Source of the DNA: Mytilus californianus
Taxonomy: Eukaryota
Length of the DNA stretch: 64,000 nt
Assembly (NCBI RefSeq): GCF_021869535.1
Contig: NW_026262593.1
Coordinates: 31,496,001-31,560,000, forward strand
Direction of reading: 5' to 3'
Shown here piece by piece: positions 1 to 64,000 of the stretch (positions within the stretch are counted from its first letter, which is position 1; each line of letters starts with the position of its first letter). The notes under the pieces were generated by a model. It was not told the DNA's origin, did not search any database, and saw only the letters and a program-made list of their open reading frames with translations. Both the position numbers and the translations under genes were made by a program.

Positions 1-717
1 TTTCATGGACTTTTCCCTTTTTGATTTCGCCTTGGGGTTTGGTATTTGTGTTAATACTTTTTTTATACGTCAATAAAACACAAATCCGACGATATAAGTA
101 ACTAAAAGACATCATCTAGAGCTTAACATATATTTTTCAACAAAAGACATGTTTCTATACAATGTGTCAGGATATAAGTCCTCCTGTATCTCGAATAAAA
201 GTTGCAAATTCAAATTCAAAATTCAAAAGAAACTCACAGATGGTCCGTCTTTATGTTAATACCGATGGAGAAAATTACAGATTTGTGATTTTCTAAAATG
301 TCCTCCTTCATGAATGGATGGAGGGTGTGGGTATCCAAGTTTCGCTGTGAATTTCGAGTTCTTTAGTTGGACAATCTAAATTAAAAAAATCCTAAAAAAG
401 AAAGGGAACAACCAATTTTTTTCTTCAAAATATTTATCTTCAAAAAGATTTGCGTAATTGAGACATGAAAACATGATCATGTTAAGATTTAAAGGTACGA
501 TAATTGAATTCAAACTTCTGATAGCGGCTGTTGATCAAGCATGATCTTTTCGGTTCAGCACGTATAACGTTGAACGTGGAAGATGTATGGGAATTATTTG
601 GGCAGTTGCACGTACGATTCATGCCTTATCTTTAAACGGGTTTAATGGGTATAAAAGAAACTTATCAGTTTAATGGAATTCAATCGTTAAATTGTTTTTT
701 TTTAACTTGCTCCGATA

Positions 718-1796
718 TGCAAGAAAAACACAGCTACCTGTAACATCGTCGGCTGTAAATCACATAATGCAGTCGCTAGACTATATAATGTTCACCGGAG
801 GACAATTTCATGACTCTTAGAATGATATCAGTAATCCGGTTCAAAAGCTGACCGTCAAAGTTCTAGTCGATCTAGGATCACATCAGCAACCCATCTACGT
901 AAAAAGCGTTTACGCGTGTGACGTCCTTATTTTGGCGCAGTACTGAGACACCGGCATCGACTTCCAAGGGTCCGATGGTGCAACAGAGAAAGGTCCTGGG
1001 ACCTGCAATACCGGAAGCGAGGTGATTCAGCGATGAATCAAGATTCATGCTGCAGAGAAGAGATGGCATTACACGCGTCAACAGACACCGGAATGAGAGC
1101 TTCGCAAATAACTCTGTTCTTGAGGTAGACAATTATGTCGTAGGGAGTGTGATGATGTATAGTGCCATATCCAATGACCAAAAAAACTCAACTGGTGAAA
1201 ATCCTCGGCAACCTTAACGCCACTCGTAACAGTGATGAGGTTTTGATACCACCCGTACATGTGCCCGTTATGAACTTCAGTAGGGAAGTTTTGCAACACG
1301 ACAACGCTCAGCCGTACACAGCTAGTGCTACTGTTGACTTTCAAGCCAATCAGGTTGAAACAGTGCTCCCCTGGCCGTCCAAATCACCAGATTTCAACCC
1401 AACAGAATATTTTTGGATAATTTGGAAAAATGCGTTTGTAATCGTAGGTCAGTGCCACAAACTCTGCAAGAACTGCTGCAGTCTCTTGAACAATTATGAG
1501 GCCGAACTCCACAAGACTGTATTCGTCGATTGATCGCGTCTATGCTGATACGTGTCCGTGCTGTGTTACAAACTAAAAGTGGTCACAACATATGTTGACT
1601 TTGAAGTGACGTCATATGAACGCTTTGGACTTCAATGTGGTTAATTTTTTACATTTTTCTGAACATTTAAGTATGAACAACAAGTGTGTAAAATTTCAGT
1701 GTAATGTAATAGTTATTTCTGCATTTGAAAAGATATTGAAAATTTGAAGTAAATTATATTTTTTTCACTGGTTACGTTTCTTTTTTTGGGAGAGTA
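718..1796 (+). mobile_element. Tc1/mariner transposon remnant (frameshifted DD34E transposase plus right terminus)
   Basis: HTH-like VARLYNVHRRTIS near 770-810; FSDESRF (first catalytic D) at 1026; QHDNA and WPSKSPDFNPTE in ORF 1162-1533. The terminus ...gaaagagtata-like tttttttgggagagtata lies at ~1780-1798. The left TIR was not found. Confidence 0.9.
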
Positions 1797-1929
1797 TACA
1801 AATGATATTGTTGGAGGTTTTGTCAGCTGCAAGAACAAACTTGTCTTGTAGAAAAAATAAAGCATCTATAACATCAGGCTGGAAACCCATGTGCTTATTG
1901 TCAGTCGTAGATTTTTAATGCACTAGCTT

Positions 1930-2390
1930 TCATTTATTCAGATAATGTGTCCAATTCTGGTTCATCTTGCTCGCGCTTTATCCATTTTCTGGCATTGTCA
2001 TTAGTTGCATCCATCAGTTACCTGTAGTTCTTCTTCCACTTTATGGACTGGCGAATTGATATTTCAGGATTTTTGGGATAACAGTCCTCTAAGTTATGTG
2101 TTCATTGTATGATGTCAAGGGCTCCAGTAACAACATGACCGGTGGTAGTTTATTTGTATTGGGACGATGAACATGAGCAATCAGGAGGTTTGGATTTTAC
2201 ACATTGAGGGTAAACGTCTCTAATTCCCTTTTGTGGTTGAACATCTTGAATGCAATAGGTTAGATGTTGGTTTGTGAAATGACAGGTGTAGAGTTATTGT
2301 TGAAGTAATTAGGTATTGTTTTGTGCACATATGTTTGCTGGAAATTATTCTAACATTATCTCTAATTAGCAAATTCTGCTTTTTTCCCCA
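1930..2390 (-). pseudogene. Penelope-like element ORF fragment (region N-terminal to RT)
   Basis: Minus-strand translation with stops gives KSKPPDCSCSSSQYK..GHVVTGALDII..SIKWKKN..LMDA..ARKWIKREQDEPELDTLSE. I recognise this as a bivalve Penelope-like ORF segment. Confidence 0.65.
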
Positions 2391-3237
2391 TCTTTAAAAG
2401 TTATTGTCTAAATGTTTTTATAAAAATTGTGTGTTTCGTTATGTATGTTTCTTAATGACGCACGGATACCCTAAAACCAACTTTTTTTCACATTTCAAAA
2501 ACACGAAGCACATTATACAGCATAAGACACGCTACCTTAAAACATAATGATAATGAAGTTAGCAACACAATTGAATGAAATGTAGTCACTTTGTCACAGA
2601 GCATAACGGAGCATTTGATAGTGTACAAAAATAAATACATATTCGTTAATGAGATGTTAACCTTGATATTTGTCTGATTTTAATATGATATAAACTGTTG
2701 TCAAGGTATATTAAATGATTTGTCTAGTACTTCTTCATATATCTAGATCTACTATAATTTTATGTATGTAGCCCTGTAAGGGAATAGCAACAGATAGGAA
2801 AACAGACTATGTTATCTTGATTAACTAAGATAGAAAGTATTTTTTAAAGTTTCTTCCCGCTGAGATGTTTTACGTTATGTAATTCGCTTCTTTGTGGTAT
2901 AAGCACTTTTAATCGACATACCAGTATAGGTACATGTATATGAAACGGTATGCATACTGTTGAATTTGGACCGTTTGTCATATTGGTGCCGCCAACCTTC
3001 AAGCTATGTAGCGTTCATCTAGCTTTTTCAATGCTGAAGATGCATTGATATTATGTGATTCTTATGAAGAATAATGCCCAGATACACTGCTGTATCTGTA
3101 CAGAGGTTAACATATGACCGTTATTTGATTTGGCATGTTAATTGTAGCACTCTCTAATGTCAATAAGGTATACATTTTGTCATTTTCTATTGCTCATTAA
3201 TATTAGTACATGTTATAGTTATTTTTCATTGTTGGAT

Positions 3238-3420
3238 AATCGCCTCGGGAGTCTCGTGATAGCGTGCTCGTTTCGAGTGCAGGACGTCTTGGGTTCCCAG
3301 CCTGGACAATGCAAAGACTTAAAAAAAATGACATTAGTTGCTGCTTCTCTGCTTAACACGTAACATTTAAAAGCAAGATCAATGATTGGTCGGCTCAGAG
3401 TGCGACATGTATTACTATAG
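3238..3420 (+). mobile_element. Degenerate tRNA-headed SINE (probably Meta-domain type)
   Basis: tRNA-like head (tagcgtgctcg..tcgagtgc..gggttc) followed by ttgctgcttctctgcttaacacgtaacatttaaaagcaagatc..ttggtcggctc, which resembles a conserved mollusc SINE body. Confidence 0.6.
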
Positions 3421-4050
3421 ATTACTACCTTGTGAACTATCGCATTAAAGATCCAGCTCTGCGGACAGGTACTGTACAACAGAGGCAAAAGTTACCAATC
3501 AAAAGTCGGAGAAAATCCGACAAAATGCCTGATTTTTTTAAGAATGAAATATTCTTAAAAACTGAGCAATTAAAAGCATTGAACAAAAGCGCAGTTTTAT
3601 CTATGATAATTACAGAATTCTAAAGCTTGTATTCTAAGAGTTTTAATTAAATATAAATTCTATTATCGTTCGACCCTTGGGTTTTGCAAAAAGCACACAC
3701 ATGAATGTCTTCTTTTTTTTTCGTGTGTTCCCAACAAATTCAAAGTCACATTAGCATGATTAGGTTGACTGACATCGTTTTGCTTATCAGAACATTTAAC
3801 AGTTGAAATAGATATAGACATGTCGGATGATGTACATCATCCATAGTAGGAGACGCTTACCCTGTCTATGCATCTTTATTTGTCTCTTTTTGGTCGATGC
3901 TTCAAGATTTTAACATCGATTTACTACTGTCGCATTAATTCATCAGATTGTAAAGACCCAAGAATTCCCTAAGGCATTGAAGATGAAGAAACTCATATCC
4001 TTGCATCACAACCAAACACGGCCTTGAATGACGAAACCCATGCTATTTAT

Positions 4051-4340
4051 AAATGAGAAGATGTGGTATGAGAGCCAACGAGACAACTATCCATCCAAGT
4101 CACAATGTGTAAATAGTAAACAATTATAGGTCAATTTACGGCTTTCAACACGGAGCCTTGTCTCACACCGAACAGCAAGCTATAAAGGGCCCCAAAATGA
4201 CTAGTGTAAAACAATTCAAACAGGGAAACCAACGGTCTAATCTATATAAAAAACAAGAAACGAGAAACACTTATGAACCACACCAACAAACGACAACCAC
4301 TGAACAACGGGCTCCTGACTTAGGACAGGTGCATAAACAT
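4051..4340 (+). repeat. Dispersed ~0.3 kb repeat family copy (agatgtggtatg...ctcctgacttaggacaggtgca)
   Basis: Near-identical copy at 9345-9630; reverse copies at 13030-13412 and 15960-16330; partial copies at ~61150-61310 and 61568-61725. Confidence 0.9.
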
Positions 4341-7300
4341 ATAAATCCTTTTGGCTGTGCAGGATGTATAAATTCGAGGCTTTTCTGTCCCTATCCAACA
4401 TACCTTGATTTCAAGCGGCAGTAATCATTCTTCTTTTTTATCCGGGTCAATCCATTTTAGAACTTACTTCTTTGAATTATTATCTATTTGTTCTCGTCCT
4501 GAATATCCATGAAATATTTGCCACTGAATGCAAACAAACAACAATCAGTCAATAAAAAAACAGGCTTCTTTTTCTCTGCTTCATATTACACGCTTCTGTT
4601 TTGAATCTAGATTTTCCAAAGATTAGTTTGTAAACTTTGTTCTATTGTAAGAAAAATTTGTCCTTCTGCCATCAAGACAATAAGATCATATAATAACTTT
4701 CTGAACTACAGAGTGACTACATACCTAACGTAGTGTTACATTTTAATGTTGTGTTTCTGTTGTGTCGTAGTTCTCCTCTTATATTTGATGTGTTTCCCTC
4801 AGTTTTAGTTTGTAACCCGGATTTGTTTTTTCTCAATCGATTTATGAATTTCGAACAGCGGTATACTACTGTTGCCTTTATTTTCCCAAAAACATACAAA
4901 CTTTCTCAGCTGGTTTTTGAAGAATAAACTCAATTTTACCGATGTTATTTTTCTTTTGGTCATATGCATCTAAATGATAATTATCTTTTTTTTTAACAAA
5001 TTTCTGAATCTGAACAGGCAATTTTTTGAATTTAGAAATGACTAGGAATTTTTAGGTTTTTTATATAATGCCTGTCAAGATAAGGCATTTTATAAATTGC
5101 CGGGAAATTCAGTCATTTTATAAAATGCATGTAAAATATAGACAACTAGAGGTTTCAAGGAGTTCGACAATCGCTCTGCTTGTGGAATAATCTTATGAAG
5201 CTTCTTTTCATAACGTTGTATAAGGTAAATTCTAATATGACGTGCTGTTTTCGCTTTGTAAACAACAGTGTTATAAAATTCTCGATATATCAATGTTTAG
5301 CTCAGACTCACAGACATACATATTTATGGCTGTTACAGTTAAACTCCAATGTAAATTTAAATGTATCGTAACCTATGTGCAGACGCTATCTCGATTTCGC
5401 TGTGTTAAAATTGATATTGAAAAAAAAAAATTACAGAACTGTTATTCATATTTTCTTAATTTAATCGTCTAGCTTTTGCTTCATCATCAGTGCTTTCTCG
5501 TATAATTATGCATGCATTGGTATGCACAGGTATAATATTTTGCAGTTAATTTAAGAACTGTTGTTGAAATGCGAAAGAATATAAATTCTGTATGATCTTT
5601 ACTTTTTAAAAAAAATATATCTATAGAATTGTGTTTGTCATCCATATTTGCTATTTTTGTATGTTATTCATTTCTAATTCAAATTCTATATCAAATAGTA
5701 TTTTTACTTAAAGACGTCAAATAATTTGAAAAAGGTGTAACTTTATAATCACTTAAACTATAAACCTATTGAACATATGAATATAATCTAAAGTATGATC
5801 TACTAAACAACACGCAATCTGTATATGTAATACATGTACATCTGCTTTATAATAGATAATTAGTTGTTCTACCGTTAACTATTGTACAGCTCGTTTCTGT
5901 ACCTAAATCCGATATGGGGCAGGTGTTACATTGTAATACTATTGGTAATCAGATAAACAAAATGGCGAGAAATCGTTTTCTTTAAAACATAATAGCCTCC
6001 GTCAACAGGGTAATACACAAGCGCAAATGTTGTAAAAAAAGAGTAAAAGAGTTTTGATTCACTAGTATATTGATTTTTGAATTGATTTTCCTTTAATTGA
6101 TTTTCCTTATTGTCATTGAAGACTTCTACCTCATTATAAGTTTCCCTCTAGCATTTGGCTGTATATGATAAGAAATGTTTCGTGGGACTATACTTTCCTC
6201 AATTTATTGATTATCGTGTAGATTAGTATATTTAGATTTGTCAGATTTGATGCTTCCGAGCAAAGTATTGATGGAAACTTTAAAATCAGATTTTAAAAAA
6301 TATAATAACCAGATTTACCTACTGTACTTTTTAATTTTACTAAGCAATGATGTGAGTGAACGTCTTGTCTTAAACCTCTATTACATTTTCCTCTTTGAGG
6401 TTGTTAAGCGATACATATGTAATATTTAGCAAGATAAATGTCTATTTTTCAAGACAGAAAAGAAAATTATCGAGTTAGTGTACATTGTAATGTTTCTCAC
6501 ATTGTTTTTTTTATAAATAGATACTCTACCATAATTTCGTCCGCCTTTTAGTATTTTTTATTACAACAAATCAGATCACAATTTGGTCGACATTTGACCA
6601 CGTTACTACAACACTAATGATATCGTTCCATTTTGATATTAAGTTAGACAAAATGAATCATCTCTTTTATCGATTCTTAATCTGTCAGTGTTCCACATTG
6701 ATAATTTAATGAATGGGATTGGTGTTTAAGGTTTTGTCACAATTCTTTTTTGAAAACACGAGTTTTGCAAGAAAGGCCAACACATTAATCGCATTTATGC
6801 ATAGATACATCACTAGTGCCGGGACTCCTTTTTAGTCGATTGAGGTAAACATCATCGTAGAACATGTTGTTTATCAACATAAGAGCAGGCAGAATATGGA
6901 TTGATTTGTGATCACAACTTAACCCGGTAGTTTCCTTTCGCTATGAATAATACGTCATCAATGTCTGTTCTTGATAGAACTGTTAAGACAAAAGTATCAC
7001 AGTTTTCGATGTCTCTGTAACTGTTGTAATAGAAATTCTTCAAATGAATTACTGTGAAAATTTTATATAACACTCGTATCTGTAAGCTTCAATAGATGTA
7101 GCGTTACAGACATCTAGCTAGGAATTTGAATCAAACTCGTGCTGAAGGCTATCTTAAGCATGACGGGAGGACTGTGATCGTTCGTCCCAATTTGATGGCA
7201 TCGTTGTCTGTTTTTGATATAAATGACAATGGCTGTTCTTTGTTTTTGATATGTTAGATTTAGGCATATACAGAATCCAGAGATTAATCGAAGTATGTTG

Positions 7301-7509
7301 GGTGAAAACTGACACTGATTAGCCTGCGGAATTTTATTGGGTGTATTCATGATATCGAACAATATTAAAGTTTTCAGATACATGTATGTGTCATTGGATC
7401 AAGCGAGTATGTAACTGTCATCTAGTTTGATGTTATTTTTAATTTGACTGCTTGAATGAATGACATCACTCAACCAGCATTGTTTTAATAATAACTTAAT
7501 GAGATGATT

Positions 7510-7850
7510 AAAGGCTGTAAATTTTCTCTATGACAACATTTATATACGTTTTGGCAATAAAGTTTATCGACAGGTTGTAGGTATTCCTATGGGCACCAGT
7601 TTCGCCCTTTTAATAGTAGACTTGTACCCGAACTGTTATGGATCACTATTTATGACCAAAACTCAGAGGAGACAGTTACTGTTAACTTGATGATATTTTT
7701 CGATGATTTTTTGTTCCCTATTGTTAATTTTCCAGTTTTGGACGGATATGTTCCTTTAGCACCGTTTTACGGTGTTTATAAACCCCAACTCATTCGATAT
7801 GCCAATGTCTGTATTGACGTTGTGAGTCAGAAATATTTAAAGATAGTAAC
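7510..7850 (+). pseudogene. Penelope-like RT fragment with internal deletion
   Basis: FLYDNIYIRFGNKVYRQVVGIPMGT joined to DDFLFPIVNFPVLDGYVPLAPFYGVYKPQLIRYANVC; the YxDD region is missing. Confidence 0.85.
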
Positions 7851-9035
7851 TATATTTTATTTTCAGACATGCAACACATATTCCTTTAATTATTTTTTTG
7901 CGGAACCAAATAAAACACTTTTTTACCGTCATATTGGAATTAACACGATTAAGGCTAGATTTATTATTCATAATCATATATATATATATACGCCCCAACT
8001 TAGAGAATCAAGTTGCTGAGTAGAACGTAAACCAACTCAAGCAACCGAAAGCCATAATACGCAGGACAAATAATATCATGAAGAATATTTTGGAAAAAGT
8101 TGGAAGTTCCTGAGTCGGGATACATTTTGCTACTTAGCATTTCGTTTACGCTAGGGTGCTTATGTGAAACAGTCCTCTAAAGTTTGATATTCTATAAAGG
8201 TTTGAAAATTTTCAAGTCCAGAGAAAGATCCAAAGGTTTCAATTATGTTAAGTGCATACTTTATTTCATTTTTAGAATTAAAAAAAAACAGAATTTTGTC
8301 ATCTGCTAGTTGTGAGATTTTTAGGCTATGAGGGTTTTTTTATCGATTTTTATTTGTTTTCCTTTCATATCATTAGAGTCTCTTATTCTGCAAGCAAGTA
8401 ATTCAACTGATATAATAAACAAATGTCAAAGGTTTCTGAAAACTACCAATTATTTAAGATAAGTTCTTTTATGTCATGATTTAGGGTTTTGACCCACCTC
8501 TGAAATGATTCATTAAATCCAAATTTCTGTAATGATTACAACATAAAATCCTATTCCAGTGAATCAAAAGCTTTAGAAAAGTCAATAAATAATATATAGC
8601 TCCTCCAATATCAAAATTTTCAAAATATCCTATAATGTTTTTTATTCGACGAACGTTAAATACTATATACGAGTGCAATATAATATTTGAAGTTGAAAAA
8701 ATGGGCCTTTTTCGGAAATTTTAATTTAGAGCTTTTTCCCGCGTAAAGCTGAAAAAAATCTAAATCTATGAAAAGGCAATTGTTGCTGTTTATGTCAGAT
8801 CTATTTAAAGTAAGTTCCCTTTGAAATTTCAACAGTATATTAGGAGTTTTCTTGATTATTTAACGAAAAAATATCATCAAGATAACGGTAGGCATTGCTG
8901 AATTTATCAATTAAATGAAATTTAGACAATTATTTACCCATAACAGTACAGTAACACGTGCTATTGGTGCCCATGGTTATACTCATGGCAATACCTATAA
9001 CCGGTCGATAAAAATCTTTATTGCCGAAACATACA
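7795..9035. repeat. Left arm of ~1.25 kb inverted repeat
   Basis: Reverse complement aligns by eye along its whole length with 11525-12810, e.g. gaatcaagttgctgagtagaacg at ~8005 vs cgttctactcagcaacttgattc at ~12585. Confidence 0.9.
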
Positions 9036-9344
9036 TTTGTTGGTGAGAAATGAATATGCTATTGCTGAAAAGTCGAGTTAAAATTCGAATACACAACATG
9101 TGTGCGATAAATTCGCCTGCTAATATGGAAGGGCGCCAGCACACAAATAAATACATCTTCTAGGTCAGCAACAATGGCAAGATAGAACGTTTTTTGTTTT
9201 ACTCTAAGCCTCAGGTAAAGTTCAGATATTTAAAAAAATGAAATTGATAATGTCAAAACCTTGTTACTCTATAATGGTGAAAAATTGTCCTCAACCTCTC
9301 AAAATCTATTATTTTATGAAATAGAAATGACCCCAAAAAAAAAA

Positions 9345-9630
9345 ATAAAAAGATGTGGTATGAGTGCCATTGAGGCAACTCTCCATCCAAGTCCCAATAT
9401 ATATATAAAAAGTTAACAATTATAGTTCAAAGTACGGCCTTCAACACGGAGCATTGGCTCACACCGAACAGCAAGTCATAAAGGGCCCCAAAATGACTAG
9501 TGTAAAACAATTCAAACAGGAAAACCAACGGTATAATCTTTATAAAAAACGAGAAACGAGAAACACCGATGAACCACACCAACAAACGACAACCACTGAA
9601 CAACAGGCTCCTGACTTAGGAGAGGTGCAT
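9345..9630 (+). repeat. Dispersed ~0.3 kb repeat family copy
   Basis: Matches 4051-4340. Confidence 0.9.
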
Positions 9631-9677
9631 AAAAAAGATTGGACAGGAGGAGGTGTGATATTGATATGTAACATTAA

Positions 9678-10449
9678 GGATGTGCACCTCCTAGGAGCCA
9701 AAAATTTCTAGAATTAAACTTTTTTTCTTAACCTGATATTTTGATTTATATGACTGTAAGAAAGTAATTGATGAAGAAAAAATCATATTGTTGCGCACTC
9801 CTTTTTTGTTATGGCCATTTGAAAGTATCCCATTTTTAATGATTTTCCCATTTTTCATCAATTTTTACCAATGTTTGGGCTATTATCATGAAAAAAATCA
9901 CAGTTCTACAATTAAACTTTTTTTCATACTTTCACTAAAGATGAAGTGGACCAATCTGAATAAATTTAACATAAAAAAACTATAGGTTGGTGTTAATGTT
10001 AGAACGTTTTATAAGATTTTGTTGCTTTTTCGTGTCAAATTGACCATGCTGTTAATTTTGAAAATTTGGGATTTTTCTCATTTTTTTTAGAACAAAAAGC
10101 ACACTATTTCAACTTCTTTGTTATATATGATTAAAAAAAATACATATCTAAGAATTTTGAAAAGAAAAAAAAAATGATATGGGATGCACATATTAATGGT
10201 AAAATCATTTCTTGGTACCATTACCCATTTTCTCAACATTTTGGCTGATGACACTGACCGGATTGGTTTTAAAATTTGAAAATTTTATTACTCAAAAACT
10301 ACTTATTGTAAGTACACAATTTTTTCACAGAGTTTAGCTTGGTTGTAATATTTTTTGAATTCATTGATATTTTCCACTTGTATCACATTTTTTGGAAATA
10401 ATTCCAGAACGAGATTTCAACGAGACTGAAACATCAGAAAAAAACATCC
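9678..10449. mobile_element. Non-autonomous TIR element with TTAA target (Kolobok-like)
   Basis: TTAA|GGATGT...ACATCC|(c)tcaa; inverted second copy at 25159-25908. Confidence 0.65.
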
Positions 10450-11529
10450 CTCAAGTGATTTTTATACATACTTTTTGGACATAATAGATATGAGCAAAGG
10501 ATTTACCCAAAAAAGATCTTTCACACACTTTTGTAAAATTCATATTGTAACACACATCTTTTTGGGTAATGCCGTTGTTGATATCTAAGTATTTATTACA
10601 AGACATCAAAATGAGACTTTTTGGACAGTTTTTACAGTTTTGCACTAAATTCAGGAAGTTTAAAGTCCTAATACAAACATGTCAGACTAAATTTAAAAGA
10701 GATACCGATGGTTGACAGACTTGTGTCGTATAAACATTTGAAGCAAGTTGTTTGGTAAATGTATAATACTTTTTGACCTTCGAATTCAAAAGGTCAAACG
10801 TCATTAGACAAAATTTGTATTGCTGCTTTATTTTGGCGATTTTCAAGGACTTGTGATTCTATTGCTTCTACTTCTCATTATTTTACAAAAATAAAATGTG
10901 CTGTTTCGACATTGAGTTCAAAATTAATAAGTTCCAAAAAATCTCCTCCGCTTTTAAAAAATAATACTTCTTTAGTATTGCTGAAAAAAGTATCAATTCA
11001 ATTTAATTAAAGCTAGGAATGCTTTGACGAATCTGTGAACCTTTCAATCTTAAACACTTTAAAACATGTCTTGACATCGTTGAAGACTAACGCATGTTCT
11101 GGTATTAAAATACAATAGAAACATTTTAAAAGTGGACATATCTTTAAATAGCTACCTGTATAGATACTAGCTTGTCCGAAATTCATGCGCGATTATGTCC
11201 TTTATTCTAGACACGAGGTAATAACATATTTACTTAATTGATTGGCTCAATGAAATGGTACACTTTTTTCACTTTGTCGAAAACTTTGCTTTGTAAATAC
11301 AATTTAATAACTCATAAGCAACCAATACTTTTTTTATTTTTTCTAAAATGAAAAACAATTTATTTCAAAGCCTAACAATACAGAAAGTATATTGTAAGTG
11401 AAGAATTCTGAATTGCCTGACAGGTACATAATATGTTTTCAAAATGAACTAAGTTGACAAATATTGGTTTTTAAAGAACTAAGGATGCTGAATGTTTTGA
11501 AAGTCTTAGAGAAATAAACACGATGTATG

Positions 11530-11810
11530 TTTCGGCAATAAAGATTTTATTGACCGGTTGTAGGTATAACCATGGGCACCAATTTTTCCCATACATAGCA
11601 GACATGTTACTCTATTGTTATGAGTAAATAATTGTCTAAATTTCATTTAATTGATAAATTCAACAATGCCTACCGTTATCTTGATATTTCTTCGATAAAT
11701 AATCAAGAATTTTCTCTATATACTGTTGAAATTTACTCAAGGGAACTTACTTTAAATAGATCTGACATAAACAGCAATAATTGCCTTTTCATTTAGATTT
11801 TTCAGTTTTA
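11530..11810 (+). pseudogene. Penelope-like RT fragment
   Basis: FGNK..VVGITMGTN..ADMLLYCYE..KFHLIDKFNNAYRYLD..EIYSRELTLNRSD; mirrored on the minus strand at ~8760-9035. Confidence 0.8.
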
Positions 11811-11899
11811 CGCGGGAAAAAGCTCTAAACTAAATTTTCCGAAAAAAGGGCCATTTTTTTTCAACTTCAAATATTATATTCCACTCGTATAAAGGATTT

Positions 11900-12390
11900 A
11901 ACGTATGTCAAATACAAGACATTATAGATTATTCTGAAAATTTTAATATTGAAGGAGCTATATATTATCTATTGACTTTTCTAAAGCATTTGATTCACTG
12001 GAATGGGATTTTATGTTGGAATCATTAAGGAAGTATGGAGATAATGAATCGTTTTAGAAGTGGGTCAAAACCCTATATCATAGCATAAAAGAATTTTTAT
12101 CTTAAATAATGGGTAGATTTCAGAAACCTTTGATATTGAACGCGGAATTCGGCAAGGATGTCCTTTAAGCGCTTAATGTTTGTTTTATCAGTTGAATTAC
12201 TTGCTTGCAGAATAAGAGACTCTAATGATATAAAAGGAATACAAATCAAAATCGAGAAAAAAAACCCTCATAGCCTAAAATTCTCAAAACTAGTAGATGA
12301 CATAACTCTTTTTTTTATATTCTGAAGATGAAATAAAGTATGCACTTAACATAATTGAAACCTTTAAAATTGGATCTTTCTCTGGACTTG
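11900..12390 (+). pseudogene. Tx1/L1-clade non-LTR RT fragment
   Basis: QDIIDYSENFNIEGAILSIDFSKAFDSLEWDFM..ETFDIERGIRQGCPLSA..VELLACRIR..DDITLF; partly mirrored at ~8200-8690 (-). Confidence 0.88.
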
Positions 12391-13029
12391 AAAATTTTCA
12401 AACCTTTATAGAATATCAAACTTTAGTGGACTGTTTCACATAAGCACCCTAGCGTAAACGAAATGCTAAGTAGCAAAATGTATTCCGACTCAGGAACTTC
12501 CAACTTTTTCCATAATATTCTTGATGCTTGATGATATAATTTGTCCTGCATATTATGGCTTTCGGTTGCTTGAGCTGGTTAACGTTCTACTCAGCAACTT
12601 GATTCTCTAAGTCGGGGCGAATATATATAATTATGAATGATAAATCTAGCCTTAATCGTGTTAGTTCCAATTTGACGGTAAGAAATTTTATTTGGTTCCG
12701 CCAAAAAATAATCAAAAGTATATGTGTTACGTGTCTGAAAATTGAAATATAATTACTATCTCTAAATATTTGTGATTAAAATCTTCAATACAGACACGGG
12801 CATAGCGAAAGAGTTGGGATATCAGAAATTCATAAAAAAAATCAACTAATCGGAGCTTATTCTAATAGATATAAACTAGTTACCAAAGTTTGTTTGAGAT
12901 CTGCTTAAAGCATTATTGAGTAATTATCCGAAAACTGGAAAATCCCCCCTTTTTTATGAATAAAATCCCATAAACCGGAAACGTAAAATCTAAAATTTAT
13001 AATTATCGAAAGAGAGCTTCCTTAATAGA

Positions 13030-13412
13030 TATATGTGTCTTTCTATGTTGTGATGTTACACTATTGTTTCGGAAAAAGGGTGAAGGTTTGGTACCATTAA
13101 AACGTTTAAACCCGCTGCATTTGTTTGCACCTGTCCTTAGCCAGGAATCTGATGTTCAGTAGTTGTCGTTTGTTGATGTGGTTCATAAGTGTTTCTCGTT
13201 TCTCGTTTTTTATATAGATTAGACCGTTGGTTTTCCCGTTTGAATGGTTTTACACTAGTAATTTTTGGAGCCCTTTATAGCTTACTGTTCGATGTGAGCC
13301 AAGGCTCCGTGTTGAAGACCGTACTGTGACCTATAATGGTTTACTTTTATAAATTTTGACTTGGATGGAGAGTTGTCTCGTTGGCACTCATACCACATCT
13401 TCTTATATCTAT
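13030..13412 (-). repeat. Dispersed repeat family copy (reverse)
   Basis: Reverse complement of 4051-4340 with an extension. Confidence 0.88.
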
Positions 13413-14629
13413 AAACAATTCTCCAAAGTTTCATAAAAACTTGTTGAAGCCTTTTTGAGTTATTGTCCGACATGTTCACGACGGACAACGCTATACCATA
13501 ATACTTGCCGTATACGTATTCTGTAAACCCCCATCCACACCCTCATAAATTGAACTAAACCGAGTGACTAAAATAAAATCATGTGAAACACCCCTAACAT
13601 CCAGATACAAACTAGGTGTAAGCAAGGACATAATATATATTATGATAGTCCCAGGTTTGCCCCATTTTAGCAAGGACGCTATCAATTATGGATTCACGGA
13701 AAAACGTTCTGGTAAATAGTAAAAATAGAAATAAGTTGAAATAAAAACAAAACTTCCACTCAATGTTATCATTTTCCTCCTTAAGTAGCAAACGACGAGT
13801 ACAACAGGCTATAGAAGCTTGATGTAAAATTGGTTTAAAATGTTGCTATGCGAATAAATTCCTGGAGTACCAACTTCAATTTATTTTTTTACTGTCTGTA
13901 TACCCCTCTGGAACATGCTAATTATTCGTATAGCTATACAGCTAGATCAGAGAACGTCAGGGAAAAAATTCCAAAAGAATCGATTGATATGCAGGAAAGA
14001 TTGGCACTTTTGAAATTAAGTTACTAAAAAAATTCAAACAGACCTTATTTCGATGTAAACATTGAATGTGAATAGATCGAGAAGACCGCAAATACTTGTA
14101 CAAAACTCAAGACGACCTTTTCTTAAAATTGTATACAAAATATTAGAAAGATACCTGCTTTATAAAAATAGTTATCTTTATTTTTTTTAACCTGCACAGA
14201 CATACTTTTAAATTTTTATATTCACGAAAAGACAATATTTCTCTATTGAATGTACATGTGACAAGAGCAGACAGGTGTGCTCGATAACTTAGATGTGAAA
14301 AAATGAGCATACTTTGGGAAATTTTTTTTTTTACCAATATGCAGCAAAGATTGGCATTTTTTAAATTTCAGTTTCACAAGCTTCTCATACAATTATCTCG
14401 TTAAATACTAAACATAAAACATCGTGTATTTGCATGTATATTTCTAATAACACAGTTCAACAAATAATTTCTTTAAAATGTACAATTATTATTTTGAAAT
14501 AACTTTTGATCAGTATCGTCATCGGTATTGTTTTAACATTGACTTTCTCGACTCTATCATTAGAAGAGTGAATTTTCTTTTGTTTTCGTTCACTGGATAT
14601 CCCACTGTAAAGTGTTTATCCATTATAGG

Positions 14630-15260
14630 TTTTGTCGAGCCTGCAACTTCTGTCGCAGAAAGCTAGACATAGGGATAACGATGGAAATAATTTACGATGT
14701 ACATGTCAGTCTGGCAGGTTTTACTTGACCTTGACCTCGTTTTCACGGTTCATTGCTCAAGTTTTTGTGTTTTGGTCTGTTTTTTAAAACTATAATCAAT
14801 AGGTAAACTATAGTTGGTGTATGGAATGATTTTAAGGTGTATATGTCTGTCTGGCAGGTATCATCCGACCTTGACTTCATTTTCATGGTTCATTGGTCAA
14901 TGTCAAGCTTCCCTGGTTAAGTTTGTTTCTTAGATACTATATACAATATGTCATCTATATGTGAAGAAGGGTTCATCTGACCTTGACCTCATTTTCATGG
15001 TTCATTGGCCAATATAAAGTTTTCAGGGTTTGGTCTGTTTCTTGTATACTATAAGCAATAAGTCAACTATATTCGATCACGGTATGGAATGATTGTAAGG
15101 TGTACATGTATTTCTTGCTTGGTCTATCTGACCATGACATCATTTTCTAGGATCATGTTAAGTGTATGTGATACTTGTAGTAAAACTTTATAATTAGGAC
15201 TATCAACATAAAATCAATGGCTAATAAACCAGGCGAGACATTTCAGCGTGTGCACTCTTA
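14630..15260 (-). mobile_element. HINE/pearl-like non-autonomous element with internal tandem core repeats
   Basis: Terminal hairpin gtcgagcctgcaacttctgtcgcagaaagctagac, repeated gaccttgacctcattttcatggttcattgg cores and other end cagcgtgtgcactctt. Same family as 27640-28738. Confidence 0.75.
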
Positions 15261-15959
15261 AGATAATAGGCAGAAACACTCAAAATGGATAAAAATCATC
15301 ATAAAAAAGCAATAACTCCTGTAAGAATTTGACTGACCATTTTGGCCGTAAAATGTATTTGTAGATCTTGTTTATCTGGTCATTTTTGCTTTTTAAAGTT
15401 TCTTTTATAGGTTTTAAGATGTTAAGACAGAGACATATATACTAAAGTATATGTGTCTCTGGTTAAGGAAAAGAGTAAAAAAAGAGAGTGTAAAAATCAG
15501 ACTGAAAGGGCCGTAATAACTCAAATAAGAAGAAGTCAGACAATTTGGCCATGTTGACATATTTGTAGATCATGCTGCTCATTTTTGCTTTCAAAAGTAA
15601 TCTATCTTTTATTGTCTTTCAAGATAATGGCCAAATTATCAGACATATGTACTTTTACGGTACTAAAATCTGTCGATACCTGTATATTTTGGCATTGCAC
15701 AAGGTCATGATTTTCTCTAATTGTTAATGCCGTCTTTACACTAAATTAATTGGATGTTGGGTGTGTACTGATTGATATCTTAGCCTTAGAAACATGATTT
15801 TTTTTAATTAAATGTTATTGGCTTTGAACTAGCTGTCAGTAACTGCGAGTACTCTCAGATCTGTACTTGGTGATTTTTTTGTTGTTAGGGACGAAGTGTG
15901 GATAAATACCCTGTCACGTCTGGTCTGTGTTTTGTTTAATGTTTTTTGCTTTGTATCAG

Positions 15960-16330
15960 TTTATTCTAATGTTGTGCTGTTACACCACTGTCCCAAGTTA
16001 GGGGAGGGTTGAGCGCTCACAAACATGTTTAACCCTGCCACATTCTTCATGGGCCTGCCCCAAGTCAGGAGCCTGTAGTTAGTGGTTGTAGTTGGTTCGT
16101 GTCTGTCATATTTGTTTTTCATAAATGGTTTTGTTATAAATTAGGCTGTTAGTTTTTTCTATTGAATTGTTTCATATTGTTCATGTCAGGGCCTTTTATA
16201 GCTGACTATACGGTATGGGGTTTTCTCATTGTTGAAGGCCGTACTGTTGCCTATAATTGCTTACATCCACTTCATTTGAACTTGTGTGGATAGTTGTCTC
16301 ATTGGCAATCATACCATATCTCCTTATTTT
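15960..16330 (-). repeat. Dispersed repeat family copy (reverse, diverged)
   Basis: ttgtctcattggcaatcataccatatct, gaaggccgtac and tcaggagcctgtagtt match the family. Confidence 0.8.
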
Positions 16331-17482
16331 TATAAAAAAAAGATAAAATTTGTCATTTTAGGAAAATACTTCAAATGAGAAGTTCAAGTAGTCTTGACAG
16401 TTTAGATGTAAACGGACAATTGGTAGATCTCAACATTCTGAACATTTCGAGCCGATTCATATTACCTTAACTCCTTTCCCTTAAATATATAGGTTTAAAC
16501 AAAACAAACAATATATTCATATTGCAAATAACCCAGACAACTAGTAAGGCACCAGATTTTAATAATTATTAAAACAATATTACATTAATACAACTCATAA
16601 GCATAAGCATAAATAAAATCTTAACAATTATAATTGATAAAATGCTTGTATACTGTATTTAAGAGGAGGGAAAATGGCAAAATCCCTTATCATCAACGAT
16701 CCCGCCGGCCAGGAAAAACCAACTAAAACGAGTGAACTCGGTCAAACTACATTACACACTGAATATGTAGTGGAAAAAAGTTGGAAACCTGTGTCCAAAA
16801 CCCAATGCTCGGAATACTTTGGACAGTATTAAAAAAGTCTATAATTATTCAAAACATAATACATATATGAAAAATATAAGTTAAAGCAAAGCAAAAAGAA
16901 TTACATATTTTAAATATGTAAAAAGAAACTTGACACTTCTTGACAGTTGGATAGACAGTGAATTAAGGCTTTAAAATGATTTGGTTTCTCGCTATTCCTT
17001 AAAACAAGGGAAAATTTAATTATAATGCATCATAATACAAAATAACTAAATGACACAATCTGCCTCCGCAATGTATTTATAAATATAAAAGAAATTAATC
17101 TTCTTTCAATCAAAAGGAAGACAAAGATCAGCATAATGGGTAAGGTATCATTAGGAAAATAGATGACAGTTTTGTTAATTCATTCCAATTCTTATTTGCT
17201 GGATACCAGCACACAGTCTGGTTGTTTTTAAAAAACTAGAAAACTAGTGCTTGGCTTGCACATTTCTGTGTGAGGCATATACATAAATATTAATTTTGAT
17301 ACAAAGAAAGCAATACATTTAATAGGGTTTCAAGTTTCATAAATTTTGACACTAAGAAAAAATTTGGGATATGAGCTTAGTAAATACAAAGTTTCATAAC
17401 ATTTTTGACATAGCGAATCGATTTGGAATAGCATCTCATACCTATGTATACATTTTCATAACAATCCTAGCGCAAAAAGACA

Positions 17483-17703
17483 TTTTTGTCAGCTAAATTT
17501 TTCTTCTTGTCTAAATAAAGACATGACAACGGATACCAAGGATGCGAGTTCATTTGCAGAATATCTAACTCAAGATTTGTGAAAAAGGTCATTTATTCAG
17601 AATATCATAAAGCATTATACAACTGACAGTGATGGACAATTATGTCATAAAACAAAACTGAATAAATGACAACAATTGCAAAGGTGGGGAATAAATACCG
17701 CCA
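17483..17703 (-). repeat. Split direct repeat B2 (element 3' end)
   Basis: Matches 18184-18404. Confidence 0.93.
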
Positions 17704-17813
17704 CCCATCAGTAAACAAATTACAAAACATAAACAAACAAATTTATACAATCAACATTTGATATATTAAAATAATAAAAATAAACTTAGTAAAGAGGGTG
17801 TAGGTGGGTGGGA

Positions 17814-18189
17814 AATTGAAAATCTTTACTTTTCTTGCAAAACAAAAATAGCGTCTAGTATCATTCAGTGTAATTGCGAAAATGCGGGCGCAACCAGACG
17901 CTTGTTAAAAGTTAGCATGCACTTTATCCTCATTGGTCAATTAAAATATTTGTGGCCAATGATAATTAGTATTGACCCTGATCATGCCATGACCATGCTG
18001 ACCTTGACTGCCTGTAATCAAAAACTTGCATAATTCCTAGACAAAGACCATGGAAATTTTCGGTTTCTTATTACAACATTGATAACAAATAAACCCTATA
18101 CAAGTTGAAACAGTAGCCTATATAGCTAAAAATTAGTGTATAAAAATTTACTGCCAAAAATGTTTTTATCACCATAAAACTGATTTTTT
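17814..18189 (-). repeat. Split direct repeat A2
   Basis: Matches 23747-24123. Confidence 0.93.
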
Positions 18190-18404
18190 GTCAGCTAAAT
18201 TTTTCTTCTTGTCTAAATAAAGACATGACAATGGATACCAAGGATGCGAGTTCATTTGCAGAATATCTAACTCAAGATTTGTGAAAAAGGTCATTTATTC
18301 AGAATATCATAAAGCATTATACAACTGACAGTGATGGACAATTATGTCATAAAACAAAACTGAATAAATGACAACAATTGCAAAGGTGGGGAATAAATAC
18401 CGCC
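18184..18404 (-). repeat. Split direct repeat B1 (abuts A2)
   Basis: Matches 17483-17703 and shares a T-run with A2. Confidence 0.93.
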
Positions 18405-18695
18405 ATGATCCCCAAGTCCCTGAGTTGGGGAGACCGCCACCCGAGACATCCTTGATGACTATTTTTTTATGACAAAAGGAAAAATTCAGAAAAATAACTT
18501 CATTCAAACACAAAACATTAGTAAAAATAACAAATTAGGCAGAGCAAGCCCTGTTGACCTCTACCTTAACTGTTTGGCAAGTAGACATGCCAACGTAAAG
18601 CAAACCCTTTTGACCTTTACATTCCCATCACACCGTTTGAAGTTTAATCTTTAAACTTGATATTGAGTTCATCCTATTACCAACATTAAAGTAAC

Positions 18696-19577
18696 TTATA
18701 TGTGTAAGGTACACAGAGTGTAACAATATAAATAAAGACAAAATACATATTTATAGATAAAAAATGGGATTAAACCTATGAAAATTAATAGGGACTTTAA
18801 AGAGGAATTAAAGTAAGTGTATGATACTGGTGTACCACAAAGAAATTGAAAAAGGGGACCTGACTTATGTTTTGCCACCTTTAAATAATCCATCATAGTT
18901 TTTACATGGCAAAACATATTACCAAAGTTCCGAGTAATTGAAATAGTCTTGGGACGCAAGTCGCTATGTTTATAGAGTGTTATTGTGACAGTCATATTTG
19001 TTGGGACCTGATTTTTATATCCCATAGTAATGTCTGAAAACTGTAAAACTTTGTAATTTTCATTTTTGTTTTTAACAACAGTTTCTCCTATCCTGAGGAA
19101 ACAATGAAATGCCAAGGACATCATAGCCTTTAATAAGAACTGATTGAACTGATCCTGTATAACATGTGAAACGGCTAACAATAATTTTGATAATATCTCT
19201 TTTGTAATGGGCAATCTATTGTCACAGGAAATCCTCCAATTTTGCGCACCCTTGATAATCTTTTTTATTAAAAAAGAATTTGTAGGATCAGGCAAACATT
19301 TTAACTTGTGAACATAACTTATAGCAGAAACATAAGATGCTATTGTAGACGGTTTATAATTTTGCAAGAACAGAAAACTAATAGAATGAGATACCATCAT
19401 CTGCGTAGATGAATAAGCCTGTGATAAAGGAAAATGTTCCTTACAGAACTGTTCGTATGCTTTTAACATCCTATTATAAGATGCTCTTGTTGCAGATGAT
19501 AGTGAAGCTTGCAACAATTTTCTCGTCATAGATTCAAAAGATGCTGTGGCACTGAAACTGGAGTTGGACTTAACCAA
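18696..19577 (-). pseudogene. DIRS/Ngaro tyrosine recombinase (SAM-like N-domain plus partial catalytic domain)
   Basis: SLSSATRASYNR..YKPSTIASYVSAISYVHK..DPTNSFLIKKIIKG..RLPIT..LAFHCFLRIGE..YKHS; the C-terminal H-x-x-R motif is absent. Confidence 0.9.
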
Positions 19578-21100
19578 GGAGCTATTTGTTGGGCTTTCTG
19601 AAAAGAAAAACGAGGCAACAAGTCGCAGACTACATTTGTTTTACCCGCAATATGCTTTTCTTTAAAATGAATATTAAACTTTAGCGATGCCAAAACTAGT
19701 CTGCGGACCAATTTCATTAATTTTTTATCTCGTGATGAAGTTTTATTGATAATATCAGCAACAGCAAAAACAATACTTTATGATTTGATAATGAAAGCTC
19801 CCATATTTCCACAGAAATAACAATAGGAAACAACTCCTTTATTGTGATGTGTAATTGAAGCATATTGAGAGGCAATTCTCCCGCAAACCAATTACTGCCA
19901 AAAACAGCAGCATATCCCCCATGAACTCCAGCTGCATCTGAATACAAGTTCAATGATTCGGAAGACACCCATTTTTGAAACAAAAAACAAGACTTCCCAT
20001 TGTAATTAGATATAAAATCAAACCATGCCCTCAAATCAGCTCTCGCGTCTGAATTTAGTGTAATTCTATAATGGGGACATGAATAGCCAATCGTCAGATC
20101 AAATAACCTTCTCAGAAATGCTCGTCCTGGAAATACAACACTACAGGCAAAATTCAATAAACCTAAAAGAGACTGCAATTCTCGAAGAATAACTTTCTTT
20201 TTTACCTTAAATATGTTAAGGAGACCCAAATATTTTGCTTTTTTATCCTTTGGTAATCGAGCTACCATAGCCCTAGAATCAATCTCAATGCCATATATTG
20301 TTATGCATGTTGTAGGTAATTGAGTTTTCTCATCTTTTATAGGAACACCCAAAGTTTTTGATAAAGTTAAAAATATGTACAGAACACTTGTTAGTATTTG
20401 CTTCCCCTACAAAAAAGAAATCATCTAGCAAATGTAAAACACCTCTTATTTGAAATTTGCTATTCAAAATCCACTGAAGAGCAGAGGAAAAATTTTCAAA
20501 CAGTTGGCACGAAGAAGAGGCCCCCATGGGGAGGGCTGCATCATGATAAAATTTACCCTCCCATTTAAAGCCTAATAAATGGTATTCTGAAAAATGCACC
20601 GGAATTAAACGGAACGCATCTTCAACATCGGCCTTACTCATTACACAGTTGAAACCATATTCTTGGACAAGTTCTATGACAGTTCAATATTTTGATATGA
20701 AACTGAAGTGTATTCAGGTGGTGTCCAAAAATTGACAGAGTCCCCTTTTGGAAAAGATAGGTCATGAATTAAGCGGAAATACCTACTTTCTTTTTTTAGT
20801 ACCAGACCCAGGGGAAAACAGATAAATTTTTCAAAGGGTGGTTCATTAAAAGGTCCTCTTATTCTGCCTTTCATTATTTCCTTATTTAACTTGAGAGTGA
20901 CCACTTCAGGATTTTCCCTTGCGCTTTTATGGTTGGAAGGAAATTTGTCAACTTTTTTATCAAGCAAAGAATTTATTTTAAAGCCAAATGTAAAACCCTG
21001 AATTAGTTTGAATTTCATTGCTTTGTCATAACATTTGAGGAAAATGTTTAATTTATTTACTTTTATTGGTGCTGGTAGACTTGTGGGTTGTAAGCCACTC
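19526..21100 (-). pseudogene. DIRS/Ngaro RT-RNase H (pol), several frameshifts
   Basis: GFTFGFKI; PLGLVLKKE..FRLIHDLSFPKGDSVN; KADVEDAFRLIP; LPMGASSS; HLLDDFF; LYSDAAG..ITIKELFPIV; MKLVRRLV..HIAGKTNVVCDLLPRF. Confidence 0.92.
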
Positions 21101-22276
21101 TTTACATGAGACTGTGGCATGTTTTGTTTATCACATTGCACACATTGGTGCTTATGTTTGCAGTTTTCGCTGGAGCAGCCACCTGTTCGACAGAAGGTCC
21201 AGCAGTAACCAGGTGGGAATTGACAGCTTTGTTGCTGAACCCGCCGTTGAAAGGGAGGACCTCCATTTTGTTTAACAGATTTATTATTTGATGCATAATT
21301 AGTAGTATTTGCACGATTGAAATGATCATAAAAGGCAGTGCGCCAAAGATCATCATTTACAACTGCCCAATCAAATTTCATCACTCTGCGTACCTTTCTA
21401 AATGTTTCATCGTATGCTTTTGCCATGTTAAACCCAAATTGCTTTGACATTGCTCTAACATTATATGCATATTTGATAAGACTTAAAATATGTTCTGGAT
21501 GTTTAACATAATAAATAGACATATAAATATCAAAGGCTGCAGTCCACTGATGGATTGAAAAGAACTGTTTTGGCTTTGCTTAGGTAGAAATTTTTACTGC
21601 TTTCGATCTAAAAAGTACATCATCATCTTCATCTTTATTAAAATTTGGAGAAAGGGTGACAAAATCCACATAACTCTAAGACATAATGTCTTTTCTGATT
21701 TTTTTCGCTGACATTAAAACCCAAGGGTAAAGTATTTTTCAGTAGGTAACTTGCTGTCTGCCCTATAACAGAATTGTTAATACCTAATGATTGGTCTTCT
21801 TGTGTTGTTGCACTACTGGCTGTGAAGTATCCTGCAACTGATAGGTCTGACGTCACAGGTGGTACCAATGAGCAGTGGACGGTGTTTGAGGATGAAGACG
21901 GCAATGTATGTTGACTCTCTGTTGGGTAATCAGTGCCGGAGACCGCTTCCTGTGTTGCACTAGAGCGTATACCACACACACTTGACAATCTGTCATCTGA
22001 TATTCGGACTCCACTGCTGTCTGTTAAGTGTAAACCAGCTCCCCTCAACTGAGTGATCATTGCTGCAGCTATTTCATCTCTTGTTGGCTGTGCTGTTGTA
22101 CTTGCACTGTTCATCACAGGAGCTGTTGAAGTAGTTGGACCATTGCTTCGGACTCGTTTTCGCCCTCTTGATGGATTAGTAGTTTCGGTCAGTACCACGG
22201 GATCTATGACAAGGTCCTTTTCTGTGAGGTCGGAAGGAGCAGCTCTTCTTTTCGATCTAGCTCTTTGTTTAGGCAT
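21060..22276 (-). pseudogene. DIRS/Ngaro gag-like ORF with C3H and CCHC zinc fingers (frameshifted)
   Basis: MPKQRARSKRR start at 22276; LPLG..V..K; MSIY..KHP..LIKY..AYDETFR..W..LW; CWTFCRTGGCSSENCKHKH. CVQCDKQ(K)HATVSC is restored by adding one A in the A-run near 21125. Confidence 0.82.
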
Positions 22277-22967
22277 CTTTAAAGGAAACAAAAATAATTC
22301 TTGAATACCTGATAATGCGTGTTTACTAACAATATAACATCAAAAATATGCATACATGTATATCACTTATTTAATACTATCCATTGTTTATTGTTCATAC
22401 AACAAGTTCACACAACGAACAATATGGCACACAATAATGCAATATTATATGACAACTACATTGTAACCATACATGATAATAACCATGAAAGTGTATGGTA
22501 CATGTAAAACAGTATGTAAATAAAACAAGTGTAATCTGATACATAAATACAAAAGTGCACTATGAATATCAGAACCATACCCATAATGATGGTTAACCAT
22601 ATGTATATATAGTGATACAAAATATAACCATATAACCAGTGCAAATTGATACCATTTTACAAAATTGCACTGACATATATGATAACCATAGCCATAAAGA
22701 TGGCAATAAAACCATGTGTATAATGATACATTTGTGTGCCACAATAAATTGGGTAAATTAAACAAGAGCAGTGGATTGTCTGCAAAAACTTGTATATACT
22801 AATTAAAGTATTAAATAACTGATGCATCAGTTTTCATGAATAATAAAACAATGAAGTACATGTACAAATAATAGCATACTATAACTAAAGCTTTTTATTT
22901 ATTATAAGCAAACTATGTAAACGTATCGTTAGATATCTCAATTTCATTTTATTAATTTTTAATTATT

Positions 22968-23553
22968 TCACATACGATTTGAACTACCAACAGCTGCACG
23001 AATACTTTTAGCGTAGATGTGCATACCTTCATCATTTAAATGAACTTTATCTGACAACAAAGCTTTCGTGTTTTTTCCACAGGCCCCGGTGTTTCCAAAA
23101 AGTAATATTTGTACGTGATTTCAAAGTTGAAGACAGTACCTGATTCACTTTGTTTACTTTGTTGTTATAATCGGGACCCGACCTTTCGGAATAATTCGGC
23201 AGTAATTGCCCAACGATCACGTGACTAACACCATACGCTGTAATTATGTAATCACAGAATGACGCGATATCTCGAGCCAATTTCTCAGGTTTCCTCTCGC
23301 TTGTCAAGTCATTACCGCCAATTTGAATAAATACAGAATCTGGTTTAAAAGTGTAAAAAACGTGCATAAATTCTGCTTTCTGAATGCTTTTACGACCCGG
23401 ACGCAATGTACTTCCATCGAATCCAGCAAATTCAACCTGAATTTCTGTACCATCGAATCCTAAATTGTATCGCCCTTCTGCACGATTCTCGTACAAAAAT
23501 GATTCTAATCTATGTACAAATGAATGACCAAATATCAAAACTCGATGAACCAT
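22968..23553 (-). CDS. SGNH/GDSL hydrolase (esterase-like), one frameshift in an A-run near 23070
   Basis: Block I IFGHSF, block II G, block III QIGGNDL. Removing one A gives GLWKNTKALLSDKVHLNDEGMHIYAKSIRAAVGSSNRM*, which supplies block V D-x-x-H. Confidence 0.88.
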
Positions 23554-23746
23554 AATTTACAAATTTAAGAATTTACAATATAAATATAATACGAATATTT
23601 TAAATATAAAACGAATATTTTGAATTGAATAATATTTAAGATGGCTTTTACCTTCTGAACAAGTTCTGTGCAATCGTAACTACGTCTTTTCTGAACTAAA
23701 TCGTCAGTTATCTTCTGTCCAAAGCCTCTTTCAGGAACAAACTTGA

Positions 23747-24123
23747 AAATTGAAAATCTTTACTTTTCTTGCAAAACAAAAATAGCGTCTAGTAGCATTC
23801 AGTGTAATTGCGATAATGCGGGCGCAACCAGACGCTTGTTAAAATTTAGCATGCACTTTATCCTCATTGGTCAATTAAAATATTTGTGGCCAATGATAAT
23901 TAGTATTGACCCTGATCATGCCATGACCATGCTGACCTTGACCGCCTGTAATCAAAAACTTGCATAATTCCTAGACAAAGACCATGGAAATTTTCGGTTT
24001 CTTATTACAACATTGATAACAAATAAACCCTATACAAGTTGAAACAGTGGCCTATATAGCTAAAAATAAGTGTATAAAAATTTACTGCCAAAAATGTTTT
24101 TATTACCATAAAACTGATTTTTT
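23747..24123 (-). repeat. Split direct repeat A1 (element 5' end)
   Basis: Matches 17814-18189. Confidence 0.93.
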
Positions 24124-25158
24124 CGAACAAGCACTAAGTTTTTACTTCAAATTTGACACTGGAAATCTATTTGGAATAGCGTATTGTGGCTATATACATG
24201 GATTTTTATTGCAATCTCTGCAAAACAAATGTTAATGTCTCAAGATTTGCGATTTTTTTAAACATGGTTTTATTGTAATGGATTATGCCCCTTTTTTATC
24301 CTTACTTTTAAATTTGGATTTTTCACCTTATCACCATGTATCATAAGCTTTAACAATGACAATATAGGAAATAGGTATAGGTGCCATAAAATTGATTTGT
24401 GTTAAAGAAAAAGGAAAATAGGTATTTTTGTTCACAAATTTTACATCTGGGGGTTCTTTTTATGATGTTGTAATCTGCATACAGGTTAATTTTCAACTAA
24501 ATTCTATGGAAAAGGCAAATATCAATAAGTTTTTTGGACAGATACAGAGCATATGCATCATTGAAACAGATTTGTTCACATTATGTTTGTTATAACAAAT
24601 GAACTGTCAGACTTGAATATTTAGTTATTCGAACCCTAAGCTCTATGTTTCCTTGGCCTAAGTGTGGTTGAAATCTTGAAGATTTGTCAACTTTCACAAA
24701 ACTTTCTATTTTCGACCTAAGTAGGGGGAAACTATCAAAGATTTGTCAGAAAAAAATCGAAAATAATCTCCCCCGCTTCACTTTCCCACACATATAAGCA
24801 TCAACTAGAAACAATTTTAATCTTTAGATAATGGATTAAATATATGGGGCAATGTTTTTTTTCATATTTTCTTTTTTCTAAATTTTCTATTCTGAAGCTT
24901 ACTAGGGAGTAGTTGAGAAAAAAACTCAATTTTGCAATTTATCATAATAAAATCTCAAATTTGGAATGAAATTGAAAACTGTCACAATTCTTTTCTTTTA
25001 TATTTTTAAAAATCCATTTTCAAAGCTTAAGTGGTTTGTCTATAAATTGATTTATAACTTACTCCTGTTTAAATGGAAATGGATACCCTCATTATTATTA
25101 TTTTTTTTATTATTTCATATAAAATATTTTTAGTAAAATCTATTTGGTGCCATATTAA

Positions 25159-25908
25159 AGATGCATTCTTGTGATGTTTCAGTCTCGTTGAAATCTCGAT
25201 CAGGAACTATTTCCAAAACATGTGATACAAGTGGAAAATATTAATATTAAAACATATCATATTCAAACTTAACTCTGTGAAAAAATTGTGTACTTACAAT
25301 GAGTAGTTTTTGACCGATAAAATTTTCAAATTTTATAACCAATCTGGTCAGTGTCATCAGCCAAAATGTTGAGAAAATAGGTAAGGGGTACAAAGAAATG
25401 ATTTTACCCCATATAACATTTTCTTTTCAAAATTCTTAGATATGTATTTTTTCAATCATTTATAACAAAGAATTTGAAATAATCTGCTTTTTGTTCCATG
25501 AAAATAGAAAAATCCCAAATTTACAAAATTGACAGCATGGTCAATTTGACACGAAAAAGCAAAAAAAAATTATAAAACTTTCTAATATTAACACCAACCT
25601 ACAGATTTTTAAAGTTAAATTTATTTAGATTGGTCCACTTTAACTTTAGTGAAAGTATGAACAAAAATTTAAGTGTGAAACTGTGATTGTTTTCATGATA
25701 ATAGCCCAATAATGGATAAAAATCGATAAAAAATGGGATAATCATTAAAAATGGGATACTTTCAAAATGCCGTAGCAAAAATAAAGGTTCAGCACCATAC
25801 GATTTTTTTCTTCATCAATTACTTTCTTATAGTCATATAAACCAAAAAATCAGGTTCAGAAAAAAAGTTTAATTCTAGAAATTTTTGGCTCCTCAGAGGT
25901 GGACATCC
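25159..25908. mobile_element. Kolobok-like non-autonomous element inserted at the TTAA of a satellite monomer
   Basis: ggtgccataTTAA|agatgc...acatcc|ATAAgtac; reverse complement of 9678-10449. Confidence 0.7.
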
Positions 25909-25914
25909 ATAAGT

Positions 25915-26135
25915 ACATTTATGTTTCTAGTAAAATCTATTTGGTGCCATATTTAGTACTTTATATTTCTAGTAAAATCTATTTAGTGCCATATTAAGTA
26001 CTTTATGTTTCTAGTAAAATCCATTTGGTGCCATATTAAGTACTTTATGTTTTAACTAAAATCTATTTGGTGCCATATTAAGTGCTTTATGTTTTAACTA
26101 AAATCTATTTGGTGCCATATTAAGTACTTTTATTT
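25915..26135 (+). repeat. 42-bp minisatellite (aaaatctatttggtgccatattaagtactttatgtttctagt)
   Basis: Monomer starts at 25932, 25974 and 26016; larger arrays at ~29130-29290 and ~29410-29780. Confidence 0.92.
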
Positions 26136-26235
26136 CAAGGATATTAAGATTATTTATTATTACAAATATTAATTAACAAACTGATATGATTGCAAAATCT
26201 GCACCTATCAATTCATAAACCAAAGAACCAATTGA

Positions 26236-26462
26236 TTGATTGATTGGTGTTTAATGCCACTTTCAGAACTATTGCATATTTTGAGGCAGTCAGTTTTATT
26301 GGTGGATAAAGTGGGTGTAGAGAAGAGAGAACCATCAAACATAGGAAGGAAAAGTGACAATCCTAGTCCATTAAATTGGAGTCAAACGCACCTGCTACGT
26401 GCGAATTCAAACTCACAACTGGCTAGTGATACAGAAGTTGGACTACTTAGACCACTCTGCCA
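26236..26462 (-). mobile_element. tRNA-derived SINE (V-domain-like), reverse
   Basis: Reverse complement reads gtggcagagtggtctaagtag..atcactagcc..gtgagtttgaattc..ccaccaataaaactgactgcc..aagtggcattaaacaccaatcaatcaa. Confidence 0.6.
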
Positions 26463-27639
26463 CTTGTATTTTACATTTAAAGTTACATTATGTGAAATTC
26501 ACAGTAAAATAAATAATCACCATAATTAGCATAAACTAAAATTATTTTTATTTGAATGGGTCTATGAGAGATTCATTTATGATAATTGTAAAGGCCCTTA
26601 TAACAATACTTCAGGGATTGCTGGAGTAATTTAATGAGATTGGCATGTTTCAATTTCTAGGGCACCTTCATCAGGATAAGAACTACAGATGAGTACAAAA
26701 TGGTGAAGTGATCATTTGCACTTCACAATGTCAATCGGGGGAATAATTAAAAATAGAAAATGAAAGCAGGTATAAAAGTAAACTTTAAAAAGAATGTTAA
26801 ATAAGATTTGTTGAATAGTGTTTAATAAAATTTTGCAGAGGAACATGCTTCCAATTGGCTTCCACTCAGAGTTACAGGCTTCTAATTGGCTTCGCTCAGC
26901 CAGAGGTACTGCTTCCAATTGGCTTCAGCAGACAGAAATATATATGTACTGTTCCAATCGGCTTCGCAACGACAGAGGGTACATGCTTCCAATTAGCTTC
27001 ACAAAGAGGTACATGCTTCCAATTGGCTTCGCTTAGACAAGCGTACTTCTCCCACTGTTGAAATGGTACGGAATTGCAAGTCTGTACTACTTCCAGTGTA
27101 GGAAATGGTACATAATTGCAAGTCAAGTGTCGTCCAAATTTGAAAAACATATTTTATTTAACATTCTTGATCCAGTTGACTTTCACATCTACTTTCACTC
27201 CCTATTTATAATTTCTCCTGATGATGACATTGTGAAATGCAAATTATCACTTCAGAATTTTGTACTCTTCTGTAGTTTTAATCCTATGAAGGTGCCACAT
27301 GAACCAAAATATGTCTATCTTATTAAATCACTGCAGCAATCCCTAAAGTCTTGTTGTTATAAAACATTCAATTCTGTGTTTTAACGTAACCCAACCCTGC
27401 ATATATACATGATCGACGCATCACCTTTTGAGATTATATCGTATTTGAGTTTTAGATGGAAGATGAATATGGACAAATAAACAGACATTATCCTTTTTAA
27501 CATATCATTACAAATTAAACAAAGAAAAATCGTATACACTGGAAATCTATTTGGAATAGCAAATTGTGCCTATATATATATGAACTATCATTTCAATCTC
27601 TGCAAAAAAAAATTTCTCAAGATTTGCGATTTTTTAACA

Positions 27640-28738
27640 AACAAGAGTGCACACGCTGAAATATCTCGCCTTCTTTACTAATCATTGATATTATGTTGAT
27701 AGTCCTAAATATAAAGCTTTATTACAACTGTCACATAAACTTAACATTAACCAAGTAAACTAAACATTGATCAATGAACCATGAAAATGAGGTCAAGGTC
27801 AGATGAACCATGCTAGGCAGGCATGTACAGCTAACAATTCTTCAATACAACAAATAAAGTTGACCTATTGCTTATAGTTTAAGGAAAACAGACCAAAACA
27901 CAAAAACTTAACACTGAGCAATGAACCTTGAAAATGAGGTCAAGGTAAAAAATAACTTGCGTGACTGACAAATAGATCATAAAATATTTCCATACACCAA
28001 ATATAGTTGAACTATTCCATATAGTATTAGAAAAAAGACCAAAAACTCAAAAACTTAACTTTGACCACTGAACCATGAAAATGAGGTCAAGGTCAGATGA
28101 CACCTGCCAGCTAGACATGTACACCTTACAATCATTCCATACACCAAATATAGTAGACCTATTGCATACAGTATAAGAAAAACAAACCAAAACACAAAAA
28201 CTTAACTATAACCACTGAACCATGAAAATGAGGTCAAGATCAGATGACACCTGCCAGTTGGACATGTACACCTTACAGTCCTTCCATACACCGAATATAC
28301 TAGACCTATTGCTTATAGTATCTGAGATATGGACTTGACCACCAAAACTCAACCTTGTTCACTGATCCATGAAATGAGGTCGAGGTCAAAAGAAAACTGT
28401 CTGAAGGGCATGAGGACCTTGCAAGGTACGCACATACCAAATATAGTTATCCTATTACTTATAATAAGAGAGAATTTAACATTACAAAAAATCTTAACTT
28501 TTTTTTCAAGTAGTCACTGAACCATGAAAATGAGGTCAAGGACAATGGACATGTGACTGACGGAAACTTCGTAACATGAGGCATCCATATACAAAGTATG
28601 AAGCATCCAGACCTTCCACCTTCTAAAATATAAAGCTTTTAAGAAGTTAGCTAACGCCGCTGCCGTAGCCGCCGCCGCCGCCGGATCACTATCCCTATGT
28701 CGAGCTTTCTGCGACAAAAGTCGCAGGCTCGACAAAAA
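27640..28738 (+). mobile_element. HINE/pearl-like element with ~7 internal core repeats and (GCC)n
   Basis: acaagagtgcacacgctgaa start; repeated aaccatgaaaatgaggtcaagg; end ctatgtcgagctttctgcgacaaaagtcgcaggctcgacaaaa (hairpin). Inserted in an A-run with no TSD. Confidence 0.8.
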
Positions 28739-29129
28739 CTATGTTTCACTGTTATGGATTATGCCCCTTTTCTTATCCTTACTTTCAAATTGGGATTAAT
28801 CACATTTTAATCTTTGAATAATGGATTAAATATTTGGGGCCACTTTTTTTCATTTTTTTCTTTTTCTTTATTTTTTATTCTATAGCTTACTAGGAAGGAT
28901 CAGAGGGTTGTTCAGAAAAAATACTCAATTTTGACATTTATTATATCAAACCCCCAATTTTGATTGAAATTGAAAACTGTCACAAATATTTTCTTCTTTA
29001 TTTCTTAAAATCCATTTTCAAAGCATATGTAGTTTGTCTTTGAATTGGTTTATAACTCAAAATGTTTAAATGAAAATGGAAACCCTCTTTGTTATTTTTT
29101 GTTACTATTTCATACAAAATGTTTCTAAA

Positions 29130-29780
29130 TAAAATCTATTTGGTGCCATATAAAGTACTTTATGTTTCTATTCAAATCTATTTGGTGTCATATTAAGTAC
29201 TTTGTTTCTAGTAAAATCTATTTGGTGCCATATTAAGTACTTTATGCTTCTAGTCAAATCTATTTGGTGCAATATTAAGTACTTTATGCTTCTAGTCAAA
29301 GCATATGTGATTTGTCTATGAATTGGTTTATAACTCACTACTGTTTAAATGAAAATGGAAACCCTCTTTATTACTTTTTGTAACTATCTCATACAAAATG
29401 TTTCTAAACAAAATCTATTTCGTGCCATATCAAATAATTTATGTTTCTATTCAAATCTATTTGGTGCCATATTAAGTACCTTGTTCCTAAAAAAATCTAT
29501 TTGGTGCCATATTAAGTACTTTATGCTTCTAGTCAAATTTTTCTGGTGCCAAATTAAGCACGTTAAGTACTTTGTTTCTAGTCAAATCTATTTGGTGCCA
29601 TATTAAGTACTTTATGCTTCTAGTCAAATCTTTTTGGTGCAATATTAAGTACTTCATGCTTCTAGTCAAATTTGTCTGGTGCCATATTAAGTACTTTGTT
29701 TCTAGCCAAATCTATTTGGTGCCATATTAAGTACTTTGTTTCCAATAAAATCTATTTCGAGCCATATCAAGTACTTTTAT
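29130..29780 (+). repeat. 42-bp minisatellite arrays
   Basis: Repeated aatctatttggtgccatattaagtac. Confidence 0.9.
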
Positions 29781-29877
29781 TTCAAGGATATTGTGATTAT
29801 TTATTATTACAAATGTTAATTTACAAACTCATATCATTGAAAAATCTGAACTAAGTCTTATGAATTCATAACCCAAG

Positions 29878-30130
29878 AAGATTGATTGAAGGGTGTTTAA
29901 AGCCACTATCAGCACTATTGCCTTCTTTGTGGCAGTCAGGTTTATTGGTGGGTGAAAGGGGAGTGTAGTGAAGACAAAAAATTTGGTAGGAAAACTGACA
30001 ATCCTAGTCAATTAAATTGGAGTTGAACGCACCACCTGCTACGTGCGGAATTCGAACTCACAACCTAAGTGTTAAATTGACACTGGCTAGTGATACAGTT
30101 GTTGGAATACTAAGACCACTCTTCCACCTA
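29878..30130 (-). mobile_element. tRNA-derived SINE (V-domain-like), paralogue of 26236-26462
   Basis: Same layout, with an extra segment in the tRNA head. Confidence 0.6.
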
Positions 30131-32703
30131 AGCCCCTAAAAAGAACAAATGAGTCTATCCCATCGTTTGACAATAAAATAAAAAAAGTGCTTTATTGTAT
30201 TTTACATTTAAAGTTACATTATGTGAAATTCACAGTAAAATAAATAATCACAATAATCTTGATAAACTATTTTTTTTTATTTGGTCTATAAAAGATTTGT
30301 TTATGATAATTGTAAAGCCCTTATAACAATACTTCAGGGATTGCTGGAGTAAGTAAATGAGATTGGCATGTTTTAATTTCTAGGGCACCTTCATCAGGAT
30401 AAGAACTACAGAAGAGTACAAAATGGTGAAGTGATAATTTGCACTTCACAATGTCAACAGGGGGAATAATTATAAATAAAAATTAAAAGTAGGTATAAAA
30501 GTAGACTTTAAAAAGAATGTTAAATAAAATTTGTTTAATAGTGTTAAATAAAGTTTTGCAGAGGTACATGCTTCCAATTGGCTTCCACTCAGAGTTACAT
30601 GCTTCTAATTGGCTTCGCTCAGCCAGAGGTACTGCTTCCAATTGGCTTCAGCAGACAGAAATATATATGTACTGCTTCCAATCGGCTTTGCAACGACAGA
30701 GGGTACATGCTTCCAATTAGCTTCACAAAGAGGTACATGCTTCCAATGGGCTTCGCTCAGACAAACGTACTTCTCCCACTGTTGAAATGGTACGGAATTG
30801 CAAGTCTGTACTACTTCCAGTGTAGGAAATGATACATAATTGCAAGTCAAGTGTCGTCCAAATTAGCAAAAACATATTTTATTTTGAAATGCAAATTATC
30901 ACTTCAGGATTTTATACTATTCTGTAGTTTAAATCCTGATGGAGGTGTCACAGGAACCAAAATATGTCTATCTCATTAAATCACTGCAGCAATCCCTAAA
31001 GTCTTGTTGTTATTAAGTATAGAATTATGTGTTTAAACGTAACCCAACCCTGCATATATACATGATCGAGGACTCCACTTTTGACATTAAATTGTATTGA
31101 AGTTTTGGATGGAAGATGAATATGGACAAATAAACAGACATTTTGCTCTTTAACATATCATTACAAATTAAACAAAGAAACATTTTATTTTGCAGGTTCC
31201 TTTAGCACATATTTTTGTGGGATTTAAATATGTCATTTAAAAAATCAAAAAATTTGCCTTAAAAGACCTGATGAACAAGAAAAATATATAACACACACCA
31301 CATACAGTATTAACTAATATCAAGTTTATTTTTTATTACCTGAAGTAAATTCATGCGAATAATTTCAACAAATGATTGCTTGTCCGAGGGGAGGGAAGAC
31401 TTTTCAAAGAACACTAGCAAAATCCTATTTAAATATTTCGTGGACGGGCAGACTAGAAATTTTGAAGACCCTTGATAACACACACTTAAAAGTTTGTTCT
31501 AAGTTTTTTTTTAAGATCCACAAGTTATGTTTGTTGTCAAGAGCTGTTAATAAACAACGAAGAGTGTGTTATAGTGAATGATATGTCTGACTTCTTTTTC
31601 TAAGTACATTTCATAAATAAAAAACGTTAGTTTGCCTTAATTCTAAAAGAAAATAAAAAATAACTAAAAAAAGAGTTTTATCAATTGTAGTTGCACAAAG
31701 TTTTTATGTAATTATTTTTATTATATTAACATGTAGCCTAAACTTATAAATAAAACTTATGGAATCTGGAGCGAGATGATGTATCAAATTTCTGTTAAAA
31801 GTTTTCAGGACAAAAACATTCAACATCCCAAAATACTGTTGCAGGGGTTGATGCAAATTAATGCTTTCTATGAATATTTTTTTTGGCTTTTATGCTTCTC
31901 TTCAAGATTCAAAAGTATTTTCACCAACCATGTTCACATGTTTTTTTTTTAATTTTCTTTATTTTAAAGTGAACAAATATGTCAAAGCGCAGCATACTAA
32001 AAATTATGCACTTACATTGAACTTTTAAATACCATATAAACAATTAAATTATACCAACTTAAAATTTCTACAATCTCTAATAAAGAATTCTATTTCGTTA
32101 TTGCTAGCAATTACAAATCTAGTTCTATTTCTTTTTTTAATTTCAACTTGATATCAGGCAGTTTGGTTAAAATGGAAAACGTTCACAACTTTATTTATTT
32201 CCCCAAGCTATTTCAGATTTTCTCTTTCCAAAATAAGGTGGAGGTATTTGTATTTGTTAACCTCCCATGAAAAAGAATATGGAAGTCCAAGGCATTTCAG
32301 CTACTTTACAAACAAATGTATCTATCAAAATTTATGTTGTGGCATAAAATACTTTTATTCATGAAGAGGAAAATTCTTTGATTTCAGGAATAATCAAAAT
32401 CACAAATTTTAATAACCAAGTTCATTGATTGCCAAGTAGGAAACAATGAATTCATAAACCCAATAAACAGCTGCGCCATGAGCGCATGATACGCCCGTCG
32501 TCTTGAGGAAAAAAACATAATAAATGTTTTTGGAATAACATAGGGGTTGTACAGGAAGTCATGCTAAGTATATCCTGACTCATTCCTTATTCCTGAGGAA
32601 GTTTATATAAGAGACAGAAAAAAATTTACTCACAACATGTTTTATATGATACCAAATTGAAGCAATAATTCTGAGTAAGGGAGCAAAGAAAATTTTGCAT
32701 GTC

Positions 32704-32945
32704 AATAAAATTGAGAATGGAAATGGGGAATGTGTCAAAGAGACAACAACCCGACCACAGAACAGACAACAGCAGAAGGCCACCAACAGGTCTTCAATGC
32801 AGCGAGAAATTCCAGCACCCGGAGGCGTCCTTCAGCTGGCCCCTAAACAAATATATATACTAGTTCAGTGATAATGAACGCCATACTAAACTCCAAATTG
32901 TACACAAGAAACTAAAATTAAAAATAATACAAGACTAACAAAGGC
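32704..32945 (+). repeat. Dispersed repeat (aataaaattgagaatggaaatggggaatgtgtcaaagagacaacaacccgacc...)
   Basis: Recognised from memory as a very abundant mussel-type interspersed repeat; single copy in this window. Confidence 0.6.
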
Positions 32946-33074
32946 TACATGAATTGAAAATTTCCATAAAACAGAAAGTTGATAAAACAGAGAAACAAAA
33001 ATTGTTACATCATGTTTCAGTGTTCATGGTATAATGTTTCTCTAAAATAAATTCCCTATATTGGTTTTTTCTAA

Positions 33075-33164
33075 GGGCTATTCCATCAATAAATGTATGA
33101 TGGGAGGGTTGCAAGGCAGGTTTTTGTGACCCAACCAGCCATACATTTTTTGCTGGAATAGCCC
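33075..33164. mobile_element. PIF/Harbinger-type mini-MITE
   Basis: TAA|GGGCTATTCCA...TGGAATAGCCC|TGA. Confidence 0.65.
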
Positions 33165-33359
33165 TGAAGGCAATCTTTAATTAATATTAACTGTAGATAT
33201 CAAAGCAAAAATCTGTCAAGTTTCTATGCACAATGTATATAAAAGAATCATCAGTTTATGTACCAAGTATGGTTCCATCACAAGTCAAGTATATATTCAT
33301 ATGCAATTTGCAACAATTATACATTACCTACAATTGAGACACTCTGATTCATAAAATAA

Positions 33360-34110
33360 CTAATTCAAACTGATCCAAATGATTTTGTAGTCAGAATAAT
33401 ATGTTTCCATAGTTCCACATTTGAAGTCCTGATCAATGTTTGTGAAAATAAGATCTATTGTAGAGTTGTTGTCATTTGTTGGTCCTGTAATCACTTGCCT
33501 GTATTTCAATCCACCAACCATTAAATTTCTCAGTTCTTCTTTTTGGGCAGATTGTTTTTGCCAGTCAACATTGAAATCCCAAAGAATAATTGCCTCTGAA
33601 TCTTTCACATATTGATGGTACAGTGACAGCAGCACATGGCAAAGATCTTTCACGTCTGTTTTTGGTGGTTTGTACACAACCAGAATTACAACATTTGGTA
33701 GCAGTTCTGTCTTCACAACAGCCACCTCTATGGTTTTGTAAGTTTTTTTCAAAGGATACTCTTTTACAAAGTCTTCTTTACTGTAAACAGCTAAACCATG
33801 CACTGGTCGAGTAGCTTTACCAGATGAATTTTCCTTTTGTTTGTTGTTCTGGAATGGAAGCCTATTTGTATTATTAGTTACATCAGAAGAATTTTCATCT
33901 TGTCTGTACTGTTGAAAACTTGGCAGACTTGTTTCATTGAAAGAGTCTTTCTTGTGAAATCTTGTTTCTGAGAAGCAAGCAATATTTGTGGCCAAAACAC
34001 TATTGTCAGAACGTATGTCATCAATATGCCTACTCATGGACGATGCATTTAAGAAACATAGCTTCATGTCAGATTGTTCAATCTTGTATAGGAACTGAAG
34101 AGATGGTTGA
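33360..34110 (-). pseudogene. C-terminal apurinic (EEP) endonuclease domain of RepHel
   Basis: FLNASSM..ACFSETR..HGLAVYSK..VVYKPP..WDFNVD (GDFN)..TIDLIFTN..YSDY (SDH). Confidence 0.88.
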
Positions 34111-35600
34111 ACCGGGTTTTCTCTGAGTCGTTCCATTTCTTTCCGGACAGACTTATCTATGCCAATTTTGTCTTCTTGCAAGTTTGCTATATGCAGACCA
34201 TTCAGAGTTTGTACACGGCTGATAGCAACATAGTGAATATGGTCAACCTTTCTTTGGGTTGTTAAATCAACAACAGCTCTCTGCATAGTATCTCCTTGAC
34301 AGCGATGAATTGTTTTGGCATGAGCAGCTCTCAATGGGAACTGATATCTCTGAATCTGCGCTTGGCCTTTTGTGCCTGCACAGAAAGTCTTACCAATAGG
34401 TTCTAAAGGGGTCCATTCTTTTTTGTGACAAGACTTGTAAAATCTTCTGCTGTCCTTACGAAGTTGCTTTCCAATTTCTGGATCATTAAACTGAACCCAA
34501 AGTTTGCCAGAAGCAAAGAATGAGGCATCTGTAAGTTCCACTTTAACCATTTTACAAGAAGCCCCATTTATTAATCCATCAGATGTGTCCAAATTAACTG
34601 TTATTTCATAATGAACACCAACTGATACTTCAAGAATTGTACTGAGCTGTTTTGTTTGATTTTTGCTATTTTTGAATGTCTCCAATATTTTTGTTTTCAT
34701 TGAAGGTGGTGCAGACCCAACAAACTTATCCTTAGCCTTTATGGAGTAAACTAGATTAGGACTTCTGTGAATGATAGTACAGTTGTAGGAATCAACTCGC
34801 TCATTAGTTGTGAAAAGATGAGGAGCATCCCATGGATAATCTTCTGAATCCACAGCTATACCTTGACCTTTAAGTACATCTATATCTTCTGTAGTCTGCT
34901 TTCCTTCACGAACACGATTTAACAGCTTTTTTCTGCTTGTCTCATTATTGTATGAAGTTCAAACATTTTGAAACTTTCAGTCCAAAGATTAGTTGCTAAA
35001 GGTAAATATCCTGTCCTAGGAGATGAGAAAATATAACTATCCATTACAGGTTTGAGTTGAAAGAGGTCACCTACTGCAATGACCGATATGCCACCAAAAA
35101 GTTCTTTCTTCTGAGTTACCTCCACAAGCCGTTGATGAATACAATTAAACATGTTAAAACCTACCATTGAAATCTCATCAATGAAGATTAGTTTTACATC
35201 TCCAATTTGGTTTCTAAGTGTATTGAGTGCACTAGAAGACAGCGGTTTGTTCTGCAGCTTTTGATTTGCAGGGAGTTTCAAGGCACTATGGATTGTATTT
35301 CCTTTGATGTGGTAGGCAGCTTTACCTGTAGGGGCCATAAGTAAAATTTTCTTCAATGCAAATTCCTCTCCTGCTTTTTTGTTGAAGAATTTCAAAGCGA
35401 ACTGATAAAGAGCATTGGTAACATAACTTTTCCCAACACCGGCTCCACCACTAAGGAATCTATAAATTGGCTCTTGTTGTGTTTTGAACAAATGGATAGT
35501 GTCATACACTAACTCTATTTGTTCTTTGTTAAGTCGACGCATGTGTTGTCGAAACTCTTTATCAGGCATATCGTACTGTTTACTGATCTCATCCTCAGCA
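34110..35600 (-). pseudogene. PIF1-family SF1 helicase domain of RepHel
   Basis: GGAGVGKS; APTGKAA; TIHSAL; IDEISMV; GDLFQLKPV; IMRQ; QFPLRAAHAKTIHRCQG; YVAISRV. Confidence 0.95.
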
Positions 35601-36081
35601 TTGAAAGGTGGTAGTCCTAAATCTAAACCTATATCATAGTTTTCTATTCCTTTATCAGGTTGCTTGGAAGAATTAGCAAGGTCTTCTGCATTCTCACTCT
35701 CTGTCTGGGGAGCCAATTTATCCCACATCTCTTCAAGGTGTTCATTTTCATTTAAAAGACGTTGGGCTTCATCAACAGTATCACTAAAAGGTTCGTAAAT
35801 CTTTTGTTGCTCTTCTATCGTATCTTTGAAATGTTGATACGCCTCTGAATATGTAGGAAAGTTACATTTAAATGCATGTTCATCTCTCCATTGATTGTAC
35901 AGCATTAACTTTTCTCTATAATGTTTCTCTGGATCGGTATCGATGTTGAAATGTACAGATCGAATTACTCTTGCTCTTTTCTTTCTTTTGTACGGTCCTG
36001 TTGAAGTATCTTCCACATCCTGTTCATCGTCATTTTCAATGATGTTTGGCTCTGGTAAACATACTTGATTTGCATTTTTTT

Positions 36082-37545
36082 TTACTTGCTTCTGTTAATT
36101 GTTCTGGAAGGTGGCTCATCGTAATATGCTGCAAATTCTGCCAAAGTAACCTTTTCCATTGACTTTGGACGATCACTATATCTAGACAAAATGTTAGTGC
36201 ATTCAACATCGTCATCCTCATCTTTCATTGTGTCTAGAATGGAATTTGGTTTTAGTAATGTTACTCTTTCTTCAGGAGGGCTGGTGTTTAAAAATATAAC
36301 TTGTCTGGATGACTTTTTCATTGGCAGTTGCAAACATATGTAAACCGATTCCTGAGCTGATATCTCAACAGCATTTAGAAATTTGTTTTCAACCATTTTG
36401 ATCTGCTGTTTAATTGTTTGATTGCCATGTCTAACTTCTTCAGTTGCTTTCCTTAACAATTCACTCATTCCACGTTGAGATTTGGTTATGTATGATGCTA
36501 CATAGGTGGCACATGCATATACATCTAGCACAAATTGAACGTCAAGATTAGCTCTCCAGGCACGCAGAACATTAGTGTTATAGCTAGTTATCCTCACTTC
36601 TTTGAAAGAGCGTTTCAGGAAAACTGTTGCGGCCAATAAAGAAGCTCTGATTGCCAGGATGTACTCACTTTCTGTGATTTGTAATCTTTGAAGAAATGTA
36701 TCTATTTCTTCATTGTCAGTTTCAATGCTATCTAATTCCTTTGAAATTTTACTCCAGAGATTTTTGTATTTCAAAATCTCTTCTTTTGAAAAGTCTGCTT
36801 GAGTGAGTGGATGCAAAATTCTTGTAGTTTTTAAAGGTTTCGGATATCCAAATCGACACTTTTTTTTACGTGGTGATTTGCAAGTATGTGTATGCTTGTG
36901 TGTTTGGAATTTTACTAACTCTGAGATTTCACTTTCCTCTTCCGGTTTATGACATGTAATGAATCTATCGATGTATTCACAAACATCCTCATCAGAATCC
37001 TGTCCAAATATAGGAGCATCTTTGCAGTAAACAATCATGTGTACATGGGGGGATCCCCTCTGTTGGTACTCTATACGGTAAAAATAGTCAGTCACATTAC
37101 CTAGAGGATTTCCATCAGAGAGCAGAAACCCATTGATGAACTTCTGAGTTGAAAAATCGTAATGGCGTGCACATGTGACAGGATCACTTTGAATCAATCG
37201 ACATTTTTCTTGCCATGACATATTGTTCAGTTCATCATCGCTATAATCCTTTTTATCAACAATTCTCCCAAGAAGTCTTAACAAGTGTAACCATCTTGTT
37301 TCTGCAGCTGACAAAGTGACAAAAAATGTTGCTGGCCCAAGTTGACGGATAAGCGCAAACAGTTCCTTACTCACTTTCTCGAAATAAGGAGGTGAACCTC
37401 GAATGTTGGCAAGAAATTTGTAAGCTTTGTCCTCATGAACCATATCTAATGCTGCATCTCCTCTTACATCCTTTGCAGTTAATCTATTATCTTTTGTTTT
37501 CACTTTCCTTACTGTCATTTGAGTTTGGTCTATCAAGGTCTTCAT
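36082..37545 (-). pseudogene. HUH Rep domain of RepHel
   Basis: IRGSPPYF; IRQLGPATFFVTLSAAE; DPVTCARH; RIEYQQRGSPHVH (HUH, with the GSPH variant typical of Helentrons); CRFGYP; YACATYVASYITK; EISAQE. Confidence 0.95.
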
Positions 37546-37560
37546 CTGAATTTTCTTTGT

Positions 37561-38700
37561 CTAAAAGAATAAATTTTCAACTGACTGAGCAGCCCTTCTG
37601 TCAACATTTCTTAGTTCGGCCTTCACTATTTCTCCATAAATGATTCTGGTTTGTCGATCCTTATTTGGTGGACGCCTCTTTCCACAAAAGATACTAGGAA
37701 AAGCTAGCTCTTCAGAATCCTCCTGCATAAAAACACTGACAGGAATGTGACCTTCCCCTGGGGTAAAGTTATAAACAATATCTCGTTCTGATGGTTCAAC
37801 AAACCCAGGTGCAGATAGAAGAGTGTCTGCCTCTCCACTCATAAGTTCGCATTCATCAATTTCACTCCACTTGTCATCTTCATCATCACTGGCATCATTA
37901 GAATTTTTCATTTGGTCATTGTTTGATATATCATTTTTCTTAGGGTTTTGATTTAATTGTTCTTGTTCACTAATTACAAGGTATTCCTCAGTGGTATCAT
38001 TCTCCAGAGATGTCCCATTGTACAGGTCTTCCCAATCATTGTTTATCACCACATTGTGTTCTCTGTACAAAGGAGAATGTGATAGAAGTTTAGCAGCTTC
38101 TATTACCAACTGTGGTCTTATATTAAGGCAATACACATGATGTTTGTATTTCAAACGACGTTTTAATGTGGCTTTGATGGTAGCAGTTTCAGTTGTTAGC
38201 CTTGGTAGTTGTGTAACAGTCTGACAAACATTAGCTGGAACCAGAACCATGTTCCCTTGAATAAACTTTTGCCAACCTCTTGGTTCTTCGTGGATCTTCA
38301 TAAAAGGCAGTATGACGGAAACAAGAGTTTGCTCCAAAGGGTTTAGATCTTTCAAAATCTCTTGATCTGGAAATGTCATTAGGTTCATCACTGAGGTGGG
38401 CGGAATTTTACCTTTCTTTATGTAAGTCTTGCAAGTGTTGCATATCCAAATTGTATCATTTATACTCTTTATTCGTGGACATTGTAAAATGATGTTTGCT
38501 ACTTTCTCAGAATGTTTATTTGCAAATGTGACTTCAAATCTAGATACACTGTGCTTATACCAAAGTTGTTTACAAGACGTACATGTATATATAGGTCCTC
38601 CAGAAACAGTTCTATGAAAGTCACTGATTAATTCATTAATGTCTTTTGATTTGTTCTTTTTTCTTTGTTTTCTTTTAGCCAACTTTTCTTTCTTAGCTTC
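37561..38700 (-). pseudogene. Cys-rich / DUF6570-like N-proximal region of RepHel
   Basis: GPIYTCTSCKQLWY..WICNTCKTYIKKGKIP..LNPLEQTLV..GNMVLVP..EELAFPSIFCG..RRAA. Confidence 0.8.
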
Positions 38701-38827
38701 TGCACTTCTTTTTTTTTTGCGTAAAGTTTTTCTTCTTAAAGTTTCTCTCCTCTTATAAACACTGTTAAGTCTTTTGAATAAGCGTAACTTCTTTTCCCGA
38801 TTGATTTCTTTTTCTTTGCAAGAAGAA

Positions 38828-41800
38828 TCAAGTCTTTTTCTCTTACGAGCTTTAGTTTCACACTGAGTTTCATTGCTTTTAAACTGAACATCAAGTCTGT
38901 TCAATTTTCTAGCTTTTGCATCAATGTCTCTTTCCTTTTGCCTGTATTGTTCATCAAGTCTTTTCAATTTTCTAGCTTTCACATCAATGTCTCTTTCATT
39001 TTGCCTGTATTGTTCATCAAGTCTTTTTCTCTTACGAGCTTTAGTTTCCCGCTCAGTTTCATTGCTTTTAAACTCAACATCAAGTCTGTTCAATTTTCTA
39101 GCTTTCGCATCAATGTCTCTTTTATTTCGCCCATATTGTTCATCAAGTCTTTTTCTCTTACGAGCTTTGGTTTCACACTCAGTTTCATTGCTTTTAAACT
39201 CAACATCAAGTCTGTTCAATTTTCTAGCTTTTGCATCAATGTCTCTTTCCTTTTGCCTGTATTGTTCATCAAGTCTTTTCAATTTTCTAGCTTTCACATC
39301 AATGTCTCTTTCATTTTGCCTGTATTGTTCATCAAGTCTTTTTCTCTTACGAGCTTTAGTTTCCCGCTCAGTTTCATTGCTTTTAATCTCAACATCAAGT
39401 CTGTTCAATTTTCTAGCTTTCACATCAATGTCTCTTTCATTTTGCCTGTATTGTTCATCAAGTTTTTTTCTCTTACGAGCTTTGGTTTCACACTCAGTTT
39501 CATTGCTTTTAAACTCAACATCAAGTCTGTTCAATTTACTAGCTTTTGCATCAATGTCTCTTTCCTTTTGCCTGTATTGTTCATCAAGTCTTTTCAATTT
39601 TCTAGCTTTCACATCAATGTCTCTTTCATTTTGCCTGTATTGTTCATCAATTTTTTTTCTCTTACGAGCTTTGGTTTCACACTCAGTTTCATTGCTTTTA
39701 AACTCAACATCAAGTCTGTTCAATTTACTAGCTTTTGCATCAATGTCTCTTTCCTTTTGCCTGTATTGTTCATCAAGTCTTTTCAATTTTCTAGCTTTCA
39801 CATCAATGTCTCTTTCATTTTGCCTGTATTGTTCATCAAGTCTTTTTCTCTTACGAGCTTTAGTTTCCCGCTCAGTTTCATTGCTTTTAAACTCAACATC
39901 AAGTCTGTTCAATTTTCTAGCTTTCGCATCAATGTCTCTTTCATTTCGCCTGTATTGTTCATCAAGTCTTTTTCTCTTACGAGCTTTGGTTTCACACTCA
40001 GTTTCATTGCTTTTAAACTGAACATCAAGTCTGTTTAATTTTCTAGCTTTTGCATCAATGTCTCTTTCCTTTTGCCTGTATTGTTCATCAAGTCTTTTCA
40101 ATTTTCTAGCTTTCACATCAATGTCTCTTTCATTTTGCCTGTATTGTTCATCAAGTCTTTTTCTCTTACGAGCTTTAGTTTCCCGCTCAGTTTCATTGCT
40201 TTTAAACTCAACATCAAGTCTGTTCAATTTTCTAGCTTTCGCATCAATGTCTCTTTCATTTCGCCTCTATTGTTCATCAAGTCTTTTTCTCTTACGAGCT
40301 TTGGTTTCACACTCAGTTTCATTGCTTTTAAACTCAACATCAAGTCTGTTCAATTTTCTAGCTTTCACATCAATGTCTCTTTCATTTTGCCTGTATTGTT
40401 CATCAAGTCTTTTTCTCTTACGAGCTTTAGTTTCCCGCTCAGTTTCATTGCTTTTAAACTCAACATCAAGTCTGTTCAATTTTCTAGCTTTCGCATCAAT
40501 GTCTCTTTTATTTTGCCTGTATTGTTCATCAAGTTTTTTTCTCTTACGAGCTTTGGTTTCACACTCAGTTTCATTGCTTTTAAACTGAACATCAAGTCTG
40601 TTTTATTTTCTAGCTTTTGCATCAATGTCTCTTTCCTTTTGCCTGTATTGTTCATCAAGTCTTTTCAATTTTCTAGCTTTCACATCAATGTCTCTTTCAT
40701 TTTGCCTGTATTGTACATCAAGTCTTTTTCTCTTACGAGCTTTGGTTTCACACTCAGTTTCATTGCTTTTAAACTGAACATCAAGTCTGTTTAATTTTCT
40801 AGCTTTTGCATCAATGTCTCTTTCCTTTTGCCTGTATTGTTCATCAAGTCTTTTCAATTTTCTAGCTTTCACATCAATGTCTCTTTCATTTTGCCTGTAT
40901 TGTTCATCAAGTCTTTTTCTCTTACGAGCTTTAGTTTCCCGCTCAGTTTCATTGCTTTTAAACTCAACATCAAGTCTGTTCAATTTTCCAGCTTTCGCAT
41001 CAATGTCTCTTTCATTTTGCCTGTATTGTTCATCAAGTTTTTTTCTCTTACGAGCTTTGGTTTCACACTCAGTTTCATTGCTTTTAAACTCAACATCAAG
41101 TCTGTTCAATTTTCTAGCTTTTGCATCAATGTCTCTTTCCTTTTGCCTGTATTGTTCATCAAGTCTTTTCAATTTTCTAGCTTTCACATCAATGTCTCTT
41201 TCATTTTGCCTGTATTGTTCATCAAGTCTTTTTCTCTTACGAGCTTTAGTTTCCCGCTCAGTTTCATTGCTTTTAAACTCAGCATCAAGTCTGTTCAATT
41301 TTCTAGCTTTCGCATCAATGTCTCTTTCCTTTTGCCTGTATTGTTCATCAAGTCTTTTTCTCTTACGAGCTTTGGTTTCACACTCAGTTTCATTGCTTTT
41401 AAACTGAACATCAAGTCTGTTTAATTTTCTAGCTTTTGCATCAATGTCTCTTTCCTTTTGCCTGTATTGTTCATCAAGTCTTTTCAATTTTCTAGCTTTC
41501 ACATCAATGTCTCTTTCATTTTGCCTGTATTGTTCATCAAGTCTTTTTCTCTTACGAGCTTTAGGTTCCCGCTCAGTTTCATTGCTTTTAAACTCAACAT
41601 CAAGTCTGTTCAATTTTCTAGCTTTCGCATCAATGTCTCTTTCATTTCGCCTCTATTGTTCATCAAGTCTTTTTCTCTTACGAGCTTTGGTTTCACACTC
41701 AGTTTCATTGCTTTTAAACTCAACATCAAGTCTGTTCAATTTTCTAGCTTTCACATCAATGTCTCTTTCATTTTGCCTGTATTGTTCATCAAGTCTTTTT

Positions 41801-44624
41801 CTCTTACGAGCTTTAGTTTCCCGCTCAGTTTCATTGCTTTTAAACTCAACATCAAGTCTGTTCAATTTTCTAGCTTTCGCATCAATGTCTCTTTTATTTT
41901 GCCTGTATTGTTCATCAAGTTTTTTTCTCTTACGAGCTTTGGTTTCACACTCAGTTTCATTGCTTTTAAACTGAACATCAAGTCTGTTTTATTTTCTAGC
42001 TTTTGCATCAATGTCTCTTTCCTTTTGCCTGTATTGTTCATCAAGTCTTTTCAATTTTCTAGCTTTCACATCAATGTCTCTTTCATTTTGCCTGTATTGT
42101 ACATCAAGTCTTTTTCTCTTACGAGCTTTGGTTTCACACTCAGTTTCATTGCTTTTAAACTGAACATCAAGTCTGTTTAATTTTCTAGCTTTTGCATCAA
42201 TGTCTCTTTCCTTTTGCCTGTATTGTTCATCAAGTCTTTTCAATTTTCTAGCTTTCACATCAATGTCTCTTTCATTTTGCCTGTATTGTTCATCAAGTCT
42301 TTTTCTCTTACGAGCTTTAGTTTCCCGCTCAGTTTCATTGCTTTTAAACTCAAGATCAAGTCTGTTCAATTTTCTAGCTTTCGCATCAATGTCTCTTTTA
42401 TTTTGCCTGTATTGTTCATCAAGTTTTTTTCTCTTACGAGCTTTGGTTTCACACTCAGTTTCATTGCTTTTAAACTGAACATCAAGTCTGTTTTATTTTC
42501 TAGCTTTTGCATCAATGTCTCTTTCCTTTTGCCTGTATTGTTCATCAAGTCTTTTCAATTTTCTAGCTGTCACATCAATGTCTCTTTCATTTTGCCTGTA
42601 TTGTACATCAAGTCTTTTTCTCTTACGAGCTTTAGTTTCCCGCTCAGTTTCATTGCTTTTAAACTCAACATCAAGTCTGTTCAATTTTCCAGCTTTCGCA
42701 TCAATGTCTCTTTCATTTTGCCTGTATTGTTCATCAAGTTTTTTTCTCTTACGAGCTTTGGTTTCACACTCAGTTTCATTGCTTTTAAACTCAACATCAA
42801 GTCTGTTCAATTTTCTAGCTTTTGCATCAATGTCTCTTTCCTTTTGCCTGTATTGTTCATCAAGTCTTTTCAATTTTCTAGCTTTCACATCAATGTCTCT
42901 TTCATTTTGCCTGTATTGTTCATCAAGTCTTTTTCTCTTACGAGCTTTAGTTTCCCGCTCAGTTTCATTGCTTTTAAACTCAGCATCAAGTCTGTTCAAT
43001 TTTCTAGCTTTCGCATCAATGTCTCTTTCCTTTTGCCTGTATTGTTCATCAAGTCTTTTTCTCTTACGAGCTTTGGTTTCACACTCAGTTTCATTGCTTT
43101 TAAACTGAACATCAAGTCTGTTTAATTTTCTAGCTTTTGCATCAATGTCTCTTTCCTTTTGCCTGTATTGTTCATCAAGTCTTTTCAATTTTCTAGCTTT
43201 CACATCAATGTCTCTTTCATTTTGCCTGTATTGTTCATCAAGTCTTTTTCTCTTACGAGCTTTAGGTTCCCGCTCAGTTTCATTGCTTTTAAACTCAACA
43301 TCAAGTCTGTTCAATTTTCTAGCTTTCGCATCAATGTCTCTTTCATTTCGCCTCTATTGTTCATCAAGTCTTTTTCTCTTACGAGCTTTAGTTTCCCGCT
43401 CAGTTTCATTGCTTTTAAACTCAACATCAAGTCTGTTCAATTTTCTAGCTTTCGCATCAATGTCTCTTTCATTTCGCCTGTATTGTTCATCAAGTCTTTT
43501 TCTCTTACGAGCTTTGGTTTCACACTCAGTTTCATTGCTTTTAAACTGAACATCAAGTCTGTTTTATTTTCTAGCTTTTGCATCAATGTCTCTTTCCTTT
43601 TGCCTGTATTGTTCATCAAGTCTTTTCAATTTTCTAGCTTTCACATCAATGTCTCTTTCATTTTGCCTGTATTGTACATCAAGTCTTTTTCTCTTACGAG
43701 CTTTAGTTTCCCGCTCAGTTTCATTGCTTTTAAACTCAACATCAAGTCTGTTCAATTTTCTAGCTTTTGCATCAATGTCTCTTTCCTTTTGCCTGTATTG
43801 TTCATCAAGTCTTTTCAATTTTCTAGCTTTCACATCAATGTCTCTTTCATTTTGCCTGTATTGTTCATCAAGTCTTTTTCTCTTACGAGCTTTAGTTTCC
43901 CGCTCAGTTTCATTGCTTTTAAACTCAGCATCAAGTCTGTTCAATTTTCTAGCTTTCGCATCAATGTCTCTTTCCTTTTGCCTGTATTGTTCATCAAGTC
44001 TTTTTCTCTTACGAGCTTTGGTTTCACACTCAGTTTCATTGCTTTTAAACTGAACATCAAGTCTGTTTAATTTTCTAGCTTTTGCATCAATGTCTCTTTC
44101 CTTTTGCCTGTATTGTTCATCAAGTCTTTTCAATTTTCTAGCTTTCACATCAATGTCTCTTTCATTTTGCCTGTATTGTTCATCAAGTCTTTTTCTCTTA
44201 CGAGCTTTAGGTTCCCGCTCAGTTTCATTGCTTTTAAACTCAACATCAAGTCTGTTCAATTTTCTAGCTTTCGCATCAATGTCTCTTTCATTTCGCCTCT
44301 ATTGTTCATCAAGTCTTTTTCTCTTACGAGCTTTAGTTTCCCGCTCAGTTTCATTGCTTTTAAACTCAACATCAAGTCTGTTCAATTTTCTAGCTTTCGC
44401 ATCAATGTCTCTTTCATTTCGCCTGTATTGTTCATCAAGTCTTTTTCTCTTACGAGCTTTGGTTTCACACTCAGTTTCATTGCTTTTAAACTGAACATCA
44501 AGTCTGTTTTATTTTCTAGCTTTTGCATCAATGTCTCTTTCCTTTTGCCTGTATTGTTCATCAAGTCTGTTCAATTTTCCAGCTTTCCCATCAATGTCTC
44601 TTTCATTTTGCCTGTATTGTTCAT
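38828..44624 (-). repeat. In-frame coding tandem array, ~92 x 63 bp (21 aa; unit types LNRLDVEFKSNETERETKARK and RKRLDEQYRQNERDIDVKARK)
   Basis: All minus-strand ORF ends (37561, 40267, 40603, 41653, 41989, 42493, 43564, 44509) are in one frame, and spacings between like stops are multiples of 63. Confidence 0.97.
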
Positions 44625-45402
44625 CTTGATGTTTGTCCTTTAGAGCTTTTGATCCTCGTGCATTTTTATCTTGATTATAACTATCATTCTTTCGTTTGTT
44701 CCTTTTATCTAACACTTGTTTGAAAGTGAATCTCCTACTTTTCCTTCTATTCTGCATATAAGTCCTGAAGTAATCTGTTCTACTCATGGAAGGCTGAAAG
44801 AGATAAGATGTCAATTAATTTTTTAAGGGATGAGAGAAAAGTTGAGATACTACTAAGAATTTATATAACTAGTCTGGAAAAACCAGAAATTAACTAAATA
44901 GTAACGACAACCAGCGAAATGACCAAAATGATCCTTATTGCAAACCAAAAAATTCAAAACCCTCAAAATTGAAAGGCTTTATTCTCTAGAAGTGGTTGAT
45001 GTGAATGAATGACATCAGAAAAGCTAACAGGAAAACAGTAGCCAGAGAGAGATAGCAATAGGGATAGAAGTTATCATGACCAAACCATAATTAAAATTCC
45101 TAGATTCTTGTGTACGTCAAACCCAATCAATTTGACTTTGATTTTTGTTCATGTTTCTTTTGATAAGAGGTATTCATCTCAGTATCGGCAATATCCATAA
45201 GAACAAATAACAAATTTTATCAGGACTGTCAAGTTTTTATCAGACTTTTGTGTGAGATTTGACTTGCAAGAGACTAGACAGATCTGTTATATCAATAGAC
45301 ATGATTTTCAAAACAACAGATATTTACAGATTCCCTGTAATTTCTACATGAGGGTAGAATAAACTCCTGCTTTAGATAAACATGAAATGATTTAACTAAT
45401 AC

Positions 45403-45477
45403 CTTATTTTCATCTTTATCCACTGGACTTTGTTTTGGTATTTTGTAGTTTTTTGGGACTGTGTGAACTTTCAAGAT
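45403..45477 (-). CDS. Putative phase-0 exon of the RepHel gene (ILKVHTVPKNYKIPKQSPVDKDENK)
   Basis: ttccag| acceptor, AAG|gtatta donor, 75 nt open. Confidence 0.55.
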
Positions 45478-45648
45478 CTGGAATATAATCAAAGACATTA
45501 TATAAAATCAAATACAAAGTATGTTTGATAAGATGTAAAAAAATATCATCATAAACAAGGATATATTATTTATCATCTGAAACCAGCAATTAAACATATT
45601 CTAAGACTATGCCTTTCACATTGTACTCTTCTCACAATCATAACTCAC

Positions 45649-45877
45649 CTTCCAATAATGGGCAACAGTATCTCCAAGTATCATTAAGTACATCTGATCA
45701 AGGCATTTTTGAAATATGAACATGACATAATTTTTTCTATTTCTATTTTTAGTTATTTTGTGTTCATATTTCATTTCGTTACTGAATGTTCCTCGTTTTG
45801 TTGGTGGGTGTTTTTCTTGGTCTTCTAATTGTCCATTAAATTTCAAGTTAGAATCTTGGTTGCCTAGTTTTTACTTT
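45649..45877 (-). CDS. Putative exon with a +1 frameshift in an A-run
   Basis: tgtgtag| acceptor, AAG|gtgagt donor; 229 nt, open after removing one A. Confidence 0.45.
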
Positions 45878-45941
45878 CTACACAGATAGACAGACAGATG
45901 AATCATTTGAACATAAAAGAGCTTTCAATACATATTTATAC

Positions 45942-46382
45942 CTCTTTAGGAAGTGCCACAGGACTTGGTTTGGTTGTCGTTGCAATGGGTTGTCTCACAA
46001 AGGAGGGTACATGTGCTTGTTTCATGTAACATGGCTTAATTGAACGTGGTTTGGATGGACCTGGTTGTTGATCTGGTTCTGTTTTCGCTTGATATGGTTT
46101 GGATGGACCCCGTTGTTTATCTGGTTCTGTTTTGGCTGCATGTGGTTTGGATGGACCTGGTTGTTCATCTGGTTCTTTTTTCGCTAGACGTGGTTTGGAT
46201 GGACCCCTTTGTTTATCTGGTTTTGTTTTGGCTGCATGTGGTTTAGATGGACCCTGTTGTTTATCTGGTCCTGTTTTCGCTGGAAGTGATTTGGATGGAC
46301 CCAGCTGTGTCACTTCAAATGGCTTTTTCATGTTCTGTAGTTGCTTAGTTGAAACTAGGACCTGCTGTTTGGTGGTAGGAAC
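45942..46382 (-). CDS. Putative phase-0 exon encoding a Pro/Lys-rich 16-aa (48-bp) repeat (KTEPDKQRGPSKPHAA)
   Basis: ttttttag| acceptor, GAG|gtataa donor; 441 nt open. Confidence 0.65.
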
Positions 46383-46568
46383 CTAAAAAAACATACGTTC
46401 TTGATTTATACTTCAGAAAGAATTATCTGCATAAAGGTATGAGAAAACCTCAAAACATTTCTAAGCCAGTTTTCAGATTCATAAAACTCTTTCATTCAAT
46501 GAGTATGTTAAATATTTGTAAAGTCTTGCTGTAAAATGGGAAATTTTCAGGATTCTTAACACAATTAC

Positions 46569-46640
46569 CTTGTTGGAATATTTCTCTGGACCTGGTTCTG
46601 TAGCCATTGAGTTTTGTTGTCCTCCTTTAATGGTATCAAC
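46569..46640 (-). CDS. Putative phase-0 exon (VDTIKGGQQNSMATEPGPEKYSNK)
   Basis: gtttttag| acceptor, AAG|gtaatt donor; 72 nt open. Confidence 0.6.
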
Positions 46641-47377
46641 CTAAAAACAAAAGCATAGGCAACTAACTATACATGTACATGCAATTTTCAGGATACCTTT
46701 TACACAAGTTTTATATTGTAATGCATTGTTATCTAATATTGCATAACATGTATTCATAAGGGGCGTACCCACCACATGCAAAAGTGGCATAAATATGATG
46801 ATTTTTAGTGAAATTTTCACATTTCACTCCACTTGCCGATTTTAACACGTCACATCCCCTCTTAACTTAATTTCTTAGACCCCCCCCCCCCCCCCCCCCC
46901 CCATTCTGCTCCTCCTTGGTCACTTTTATAAATGTTTGATTAAAGAGCCTTGAAAAGGCAACATTTGAGGTACATACCAATGACTCTTTCTTCCGTTTTC
47001 TTTCCAATTGTAATGTCTTTTCGGACTTCTTTTCAAACTTCCCCATGATAAATAGTGTGATTTCACAAAGTATTATTTCTATATAATTTGAGTTGCCACT
47101 ATATTCTGTTACTTTGCACCAATCAATTCCATACTGTCCTGATTTTAGTCATGAAAACATCACCGGGTTATCCATTCACTAAAAAAAAAAAACTTTATTA
47201 CTATCAAATACATAAATTTTACAAAGTACATTCTTTGTGTACAAGTATATAAATTAACAACACAAAAAGTACAGTTTGCAATGTCAGCTCTGCAACTAAG
47301 TTAATTAATTAACAACATAAAAAGTACAATTCAGTTTGCAATATCAGCTCTGGAACTAAGTTTTTTCTATTGATCGA

Positions 47378-47932
47378 TCATTTGTCTTTGGTCTTTCCAT
47401 TAACATTCTTTGTGACTGCACTCGTAGATGCTTTGTTATCTTTCTTTGTGATGGCACTTGTAGATGCTTCATCAAAATTCTTTGTGATGGCACGTGTAGA
47501 GGCTTGATCATCATTCTTCGTGATGGCACTCGTAGAGGCTTCATCATTTTTCTTCATTGGTGTACTTGTAAAAGAACACTCTTCAAGTTTAATATTCTTT
47601 TCTTCTATTGAGTCATCCAAGAGTGACATTTCCAGTTCAAATTGTTGCACTCTTTCATATCTTTCACATTTTCTCTTCATGTCAAATTTTTCTTTCTTCA
47701 AACTGCAGAGTTCAGTCCTAAATTTTTTTTCGTTTTCTGCCATTGTCTTCTTTAGGTTTGAAAGTTCGTTATTCAGGTTGATAGCTTCCTTCCTTAATTC
47801 ATTTCCGAGCTTTTTAATTTTGTCTGTTGATGAGTTCATAAACCTTCCATGTTCATCATTTGATCTTGATACCTTTCCAAAGCATCCATTTACAGCAATT
47901 ATATCATCAGCAATTTGGTTAATCTTGTCCAT
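47378..47932 (-). CDS. Coiled-coil protein ORF with a C-terminal 12-aa (36-bp) repeat (NDEASTSAITKK), function unknown
   Basis: 184-codon ORF; the ATG follows a tatgtag| acceptor by 6 nt; heptad-like E/K/L-rich middle. Confidence 0.55.
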   Translation of the reverse strand: MDKINQIADDIIAVNGCFGKVSRSNDEHGRFMNSSTDKIKKLGNELRKEAINLNNELSNLKKTMAENEKKFRTELCSLKKEKFDMKRKCERYERVQQFELEMSLLDDSIEEKNIKLEECSFTSTPMKKNDEASTSAITKNDDQASTRAITKNFDEASTSAITKKDNKASTSAVTKNVNGKTKDK

Positions 47933-48304
47933 TTTTATCTACATAAAAAACAAGTATGGAACATTAAGTTATACCCTGCCACTTACCGATGGAAAAGGGG
48001 TGGATGACAATAAAATGAAAAATGGCAGAACTCAAAAAGTATATTTTGGATTAAGCCATTGATCCTTTCTTTAAGTTATAATCTGGAAACTGCCATGAGA
48101 GGACAGATAGACAGACACTCAACAGCTATTTTTTTTTGGAGGGAATCACATAATACTGTAATTGGCATGGTATAAAAATATTTCAAAATTCAAAATTGAT
48201 CCAAGAATACATGTACTTGAGTAATGGTATATCATTGAAAATGCTGATGCACAGACACAATGAGAGTGATTACTGTAGGAGGTTGCCGTTCTCACAACAA
48301 GACC

Positions 48305-48475
48305 CTAATAATGAATATCCCAGCCACTGCAGCTGATGTCCATGCCACTAGGCAAATCCATGATCATTTTGTCATTCCAAACTAGATTGTATTAATGAAT
48401 ATCCCAGCCACTGCAGCTACTGTCCATGCCACTGGGCAAACCCATGGTCCTTTTGTCATTCCAAACTCATTTGTA
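48305..48475. repeat. Two tandem ~84-bp units
   Basis: taatgaatatcccagccactgcagct..gtccatgccact..ttttgtcattccaaact occurs twice. Confidence 0.85.
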
Positions 48476-49179
48476 CTAGTATGCGAATATATTTAGAGAT
48501 AAGCATTTATAGAAAAGCATGATGTATGTTACAACAATTAAATGATACATTGGTAAGAGTTAAAGCTACAAAACATGCATAAACTATGTTTTATTTGTGA
48601 TGAAAGCATACTAATGATTAAGTGTGGAAGGTCCGGCAACACTATGAGGGAGCGGACCATGGAAAGGGTTACATTACAGGCAAATTTTTTTTTGTTATCA
48701 GAATCATAGTTGATACCCAATGAAATTGATCTGTATATGTAAAAGTGACATAATTTAGCAGCATTAGCCAAAAATCAGATGTAATGAAACCCTTTTTCAA
48801 ACCAAATGTTTTGGGTTTTGGTTGTCTTTAGTGAAGGAATGTCTGCTTAATTTTGAAAAAACTATATAAGCATGTTCATCAGTTTACATAAATTGCAGTT
48901 TTCACACTGCTATTATAAAAAAAATTTTAAAAAGTGAAAAAACATTTGATTTGAATGTTGCCATATGAAAGCTGTGCAAAGATTTTACTAAAGGATTTTA
49001 ATCAATATTTACCTTTTTTTTCAAGCTGCAATATACTCCATTCTAGCACATCTGAAATGCTGACTACAATCCCCCTATATTTAATGGAGCTGCTAGTGGG
49101 ATGTTGAAAACTCGGCAAAACATAAGCGTGTAAACTTTTAAGAAAAAGATACAGCAGGACAAAAGACAAAAAGGTCAAT

Positions 49180-49957
49180 AAAAATTCAATAACTCAAAAA
49201 TAAAATAAAGAATCATCATGAAAAAGAAAGTGTTATGCAATAATCATTAATAGTCTCTGAGATACAGTGTGACATGTGAACCCCCCCCCCTTTTTTTATA
49301 AAAAACTCAACTCAATAACTCTAAAATAAAATTTTGAATCATCACCAAAAAAAATACAGATCTTTAGATTAATATAACTAAGAAGTGTGTAAAATTTTAA
49401 GCAATAATCATAAATCGTTTTTGAGATACGGCGCGACATGTGAAAACCCCCTCCCCCTTTTTTTACAAAATACTCAATAACTCTAAAATAAAATTTTGAA
49501 TCATCACCAAAAAGTATACAGATCTTAAGGTTAATATAACTAAGAAGTGTGTAAAGTTTTAAGCAATAATCATAAACTGTTTTTGAGATACGGCGCGACA
49601 TGGGGAAAACCCCTCCCCCTTTTTTAACAAAATACTCAATATCTCTAAAATAAAATTTTGAATCATCACCAAAAGGTATACAGATCTTATGATTAATATA
49701 ACTAAGAAGTGTGTAAAGTTTTAAGCAATAATCATAAATTGTTTTTGAGATATGCCGCGACATGTGAAAAAAAACACACACCTGTTTTAGTTACTAAGTC
49801 CCGTAACTCAAAAAGTTTTAATCTTATTTTCACCAAAAAGTATACAGATCGTTTGACCATCATAAGAAAGAACTATGTTAAGTTTCATAAAATTTGGATA
49901 AGTCATTCTCAAGTTACTGTGCGACATGTTTACGCCGGACAGACAGACGGACAGACG

Positions 49958-49989
<32 letters not shown>

Positions 49990-50052
49990 GACGGACGCCG
50001 GACATTTGTATACCATAATACGTCCCGTCAAAAATTTGACAGGCGTATAAAA
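49180..50052 (+). mobile_element. HINE/pearl (DINE-1-like) element with ~160-bp internal tandem units and a (GACA/GACG)n microsatellite
   Basis: Three repeats of taaaataaaattttgaatcatcacc; microsatellite at ~49937-50000; terminal hairpin cgtcccgtcaaaaatttgacaggcg then tataaaa. Confidence 0.8.
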
Positions 50053-51760
50053 ACCAACGATTATTATCAAAATCTATAAAAGATAAATCCATGTATAAAA
50101 GTCCTGCAAATGCAGTTTAAAAGTGACATTATGTGCATGTTAAATAAAATGAAAAAATGATCACCACAAACTATATCAATGGTAAAATTATTATTATTTG
50201 ATTGACCTCATATCCAGAATGGTTCATGCATTTAAAGACTGTAAACAAAGCTAATAAAAAAAATCTGACAAGAATCTAGGGGATTATGGGTAATTTCCTT
50301 GTTCATACCCCCAGAATGGTATCACAAAATTTAGTGAACAGTTTTGAACATGATAACCAGAATGCATTAGATTCTGAAATAATGGTGAACAGTTTTAATG
50401 TACAAAATTTTACATATTGTTCAACAGAAACTGTGCTTTGACATGCCCTTGAACCAAGGTGTTTCCATCACTATTCTATTTTGTTTTTCTGACTGAATAA
50501 ACTTCAGCCAAAGTTGCACAACACAACTTAATGTATGCAAATGGTTGCAAGTCTTATGGATGTTTTGTAAAACAGTAACAGTACTCTGGTACTTCCCAAA
50601 TTACAATAATTTTACAGTTTTATTAAATGTAAATCAAATATACAATAATATCATGAAAGTAGAAAAAATGAAAACATATTCATAACTGGAAATTTGAAAT
50701 CAGAACAAAACCAAAATGATTACACAGAACACTGAGTCTTTCCTGTGCTGCTGCGGTCATTGCTAAGTTGACTGTCAAAAAATAAGTGAATTTATCAATA
50801 AAAAAAAGGAAATTCTCTTTTCTAAAGATTCTATATCTTGATCATGAAGAATTTTCTGTTCATGTTTCCTTACAGTCCGTGGAGGTTTAAAACAGTTATT
50901 TGTGTCTAAAAACTAAAACTATAACCCTAGGCTAAATGTAAATCTTAAATGCAAAAAAAGTCCATCTATCAGTAAAATACTGAAAATTGAATAAGTATAT
51001 TTTCTGAATTTTACTTCACACATTTTCTCTTAATCATTAAAAAGCTTCTCTGAAGGTTTCATAAAATTCTCTGAAGGTTTGACGCTATTGAGGTCTAAAA
51101 CTTTTAAACCCAAGACTGTATTGCAAAAAAACACTAAGTCCACTAGAATTCAAAGTTTTGCTTTTGATAGTGTCTTTTGATAAAGAATAATCTTCTGTTC
51201 AAGTTTCATGAAATTCCACGAAGTTTGACAAAGTTATTGATGTTTGAGAAACTTGAACTATAGACTGCATAATATTGGAAATGTTAATGAAAGAAACTAA
51301 AAGAAAACCAATCTTAATCCAGCAGGGGCATAAAAATTAAGAAGAAGAAAATGTCTAGTTATTGGCCAAACTGACGAAACTTCAAGTATGAAGAGTTAAA
51401 CAGGGGTATTATTTCCCCTTGACCCTGTTAGACTTATCATCCTTTACAACTGAGCAGAGTACATGCAGTGAGAGGCAGTCAGTCACATATCTGTGACGAT
51501 TAGTAAATGTAGATTATTTTTAGATCTTTTATTCTTTACCAATGGAAATGTTTACTAGATAAGAACCATTATATCTGTTAGACAAAAGTTTATGTCCACA
51601 AGTAAACAATTGTCCATGCCATTTAATAGTAGGGAGAAAAAGATAGTTTAGTAAAAATTCAAAACACAAAAATAACCCGTAATTATAACCTCCATTTTTG
51701 TTGAAAATGGAGAATCTTTACATTACCACAAATTTTAAATGTTTATAATACATTCTTTAA

Positions 51761-53366
51761 GGATGTAGTCAGGTGAAATCAGAAAAGCATTAGTTATAAC
51801 AATATAGGCTAAAAATATCGATAGGTATGACACTCATCTTACCCCCATGTCAGATTTGCTCTAAAAGCTTTAGTTTTGGAGATATAAGCAAAAAACTGCA
51901 TTTGACCCCTATGTTCTATTTTTAGCCATGGCGGCCATGTTTGTCGATGGATCAAAACTTCAGATACAATTTATTAACTAGATACCCTAAGGAACATTTA
52001 GTTAAAGTTTGAAGGTATTTGGCCCAGTAGTTTCAGAGGAGAAGATTTTTGAAATAGTTTACGACAGACGACGACAGACGACGATGACGACAGACGACGG
52101 ACGACAACGGACGCCAAGTGATGGCATAAGCTCACATGGGGCCCTTCGGGCCCCGATGAGCTAAAAGGTGGGTGATAAGGGGCAAAAAATCTTACCCTGT
52201 ATCGTAGGAAAAAACCCAAAGACTAAGAACACCTGGCAACTTTTCTGTAGATCTTACTTTGCTGAACATTATTGCTGTTTACAGTTTATATCTATCTATA
52301 ATAATATTCAAGATAATAACAAAAAACTGCAAAATTTCCTCAAAAGTACCAATTTAGTTGCAGCAACCCAACAATGGGTTGTTCGATATGTCTGAAAATT
52401 TCAGGGCTGATAGATCTTGACCAATTGAACAATTTTACCCCCATGTCAGATTTGCTCTAAAAGCTTTAGTTTTGGAGATATAAGCCAAAAACTGCATTTG
52501 ACCCCTATGTTCTAATTTTAGCCATGGCGGCCATGTTTGTCAATGGATTAAAACTTCAGATATAATTTATAAACTAGATATCCTAAGGAACATTTAGATG
52601 AAGTTTGAAGGTATTTGGCCTAGTAGTTTCAGAGGAGAAGATTTTTAAATGTTAGCAAACTTGATGAACAAATTGTTTAAAATTGTCTTTAAAGGGCAAT
52701 AACTCCTTAAGGGGTCAATTGACAATTTTGGTTATATTTAAGTTTTTTGTAGATCTTACTTTGCTGAACATTATTGCTGTTTACAGTTTATATCTATCTA
52801 TAATAATATTCAAGATAATAACAAAAAACTGCAAAATTACCTTAAAACTACCAATTTAGGGGCAGCAACCCAACAATGAGTTGTTCGATTCGTCTGAAAA
52901 TTTCAGGACTGATAGATCTTGACCAATTGAACAATTTTACCCCCATGTCAGATTTGCTCTAAAAGCTTTAGTTTTGGAGATATAAGCAAAAAACTGCATT
53001 TGACCCCTATGTTCTATTTTTAGCCATGGCGGCCATGTTTGTCGATGGATCAAAACTTCAGATACAATTTATTAACTAGATACCCTAAGGAACATTTAGT
53101 TAAAGTTTGAAGGTATTTGGCCCAGTAGTTTCAGAGGAGAAGATTTTTGAAATAGTTTACGACAGACGACGACAGACGACGATGACAACAGACGACGGAC
53201 GACGACGGACGCCAAGTGATGGCACAAGCTCACATGGGGCCCTTCGGGCCCCGATGAGCTAAAAGGTGGGTGATAAGGGGCAAAAAATCTTACCCTGTAT
53301 CGTAGGAAAAAACCCAAAGACTAAGAACACCTGGCAAAAATTCCTAAAACTAACATGACTACATCC
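51761..53366. mobile_element. TIR-bounded unit (TTAA target, Kolobok-like) filled with tandem HINE-like modules
   Basis: TTAA|GGATGTAGTCA ... TGACTACATCC|TTTA (11-bp TIR); internal near-identical ~400-bp direct repeat 51839-52238 = 52937-53337. Confidence 0.65.
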
Positions 53367-53382
53367 TTTACTGTTACTGAAA

Positions 53383-54660
53383 TAATTATTATTATTAAAC
53401 AATATATATGAAGCGCATTATCTAATAAAACAATATCTCTAAGCGCTTTACACAACAACTGAAAATGATCTTATCAATTAACACACTAAAATATGGTACA
53501 TTAGATAAAATAAAAAGGATGAAACATTAAAAACTACAAAGAATTACATAAATGAATAACCATTACAACTGTAAGAAAAAACATATTTATATGAAAACAA
53601 TGTTAATATCTTGGTATTTTGACGAATTCAAAAATTAAAAAAAAACATGGTAGGCAAGTGAAGATAAGTTTTCACATTCTTCTTTAAAGTTTCTAGCTTC
53701 TGTTTATTCCTTATATTGCAGGGCTATGATACCATACTGGAAGCCAATGTAGTACTAGTGGTAAGAGAATAGGTGTTATATGGTGGTATTTCTTATGTCG
53801 GGTGATCAGTCTACCATTTGTAGTTTGAATACGTTGCAACTTAGATATTATGGCTGCATTTGTTCCATACAATATGGCGTTCCTACAGTTAAGGCGAGAG
53901 GTAACAAGTGAACAAATTAACGTTTTACATGCGCCCTTATTTATACATGATCAAAGGCGTCCTACATTGTGAATTTAAAACAAGCATGATTTTGATATTG
54001 CACTAGGTTGTTTTTCCATGCTTAATGTCTTGTCAAAGGAAACACACAGGTTCATAACAAAGAGAGCATCATATACCAAAGATCCATGGAAAGCAAGACG
54101 GAAATCTGATAAGTCCTTTATTGGGTGTTTAAGAGTAAAAACAATATGCTCAGTTTTGTCCTGATTTACTAAGTTTAAGAATATTTGAACTCATCTATGC
54201 ACTTATGTCTGTCAAACAGGCCACTAGTCTTTTGGATATATCATTCCAGTTATTGAGTGGTTTGATTACAAGATACACCTGAGTATATATATAGCATAGG
54301 AATGGTAGTTTATATTGTGACGTCTGCAATTTTCACCAATAGGTTTAGAAAACATACAGTACATTTTCAGTCCTAATACAGAGCCTTGTGGTACACCATA
54401 TTATAGCTGCATATCATATTTATTAGAGATAAATTGTGTTCTGTTGCTTAGGTAAGACTAAGTCCATGAAAGGGCATTACTAGATATTCTGTAAGAGTAT
54501 TGAGATGTTCAATCAGAGTCTAACCGTCAATAACTTCAAATGCAGCAGATAAGTCCAACATTACAAAATCAGCACAGCAGTTGTTATCAAGTGCTAGCAC
54601 AATGTCGTGATCAACTCTTATCAAAGCTGTTTCCTTTGAATGACAAGCATGGCTGACTGT
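53383..54660 (-). pseudogene. L2-clade LINE 3' fragment (RT plus 3' tail)
   Basis: HSKETALIRVDHDI..MLDLSAAF; YGVPQGSVLG; HSYA..TQVYL; SLVTSRLNCRNAILYG. The tail tgtaaagcgcttagag..tgcgcttcatatat..(aat)n is at ~53385-53455. Confidence 0.88.
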
Positions 54661-55393
54661 AAGCCATCATAAAGAGTATAAAAAAATAATCACAATTCTT
54701 TTATGCAGCCATAGTAATGGTAAGCTGAAAAAAAATTGACACTTTCAATTTTTCTGGCATATTTTAAGAAATTGAAATAGGAAAACAAAAGTAAACTGAG
54801 AATTACAATTAAAGGTTAAGTTTTCCTTAAATACTCTTAAAGTGATTCGTAGTCATATATATTTAAACTGCAGGCCTTCGCTGTATAAATGAGGAACTAA
54901 ATTGTGTGTCACAATGTGTAATTGTGGTACAATAGACAAAATATGGTTAAAGTTCTGTAAAAATGGTTGAATCAAATTGGTGTTCAACTAGACATGAAGG
55001 CAAACAATCCTACCAAGTATGAGAGCTGTCTGTCAAATAGTCTCAGGAGCTGCATTCACAAGGTGATACTCTTTACTATACTATATATAAGAATATTAAT
55101 TTTCGCGAACCATTTAGGTCACGGAAATTCCATTTTTTGCCATCAGTAAGGAGAGTTGTACAAATAATGTGAATACACAGAACCCCGATCCAATTCATCT
55201 TTTACTAAAAGTATTTATCATTTTCTGTTTTGTATCTCCTAACATCATTCCATTTTCTATAATTTCGATTAAAATATGCCAAAACCTGCAGTAAAAATAG
55301 ATGTATGCCCCAAATAAACATTACTGTATAAACATTCCCCGATTGGTTGAACTACTATGGCATCGATGTAAAGCAACGCAAGCCTCGATGTAA

Positions 55394-56907
55394 GGGGACG
55401 ACCATTTGATATTCTGGGACGGGGGGGGGGGGGGGGGGGGGTAGGAGGATTTTGAAAATAAATAACTCAGCCTTGATAATCACAAAATAAATGGTTTGTT
55501 CTGTGGTAGTTCGAAAATAAATAACCTGACTTACAATGTATTGAAAATGAATAACTCGGCAGGTCTTTAAGCCATTTTATAAATGCTATTCGAAAGTATG
55601 AGGTGGCACCAGATTCTTCATAAAATTCATCTTTTTTCCAAAAAAAATTCGGGAAACACTTCCCAAATCTTTTAATAATAACGGTATGAATATTATTTAA
55701 ATATACTTGAAATGTCTGAAAAAATGGGTTTCATTTAACTTGATGTATATTGGCTCAGGAACACTTTCCTCACTTTTATTACAGGGCTGTAACTACATTG
55801 AGGCAAATGCCTTTATGAAGGAAATTTTAAAACCAAAAGCTTGTCTTCATATCAAATTGTTTTCACAGCGAATGTTTGCAAGAAGCAAGTTCTGTTCTAC
55901 CTTGGACGTAGCACCTGTTTTTTCGGGATCAATGTTTCTTTAAATTTGTCTTTTGTTCATTGATTGCCCTTCTGTATTCTCTTAGTGTTGCATTCCTTTT
56001 GTGATTTAGTAATTTTGTTTTCAACTTGATCATGAGTTTTATTTTATTTAAGACTTTTTAGCTAATTTTACAACTTAACTACTTTAAATTGTATCCCAGT
56101 TAAGGGCTACATCAAGTTGTAATTGAAATGTGTTATTAACACTGATTATCAGCCCCCTCTTAACTTAATTTGAATAAAACCCCATATAATTTACAGGTAT
56201 AAAAGATTTAAATTCTGCATGCCGAAACAACAACAAAAAAAAAAAAAAAAAAAAAAACAGCAGCCACATACTTAACTATGTGAATTACATTTTTACTTTA
56301 TTCTTCATATTGGTCTTTTGATGTTGTCCATAAAAACTTAAGTCTTACGCTGAATCTATACATTTTGCTTTGAGACCAAAATATTGTCAAAAAATTATTA
56401 AAACAGAACTTGCGTTTTCAGAATAAGAAAGGGTCTGGGAACGCCTAGAAAGCACGATTTTGCATCATTTGTTCTATAGTTTCTTTGGGCCTTCAGCGGC
56501 TTCAAAACCCTTCAAAATTTTATTGCCTCGCTCCGCTCGGCGTAAATATATTTGCCAATAATTTTAAAAGAGGCTAGTCACAGCCCAACTCTAATACCGT
56601 GTATGTATGCAATACATGTATATGCAGTTTGGAATTCAGAAGATTCATTTCCGCAGAGGATGATGATTAATTCTGATTAAATGGTACATTAATGACTTGA
56701 CTGTACATGTATTATTTATAATAAAAAATGAATTTAAAAATTGTATGTTTTCAAATATTATTAATATAGTTATGAAAATAAATAATCAGTCCCTTGTTTT
56801 AATGAAAATGAAAAATCTTGCGTCAACAGTGCAGAAAATAAATAATCTGTCATCTTAGTTTACAAAAATAAATACCCCTCCCCCCCGAATATCAAATGGT
56901 CGTCCCC
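55394..56907. mobile_element. PIF/Harbinger-type non-autonomous element
   Basis: TAA|GGGGACGACCATTTGATATTC ... GAATATCAAATGGTCGTCCCC|GAA (21-bp perfect TIR). Confidence 0.8.
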
Positions 56908-57384
56908 GAAAGCACACGTTTCCCGGAGTAAAGTGAGTTTTAGTTAAATATAATTCTATACAAATTTTGTTACGTCAAGCATTAAGAGTAAGAATATTTC
57001 GCGCTAAAACAAGAAAATAACCCGTATCACCAAATAAGTTTATCAGCATCTTTCTGAAATTTTCCAATAGAAAATAGCGTTTAGTATAGAGAAATTTTGG
57101 TAACTATTACTTATTAATGTTAAGGTTCTCCAGAGTTGGTTCTCTACACCTTCTTGGCGGTCATGCAATTTAATCCCATTTATCAATTATCCCCGATGAC
57201 AGAAAGTAAACCCAGTCGATTTGTGTCATGAGTGAAAATCTTATCTATTTGATGAAATAACTTCTTCATTAACTGTACATGCAATATTTTTGTAGTTTTT
57301 GATAACCGTGCACATTCCCATTTCATGTCCGCAAGATAAATGGGTTATGCATTTGTGTAATAACAGTTAATGTGTAATAAGAAT

Positions 57385-57435
57385 AATGGCGGACGATAAA
57401 AATATGTGACGTCAGTGCGTGATCACGTGACATTA
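57385..57435 (+). promoter_or_regulatory. Promoter-like motif cluster (ATGGCGG, TGACGTCA, TCACGTGA)
   Basis: YY1-like, CRE and E-box motifs within 50 bp in a CpG-enriched patch; no transcript evidence. Confidence 0.3.
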
Positions 57436-57775
57436 TTATTTGTAAACAAACGGGCTCCCAATGTAACACGTGTTGGAACTATCCATACAAGGTGCAATCA
57501 ATCTTATATTTCACTATTTGATGATATTTCTATGTCTATTTGTAGGTTTTGCAGATCAGATGTCATAGTGTAGTTTCATCGACAAAGTACCATTGTTCCT
57601 GTTCAGTAGTTACAGTAGTTGTGAATTTTTTTTAACTTTCTGAAAAAAATGACTCTCAGTGTAATTTTTCCTCAATTTTTTAAACACGCATAATATAAAG
57701 AGCATTTGCTTCCCTTGAAGATGAAGTTGAACTCCCCCTTTCCCCCCTACAAATTGCCCAAAACTCATACTCATA

Positions 57776-58187
57776 GTCCGAGATTACTCTGACGTCCAAC
57801 ATCTGTTTTGCAATTCCGGCATTTTAACTCTTATTTTCAAATTGAACACACTCTGCCATTCAGCTTATTTTCATATTTACATCATAAATGAACAATCTTT
57901 TAAAGTGAAAGTTAAAATGCCAGTATTGATGGCTCAATGTGAAAACTGTCCAAATATGAGAAGATAACAGGTGGCAGGTCGATCAAACTTACTTAAATGA
58001 AGAGAAAAATGAAAAAATGAACAAATTGAGGCTTGATTTATATGGATCCAGTCACCTCCAGAAGCAACGAAGCAGCACATCCACATTGGACGGGCAAATA
58101 TCATCTATCTGATATGGGACGAGCTGAAGTCCCACTGCCCCAGCTGATGTGGCAAAACAGTCCTTGGAGGTCAGAGTAATCTCCGAC
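57776..58187. mobile_element. MITE with TA target duplication
   Basis: TA|gtccgagattactctgacgtccaa ... ttggaggtcagagtaatctccgac|TA (24-bp TIR, 2 mismatches). Confidence 0.8.
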
Positions 58188-58388
58188 TACAAAACTCAAT
58201 TCCAATGACAAAAATGCCCTAATCTTAAATTGAAAGCAATGGGAAAGTAAACTGTAAATTATAATTTTGACAATGACCACATATTGTTTTAAGTTCAATG
58301 TACATGTAATAATATGCAGGATAATACATGTTTGATACTGCTTCAAGGTTTGTCAATGTAAAAATAAAATAATTTGTTTGCTAACTTA

Positions 58389-58645
58389 GGGAGCTACCAT
58401 TTGATTGTTAGGGGGGTCTAGGATGAAATTTGAAAAAAAGGCAGGATGAGTCAATTTGAAAAAAAAGGCAGGATGACAATTTATGTAAACACAAGTCGGG
58501 ATAAACTAATAGAAAAAAAGGCAGGACCAAAAAGAGTGAAAAATATAAAGGCAGGACAGATTACAACTCAATTAGAAAAAATGCAGGACAAAATTTTTCA
58601 TCCTAGCCACCCCTTTACCCCCATAAAAATGGAAAGGAAGCTCCC
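58389..58645. mobile_element. PIF/Harbinger-type MITE
   Basis: TTA|GGGAGCTACCATTT ... GGAAGCTCCC|TTA. Confidence 0.8.
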
Positions 58646-58654
58646 TTATAGTGT

Positions 58655-60560
58655 TTCCTTCAGAGGGTGTTGGTCTGGAATGGTACCCTGCAGTTTTCAT
58701 ACGTCTGTTCATGAGAAATATTATGGTATGCCTTTGTCCGTCTGTCTGCCCTGATCTGTCTGTTTCTAGCATGTTGTTCACTAACTCAGTAATATTTTCA
58801 CCTATTTGCATGAAACTCTGGTGAATTGATTATATCGGGATTTTCATGTTAACGCCTATTAACTCTAAAAATGCTTTGTTCACTATCTCTGCAACGCTTT
58901 CACCAATTTGCATGAAACTAGCTAGCTGTTGTGAATTGATTATTTTATAAATTTTAGGTTTCCTGTTTCAGAGTTATATGGGATTGTATTCATGTATTGA
59001 TGTGAGCTCCCTTTAGATTATTTTGGAATTTTAGATTTTACATTATCCAGTTACAATGTAAGGGGTTTTATTCATTCAAAAAGGGGGATTTCCATGTTTT
59101 CGGACATTAACTCGAAAATGCTTTAAGCAGTTGTCATTTGTCATGAAACTTTGGTTTATTGTTTATATCTATTGATGCAAGCTCCCTTTCAATTTTATAA
59201 AGTTAAGGTTTTAGGTTTCAGAGTTATGGGATTTTATTCATAAAAAAATTGTAAGGGTTCCGGGGAACCCAGTGTCTCGCCTACTTTTGCTGTTAATCGC
59301 AGGCTCAACAAAAATGAGGGAAAAAAATAATAACAATATTCCTTTCAATACTATCTTTTGATTGTAAGAAGCTTCTGTCCAAGTTTGGTAAAAATCCAGG
59401 ATAGTTTATGAATCTAATAAATGTTTTAAATCTTTAACTGCAGACTGCAATTATTAAAATTTTAAAAACTTTAACCACAGAGTGAATGTAATGTTTCCTG
59501 GCAGAAAAACTAAGTCCATTGATAAGTAAAATACAGAAAAACAGGATATTTTTTTTACAAAATTTACTTCTGGATACTATCTTATGATCATAAACAAGCT
59601 TCTGTCCAAGTAAGGTAGAAATCCAGGATAGTTTAAGAAAGTAATTAAAATTTCAAAAACTTTATCCGCAGAGTGAATATTTGTGGACGCCGCAGACGAC
59701 GGAATGTAGGATGGCTATGTCTCGCTTTTTCGACAAAAGTCGAAGGCTCGACAAAAAAGGGTGGATTTCCCAGTTTGCGGATCAATTTCAAAAGTTTGTA
59801 CATGCACTTCTCTGGCATGTTTCAGTAAATGTGTAAATTATAACTGACAAAACTAACTTTGACAATGACCACATATTTTTAAGTTCAATGTACATGTAAC
59901 ATACAAGGTAATGCATATAGAGTCGATACTGCTGCAAGGTTATACGGGGTTGTCAATGAAAAAATAAAACAATTTGTTTGCCAACTTAGTGTTTCCTTCA
60001 GAAGGTTTTGGTGTGGTATGACACCCTGTCATTTTTATACGTCCGTTTACGAGACGTATTATGGTATACCATTGTCCGTCTGTCAGTCGTCAACATGTTG
60101 GACATCAACTCAAAAACGCTTTAACCAATTTGCATAAAACTTTGACGAATTGTTTATATCTATTGACATCAGCTCCCTTTCGTTTTTTATAAATTTTAGA
60201 TTTTACGTTTCCGAGTTATGGGGTTTTATTCATTAAAAAAAGGGGGATTTTCCAGTTTCGGACAATAACTCAAGAATGCTTTCACCAACTTGCAAGAAAT
60301 TGTTTTCGGACAAAAAATCAAAATCGCTTTCAGCAGTTCGTATTGAAACTTTGTGAATTGTTTATATCTATTGATGTAAGCTCCGTTTAGAATTTTATAA
60401 ATTTTACATTTTACATTTCTGAGGTATGGGGTTTTTTATTCATTAAAAAAGTGGGGATTTTCCACTTTTCCGACAATAACTCAAAAATGCTGTCAGCAAT
60501 TCTCATGAAACTTTGGTGAGTTGTTTATGTCTATTGATGTAAGCTCCCTTTACATTTTCG
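58655..60560 (-). repeat. Two diverged copies (~58655-59230 and ~59990-60560) of a HINE-like family with internal tandem units
   Basis: Both start gtgtttccttcaga..gg and contain ttatggtat..ttgtccgtctgtc and repeated aactcaaaaatgctt / tatctattgatgtaagctccct units. Confidence 0.65.
59240..59757 (+). mobile_element. HINE-like element nested between the copies above
   Basis: ccagtgtctcgcctac near the 5' end; 3' end ctatgtctcgctttttcgacaaaagtcgaaggctcgacaaaa, the same hairpin type as at 28738. Confidence 0.7.
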
Positions 60561-61567
60561 TAAATTTCTAATATGACTGGGAATTAATTGAACTTTATTT
60601 GTTTATATATAGTATGACAATAGATTTACTAAGTATTGTGCAACAGCACAGTGAATTGCACAACAGCAAGAAATCTTTAATTGAATATAAATTCAATTCA
60701 TATGACCAATTTCAAGTTCTTTGACTTCATTTATTCAGAAACCAATAATGTGTCAAATATTTAATACAATCCAAATTCAGACCTGTATCAAGCTTGAATA
60801 TTTTTCTACTAAAAATATCTATCTTCTTGAATTGAAGATCATTTACCCTCTAACCTGATTACATGGTCTGATATGGCTGGCACAGGTAAAGCAGAGACTT
60901 GCTAATTATCACTTATTGCGCAACTATGACCGACCTCTCAGTCGGTGATCAACAACTTGACAGTTTTAACCAATATTTATAATTAACATGTGAAAATTAA
61001 CACACTGCGGGGTCAATTATTAGGGACAGCAGCCAATTAAGGCGCTGCGGGATCAACGAAAATATTTTTAAAAAGGGCGCTGCGAGACCACACCGTCATA
61101 TTGGCCTGGGGAGAACACTGTTTCGCATTATAAACAGGTTATATATATAAAAAAGAGATGTGGTCTCATTGCCAATGAGAAAACTCAGCTATAAATGTTC
61201 TTTTACAGCTGATTATGCAGTATGCCACTATGGGGTTTTCTCATTTTAGGACGCTGTATGGTTGTCTATAATTGCTTACATTCACTTTATTTGAACTTTG
61301 GCGAATAGCTGTTATTCACGTAAATAAATCCCACCTTGATATTTCATGTACATTTTGTACTACAATCAGCCCAACGCAAAACTGAATGTAATTGAAAGAC
61401 ATCTAGAGGTCAATATACAGTCTCAAACAATGGACAAAATTAGAAAATAGAGCGAATTATTGAAAAGAATTATTAGTCGATTAGAGACCGGACGTCAATA
61501 TGAGTCTTATATATGTATACATTTATTATTGATTCAGTTGTGATGGTAAATAGACACTGATAATTAT

Positions 61568-61725
61568 AAAAAAGAAGATGTGGTATGATTGCCAATGAGC
61601 CAACTCTCAACAAGAATCTAAATATTAAATGACACAGAAATTAACAAATATAGGTCACCGTACGGCCTTTAACAATGAGCAAAGCTCACACTGCATAGTC
61701 AGCTATTAAAGGCCCCGAAATGATA
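61568..61725 (+). repeat. Partial copy of the agatgtggtatg repeat family
   Basis: aaaaaagaagatgtggtatgattgccaatgag..cgtacggcctttaac..ggccccgaaatga. Confidence 0.85.
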
Positions 61726-64000
61726 AGTCTTATAGCATTTTATAGTTTTGAATGTTTGTATACAAAGTATATCACTGGATTGAGCTCTTTGTCTAAGTGT
61801 ATTATTAAATTGCTTTGCTTTGAACTCAGTTCATTGTTATGCAATTCATTCTTGGTGAAATAAAGATTTGACAGATAACTCATCTGCACAAGGAATTGTA
61901 GTAGAATCCAATCTATGTAAGTAGTAATGGGGAGATAAATACATTTTATTTACATTTGAACAAGCAATTTTTTTATCCAGAAGCCAAATTAAGAAAAAAG
62001 CACAAATTTACCAAACAATTCTATTCGTGCTACTAGCAATATGATGCTAGCTTGTTTTGTTATATTTTTTTGGAACATTTGTACTTCCTACTGACGACCC
62101 AGTCCTGAGTGTAAATGGTCATTCAGTATGTAAAATAAGAGCGACTAAAAAAAAGGACACAATTCATAAGGCTTATCTGGCCAAACTGATTTCTTAAATT
62201 ATATATTATTGTTCAACATTTATCATTTATTCGTTAATTTCTGAATTTGTGTGAAATAATGCAGTAAATTTTAATTACAGCACTGTTCACTTTCATACCA
62301 CCATTGTTTGCTGCATGATGTTTTGGCATGGTATGGCGACATGCCCCTTTTCCGTCGTATTTAAGAACGCCCCGCCGTTATTTAATATCGGTTCTGTAAT
62401 TCATATTTTAGCAAGACCATTTCGAGTAATTTCCCTTGAAATGAAAATGGAAATTTCATTTTAATGGCCGACATTTTATTGAACGTAATTGAACAGTTTT
62501 GAAGCAACAGAGTACAAATACGATTTAAGAATTTAGATCTAATAGGGACAACATCGATTTGTACCTCTACATGTAGACAATTTGAAAAGGGAACCAGGCG
62601 ATCGTTTGAGTTATAATTTTACGATAACATTTCCACTAATAAAATTTACGTAAACATGATGTTTGTTTATATTTCCTGTTTATACTATAAGGTCGGTCGA
62701 GACATCGGATTGGGTGTGAATTTACCACGGCTTTCATACTGTTGTTATCTTCTAAAAATAAAGTTAGGAATATAGCTGCTATATATAGATTTGAATTGTA
62801 CAAAAAAATCAACAACGTTTCAATAAATAAAATAAAAAACACAGATGGAAACAGAGATGAACAGCAGAAGAATAATTGTATAGCAAGTCTTGCTATACAA
62901 ATCTTTGAATATCCTAAAACTATTTGTACAGTTATGAGCCACAGTAGCTTTGATTGGTATAAACATGCGAGATTCAAAAGGTATTTGGCACTTCTTTTGA
63001 GCATCTAAAAAGCAAAGCATTGGCCATTGCATATGCTCTTGGTAATGCAAAGTCCACTTTCACACATCCTTTAACAATCTGGATCACTTATAACTGGAGT
63101 TATTGATTGAAATGAGGCAGTTGCACAATGAACATGATCAAGATTCTATTAGCTGTGTCTAGAAATGATAATTTTATTACAAAAAAGGAATTAAATTAAC
63201 ACCCTAATACACATGTCTTTAGTTTTTACCATTAAGTTTGAAACAATGGTACATGTATATTCAATTAAATCCCTATCCATTACAGTACATTTATATCAAT
63301 GTAAAAGTGCCCTTAAGTGCAGTCCTGGCCCAAGACCGAATATAGTTCCTTTTAATTAGAGTGTATTTTTTCTTAATTTTTTTCTTTCCCTTCCTCACTC
63401 ATTTCTTAGTTTTTTTTGGGTGGAAATGAAAGAAGAGAGGTGAAATCAACTTTTGGATGTTGTATTTTAACTGATTTTGATATGGAAAGAGTGAGTAGGC
63501 CAGGTGCAAAAAGGTGATATTTACAGTTTTCGGAACATCTCTTGACTTGTCCATAGGGGTATGGATGTGTATTGGCTAAATTTGAAAGAGTCATTGGTTC
63601 AATCTTTCTGAATTTTGGATATATTTTTGGACTAGTACTATACATTACGCACACAAAAGATTTGACAAAAATGCATGGTGCAATTTTTTTAATGAAACAA
63701 AACGTTATAAAGATCTAATAGAGGAATTTAATTGTGGTCTGTGGCCTCCTCTGTGCGAAGGGTGTCCTTAAAGTGTATTCAATCGCGCCAAGTGTGCCCT
63801 TTGAGAAAAAATTACCCTGCCCTTTTGAAAAGCTGCAGGAAACACTATACCACAACAAAACTAGCTCACTGTACGGGTATCACTTACACTTGTATCCGTA
63901 TAACAAAATAATCTTGAAACAAGAATATTTTGGCAGTACTTTTTCATTTTGAATACTAGAACTTTTTAGATAATTAGAACATTTTAAGTAGATGTTCATA

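What the first reader, a model, noticed from the sequence alone, without database searches (positions are those of the whole stretch)
17483..24123. Complete-architecture Ngaro-type YR retrotransposon carrying an SGNH hydrolase 5' of gag
Seen: A1 (24123-23747), SGNH ORF, gag, RT/RH, YR, B1, A2, a 110-bp spacer and B2. The repeats differ by only about 1-2%, so the insertion is young. The hydrolase keeps Ser (GHS), Asn (GGND) and D-x-x-H once one homopolymer base is corrected. Established: Ngaro/PAT elements have split direct repeats, and SGNH esterases occur in some CR1/L2 ORF1 proteins. As I recall they also occur in some Ngaro elements downstream of YR. Inference: a hydrolase as the first ORF may mark a distinct lophotrochozoan lineage in which a lipid-binding or esterase cargo assists particle assembly or membrane association.
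Basis: partly seen in the sequence, partly recalled or inferred. Interest (0 to 1): 0.72.

Follow-up and report, generated by a model that had tools for sequence, protein, structure and literature searches.

The report
Mussel Ngaro retrotransposon with leading esterase
This is a dead copy of a mussel jumping gene of the Ngaro (tyrosine-recombinase) type whose whole lineage carries a working-looking lipase-like esterase gene in front of its usual genes, not behind them as described in fish and frogs; this is a modest but real new variant that could help explain why retroelements keep such esterases.

Summary
On the minus strand, 24123-17483 reads A1, SGNH ORF, gag-RT/RNase H, YR, B1, A2, 109-nt spacer, B2. 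A1/A2 are 98.1% identical and B1/B2 99.5%. The copy itself is dead. It has one extra A in the esterase, four more private frame-breaking indels in gag-pol, and a ~416-bp deletion that removes the catalytic end of the recombinase.

The esterase is not a private insertion. All 16 other family copies that span that region carry it at the same place. Substitutions shared between copies are enriched for synonymous changes, as in RT and YR. Between families 70% alike its dN/dS is 0.10-0.12 (RT 0.09). Genome-wide coordinates show at least 21 SGNH-RT pairs on one strand, many followed by YR, in lineages down to 42-44% RT identity. Four loci of a sister family have all three frames open. A public contig shows the same order.

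The papers I could search place the Ngaro hydrolase after YR, in amphibians. I call this a new variant of a known kind. The lineage is shown only within Mytilus, and the esterase's function is inferred.

Conserved splice-like signals flank the esterase ORF. RNA data were too thin to test them.

This scan had already flagged the same layout elsewhere in this genome (s1-288004).

The parts
23747..24123 (-). A1, the 5' split direct repeat (377 nt). It holds a CCAAT box and a GCCATTTT motif that are conserved in sister families.
   Evidence: 98.1% identical to A2. Element starts at the same base in other copies with unrelated flanks. Motifs seen in the three-family alignment.
23638..23654 (-). Conserved AAG|GTA(A/T)(A/T)AG(G)CCATCT motif, 98 nt upstream of the SGNH ATG. 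It could be a 5' splice donor (G of GT at 23651) or a YY1-like box.
   Evidence: Conserved in four families, including public contig L044, although the flanks are otherwise poorly alignable. The function is inferred.
22968..23553 (-). SGNH/GDSL esterase gene. It is open from 23553 to 23047. Its true C-terminus (block V, D-x-x-H) continues in the +1 frame from 23066 to the TGA at 22970-22968.
   Evidence: Pfam match above cut-off. Alignment of 20 copies. +1-frame translation. Catalytic blocks conserved in 22 homologues.
23071..23076 (-). A-run with one extra A, private to this copy. It shifts the esterase frame.
   Evidence: All 19 other copies have one A fewer.
22279..22967 (-). AT-rich non-coding spacer between the SGNH and gag genes.
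   Evidence: No coding signature in the shared-versus-singleton test. Not alignable between families. Folds better than shuffles (z -3.5). No repeat or hairpin array.
22277..22298 (-). Pyrimidine tract followed by AG, immediately before the gag ATG (22276-22274). It looks like a 3' splice site.
   Evidence: The same Y-tract, (A/T)AG and ATGCC arrangement occurs in four families whose spacers are otherwise unalignable. The function is inferred.
19526..22276 (-). gag-pol region: a disordered gag N-terminus, a Cys/His zinc-knuckle-like motif (about 21210-21130), RT (LLDDF motif around 20430), thumb and RNase H. It is one ORF in less damaged copies. Here it is split by private indels at about 21126 (+1), 20685 (-1), 20379 (-8) and 19766 (-13).
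   Evidence: ORFs. RVT_1, RVT_thumb and RNase H hits. gag and RT are one 506-aa frame in L005. Private indels are echoed by contigs of other copies (table 4).
18766..19577 (-). Tyrosine recombinase gene, covering only the N-terminal SAM-like and core part. It overlaps the end of the RNase H ORF by 52 nt, which leaves no room for a methyltransferase domain.
   Evidence: Phage_int_SAM hits. The full catalytic domain (PF00589, 28.2 bits against a cut-off of 27.1) is present in copy L002.
18764..18766 (-). Breakpoint of a private deletion of about 416 bp. It removes the last ~70 YR codons (HxxR and the catalytic Tyr) and about 200 bp of 3' UTR.
   Evidence: Every other copy has 350-420 extra bases at element position 5359. 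Contigs in public runs run on into unlike sequence at 18765 (table 7).
18406..18763 (-). Remaining 3' untranslated region.
   Evidence: No ORF with a family match.
18185..18405 (-). B1, internal copy of the 3' repeat. The B1/A2 junction shares an A-run.
   Evidence: 99.5% identical to B2. Junction sequence.
17813..18189 (-). A2, internal copy of the 5' repeat.
17704..17812 (-). 109-nt unique spacer between A2 and B2.
   Evidence: The same layout occurs in copies L032, L033 and L035.
17483..17703 (-). B2, the terminal 3' repeat. The element ends ...GCTGACAAAAA.
   Evidence: Same end in other copies with unrelated flanks and no target-site duplication.

Best explanation
The stretch is a decayed copy of a Ngaro-like tyrosine-recombinase retrotransposon from a Mytilus mussel genome. 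By structure it has split direct repeats (A1 ... B1A2 ... B2), a gag-RT/RNase H ORF, a YR gene, no methyltransferase and no target-site duplication. It belongs to a broad clade of such elements that carry a stand-alone cytosolic SGNH esterase gene of about 196 aa as the first ORF, between A1 and gag.

Shown: the esterase is an integral part of the element. It lies inside the repeats, is present in every copy, has diverged in step with RT (equal dN), and has been under purifying selection as strong as that on RT and YR. Its Ser-Gly-Asn-His/Asp catalytic set is conserved and it has the fold of PAF-acetylhydrolase-type enzymes. This copy probably entered intact about 1-1.6% divergence ago and has since collected its private lesions.

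Inferred, function: the esterase is an accessory enzyme made by the element that acts on an acetyl or lipid ester at membranes to help the RNP or particle reach the germ-line nucleus. This is an analogy to the L2 ORF1p esterase, and I put it at about 50%.

Inferred, expression: the full-length RNA serves as genome and as esterase mRNA, while gag-pol is translated from an RNA in which the esterase ORF is spliced out, using the conserved GT (23651) and AG (22277) signals. I put this at about 40%. An internal promoter or reinitiation is about as likely.

The confidence value given refers to the identity and integral-esterase part of this statement, not to the two inferred parts.
For: Architecture and boundaries.

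Domains.

The esterase in every copy: all 16 other family copies that span the region, plus 3 partial ones, have it at the same position.

Selection within the family: shared versus singleton substitutions give N/S 23/21 versus 125/32 for SGNH (p=8e-4). Both shifted control frames are not significant. RT gives p=6e-5, YR 1.5e-3 and gag 5e-3, and the spacer shows no signal.

Selection between families (~70% nucleotide identity): SGNH dN/dS is 0.10-0.12 and RT 0.09, with dN 0.18 for both.

Genome-wide coordinates: at least 21 same-strand SGNH-to-RT pairs at 2.45-3.4 kb spacing, many with YR just downstream. They reach down to 31-34% SGNH, 42-44% RT and 39-41% YR identity. Four loci of a sister family have open frames of 209, 621 and 334 aa; one of the four has a TAA within its RT match.

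Independent public contig JYMV01045989.1: SGNH, then gag, then RT on one strand.

Protein: catalytic blocks conserved in 22 homologues. AF2 model pLDDT 84.8. Best solved match is PAF-AH Ib, Z 17.5, rmsd 2.9 A over 173 residues. More than 25 clusters of full-length homologues, named ones from three Mytilus species.

Splice-like signals conserved in four families.

RNA: low-level sense-strand reads from family members.

Literature: the Ngaro hydrolase lies after YR in amphibians (PMC9210276). The L2 esterase is active and binds acidic phospholipids (PMC3905857).
Against: No RT or YR phylogeny with Ngaro, PAT and DIRS reference sequences was possible, so the Ngaro label rests on structure only. 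None of about 20 sequenced copies of this particular family has all ORFs intact, so this family may be extinct. Esterase activity, substrate and role are untested. No read spanning the proposed splice was seen; depth there was 0-1, so this is not evidence against splicing. The GCCATCT motif beside the proposed donor could equally be a YY1-type promoter element. Repbase and Dfam were not available, so the layout may already be on record there. Gene context outside Mytilus is unknown.
Confidence: 0.85

Rival explanations
1. The SGNH ORF is not part of the element. It would be a private capture or a nested or adjacent fragment of another element (for example a LINE esterase) or of a host gene that happens to lie next to this copy.
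For: Stand-alone SGNH ORFs also occur at the head of CR1-type LINEs in this genome according to earlier scan notes. The ORF is separated from gag by about 690 nt of non-coding DNA.
Against: The ORF lies between A1 and gag, inside the repeats. It is present at the same position in all other copies despite different flanks. It has diverged in step with RT. The same order and spacing recur in at least 21 loci of many lineages.
Confidence: 0.02
2. The esterase is a neutral passenger or pseudogene that hitch-hikes with the element and has no role in its life cycle.
For: In this family every sampled copy has a damaged esterase ORF. ZfL2-1 ORF1p is dispensable in a HeLa assay (PMC3905857).
Against: All ORFs of these old copies are damaged equally. 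The substitutions that arose while the family was active are biased towards synonymous changes. dN/dS between families is 0.10-0.12, the same as RT. The catalytic residues are near-invariant across 22 homologues. A sister family keeps open 209-aa frames.
Confidence: 0.03
3. The element is a YR retrotransposon but not a Ngaro in the phylogenetic sense. It could be a PAT-like lineage that lost its methyltransferase, or a separate YR group that evolved split direct repeats independently.
For: Split direct repeats and methyltransferase loss are homoplastic among YR elements (PMC4157794). gag here has a Cys/His zinc-knuckle-like motif, a feature used for some PAT elements. No RT tree was made.
Against: [quoted passage not shown] Ngaro elements are reported as common in a mollusc (53 in Lottia, PMC4157794). 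A hydrolase is known only from Ngaro among these groups (PMC9210276).
Confidence: 0.1
4. On the origin of the layout: the mussel esterase was captured independently, for example from a mussel LINE with a leading esterase ORF. It would then not be inherited from a hydrolase-bearing Ngaro ancestor and moved.
For: Earlier scan notes report stand-alone esterase ORFs at the head of CR1-type LINEs in the same genome. Own-genome SGNH matches at 27-35% identity without a nearby RT or YR match could be such LINE genes. Esterases are scattered over CR1, RTEX and Penelope elements (PMC3905857).
Against: Nothing direct. In a circular intermediate both layouts read YR, SGNH, gag, so a shift of the repeat block would be enough. 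The profile of the mussel esterase does not reach the L2 esterase in the PDB.
Confidence: 0.4

Closest known systems
Vertebrate Ngaro elements with a hydrolase ORF (fish and amphibian Ngaro; Repbase DIRS-53_XT and DIRS-54_XT of Xenopus)
   Same: Split direct repeats A1 ... B1A2 ... B2; gag-like, RT/RH and YR ORFs; no methyltransferase; an extra ORF with an SGNH hydrolase domain of unproven function (PMC9210276).
   Different: There the hydrolase ORF follows YR as a fourth ORF. Here it precedes gag as the first ORF, and YR is followed only by about 570 nt of UTR. Whether the two hydrolases are orthologous was not tested.
Esterase domain of CR1/L2-type LINE ORF1 proteins (ZfL2-1 ORF1p; Kapitonov and Jurka 2003; Schneider et al. 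2013)
   Same: An SGNH esterase with a conserved catalytic set, encoded at the 5' end of a retroelement. The L2 enzyme resembles PAF-AH and TAP structurally, as this one does.
   Different: In L2 it is a domain fused behind a coiled coil inside ORF1p of an endonuclease/RT element. Here it is a free-standing protein of about 196 aa in a gag-bearing YR element. A sequence profile does not reach the L2 structure. The positions of the 'transposon-specific' His/Ser pair appear to hold invariant Gln and His here. That is my own reading and was not tested structurally.
PAF-acetylhydrolase Ib catalytic subunits (bovine alpha1/alpha2, PDB 1wab, 1fxw)
   Same: Best solved structural match: Z 17.5, rmsd 2.9 A over 173 of 194 residues. 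It is also the second sequence-profile hit (E 0.018). Both are cytosolic and lack a signal peptide.
   Different: It is a cellular enzyme with only 17-18% identity, and is not encoded by a mobile element.
Three-ORF CR1-type LINEs of Mytilus with a stand-alone leading esterase ORF
   Same: Same genome; a free-standing SGNH ORF as the first cistron of a retroelement.
   Different: A LINE backbone (PHD-ORF1, EN-RT) rather than gag-RT/RH-YR with split repeats. I did not check those notes or compare the proteins.
PAT-like YR retrotransposons
   Same: Split direct repeats, gag (often with a zinc finger), RT/RH and YR.
   Different: PAT-like elements carry a methyltransferase domain after RNase H. 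Here the RNase H and YR ORFs overlap, so there is no room for one.

Membership tests
Ngaro-like YR retrotransposons (order DIRS) | Split direct repeats A1 ... B1-A2 ... B2, with the internal repeats downstream of YR | tested here: met
   A1/A2 377 nt at 98.1%; B1/B2 221 nt at 99.5%; B1 abuts A2. The same layout occurs in copies L032, L033 and L035.
Ngaro-like YR retrotransposons (order DIRS) | Reverse transcriptase and RNase H of the LTR-retroelement type | tested here: met
   RVT_1 at 38.5 bits (cut-off 29.6), plus RVT_thumb and RNase H-like hits, on the intact 446-aa ORF of sister family L043. The window's own pieces give weaker hits.
Ngaro-like YR retrotransposons (order DIRS) | Tyrosine recombinase in place of a DDE integrase | tested here: met
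   PF00589 at 28.2 bits (cut-off 27.1) on family copy L002, which has HxxR and the C-terminal Tyr region. The window copy keeps only the SAM-like and core part because of the ~416-bp deletion.
Ngaro-like YR retrotransposons (order DIRS) | No methyltransferase domain (separates Ngaro from DIRS-like and PAT-like) | tested here: met
   The RNase H ORF end and the YR ORF start overlap by about 50 nt in the window and in L002. There are no methyltransferase Pfam hits.
Ngaro-like YR retrotransposons (order DIRS) | Integration without target-site duplication | tested here: met
   Flanks of the window copy and of other copies show no duplication. The ends are an A-run shared with the B1/A2 junction.
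Ngaro-like YR retrotransposons (order DIRS) | RT/RH (and YR) cluster with Ngaro reference elements in a phylogeny | not tested
Hydrolase-bearing Ngaro as described in vertebrates | SGNH hydrolase ORF located after YR | tested here: not met
   Here the SGNH ORF lies between A1 and gag. Nothing SGNH-like follows YR. No own-genome SGNH match lies downstream of a YR match.
SGNH/GDSL hydrolase superfamily | Sequence-family match above the curated threshold | tested here: met
   PF13472 at 35.6 bits (cut-off 32.9) and PF00657 at 27.6 bits (cut-off 23.6) on the window ORF.
SGNH/GDSL hydrolase superfamily | Four conserved blocks: Ser (I), Gly (II), Asn (III), Asp-x-x-His (V) | tested here: met
   G-H-S, G-G-G-T, G-G-N-D and D-K-V-H are invariant or at least 90% conserved in 22 homologues. 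In the window copy, block V is out of frame after the extra A.
SGNH/GDSL hydrolase superfamily | Flavodoxin-like alpha/beta/alpha fold | tested here: met
   AF2 model of the natural homologue P0002 has pLDDT 84.8. Foldseek gives 183 PDB hits at E<=1e-3, and all the listed top ones are SGNH-type or GDSL-type enzymes or scaffolds. VIA Z reaches 17.6.
SGNH/GDSL hydrolase superfamily | Esterase activity | not testable with these tools
   Needs a protein assay.
CR1/L2-type ORF1p esterase | Esterase fused to a coiled coil within ORF1p of an EN/RT non-LTR element | tested here: not met
   It is a stand-alone protein of about 196 aa that begins at strand beta-1 with Ser at residue 11. It is followed by gag-RT/RH-YR, not by EN-RT.
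CR1/L2-type ORF1p esterase | Transposon-specific buried His/Ser pair (H191/S228 of ZfL2-1) | tested here: inconclusive
   By counting from block III, the equivalent positions seem to hold invariant Gln77 and His111 (PMC3905857). No residue-level structural alignment was available.

The most novel reading that the evidence does not exclude
Two linked readings go beyond the secure result. (1) These mussel Ngaro elements may use retrovirus-like alternative splicing. The esterase ORF would sit inside an intron bounded by a conserved AAG|GTA donor about 80-100 nt upstream of its ATG and a conserved pyrimidine-tract/AG acceptor that abuts the gag ATG. Unspliced RNA would then be the genome and the esterase mRNA, and spliced RNA the gag-pol mRNA. 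(2) The 5' position may be a circular permutation of the vertebrate layout. In the circular replication intermediate both read YR, SGNH, gag, and only the repeat block (the circle junction) has moved to the other side of the esterase. That would make gene order in YR retroelements a read-out of where the circle is opened.
Probability: 0.3. Interest if true: 0.7.

Novelty: new variant of a known kind. Interest (0 to 1): 0.5.

Why it matters
SGNH esterases turn up repeatedly in unrelated retroelements: CR1/L2, RTEX, Penelope-like and vertebrate Ngaro. Twenty years after their discovery nobody knows what they do. This report describes a large, old and partly still open-framed clade of mussel YR retrotransposons. 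In it the esterase is a separate, strongly constrained first gene, not a domain of ORF1p and not a trailing ORF.

That has three uses. It shows that the enzyme is useful to a gag-bearing, recombinase-integrating element, and so is not tied to LINE-type RNPs. It offers a small free-standing natural protein that can be assayed on its own. And it raises a concrete question that RNA data can answer: how does a three-gene YR element express a downstream gag-pol?

It also shows that 'hydrolase after YR' is not a general rule for Ngaro annotation in invertebrate genomes.

Tried and rejected
The gene context of the Mytilus, Pecten and metagenome homologues could not be read.
The sister-family loci were therefore studied from coordinate tables only, and I did not try another tool to fetch them.

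Searches that gave little:
- The metagenome scan gave a single locus, L044.
- A PDB sequence profile did not reach the L2 ORF1p esterase.
- Rfam gave no family in 17000-24600.
- Literature searches for a 5' hydrolase in Ngaro or DIRS elements found none. Goodwin and Poulter 2004 is not held.

Ideas checked and dropped:
The spacer does fold better than shuffles.
- The 45-nt repeat that flanks the element (D4) is not significant. The two flanks share no similarity, so it is neither a target-site duplication nor an insertion into a tandem repeat.
- An SGNH-gag fusion by splicing from the GTATGT that overlaps the esterase stop codon to the acceptor before the gag ATG: the joined frame would hit a stop after three codons (read).

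RNA: only 64 raw reads from a 2026 stranded RNA run were laid. Nearly all were in the sense direction and most came from other copies, with none across the esterase ORF. They give no verdict on transcript structure.

Not attempted:
- The big representative-protein search, because no claim here rests on absence of relatives.
- A consensus or a repaired frame. Broken ORFs were compared codon by codon on natural sequences only.

Full report
**Observation**

- The repeat finder and pairwise alignments give A1 23747-24123 and A2 17813-18189 (377 nt, 98.1% identical).
- B1 is 18185-18405 and B2 is 17483-17703 (221 nt, 99.5% identical). A 109-nt spacer separates A2 from B2.
- On the minus strand the ORFs between A1 and B1 run SGNH, gag, RT/RNase H pieces, YR.
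- Pfam places the first ORF in Lipase_GDSL_2 and Lipase_GDSL above their curated cut-offs. The later pieces hit RVT_1, RVT_thumb and the SAM-like N-terminal domain of phage integrases.
- The esterase frame holds G-H-S and G-G-N-D. After an A-run at 23076-23071 the +1 frame reads on through D-K-V-H to a TGA at 22970-22968.
- An alignment of 20 copies shows that the window copy has one A more in that run than all the others.

**State of this copy**

Only the layout is complete. Compared with ten near-full-length copies, the window copy has these private frame-breaking indels:
- about 23076 (+1, esterase)
- about 21126 (+1), 20685 (-1), 20379 (-8) and 19766 (-13), all in gag-pol
- two more in non-coding parts

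It also lacks about 416 bp that every other copy has at element position 5359, which is window ~18765. In copy L002 that segment encodes the end of the recombinase with HxxR and the tyrosine region. The L002 ORF is the one that reaches the Pfam Phage_integrase cut-off.

The repeats differ at 8 of 598 sites and the copy's private substitution load is 1.58%. Seven small indels and one deletion are about what that much neutral decay would give. The copy may therefore have been intact when it integrated; this is an inference.

**Family, ends and derivatives**

A DNA search of the window's own assembly (1.65 Gb, 175 contigs) returned 85 matching pieces from about 25-30 loci at 84-97% identity.
- All copies begin AAAA(A)TCAGTTTTATGG and end GCTGACAAAAA. 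Their flanks are unrelated and there is no target-site duplication.
- The B1/A2 junction shares the same A-run, as expected if the internal B1-A2 junction mirrors the circle junction used for integration.
- Some copies end after a single B (L002, L003, L007). Isolated A-spacer-B units also exist. These look like products of recombination between the repeats.
- Every sampled copy of this family has several broken ORFs. In less damaged copies gag and RT form one frame, for example 506 aa in L005.

**The esterase belongs to the element and was selected**

All 16 other copies that span the region, and three partial ones, carry the ORF at the same place.

I split substitutions into two classes. Those shared by two or more copies arose while the lineage was still propagating. 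Singletons are mostly decay after insertion.
- For the esterase, shared changes give N/S 23/21 and singletons 125/32 (Fisher p=8e-4). Neither shifted control frame shows a difference.
- RT (p=6e-5), YR (p=1.5e-3) and gag (p=5e-3) behave the same way. The SGNH-gag spacer does not.

Two diverged families in the same genome (L042, L043; about 70% nucleotide identity) also have the esterase upstream of gag/RT on the same strand. Against them the esterase has dN/dS 0.10-0.12 and RT 0.09, with the same dN of about 0.18. Shifted frames give values above 1.

**Genome-wide and independent support**

Loci could no longer be fetched, so I compared the coordinate tables of three own-genome protein searches: SGNH, RT/RH and YR.
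- At least 21 SGNH matches lie 2.45-3.4 kb upstream of an RT match on the same strand. The window family's spacing is 2.72 kb. Many are followed within about 300 bp by a YR match.
- Four loci of a sister family show open frames of 209 aa (SGNH), 621 aa (RT/RH) and 334 aa (YR); the C143:50.35 Mb locus has one TAA within its RT match. They lie at C143:46.98 Mb, C13:59.08 Mb, C143:50.35 Mb and C121:4.98 Mb.
- The same order holds in lineages whose proteins are only 31-34% (SGNH), 42-44% (RT) and 39-41% (YR) identical to the references. Examples are C121:28.745 Mb and C89:6.09 Mb.
- A group of RT+YR loci at about 39% RT identity has no SGNH match nearby. It may be a hydrolase-less Ngaro lineage, but only the best 150 candidates are scored, so absence is not proven.
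- No SGNH match lies downstream of a YR match.
- A public contig from another assembly (JYMV01045989.1, L044) shows SGNH (187-aa ORF), then about 0.9 kb, then gag, then RT on one strand.

**The protein**

The word-index search found 24, and with a profile 72, relatives. More than 25 are full-length clusters of 182-208 aa. The named ones come from Mytilus galloprovincialis, M. coruscus and M. edulis, and at 36-37% identity from Pecten maximus.
- Block I Ser, block II Gly, block III Gly-Asn and block V Asp are invariant or at least 90% conserved.
- There is no signal peptide. The chain starts at strand beta-1 with Ser at residue 11.
- An AF2 model of the natural intact homologue P0002 (pLDDT 84.8) matches SGNH enzymes throughout. 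The best matches are the PAF-acetylhydrolase Ib catalytic subunits (Z 17.5, rmsd 2.9 A, 173 residues). This family is also the second profile hit in the PDB.
- The Atlas lists look-alike clusters of about 200 aa from molluscs, cnidarians and annelids. Their gene context is unknown.

**Expression**

The esterase ATG has A at -3 and G at +4. gag starts about 690 nt after the esterase stop, so a scanning ribosome would not reach it.

Two short features are conserved in all four families that I could read, although the surrounding sequence is barely or not alignable:
- AAG|GTA(A/T)(A/T)AG(G)CCATCT, 76-98 nt upstream of the esterase ATG
- a pyrimidine tract plus (A/T)AG directly abutting ATGCC of gag

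Together they look like the donor and acceptor of an intron that would remove the esterase ORF. The first motif also fits a YY1-type GCCATnTT box.

The one raw-read RNA run gave 64 reads at 90% likeness or better. Nearly all were in the orientation expected for sense transcripts. They were concentrated on A and B, with none over the esterase ORF and no junction read. Family members are therefore transcribed at a low level, but the splicing idea remains untested.

**Comparison with what is known**

[quoted passage not shown] An RT phylogeny could not be made.

Hydrolase ORFs are known in Ngaro elements, but they are described as lying after YR in amphibians, for example DIRS-53_XT with four ORFs (PMC9210276). 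[quoted passage not shown]

The other known retroelement esterase is a domain of CR1/L2-type ORF1p. It is active, has low turnover, and binds acidic phospholipids and liposomes (PMC3905857).

The mussel protein differs from both. It is free-standing and it comes first. In a circular intermediate, both Ngaro layouts read YR, SGNH, gag and differ only in the side on which the repeat block lies. That is my inference.

**Limits**
Gene context outside this genome therefore rests on one contig.
- Repbase and Dfam were not available.
- All comparisons used natural sequences, and codons with gaps or stops were skipped.
- The genome is a Mytilus according to earlier scan notes and my protein hits. Its size and contig count fit what I recall of the M. 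californianus reference assembly, but no tool named it.

**Verdict**

This is a dead member of a large mussel clade of Ngaro-like elements with a conserved, selected, leading esterase gene: a new variant of a known kind, of moderate interest. A first-stage note (s1-288004) had already flagged the same gene order elsewhere in this genome.

Noticed in passing
G000 C143:46981729-46986649(+), C13:59081485-59086414(-), C143:50353620-50358549(+), C121:4984314-4989208(-): Four loci of a sister family (SGNH 60%, RT 72%, YR 56% identity to the references) have near-identical scores and open frames of 209, 621 and 334 aa in the order SGNH, RT/RH, YR (the C143:50.35 Mb locus has one TAA within its RT match). 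This is a much younger burst than the window's family. I saw them only as coordinates and did not fetch them.
   Followed up: partly
L002, L003, L007; G000 C88:45350102-45350805, C88:84988834-84989539, C154:19314609-19315340: Two kinds of recombination derivative of the family exist. Some copies end after a single B, as if B1 and B2 had recombined. There are also isolated A-spacer-B units, as if A1 and A2 had recombined, analogous to solo LTRs.
   Followed up: partly
window 23747/18405 (table 5): A contig from a public run joins the end of A directly to the start of B. Neither the internal region nor the 109-nt spacer is present. This suggests a short A-B variant or non-autonomous derivative.
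   Followed up: no
window about 23870-23780 (element about 255-345): A CCAAT box (TGACCAAT) and a CGCCATTTTG motif inside repeat A are conserved across three families about 70% alike. They are possible promoter elements.
   Followed up: no
G000 C121:52399318-52403651 and C121:52502635-52505138: Two element copies about 103 kb apart are broken into the same fragments. This points to a segmental duplication that contains a dead copy.
   Followed up: no
G000 C1:58770579-58772824(-), C1:65896200-65898445(-), C99:42045815-42048060(-), C24:10946895-10949101(-): RT (about 39% identity, open frames of 438-554 aa) and YR (335-aa open frame) pairs with no SGNH match nearby. This may be a hydrolase-less Ngaro lineage living alongside the esterase-bearing clade. 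Absence is not proven.
   Followed up: no
G000 C46:42112308-42112763, 42192653-42193108, 42321642-42322097: Three SGNH-like open frames (33% identity, 212-222 aa), 80-130 kb apart on one strand, with no RT or YR match nearby. They may be a host gene cluster or LINE-borne esterases.
   Followed up: no
window 24156-24258 and 27536-27635: A repeat of about 100 bp (83% identity) lies just upstream of the element and again 3.4 kb away. It is unrelated to the element.
   Followed up: no
window 22300-22970 (-): The AT-rich SGNH-gag spacer is rich in ATGGTTA-like words. Its predicted RNA fold is more stable than shuffles (z -3.5). It is not conserved between families.
   Followed up: partly

Follow-up and report, generated by a model that had tools for sequence, protein, structure and literature searches.

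The window, a stretch of 64,000 nt from Mytilus californianus (contig NW_026262593.1), contains a whole Helentron copy, the features of which are read from the minus strand (Table 1). The boundaries of the element were placed by homology to a paralogous copy on a Mytilus edulis contig (L001), positions 3002-15854 of which align to window positions 50054-32946, with unrelated flanks on both. Helentron ends are expected to have subterminal inverted repeats and a palindrome close to the 3′ end, with insertion between T and T; hairpins lie near both ends of this copy, and a subterminal inverted repeat was sought, but no convincing one was found. The microsatellite near the 5′ end is also present in L001, where it is 14 nt shorter, and the non-coding 162-bp repeat of the 5′ region has 2.7 copies there.

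Table 1. Features of the Helentron copy in the window (positions are those of the window).
Feature	Position	Strand	Basis or remark
Whole Helentron copy, ~17.1 kb	32946..50054	-	Limits are the ends of homology to the paralogous copy
Short hairpin ACGCCTGTCAAATTTTTGACGGGACGT, ~8 nt inside the 5′ boundary	50020..50046	-	Sequence reading and folding; conserved in L001
Tetranucleotide microsatellite (TCCG/TCTG)n (element strand), near 5′ end	49936..49997	-	TRF period 4, 15.5 copies
Non-coding 162-bp tandem repeat ×3.3, 5′ region of element	49227..49770	-	TRF
Separate upstream ORF, 184 aa, with in-frame 36-bp (12-aa) repeat ×4.2	47381..47932	-	Stop at 47378-47380; outside the RepHel frame
Likely first RepHel coding segment, ATG at 47046 plus 23 codons to splice donor	46978..47046	-	RNA joint 46638/46976 (GT..AG) and phase arithmetic
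Exon 2, 72 nt, phase 0, open	46569..46640	-	RNA joints in runs X16 and X18; translation
Exon 3, 441 nt, open, Pro/Lys-rich, in-frame 48-bp (16-aa) repeat ×5.4	45942..46382	-	RNA joints and TRF
Exon 4, 75 nt, phase 0, open	45403..45477	-	Joints 45477/45942 and 44793/45403, GT..AG on minus strand
Last exon, ~3,810 codons, interrupted by 10 stops and two frameshifts	33363..44793	-	Own terminal stop at 33360-33362
Array, 92 × 63 bp (21 aa)	38839..44634	-	Built of units A (KRLDEQYRQNERDIDAKARKL) and B (NRLDVEFKSNETERETKARKR); higher-order pattern of 315 bp
Exact internal duplication, 855 bp, no mismatch	42769..44568	-	43714-44568 = 42769-43623
Nine in-frame array stops	40267..44511	-	TAA starts 44509, 43564, 42493, 41989, 40603; TAG starts 44299, 43354, 41653, 40267
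Basic NLS-like linker after the array (e.g. KRKQRKKNK)	38641..38838	-	Translation
Two CxxC motifs (38572-38583, 38431-38442), then DUF6570	38035..38583	-	Pfam DUF6570, 1.3e-10
In-frame TAG between DUF6570 and Rep	37561..37563	-	
Rep domain (Helitron_like_N), Helentron-type motif FYRIEYQQRGSPHVH at 37039-37083	37030..37515	-	Pfam, 1.4e-26
Frameshift between Rep and helicase	36083..36094	-	1-nt difference from L001 at 36083
PIF1-like helicase	34928..35533	-	Pfam PIF1, 4.3e-24; Walker A GGAGVGKS at 35426-35449
C-terminal AP-endonuclease-like domain	33420..33986	-	Exo_endo_phos, 5e-4, weak, below the Pfam cut-off
Hairpin, arms of 26 nt, lying 130-220 nt inside the 3′ boundary	33074..33165	-	Conserved in L001

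The Helentron signature is a serine between the glycine and the proline of HUH motif 2, with F/Y-x-R just upstream (PMC4067079), and DUF6570 is a marker domain of Helentrons/HLE2 (PMC11417382). The HUH motif of the window copy reads GSPHVH (37039-37056), and the two catalytic tyrosines of Rep lie in YVASYITK (36481-36504). Five full-length relatives are collinear with the endonuclease region at their C-termini (28-31% identity), and in other relatives (P0100, P0156 and P0186) the domain passes the Pfam threshold. The signature HUH motif, the two tyrosines, PIF1 fused C-terminally to Rep, the AP endonuclease and DUF6570, by which HLE2 is recognized, were all found; the Pfam matches of Rep, PIF1 and DUF6570, together with the collinear endonuclease region, bear out the original prediction that this is a Helentron-type RepHel-EN gene.

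RNA contigs from four runs (the public runs are assembled contigs, not raw reads) contained four GT..AG introns, and the joint 44793/45403 was present in all four runs, including one declared as RNA-Seq, in agreement with the predicted multi-exon structure with a very long last exon. The contigs extend into the first array units, and the array is thereby shown to be exonic at its beginning, over the units that these contigs reach. The ATG at 47932, originally taken as the gene start, instead opens the separate 184-aa ORF, which RNA contigs traverse unspliced while supporting other small exons. A Pfam search with this ORF gave no match, and its 188-aa counterpart is intact in L001. The RepHel start codon would be the ATG at 47046. 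In L001 and in another copy, L003, the 48-bp repeat of exon 3 is present 7.3 and 7.1 times, respectively. In its native state, the gene would consist of small 5′ exons spliced to one very long last exon, and the protein would comprise, in this order, the 21-aa basic helical array, the basic linker, CxxC, DUF6570, Rep, the PIF1 helicase and the AP endonuclease.

As had been predicted, the array is made of 92 in-frame 21-aa units, each exactly 63 bp in the assembly, which is the sole source of this length, and the repeat is K/R/E/D-rich, in coding frame and predicted to be helical. Inter-unit indels are absent (91 of 91 spacings are 21 aa), a 43-nt unit pattern had 53 matches at three or fewer mismatches versus 0 expected by chance, and the array is in one frame with the basic linker, the two CxxC motifs and DUF6570. 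The 91 units compared fall into no more than 24 distinct DNA sequences, and the blocks of units are ordered as a mosaic with unique junctions. Beside the 855-bp duplication, further block pairs are exact (41566-42353 = 40180-40967; 42606-43389 = 40905-41688), the blocks measuring 784-855 bp. The perfect identity of these blocks, and the fact that other assemblies have 2 and ∼18 units, would be expected if the true array were much shorter and near-identical blocks had been multiplied by the assembler or polisher. Such an artefact could account for part of the block identity, but it is improbable as the origin of the array: the mosaic block order, the unique junctions and the 24 unit variants argue against it, 16 units at the 3′ side of the array are unique and stop-free, 5.8 kb is well inside modern long-read length and the window is without N runs. 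Differences between units are synonymous in 9 and non-synonymous in 41 cases, with no excess at third codon positions; because of this ratio and distribution, the variation between units looks neutral.

The gene copy is a pseudogene. Instead of the intact ORF of an autonomous element, it has 10 in-frame stops, nine of them in the array, and two frameshifts. The second frameshift (34928) results from 13 nt of L001 that are missing in the window; both frameshifts are absent from L001 and, because full-length relatives align collinearly across them, are plain indels and not introns. Thus, the array shares its frame with DUF6570, but the claim that Rep, PIF1 and the endonuclease also lie in one frame with it fails on these stops and indels. 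The array stops stem from only two mutations (TAA five times, TAG four times), each in one unit variant and spaced 8-27 units. Because the stops multiplied together with the array, the turnover of the array must be later than the disabling of the gene. The three marks of minisatellite expansion in a pseudogene are all present: disabling mutations that travelled with blocks of several units, recent duplicates without a mismatch, and variation between units that looks neutral.

Multiplied stops by themselves indicate turnover after inactivation, not its direction, and the case for net growth comes from comparing this array with those elsewhere. L001, which is 96% identical to the window copy (3.6% difference), has an array of ∼18 units, and L003 has one of 2, which may reflect short-read collapse. 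Arrays in the window's own clade have 5-18 units, and those in 195 relatives at most ∼18 (410 aa); 83 of the 134 relatives with an N-terminal extension carry an array directly before the core, again at no more than ∼410 aa or 18 units. Tabulating the repeat number of homologues, as had been proposed, therefore gave ∼2-18 units in sister copies and relatives, none near 92. Because L001 has ∼18 units and the relatives no more than ∼18, the giant length is a private expansion after inactivation and not a property of the working protein. That ∼90 units were already present in the active element, the stops having been spread later by gene conversion or by balanced gain and loss that left the array no longer than before, would be compatible with turnover of either direction, but is very unlikely in view of the ∼18 units of the 96%-identical paralogue and the 5-18 units of the window's own clade; a search for proteins of 495-1577 aa in which the 21-aa repeat forms a long array also gave none, which is a weak test.

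The original prediction had envisaged a giant working RepHel protein, in which ∼1,900 residues of charged helix serve as a spacer, rod or condensate former. The 63-bp register is perfect across 5.8 kb, the array is in frame with DUF6570, and the family is transcribed and spliced. However, DNA-level duplication of whole units also preserves the register, which is for this reason no sign of selection, and the 10 in-frame stops and two frameshifts, the neutral-looking variation between units and the lack of any relative with more than ∼18 units leave such a transposase next to no plausibility; the window copy is a pseudogene whose stops multiplied with the array. The element is probably a decayed autonomous Helentron (HLE2) copy whose array grew after inactivation. 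Starting from ∼5-18 units, as in working relatives, the array of the already disabled gene would have been enlarged to 92 units by successive rounds of unequal exchange or replication slippage involving blocks of 8-27 units, and this block copying would have carried the two stop mutations to five and four copies. With such a history, the 1,900-residue "N-terminus" would be a coding-derived minisatellite in a pseudogene, and not a protein feature.

The short array (∼5-18 units), by contrast with the giant one, is a conserved, undescribed part of Helentron transposases. The 21-aa repeat, with the motif xDxxY[RK]xxE...R, was found N-terminal of the core of Helentron transposases from insects (lacewing, blowfly and thrips among them), molluscs (among others oysters, clam and mussels) and corals; a period of exactly 21 aa holds for every one of the 92 units of the window and for at least 36 relatives. 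Two predicted proteins of 2,072 and 2,093 aa, 99.2% identical, differ by exactly one unit. In a gapless alignment of four-unit pieces from 18 proteins, E9 and R21 were invariant in every unit (in the fourth unit, E9 in at least 90% of rows), and D2, Y5 and R/K6 were conserved in at least 70%. Searches of Pfam, and of PDB by sequence and profile, with the 21-aa arrays gave no match, and an N-terminal 21-aa array is mentioned in neither PMC4067079 nor PMC11417382.

Modelling of a few units with AlphaFold2, as had been suggested, predicted a helical repeat: with an alignment, the prediction was one short helix per unit and not a single rod (H3-21, H24-43, H45-64 and H66-83; pLDDT 91.5), and without an alignment long continuous helices. 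STPR repeats recognized by Pfam (E 5e-30 to 4e-12) occupy the same position in a sister clade (99% support), and STPR lies helix by helix in the major groove of DNA (PMC4856987). The STPR-DNA structure 5d23 (chain A) was the only long low-rmsd match of the model (2.9 Å, 62 of 64 residues), with a Z of 4.8, which is within noise for helical models. The sister-clade arrays of P0166 and P0178 served as positive controls for the STPR searches and matched Pfam STPR at 5e-30 and 5d23 (FMBP-1 STPR-DNA) at 6e-7, respectively, whereas the STPR Pfam model (PF21107) matched none of the 21-aa arrays, and the scores of an hhalign comparison of 21-aa with 23-aa repeats did not exceed those of column-shuffled controls. 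Tentatively, the analysis suggests that the native short array may bind DNA much as STPR does, each unit placing a short helix along the DNA, and that it would thereby help to keep the transposase attached.

A single-alpha-helix (SAH) or coiled-coil spacer or oligomerization rod that does not bind DNA is a somewhat less likely alternative for the native short array. The missing sequence link to STPR and the continuous helices modelled without alignment would agree with it, as would the composition of the repeat (charged residues make up 56% of it, and pairs of opposite charge occur most often at i to i+4, 0.21 per residue) and the hydrophobic residues at heptad "a" positions in A-type units, the hydrophobics of which are L3, Y7, I14 and L21. 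B-type units, however, lack this seam and have only L3, V5 and F7, and the net charge is positive (+2.3 per unit). With hydrophobics at 3 of 21 positions in the B type and a helix that the aligned model breaks at every unit boundary, the notion that three heptads make a coiled coil is weak. The conservation of specific residues beyond composition across phyla (invariant E9 and R21; Y5) argues against a pure SAH, and the repeats at the same position in the sister clade are true STPR DNA-binding repeats.

Compared with described Helentrons (HLE2; Thomas et al, 2014, PMC4067079; HELIANO, PMC11417382), the window copy has the same QQRGSPHVH Rep motif, the same two catalytic tyrosines, PIF1 helicase, C-terminal AP endonuclease and DUF6570 in one ORF, and likewise hairpins near both ends and internal tandem repeats plus a microsatellite. 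It differs from autonomous HLE2 Helentrons in being a pseudogene, and from its Helentron relatives (n = 195) in an array that is ∼5 times longer than any found. With STPR, the native array would share tandem short basic repeats with one predicted helix per repeat and a short break between, the position directly N-terminal of DUF6570, as in the STPR-bearing sister clade, and a predicted fold that superposes on DNA-bound STPR at the rmsd given above, the Z again being within noise. In contrast to the strict 23-residue period of STPR and its conserved E1, T/S2 and R9, the period here is 21 and the conserved residues are D2, Y5, R6, E9 and R21, and the 21-aa arrays are without an HMM, profile or PDB sequence match. 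The HINE/Cg_HINE satellite-like repeats of bivalve non-autonomous Helentrons (PMC7492417) are also arrays inside Helentron-family elements, variable in number among copies, with higher-order structure and apparent growth by unequal exchange; those, however, are non-coding central repeats, whereas the array of the window is derived from transposase-coding sequence and has a period that is a multiple of three.

On the minus strand, the frame running from 44814 down to 36085 comprises a pre-array segment followed by a run of 21-aa units, the unit-to-unit spacing being exactly 21 aa in 91/91 cases. The length of 92 units was read from the assembly, the public runs existing as contigs only. Tandem Repeats Finder reported periods of 63, 126, 189, and 315 bp, the last of which (a five-unit higher-order repeat) had the top score, and a 43-nt unit pattern matched 53 times at ≤3 mismatches (0 expected by chance). 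Two unit types were distinguished, A (n = 54; KRLDEQYRQNERDIDAKARKL) and B (n = 37; NRLDVEFKSNETERETKARKR), the latter without a hydrophobic seam; basic residues make up 34% and acidic residues 23% of the array (net charge +2.3 per unit). The original prediction, a giant Helentron RepHel protein with ~92 N-terminal 21-aa repeats, was largely right as an observation of the array. A giant working protein, however, is not encoded: nine in-frame stops lie inside the array, an additional TAG is present at 37561-37563, and the frame changes twice, near 36083-36094 and at 34928.

Features of the Helentron copy on the M. californianus contig
Feature	Position	Strand	Detail
Separate ORF	47381-47932	-	184 aa; opened by ATG at 47932, stop at 47378-47380
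Intron joint	46977 to 46641	-	GT..AG; contigs of public runs
Intron joint	46568 to 46383	-	GT..AG; contigs of public runs
Intron joint	45941 to 45478	-	GT..AG; contigs of public runs
Intron joint	45402 to 44794	-	GT..AG; all four runs
Array	38839-44634	-	92 x 63 bp (assembly sequence)
Basic linker	directly after array	-	
Two CxxC motifs	after basic linker	-	
DUF6570	after CxxC motifs	-	1.3e-10
Helitron_like_N	after DUF6570	-	1.4e-26
PIF1	after Helitron_like_N	-	4.3e-24
Exo_endo_phos	after PIF1	-	weak match, 5e-4

Compared with Helitrons, Helentrons are characterized by a serine between G and P and an F/Y-x-R just upstream (PMC4067079), both of which are carried by the Rep motif of the window copy (FYRIEYQQRGSPHVH). 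DUF6570, which resides in the same ORF as RepHel, marks the Helentron (HLE2) group (PMC11417382). Between the two ends of the element, the best candidate for subterminal inverted repeats was a 9-nt match that included flanking sequence. A paralogous copy on a Mytilus edulis contig (L001; assembly GCA_905397895.1) aligned to window positions 50054-32946 with unrelated flanks, which therefore sets the limits of the element (~17.1 kb in the window and 12.9 kb in M. edulis); at 96% identity to M. edulis DNA, the window would fit a congener. Introns as the cause of the two frame changes were ruled out: five full-length relatives are collinear over both, with 0-11 residues missing, and compared with the 96.4%-identical M. 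edulis paralogue, they correspond to 1-nt and 13-nt differences. The frame changes are, thus, indels. Because the paralogue has other indels of its own, the two copies decayed independently; that in the window is a dead Helentron.

To establish the gene model, contigs from four public runs (one declared RNA-Seq) were compared with positions 44450-48150. They are 90-99% similar to the window and derive from other copies or species, so that they are not evidence for expression of the window locus. The joints they support (see the table) delimit internal exons of 72, 441, and 75 nt, each open and in phase 0. From 44793, contigs run into the first array units (to about 44575), and the start of the array is therefore exonic in transcripts of this Helentron family. 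The ATG at 47932, which the original prediction had taken as the gene start, opens a separate ORF through which contigs pass unspliced; from the gene model, we infer that RepHel likely starts at the ATG at 47046. In all searches, exons were treated singly and unjoined, and the pieces between stops were searched separately. In one contig of run X16, exon 2 (46569) is spliced straight to the last exon (44793), skipping exons 3 and 4 but keeping the frame, which suggests that the N-terminal exons are alternatively spliced. In another contig of this run (449 nt), exon 4 is followed by the beginning of the last exon, array units, 13 nt without a match, exon 3, and a second exon 4; this order probably reflects a cycle in the assembly graph at the repeats, but a circular or tandem form is conceivable as its origin.

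The separate ORF, located upstream of the RepHel exons, has a counterpart in the M. edulis paralogue (L001 5041-5607) and is intact in both copies (184-188 aa). Its predicted product is rich in charged residues, with a 12-aa in-frame repeat, and did not match any Pfam family. Exon 3 (45942-46382, minus strand) is built on a 48-bp/16-aa Pro/Lys-rich repeat (GPSKPxxAKTEPDKQx) present in 5.4 copies in the window, 7.3 in the M. edulis paralogue, and 7.1 in a further copy (L003), and a single element, hence, harbors three distinct in-frame minisatellites (36, 48, and 63 bp). The 5' non-coding part contains a 162-bp tandem repeat (x3.3; 49227-49770) and, at about 60-120 nt from the element's 5' end, a tetranucleotide microsatellite, (TCCG/TCTG)n, at 49936-49997; both are also found in the M. 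edulis paralogue, at different lengths.

The stops within the array, spaced 8-27 units apart, are of only two kinds, a TAA in units ending "ARK*" (five times) and a TAG in "EQ*RR" (four times). Among 91 units compared, only 24 were distinct at the DNA level, and long runs of units recur in identical order along the array. Mismatch-free block duplicates of 855, 788, and 784 bp were found at shifts of 945, 1386, and 1701 bp, respectively, whereas the window copy and its M. edulis paralogue diverge by 3.6%; polishing could account for some of the perfect identity between blocks. Differences between units of the same type (9 synonymous versus 41 non-synonymous) were not enriched at third codon positions and are roughly as under neutral change. 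The nine stops are two mutations that were multiplied with the array, and with these as markers, it follows that duplication within the array continued once the gene had died. On their own, the multiplied stops are proof of turnover and not of growth.

Whether 92 units reflect net growth can be judged from other copies. In the M. edulis paralogue, the array (about 8400-9554) comprises ~18 units, 12 of them clean. In the further copy L003 (a 7.5-kb ENA contig, 96% identical), the same flanks enclose exactly one unit of each type (A and B), which may be due to short-read collapse. A full HMMER scan of 1.84 billion representative proteins, with the junction piece as query, yielded 3,209 matches, and a tandem array of at least three units directly precedes the conserved core in 83 of the 134 relatives with at least 60 aa N-terminal of it. 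The most frequent period was 21 (or 42; 41 cases), followed by 23 or 46 (14 cases) and 38 (8 cases); 17, 30, and others were rarer. In the window's own clade, arrays have 5-18 units. The longest arrays among the relatives examined span ~385-410 aa, about one-fifth of that in the window, with the caveat that protein databases hold gene predictions in which long arrays are possibly truncated. When proteins of 495-1577 aa with a long 21-aa array were sought by shared words, only three distant matches were obtained; this was a weak test, as scoring was limited to the 8000 candidates with the most words in common, and a known 644-aa M. edulis product was missed. Two predicted proteins (2,072 and 2,093 aa) that are 99.2% identical differ by exactly one 21-aa unit. 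Because the arrays of relatives and other copies are short, and given the evidence for turnover, the 92 units point to net growth in the dead copy: a native, conserved 21-aa module has run away as a coding-derived minisatellite in a decayed Helentron. What looked like a giant N-terminus is an expanded repeat in a transposon copy that is dead.

Conservation of the module itself was assessed by rotating the unit consensus of 37 period-21 arrays onto the window unit. In this numbering, R2 (32/37), D/N4 (30/37), Y/F7 (26/37), R/K8 (33/37), and E11 (30/37) were kept, and the mean score of the rotated units was 29, compared with 15 for shuffled ones. In a gapless four-unit alignment of the window and 17 relatives, the numbering of which is two residues behind, E9 and R21 were invariant in each unit (E9 of the fourth unit in ≥90% of rows). 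According to the source records, hosts of the arrays include Chrysoperla, Calliphora, Frankliniella, Saccostrea, Mya, and Mytilus, as well as the corals Paramuricea and Oculina. Neither a consistent Pfam family nor, by sequence or profile, a matching solved structure was found for the 21-aa arrays, and no paper on an N-terminal coiled-coil of Helitron RepHel was found in the literature. The Pfam match to DUF5713 (1.2e-14) is an artefact, the sum of many weak matches to one 32-residue stretch; matches of other 21-aa arrays to unrelated families (wH_RNase_II, DUF3637, and others) are likewise repeat or composition artefacts. In five related Helentron proteins (P0166, P0178, P0169, P0184, and P0185), a Herpes_teg_N (herpesvirus-tegument-type protease) or OTU domain is N-terminal of the array, the order being protease, repeats, DUF6570, and Rep.

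Relatives with a period of 23 aa at the same position carry true STPR repeats (PF21107; 5e-30 to 4e-12), and one such array matches the solved STPR of Bombyx FMBP-1 (6e-7). STPR is a DNA-binding domain in which each repeat places one helix in the major groove, covering 4 bp, and which binds tandem 4-bp repeats (PMC4856987). In a 116-row tree of the core, proteins with the 21-aa type are scattered throughout, and the window falls into a well-supported 21-aa clade, the sister clade of which includes STPR-bearing proteins; therefore, the position is shared but the repeat type changed many times. Profile-profile comparison of 21-aa with 23-aa units (hhalign, two designs) gave no signal above column-shuffled controls. 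When 349 aa were modeled by AlphaFold2 without an alignment, long helices resulted (pLDDT 83). A single-alpha-helix or coiled-coil spacer, ranked second as a reading of the native short module, is rather unlikely. With an 18-row alignment, AlphaFold2 predicted each of the four units as a helix of its own (pLDDT 91.5). Foldseek did not match the four-unit model to any PDB entry; in a full VIA-align scan, STPR with DNA (5d23_A) ranked fourth (rmsd 2.9 A, 62/64 residues) and was the sole long alignment of low rmsd, its Z of 4.8 being within the noise for helical models. The best single hypothesis, put forward tentatively, is that the native short module may bind DNA as an STPR-like array. It would be a long shot that the 21-aa repeat is an unnamed relative or analogue of STPR that reads short tandem DNA repeats with one helix per unit, its targets being either the element's own subterminal (TCCG/TCTG)n or the satellite-like central repeats of non-autonomous partners. 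If so, unit number would tune binding, and the joint travel of Helentrons and tandem repeats in bivalves could be explained.

The window copy provides a clean textbook case in which two stop mutations mark duplication after gene death. It indicates that a satellite-like array of several kilobases can originate from the coding sequence of a Helentron in a bivalve, a further way in which the known association of Helentrons with satellite DNA can arise. Both period (17, 21, 23, 30, and 38 aa) and unit number of the module shift fast, even between 99%-identical copies. The value lies not in the 92 units but in the conserved module, which is unannotated and has invariant residues common to insect, mollusc, and coral Helentron transposases, and in the STPR-bearing sister clade. 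The 21-aa module has no detected sequence link to STPR but shares its position, and a module at the site taken by STPR in the sister clade offers a testable idea of how these little-understood rolling-circle transposases hold DNA.
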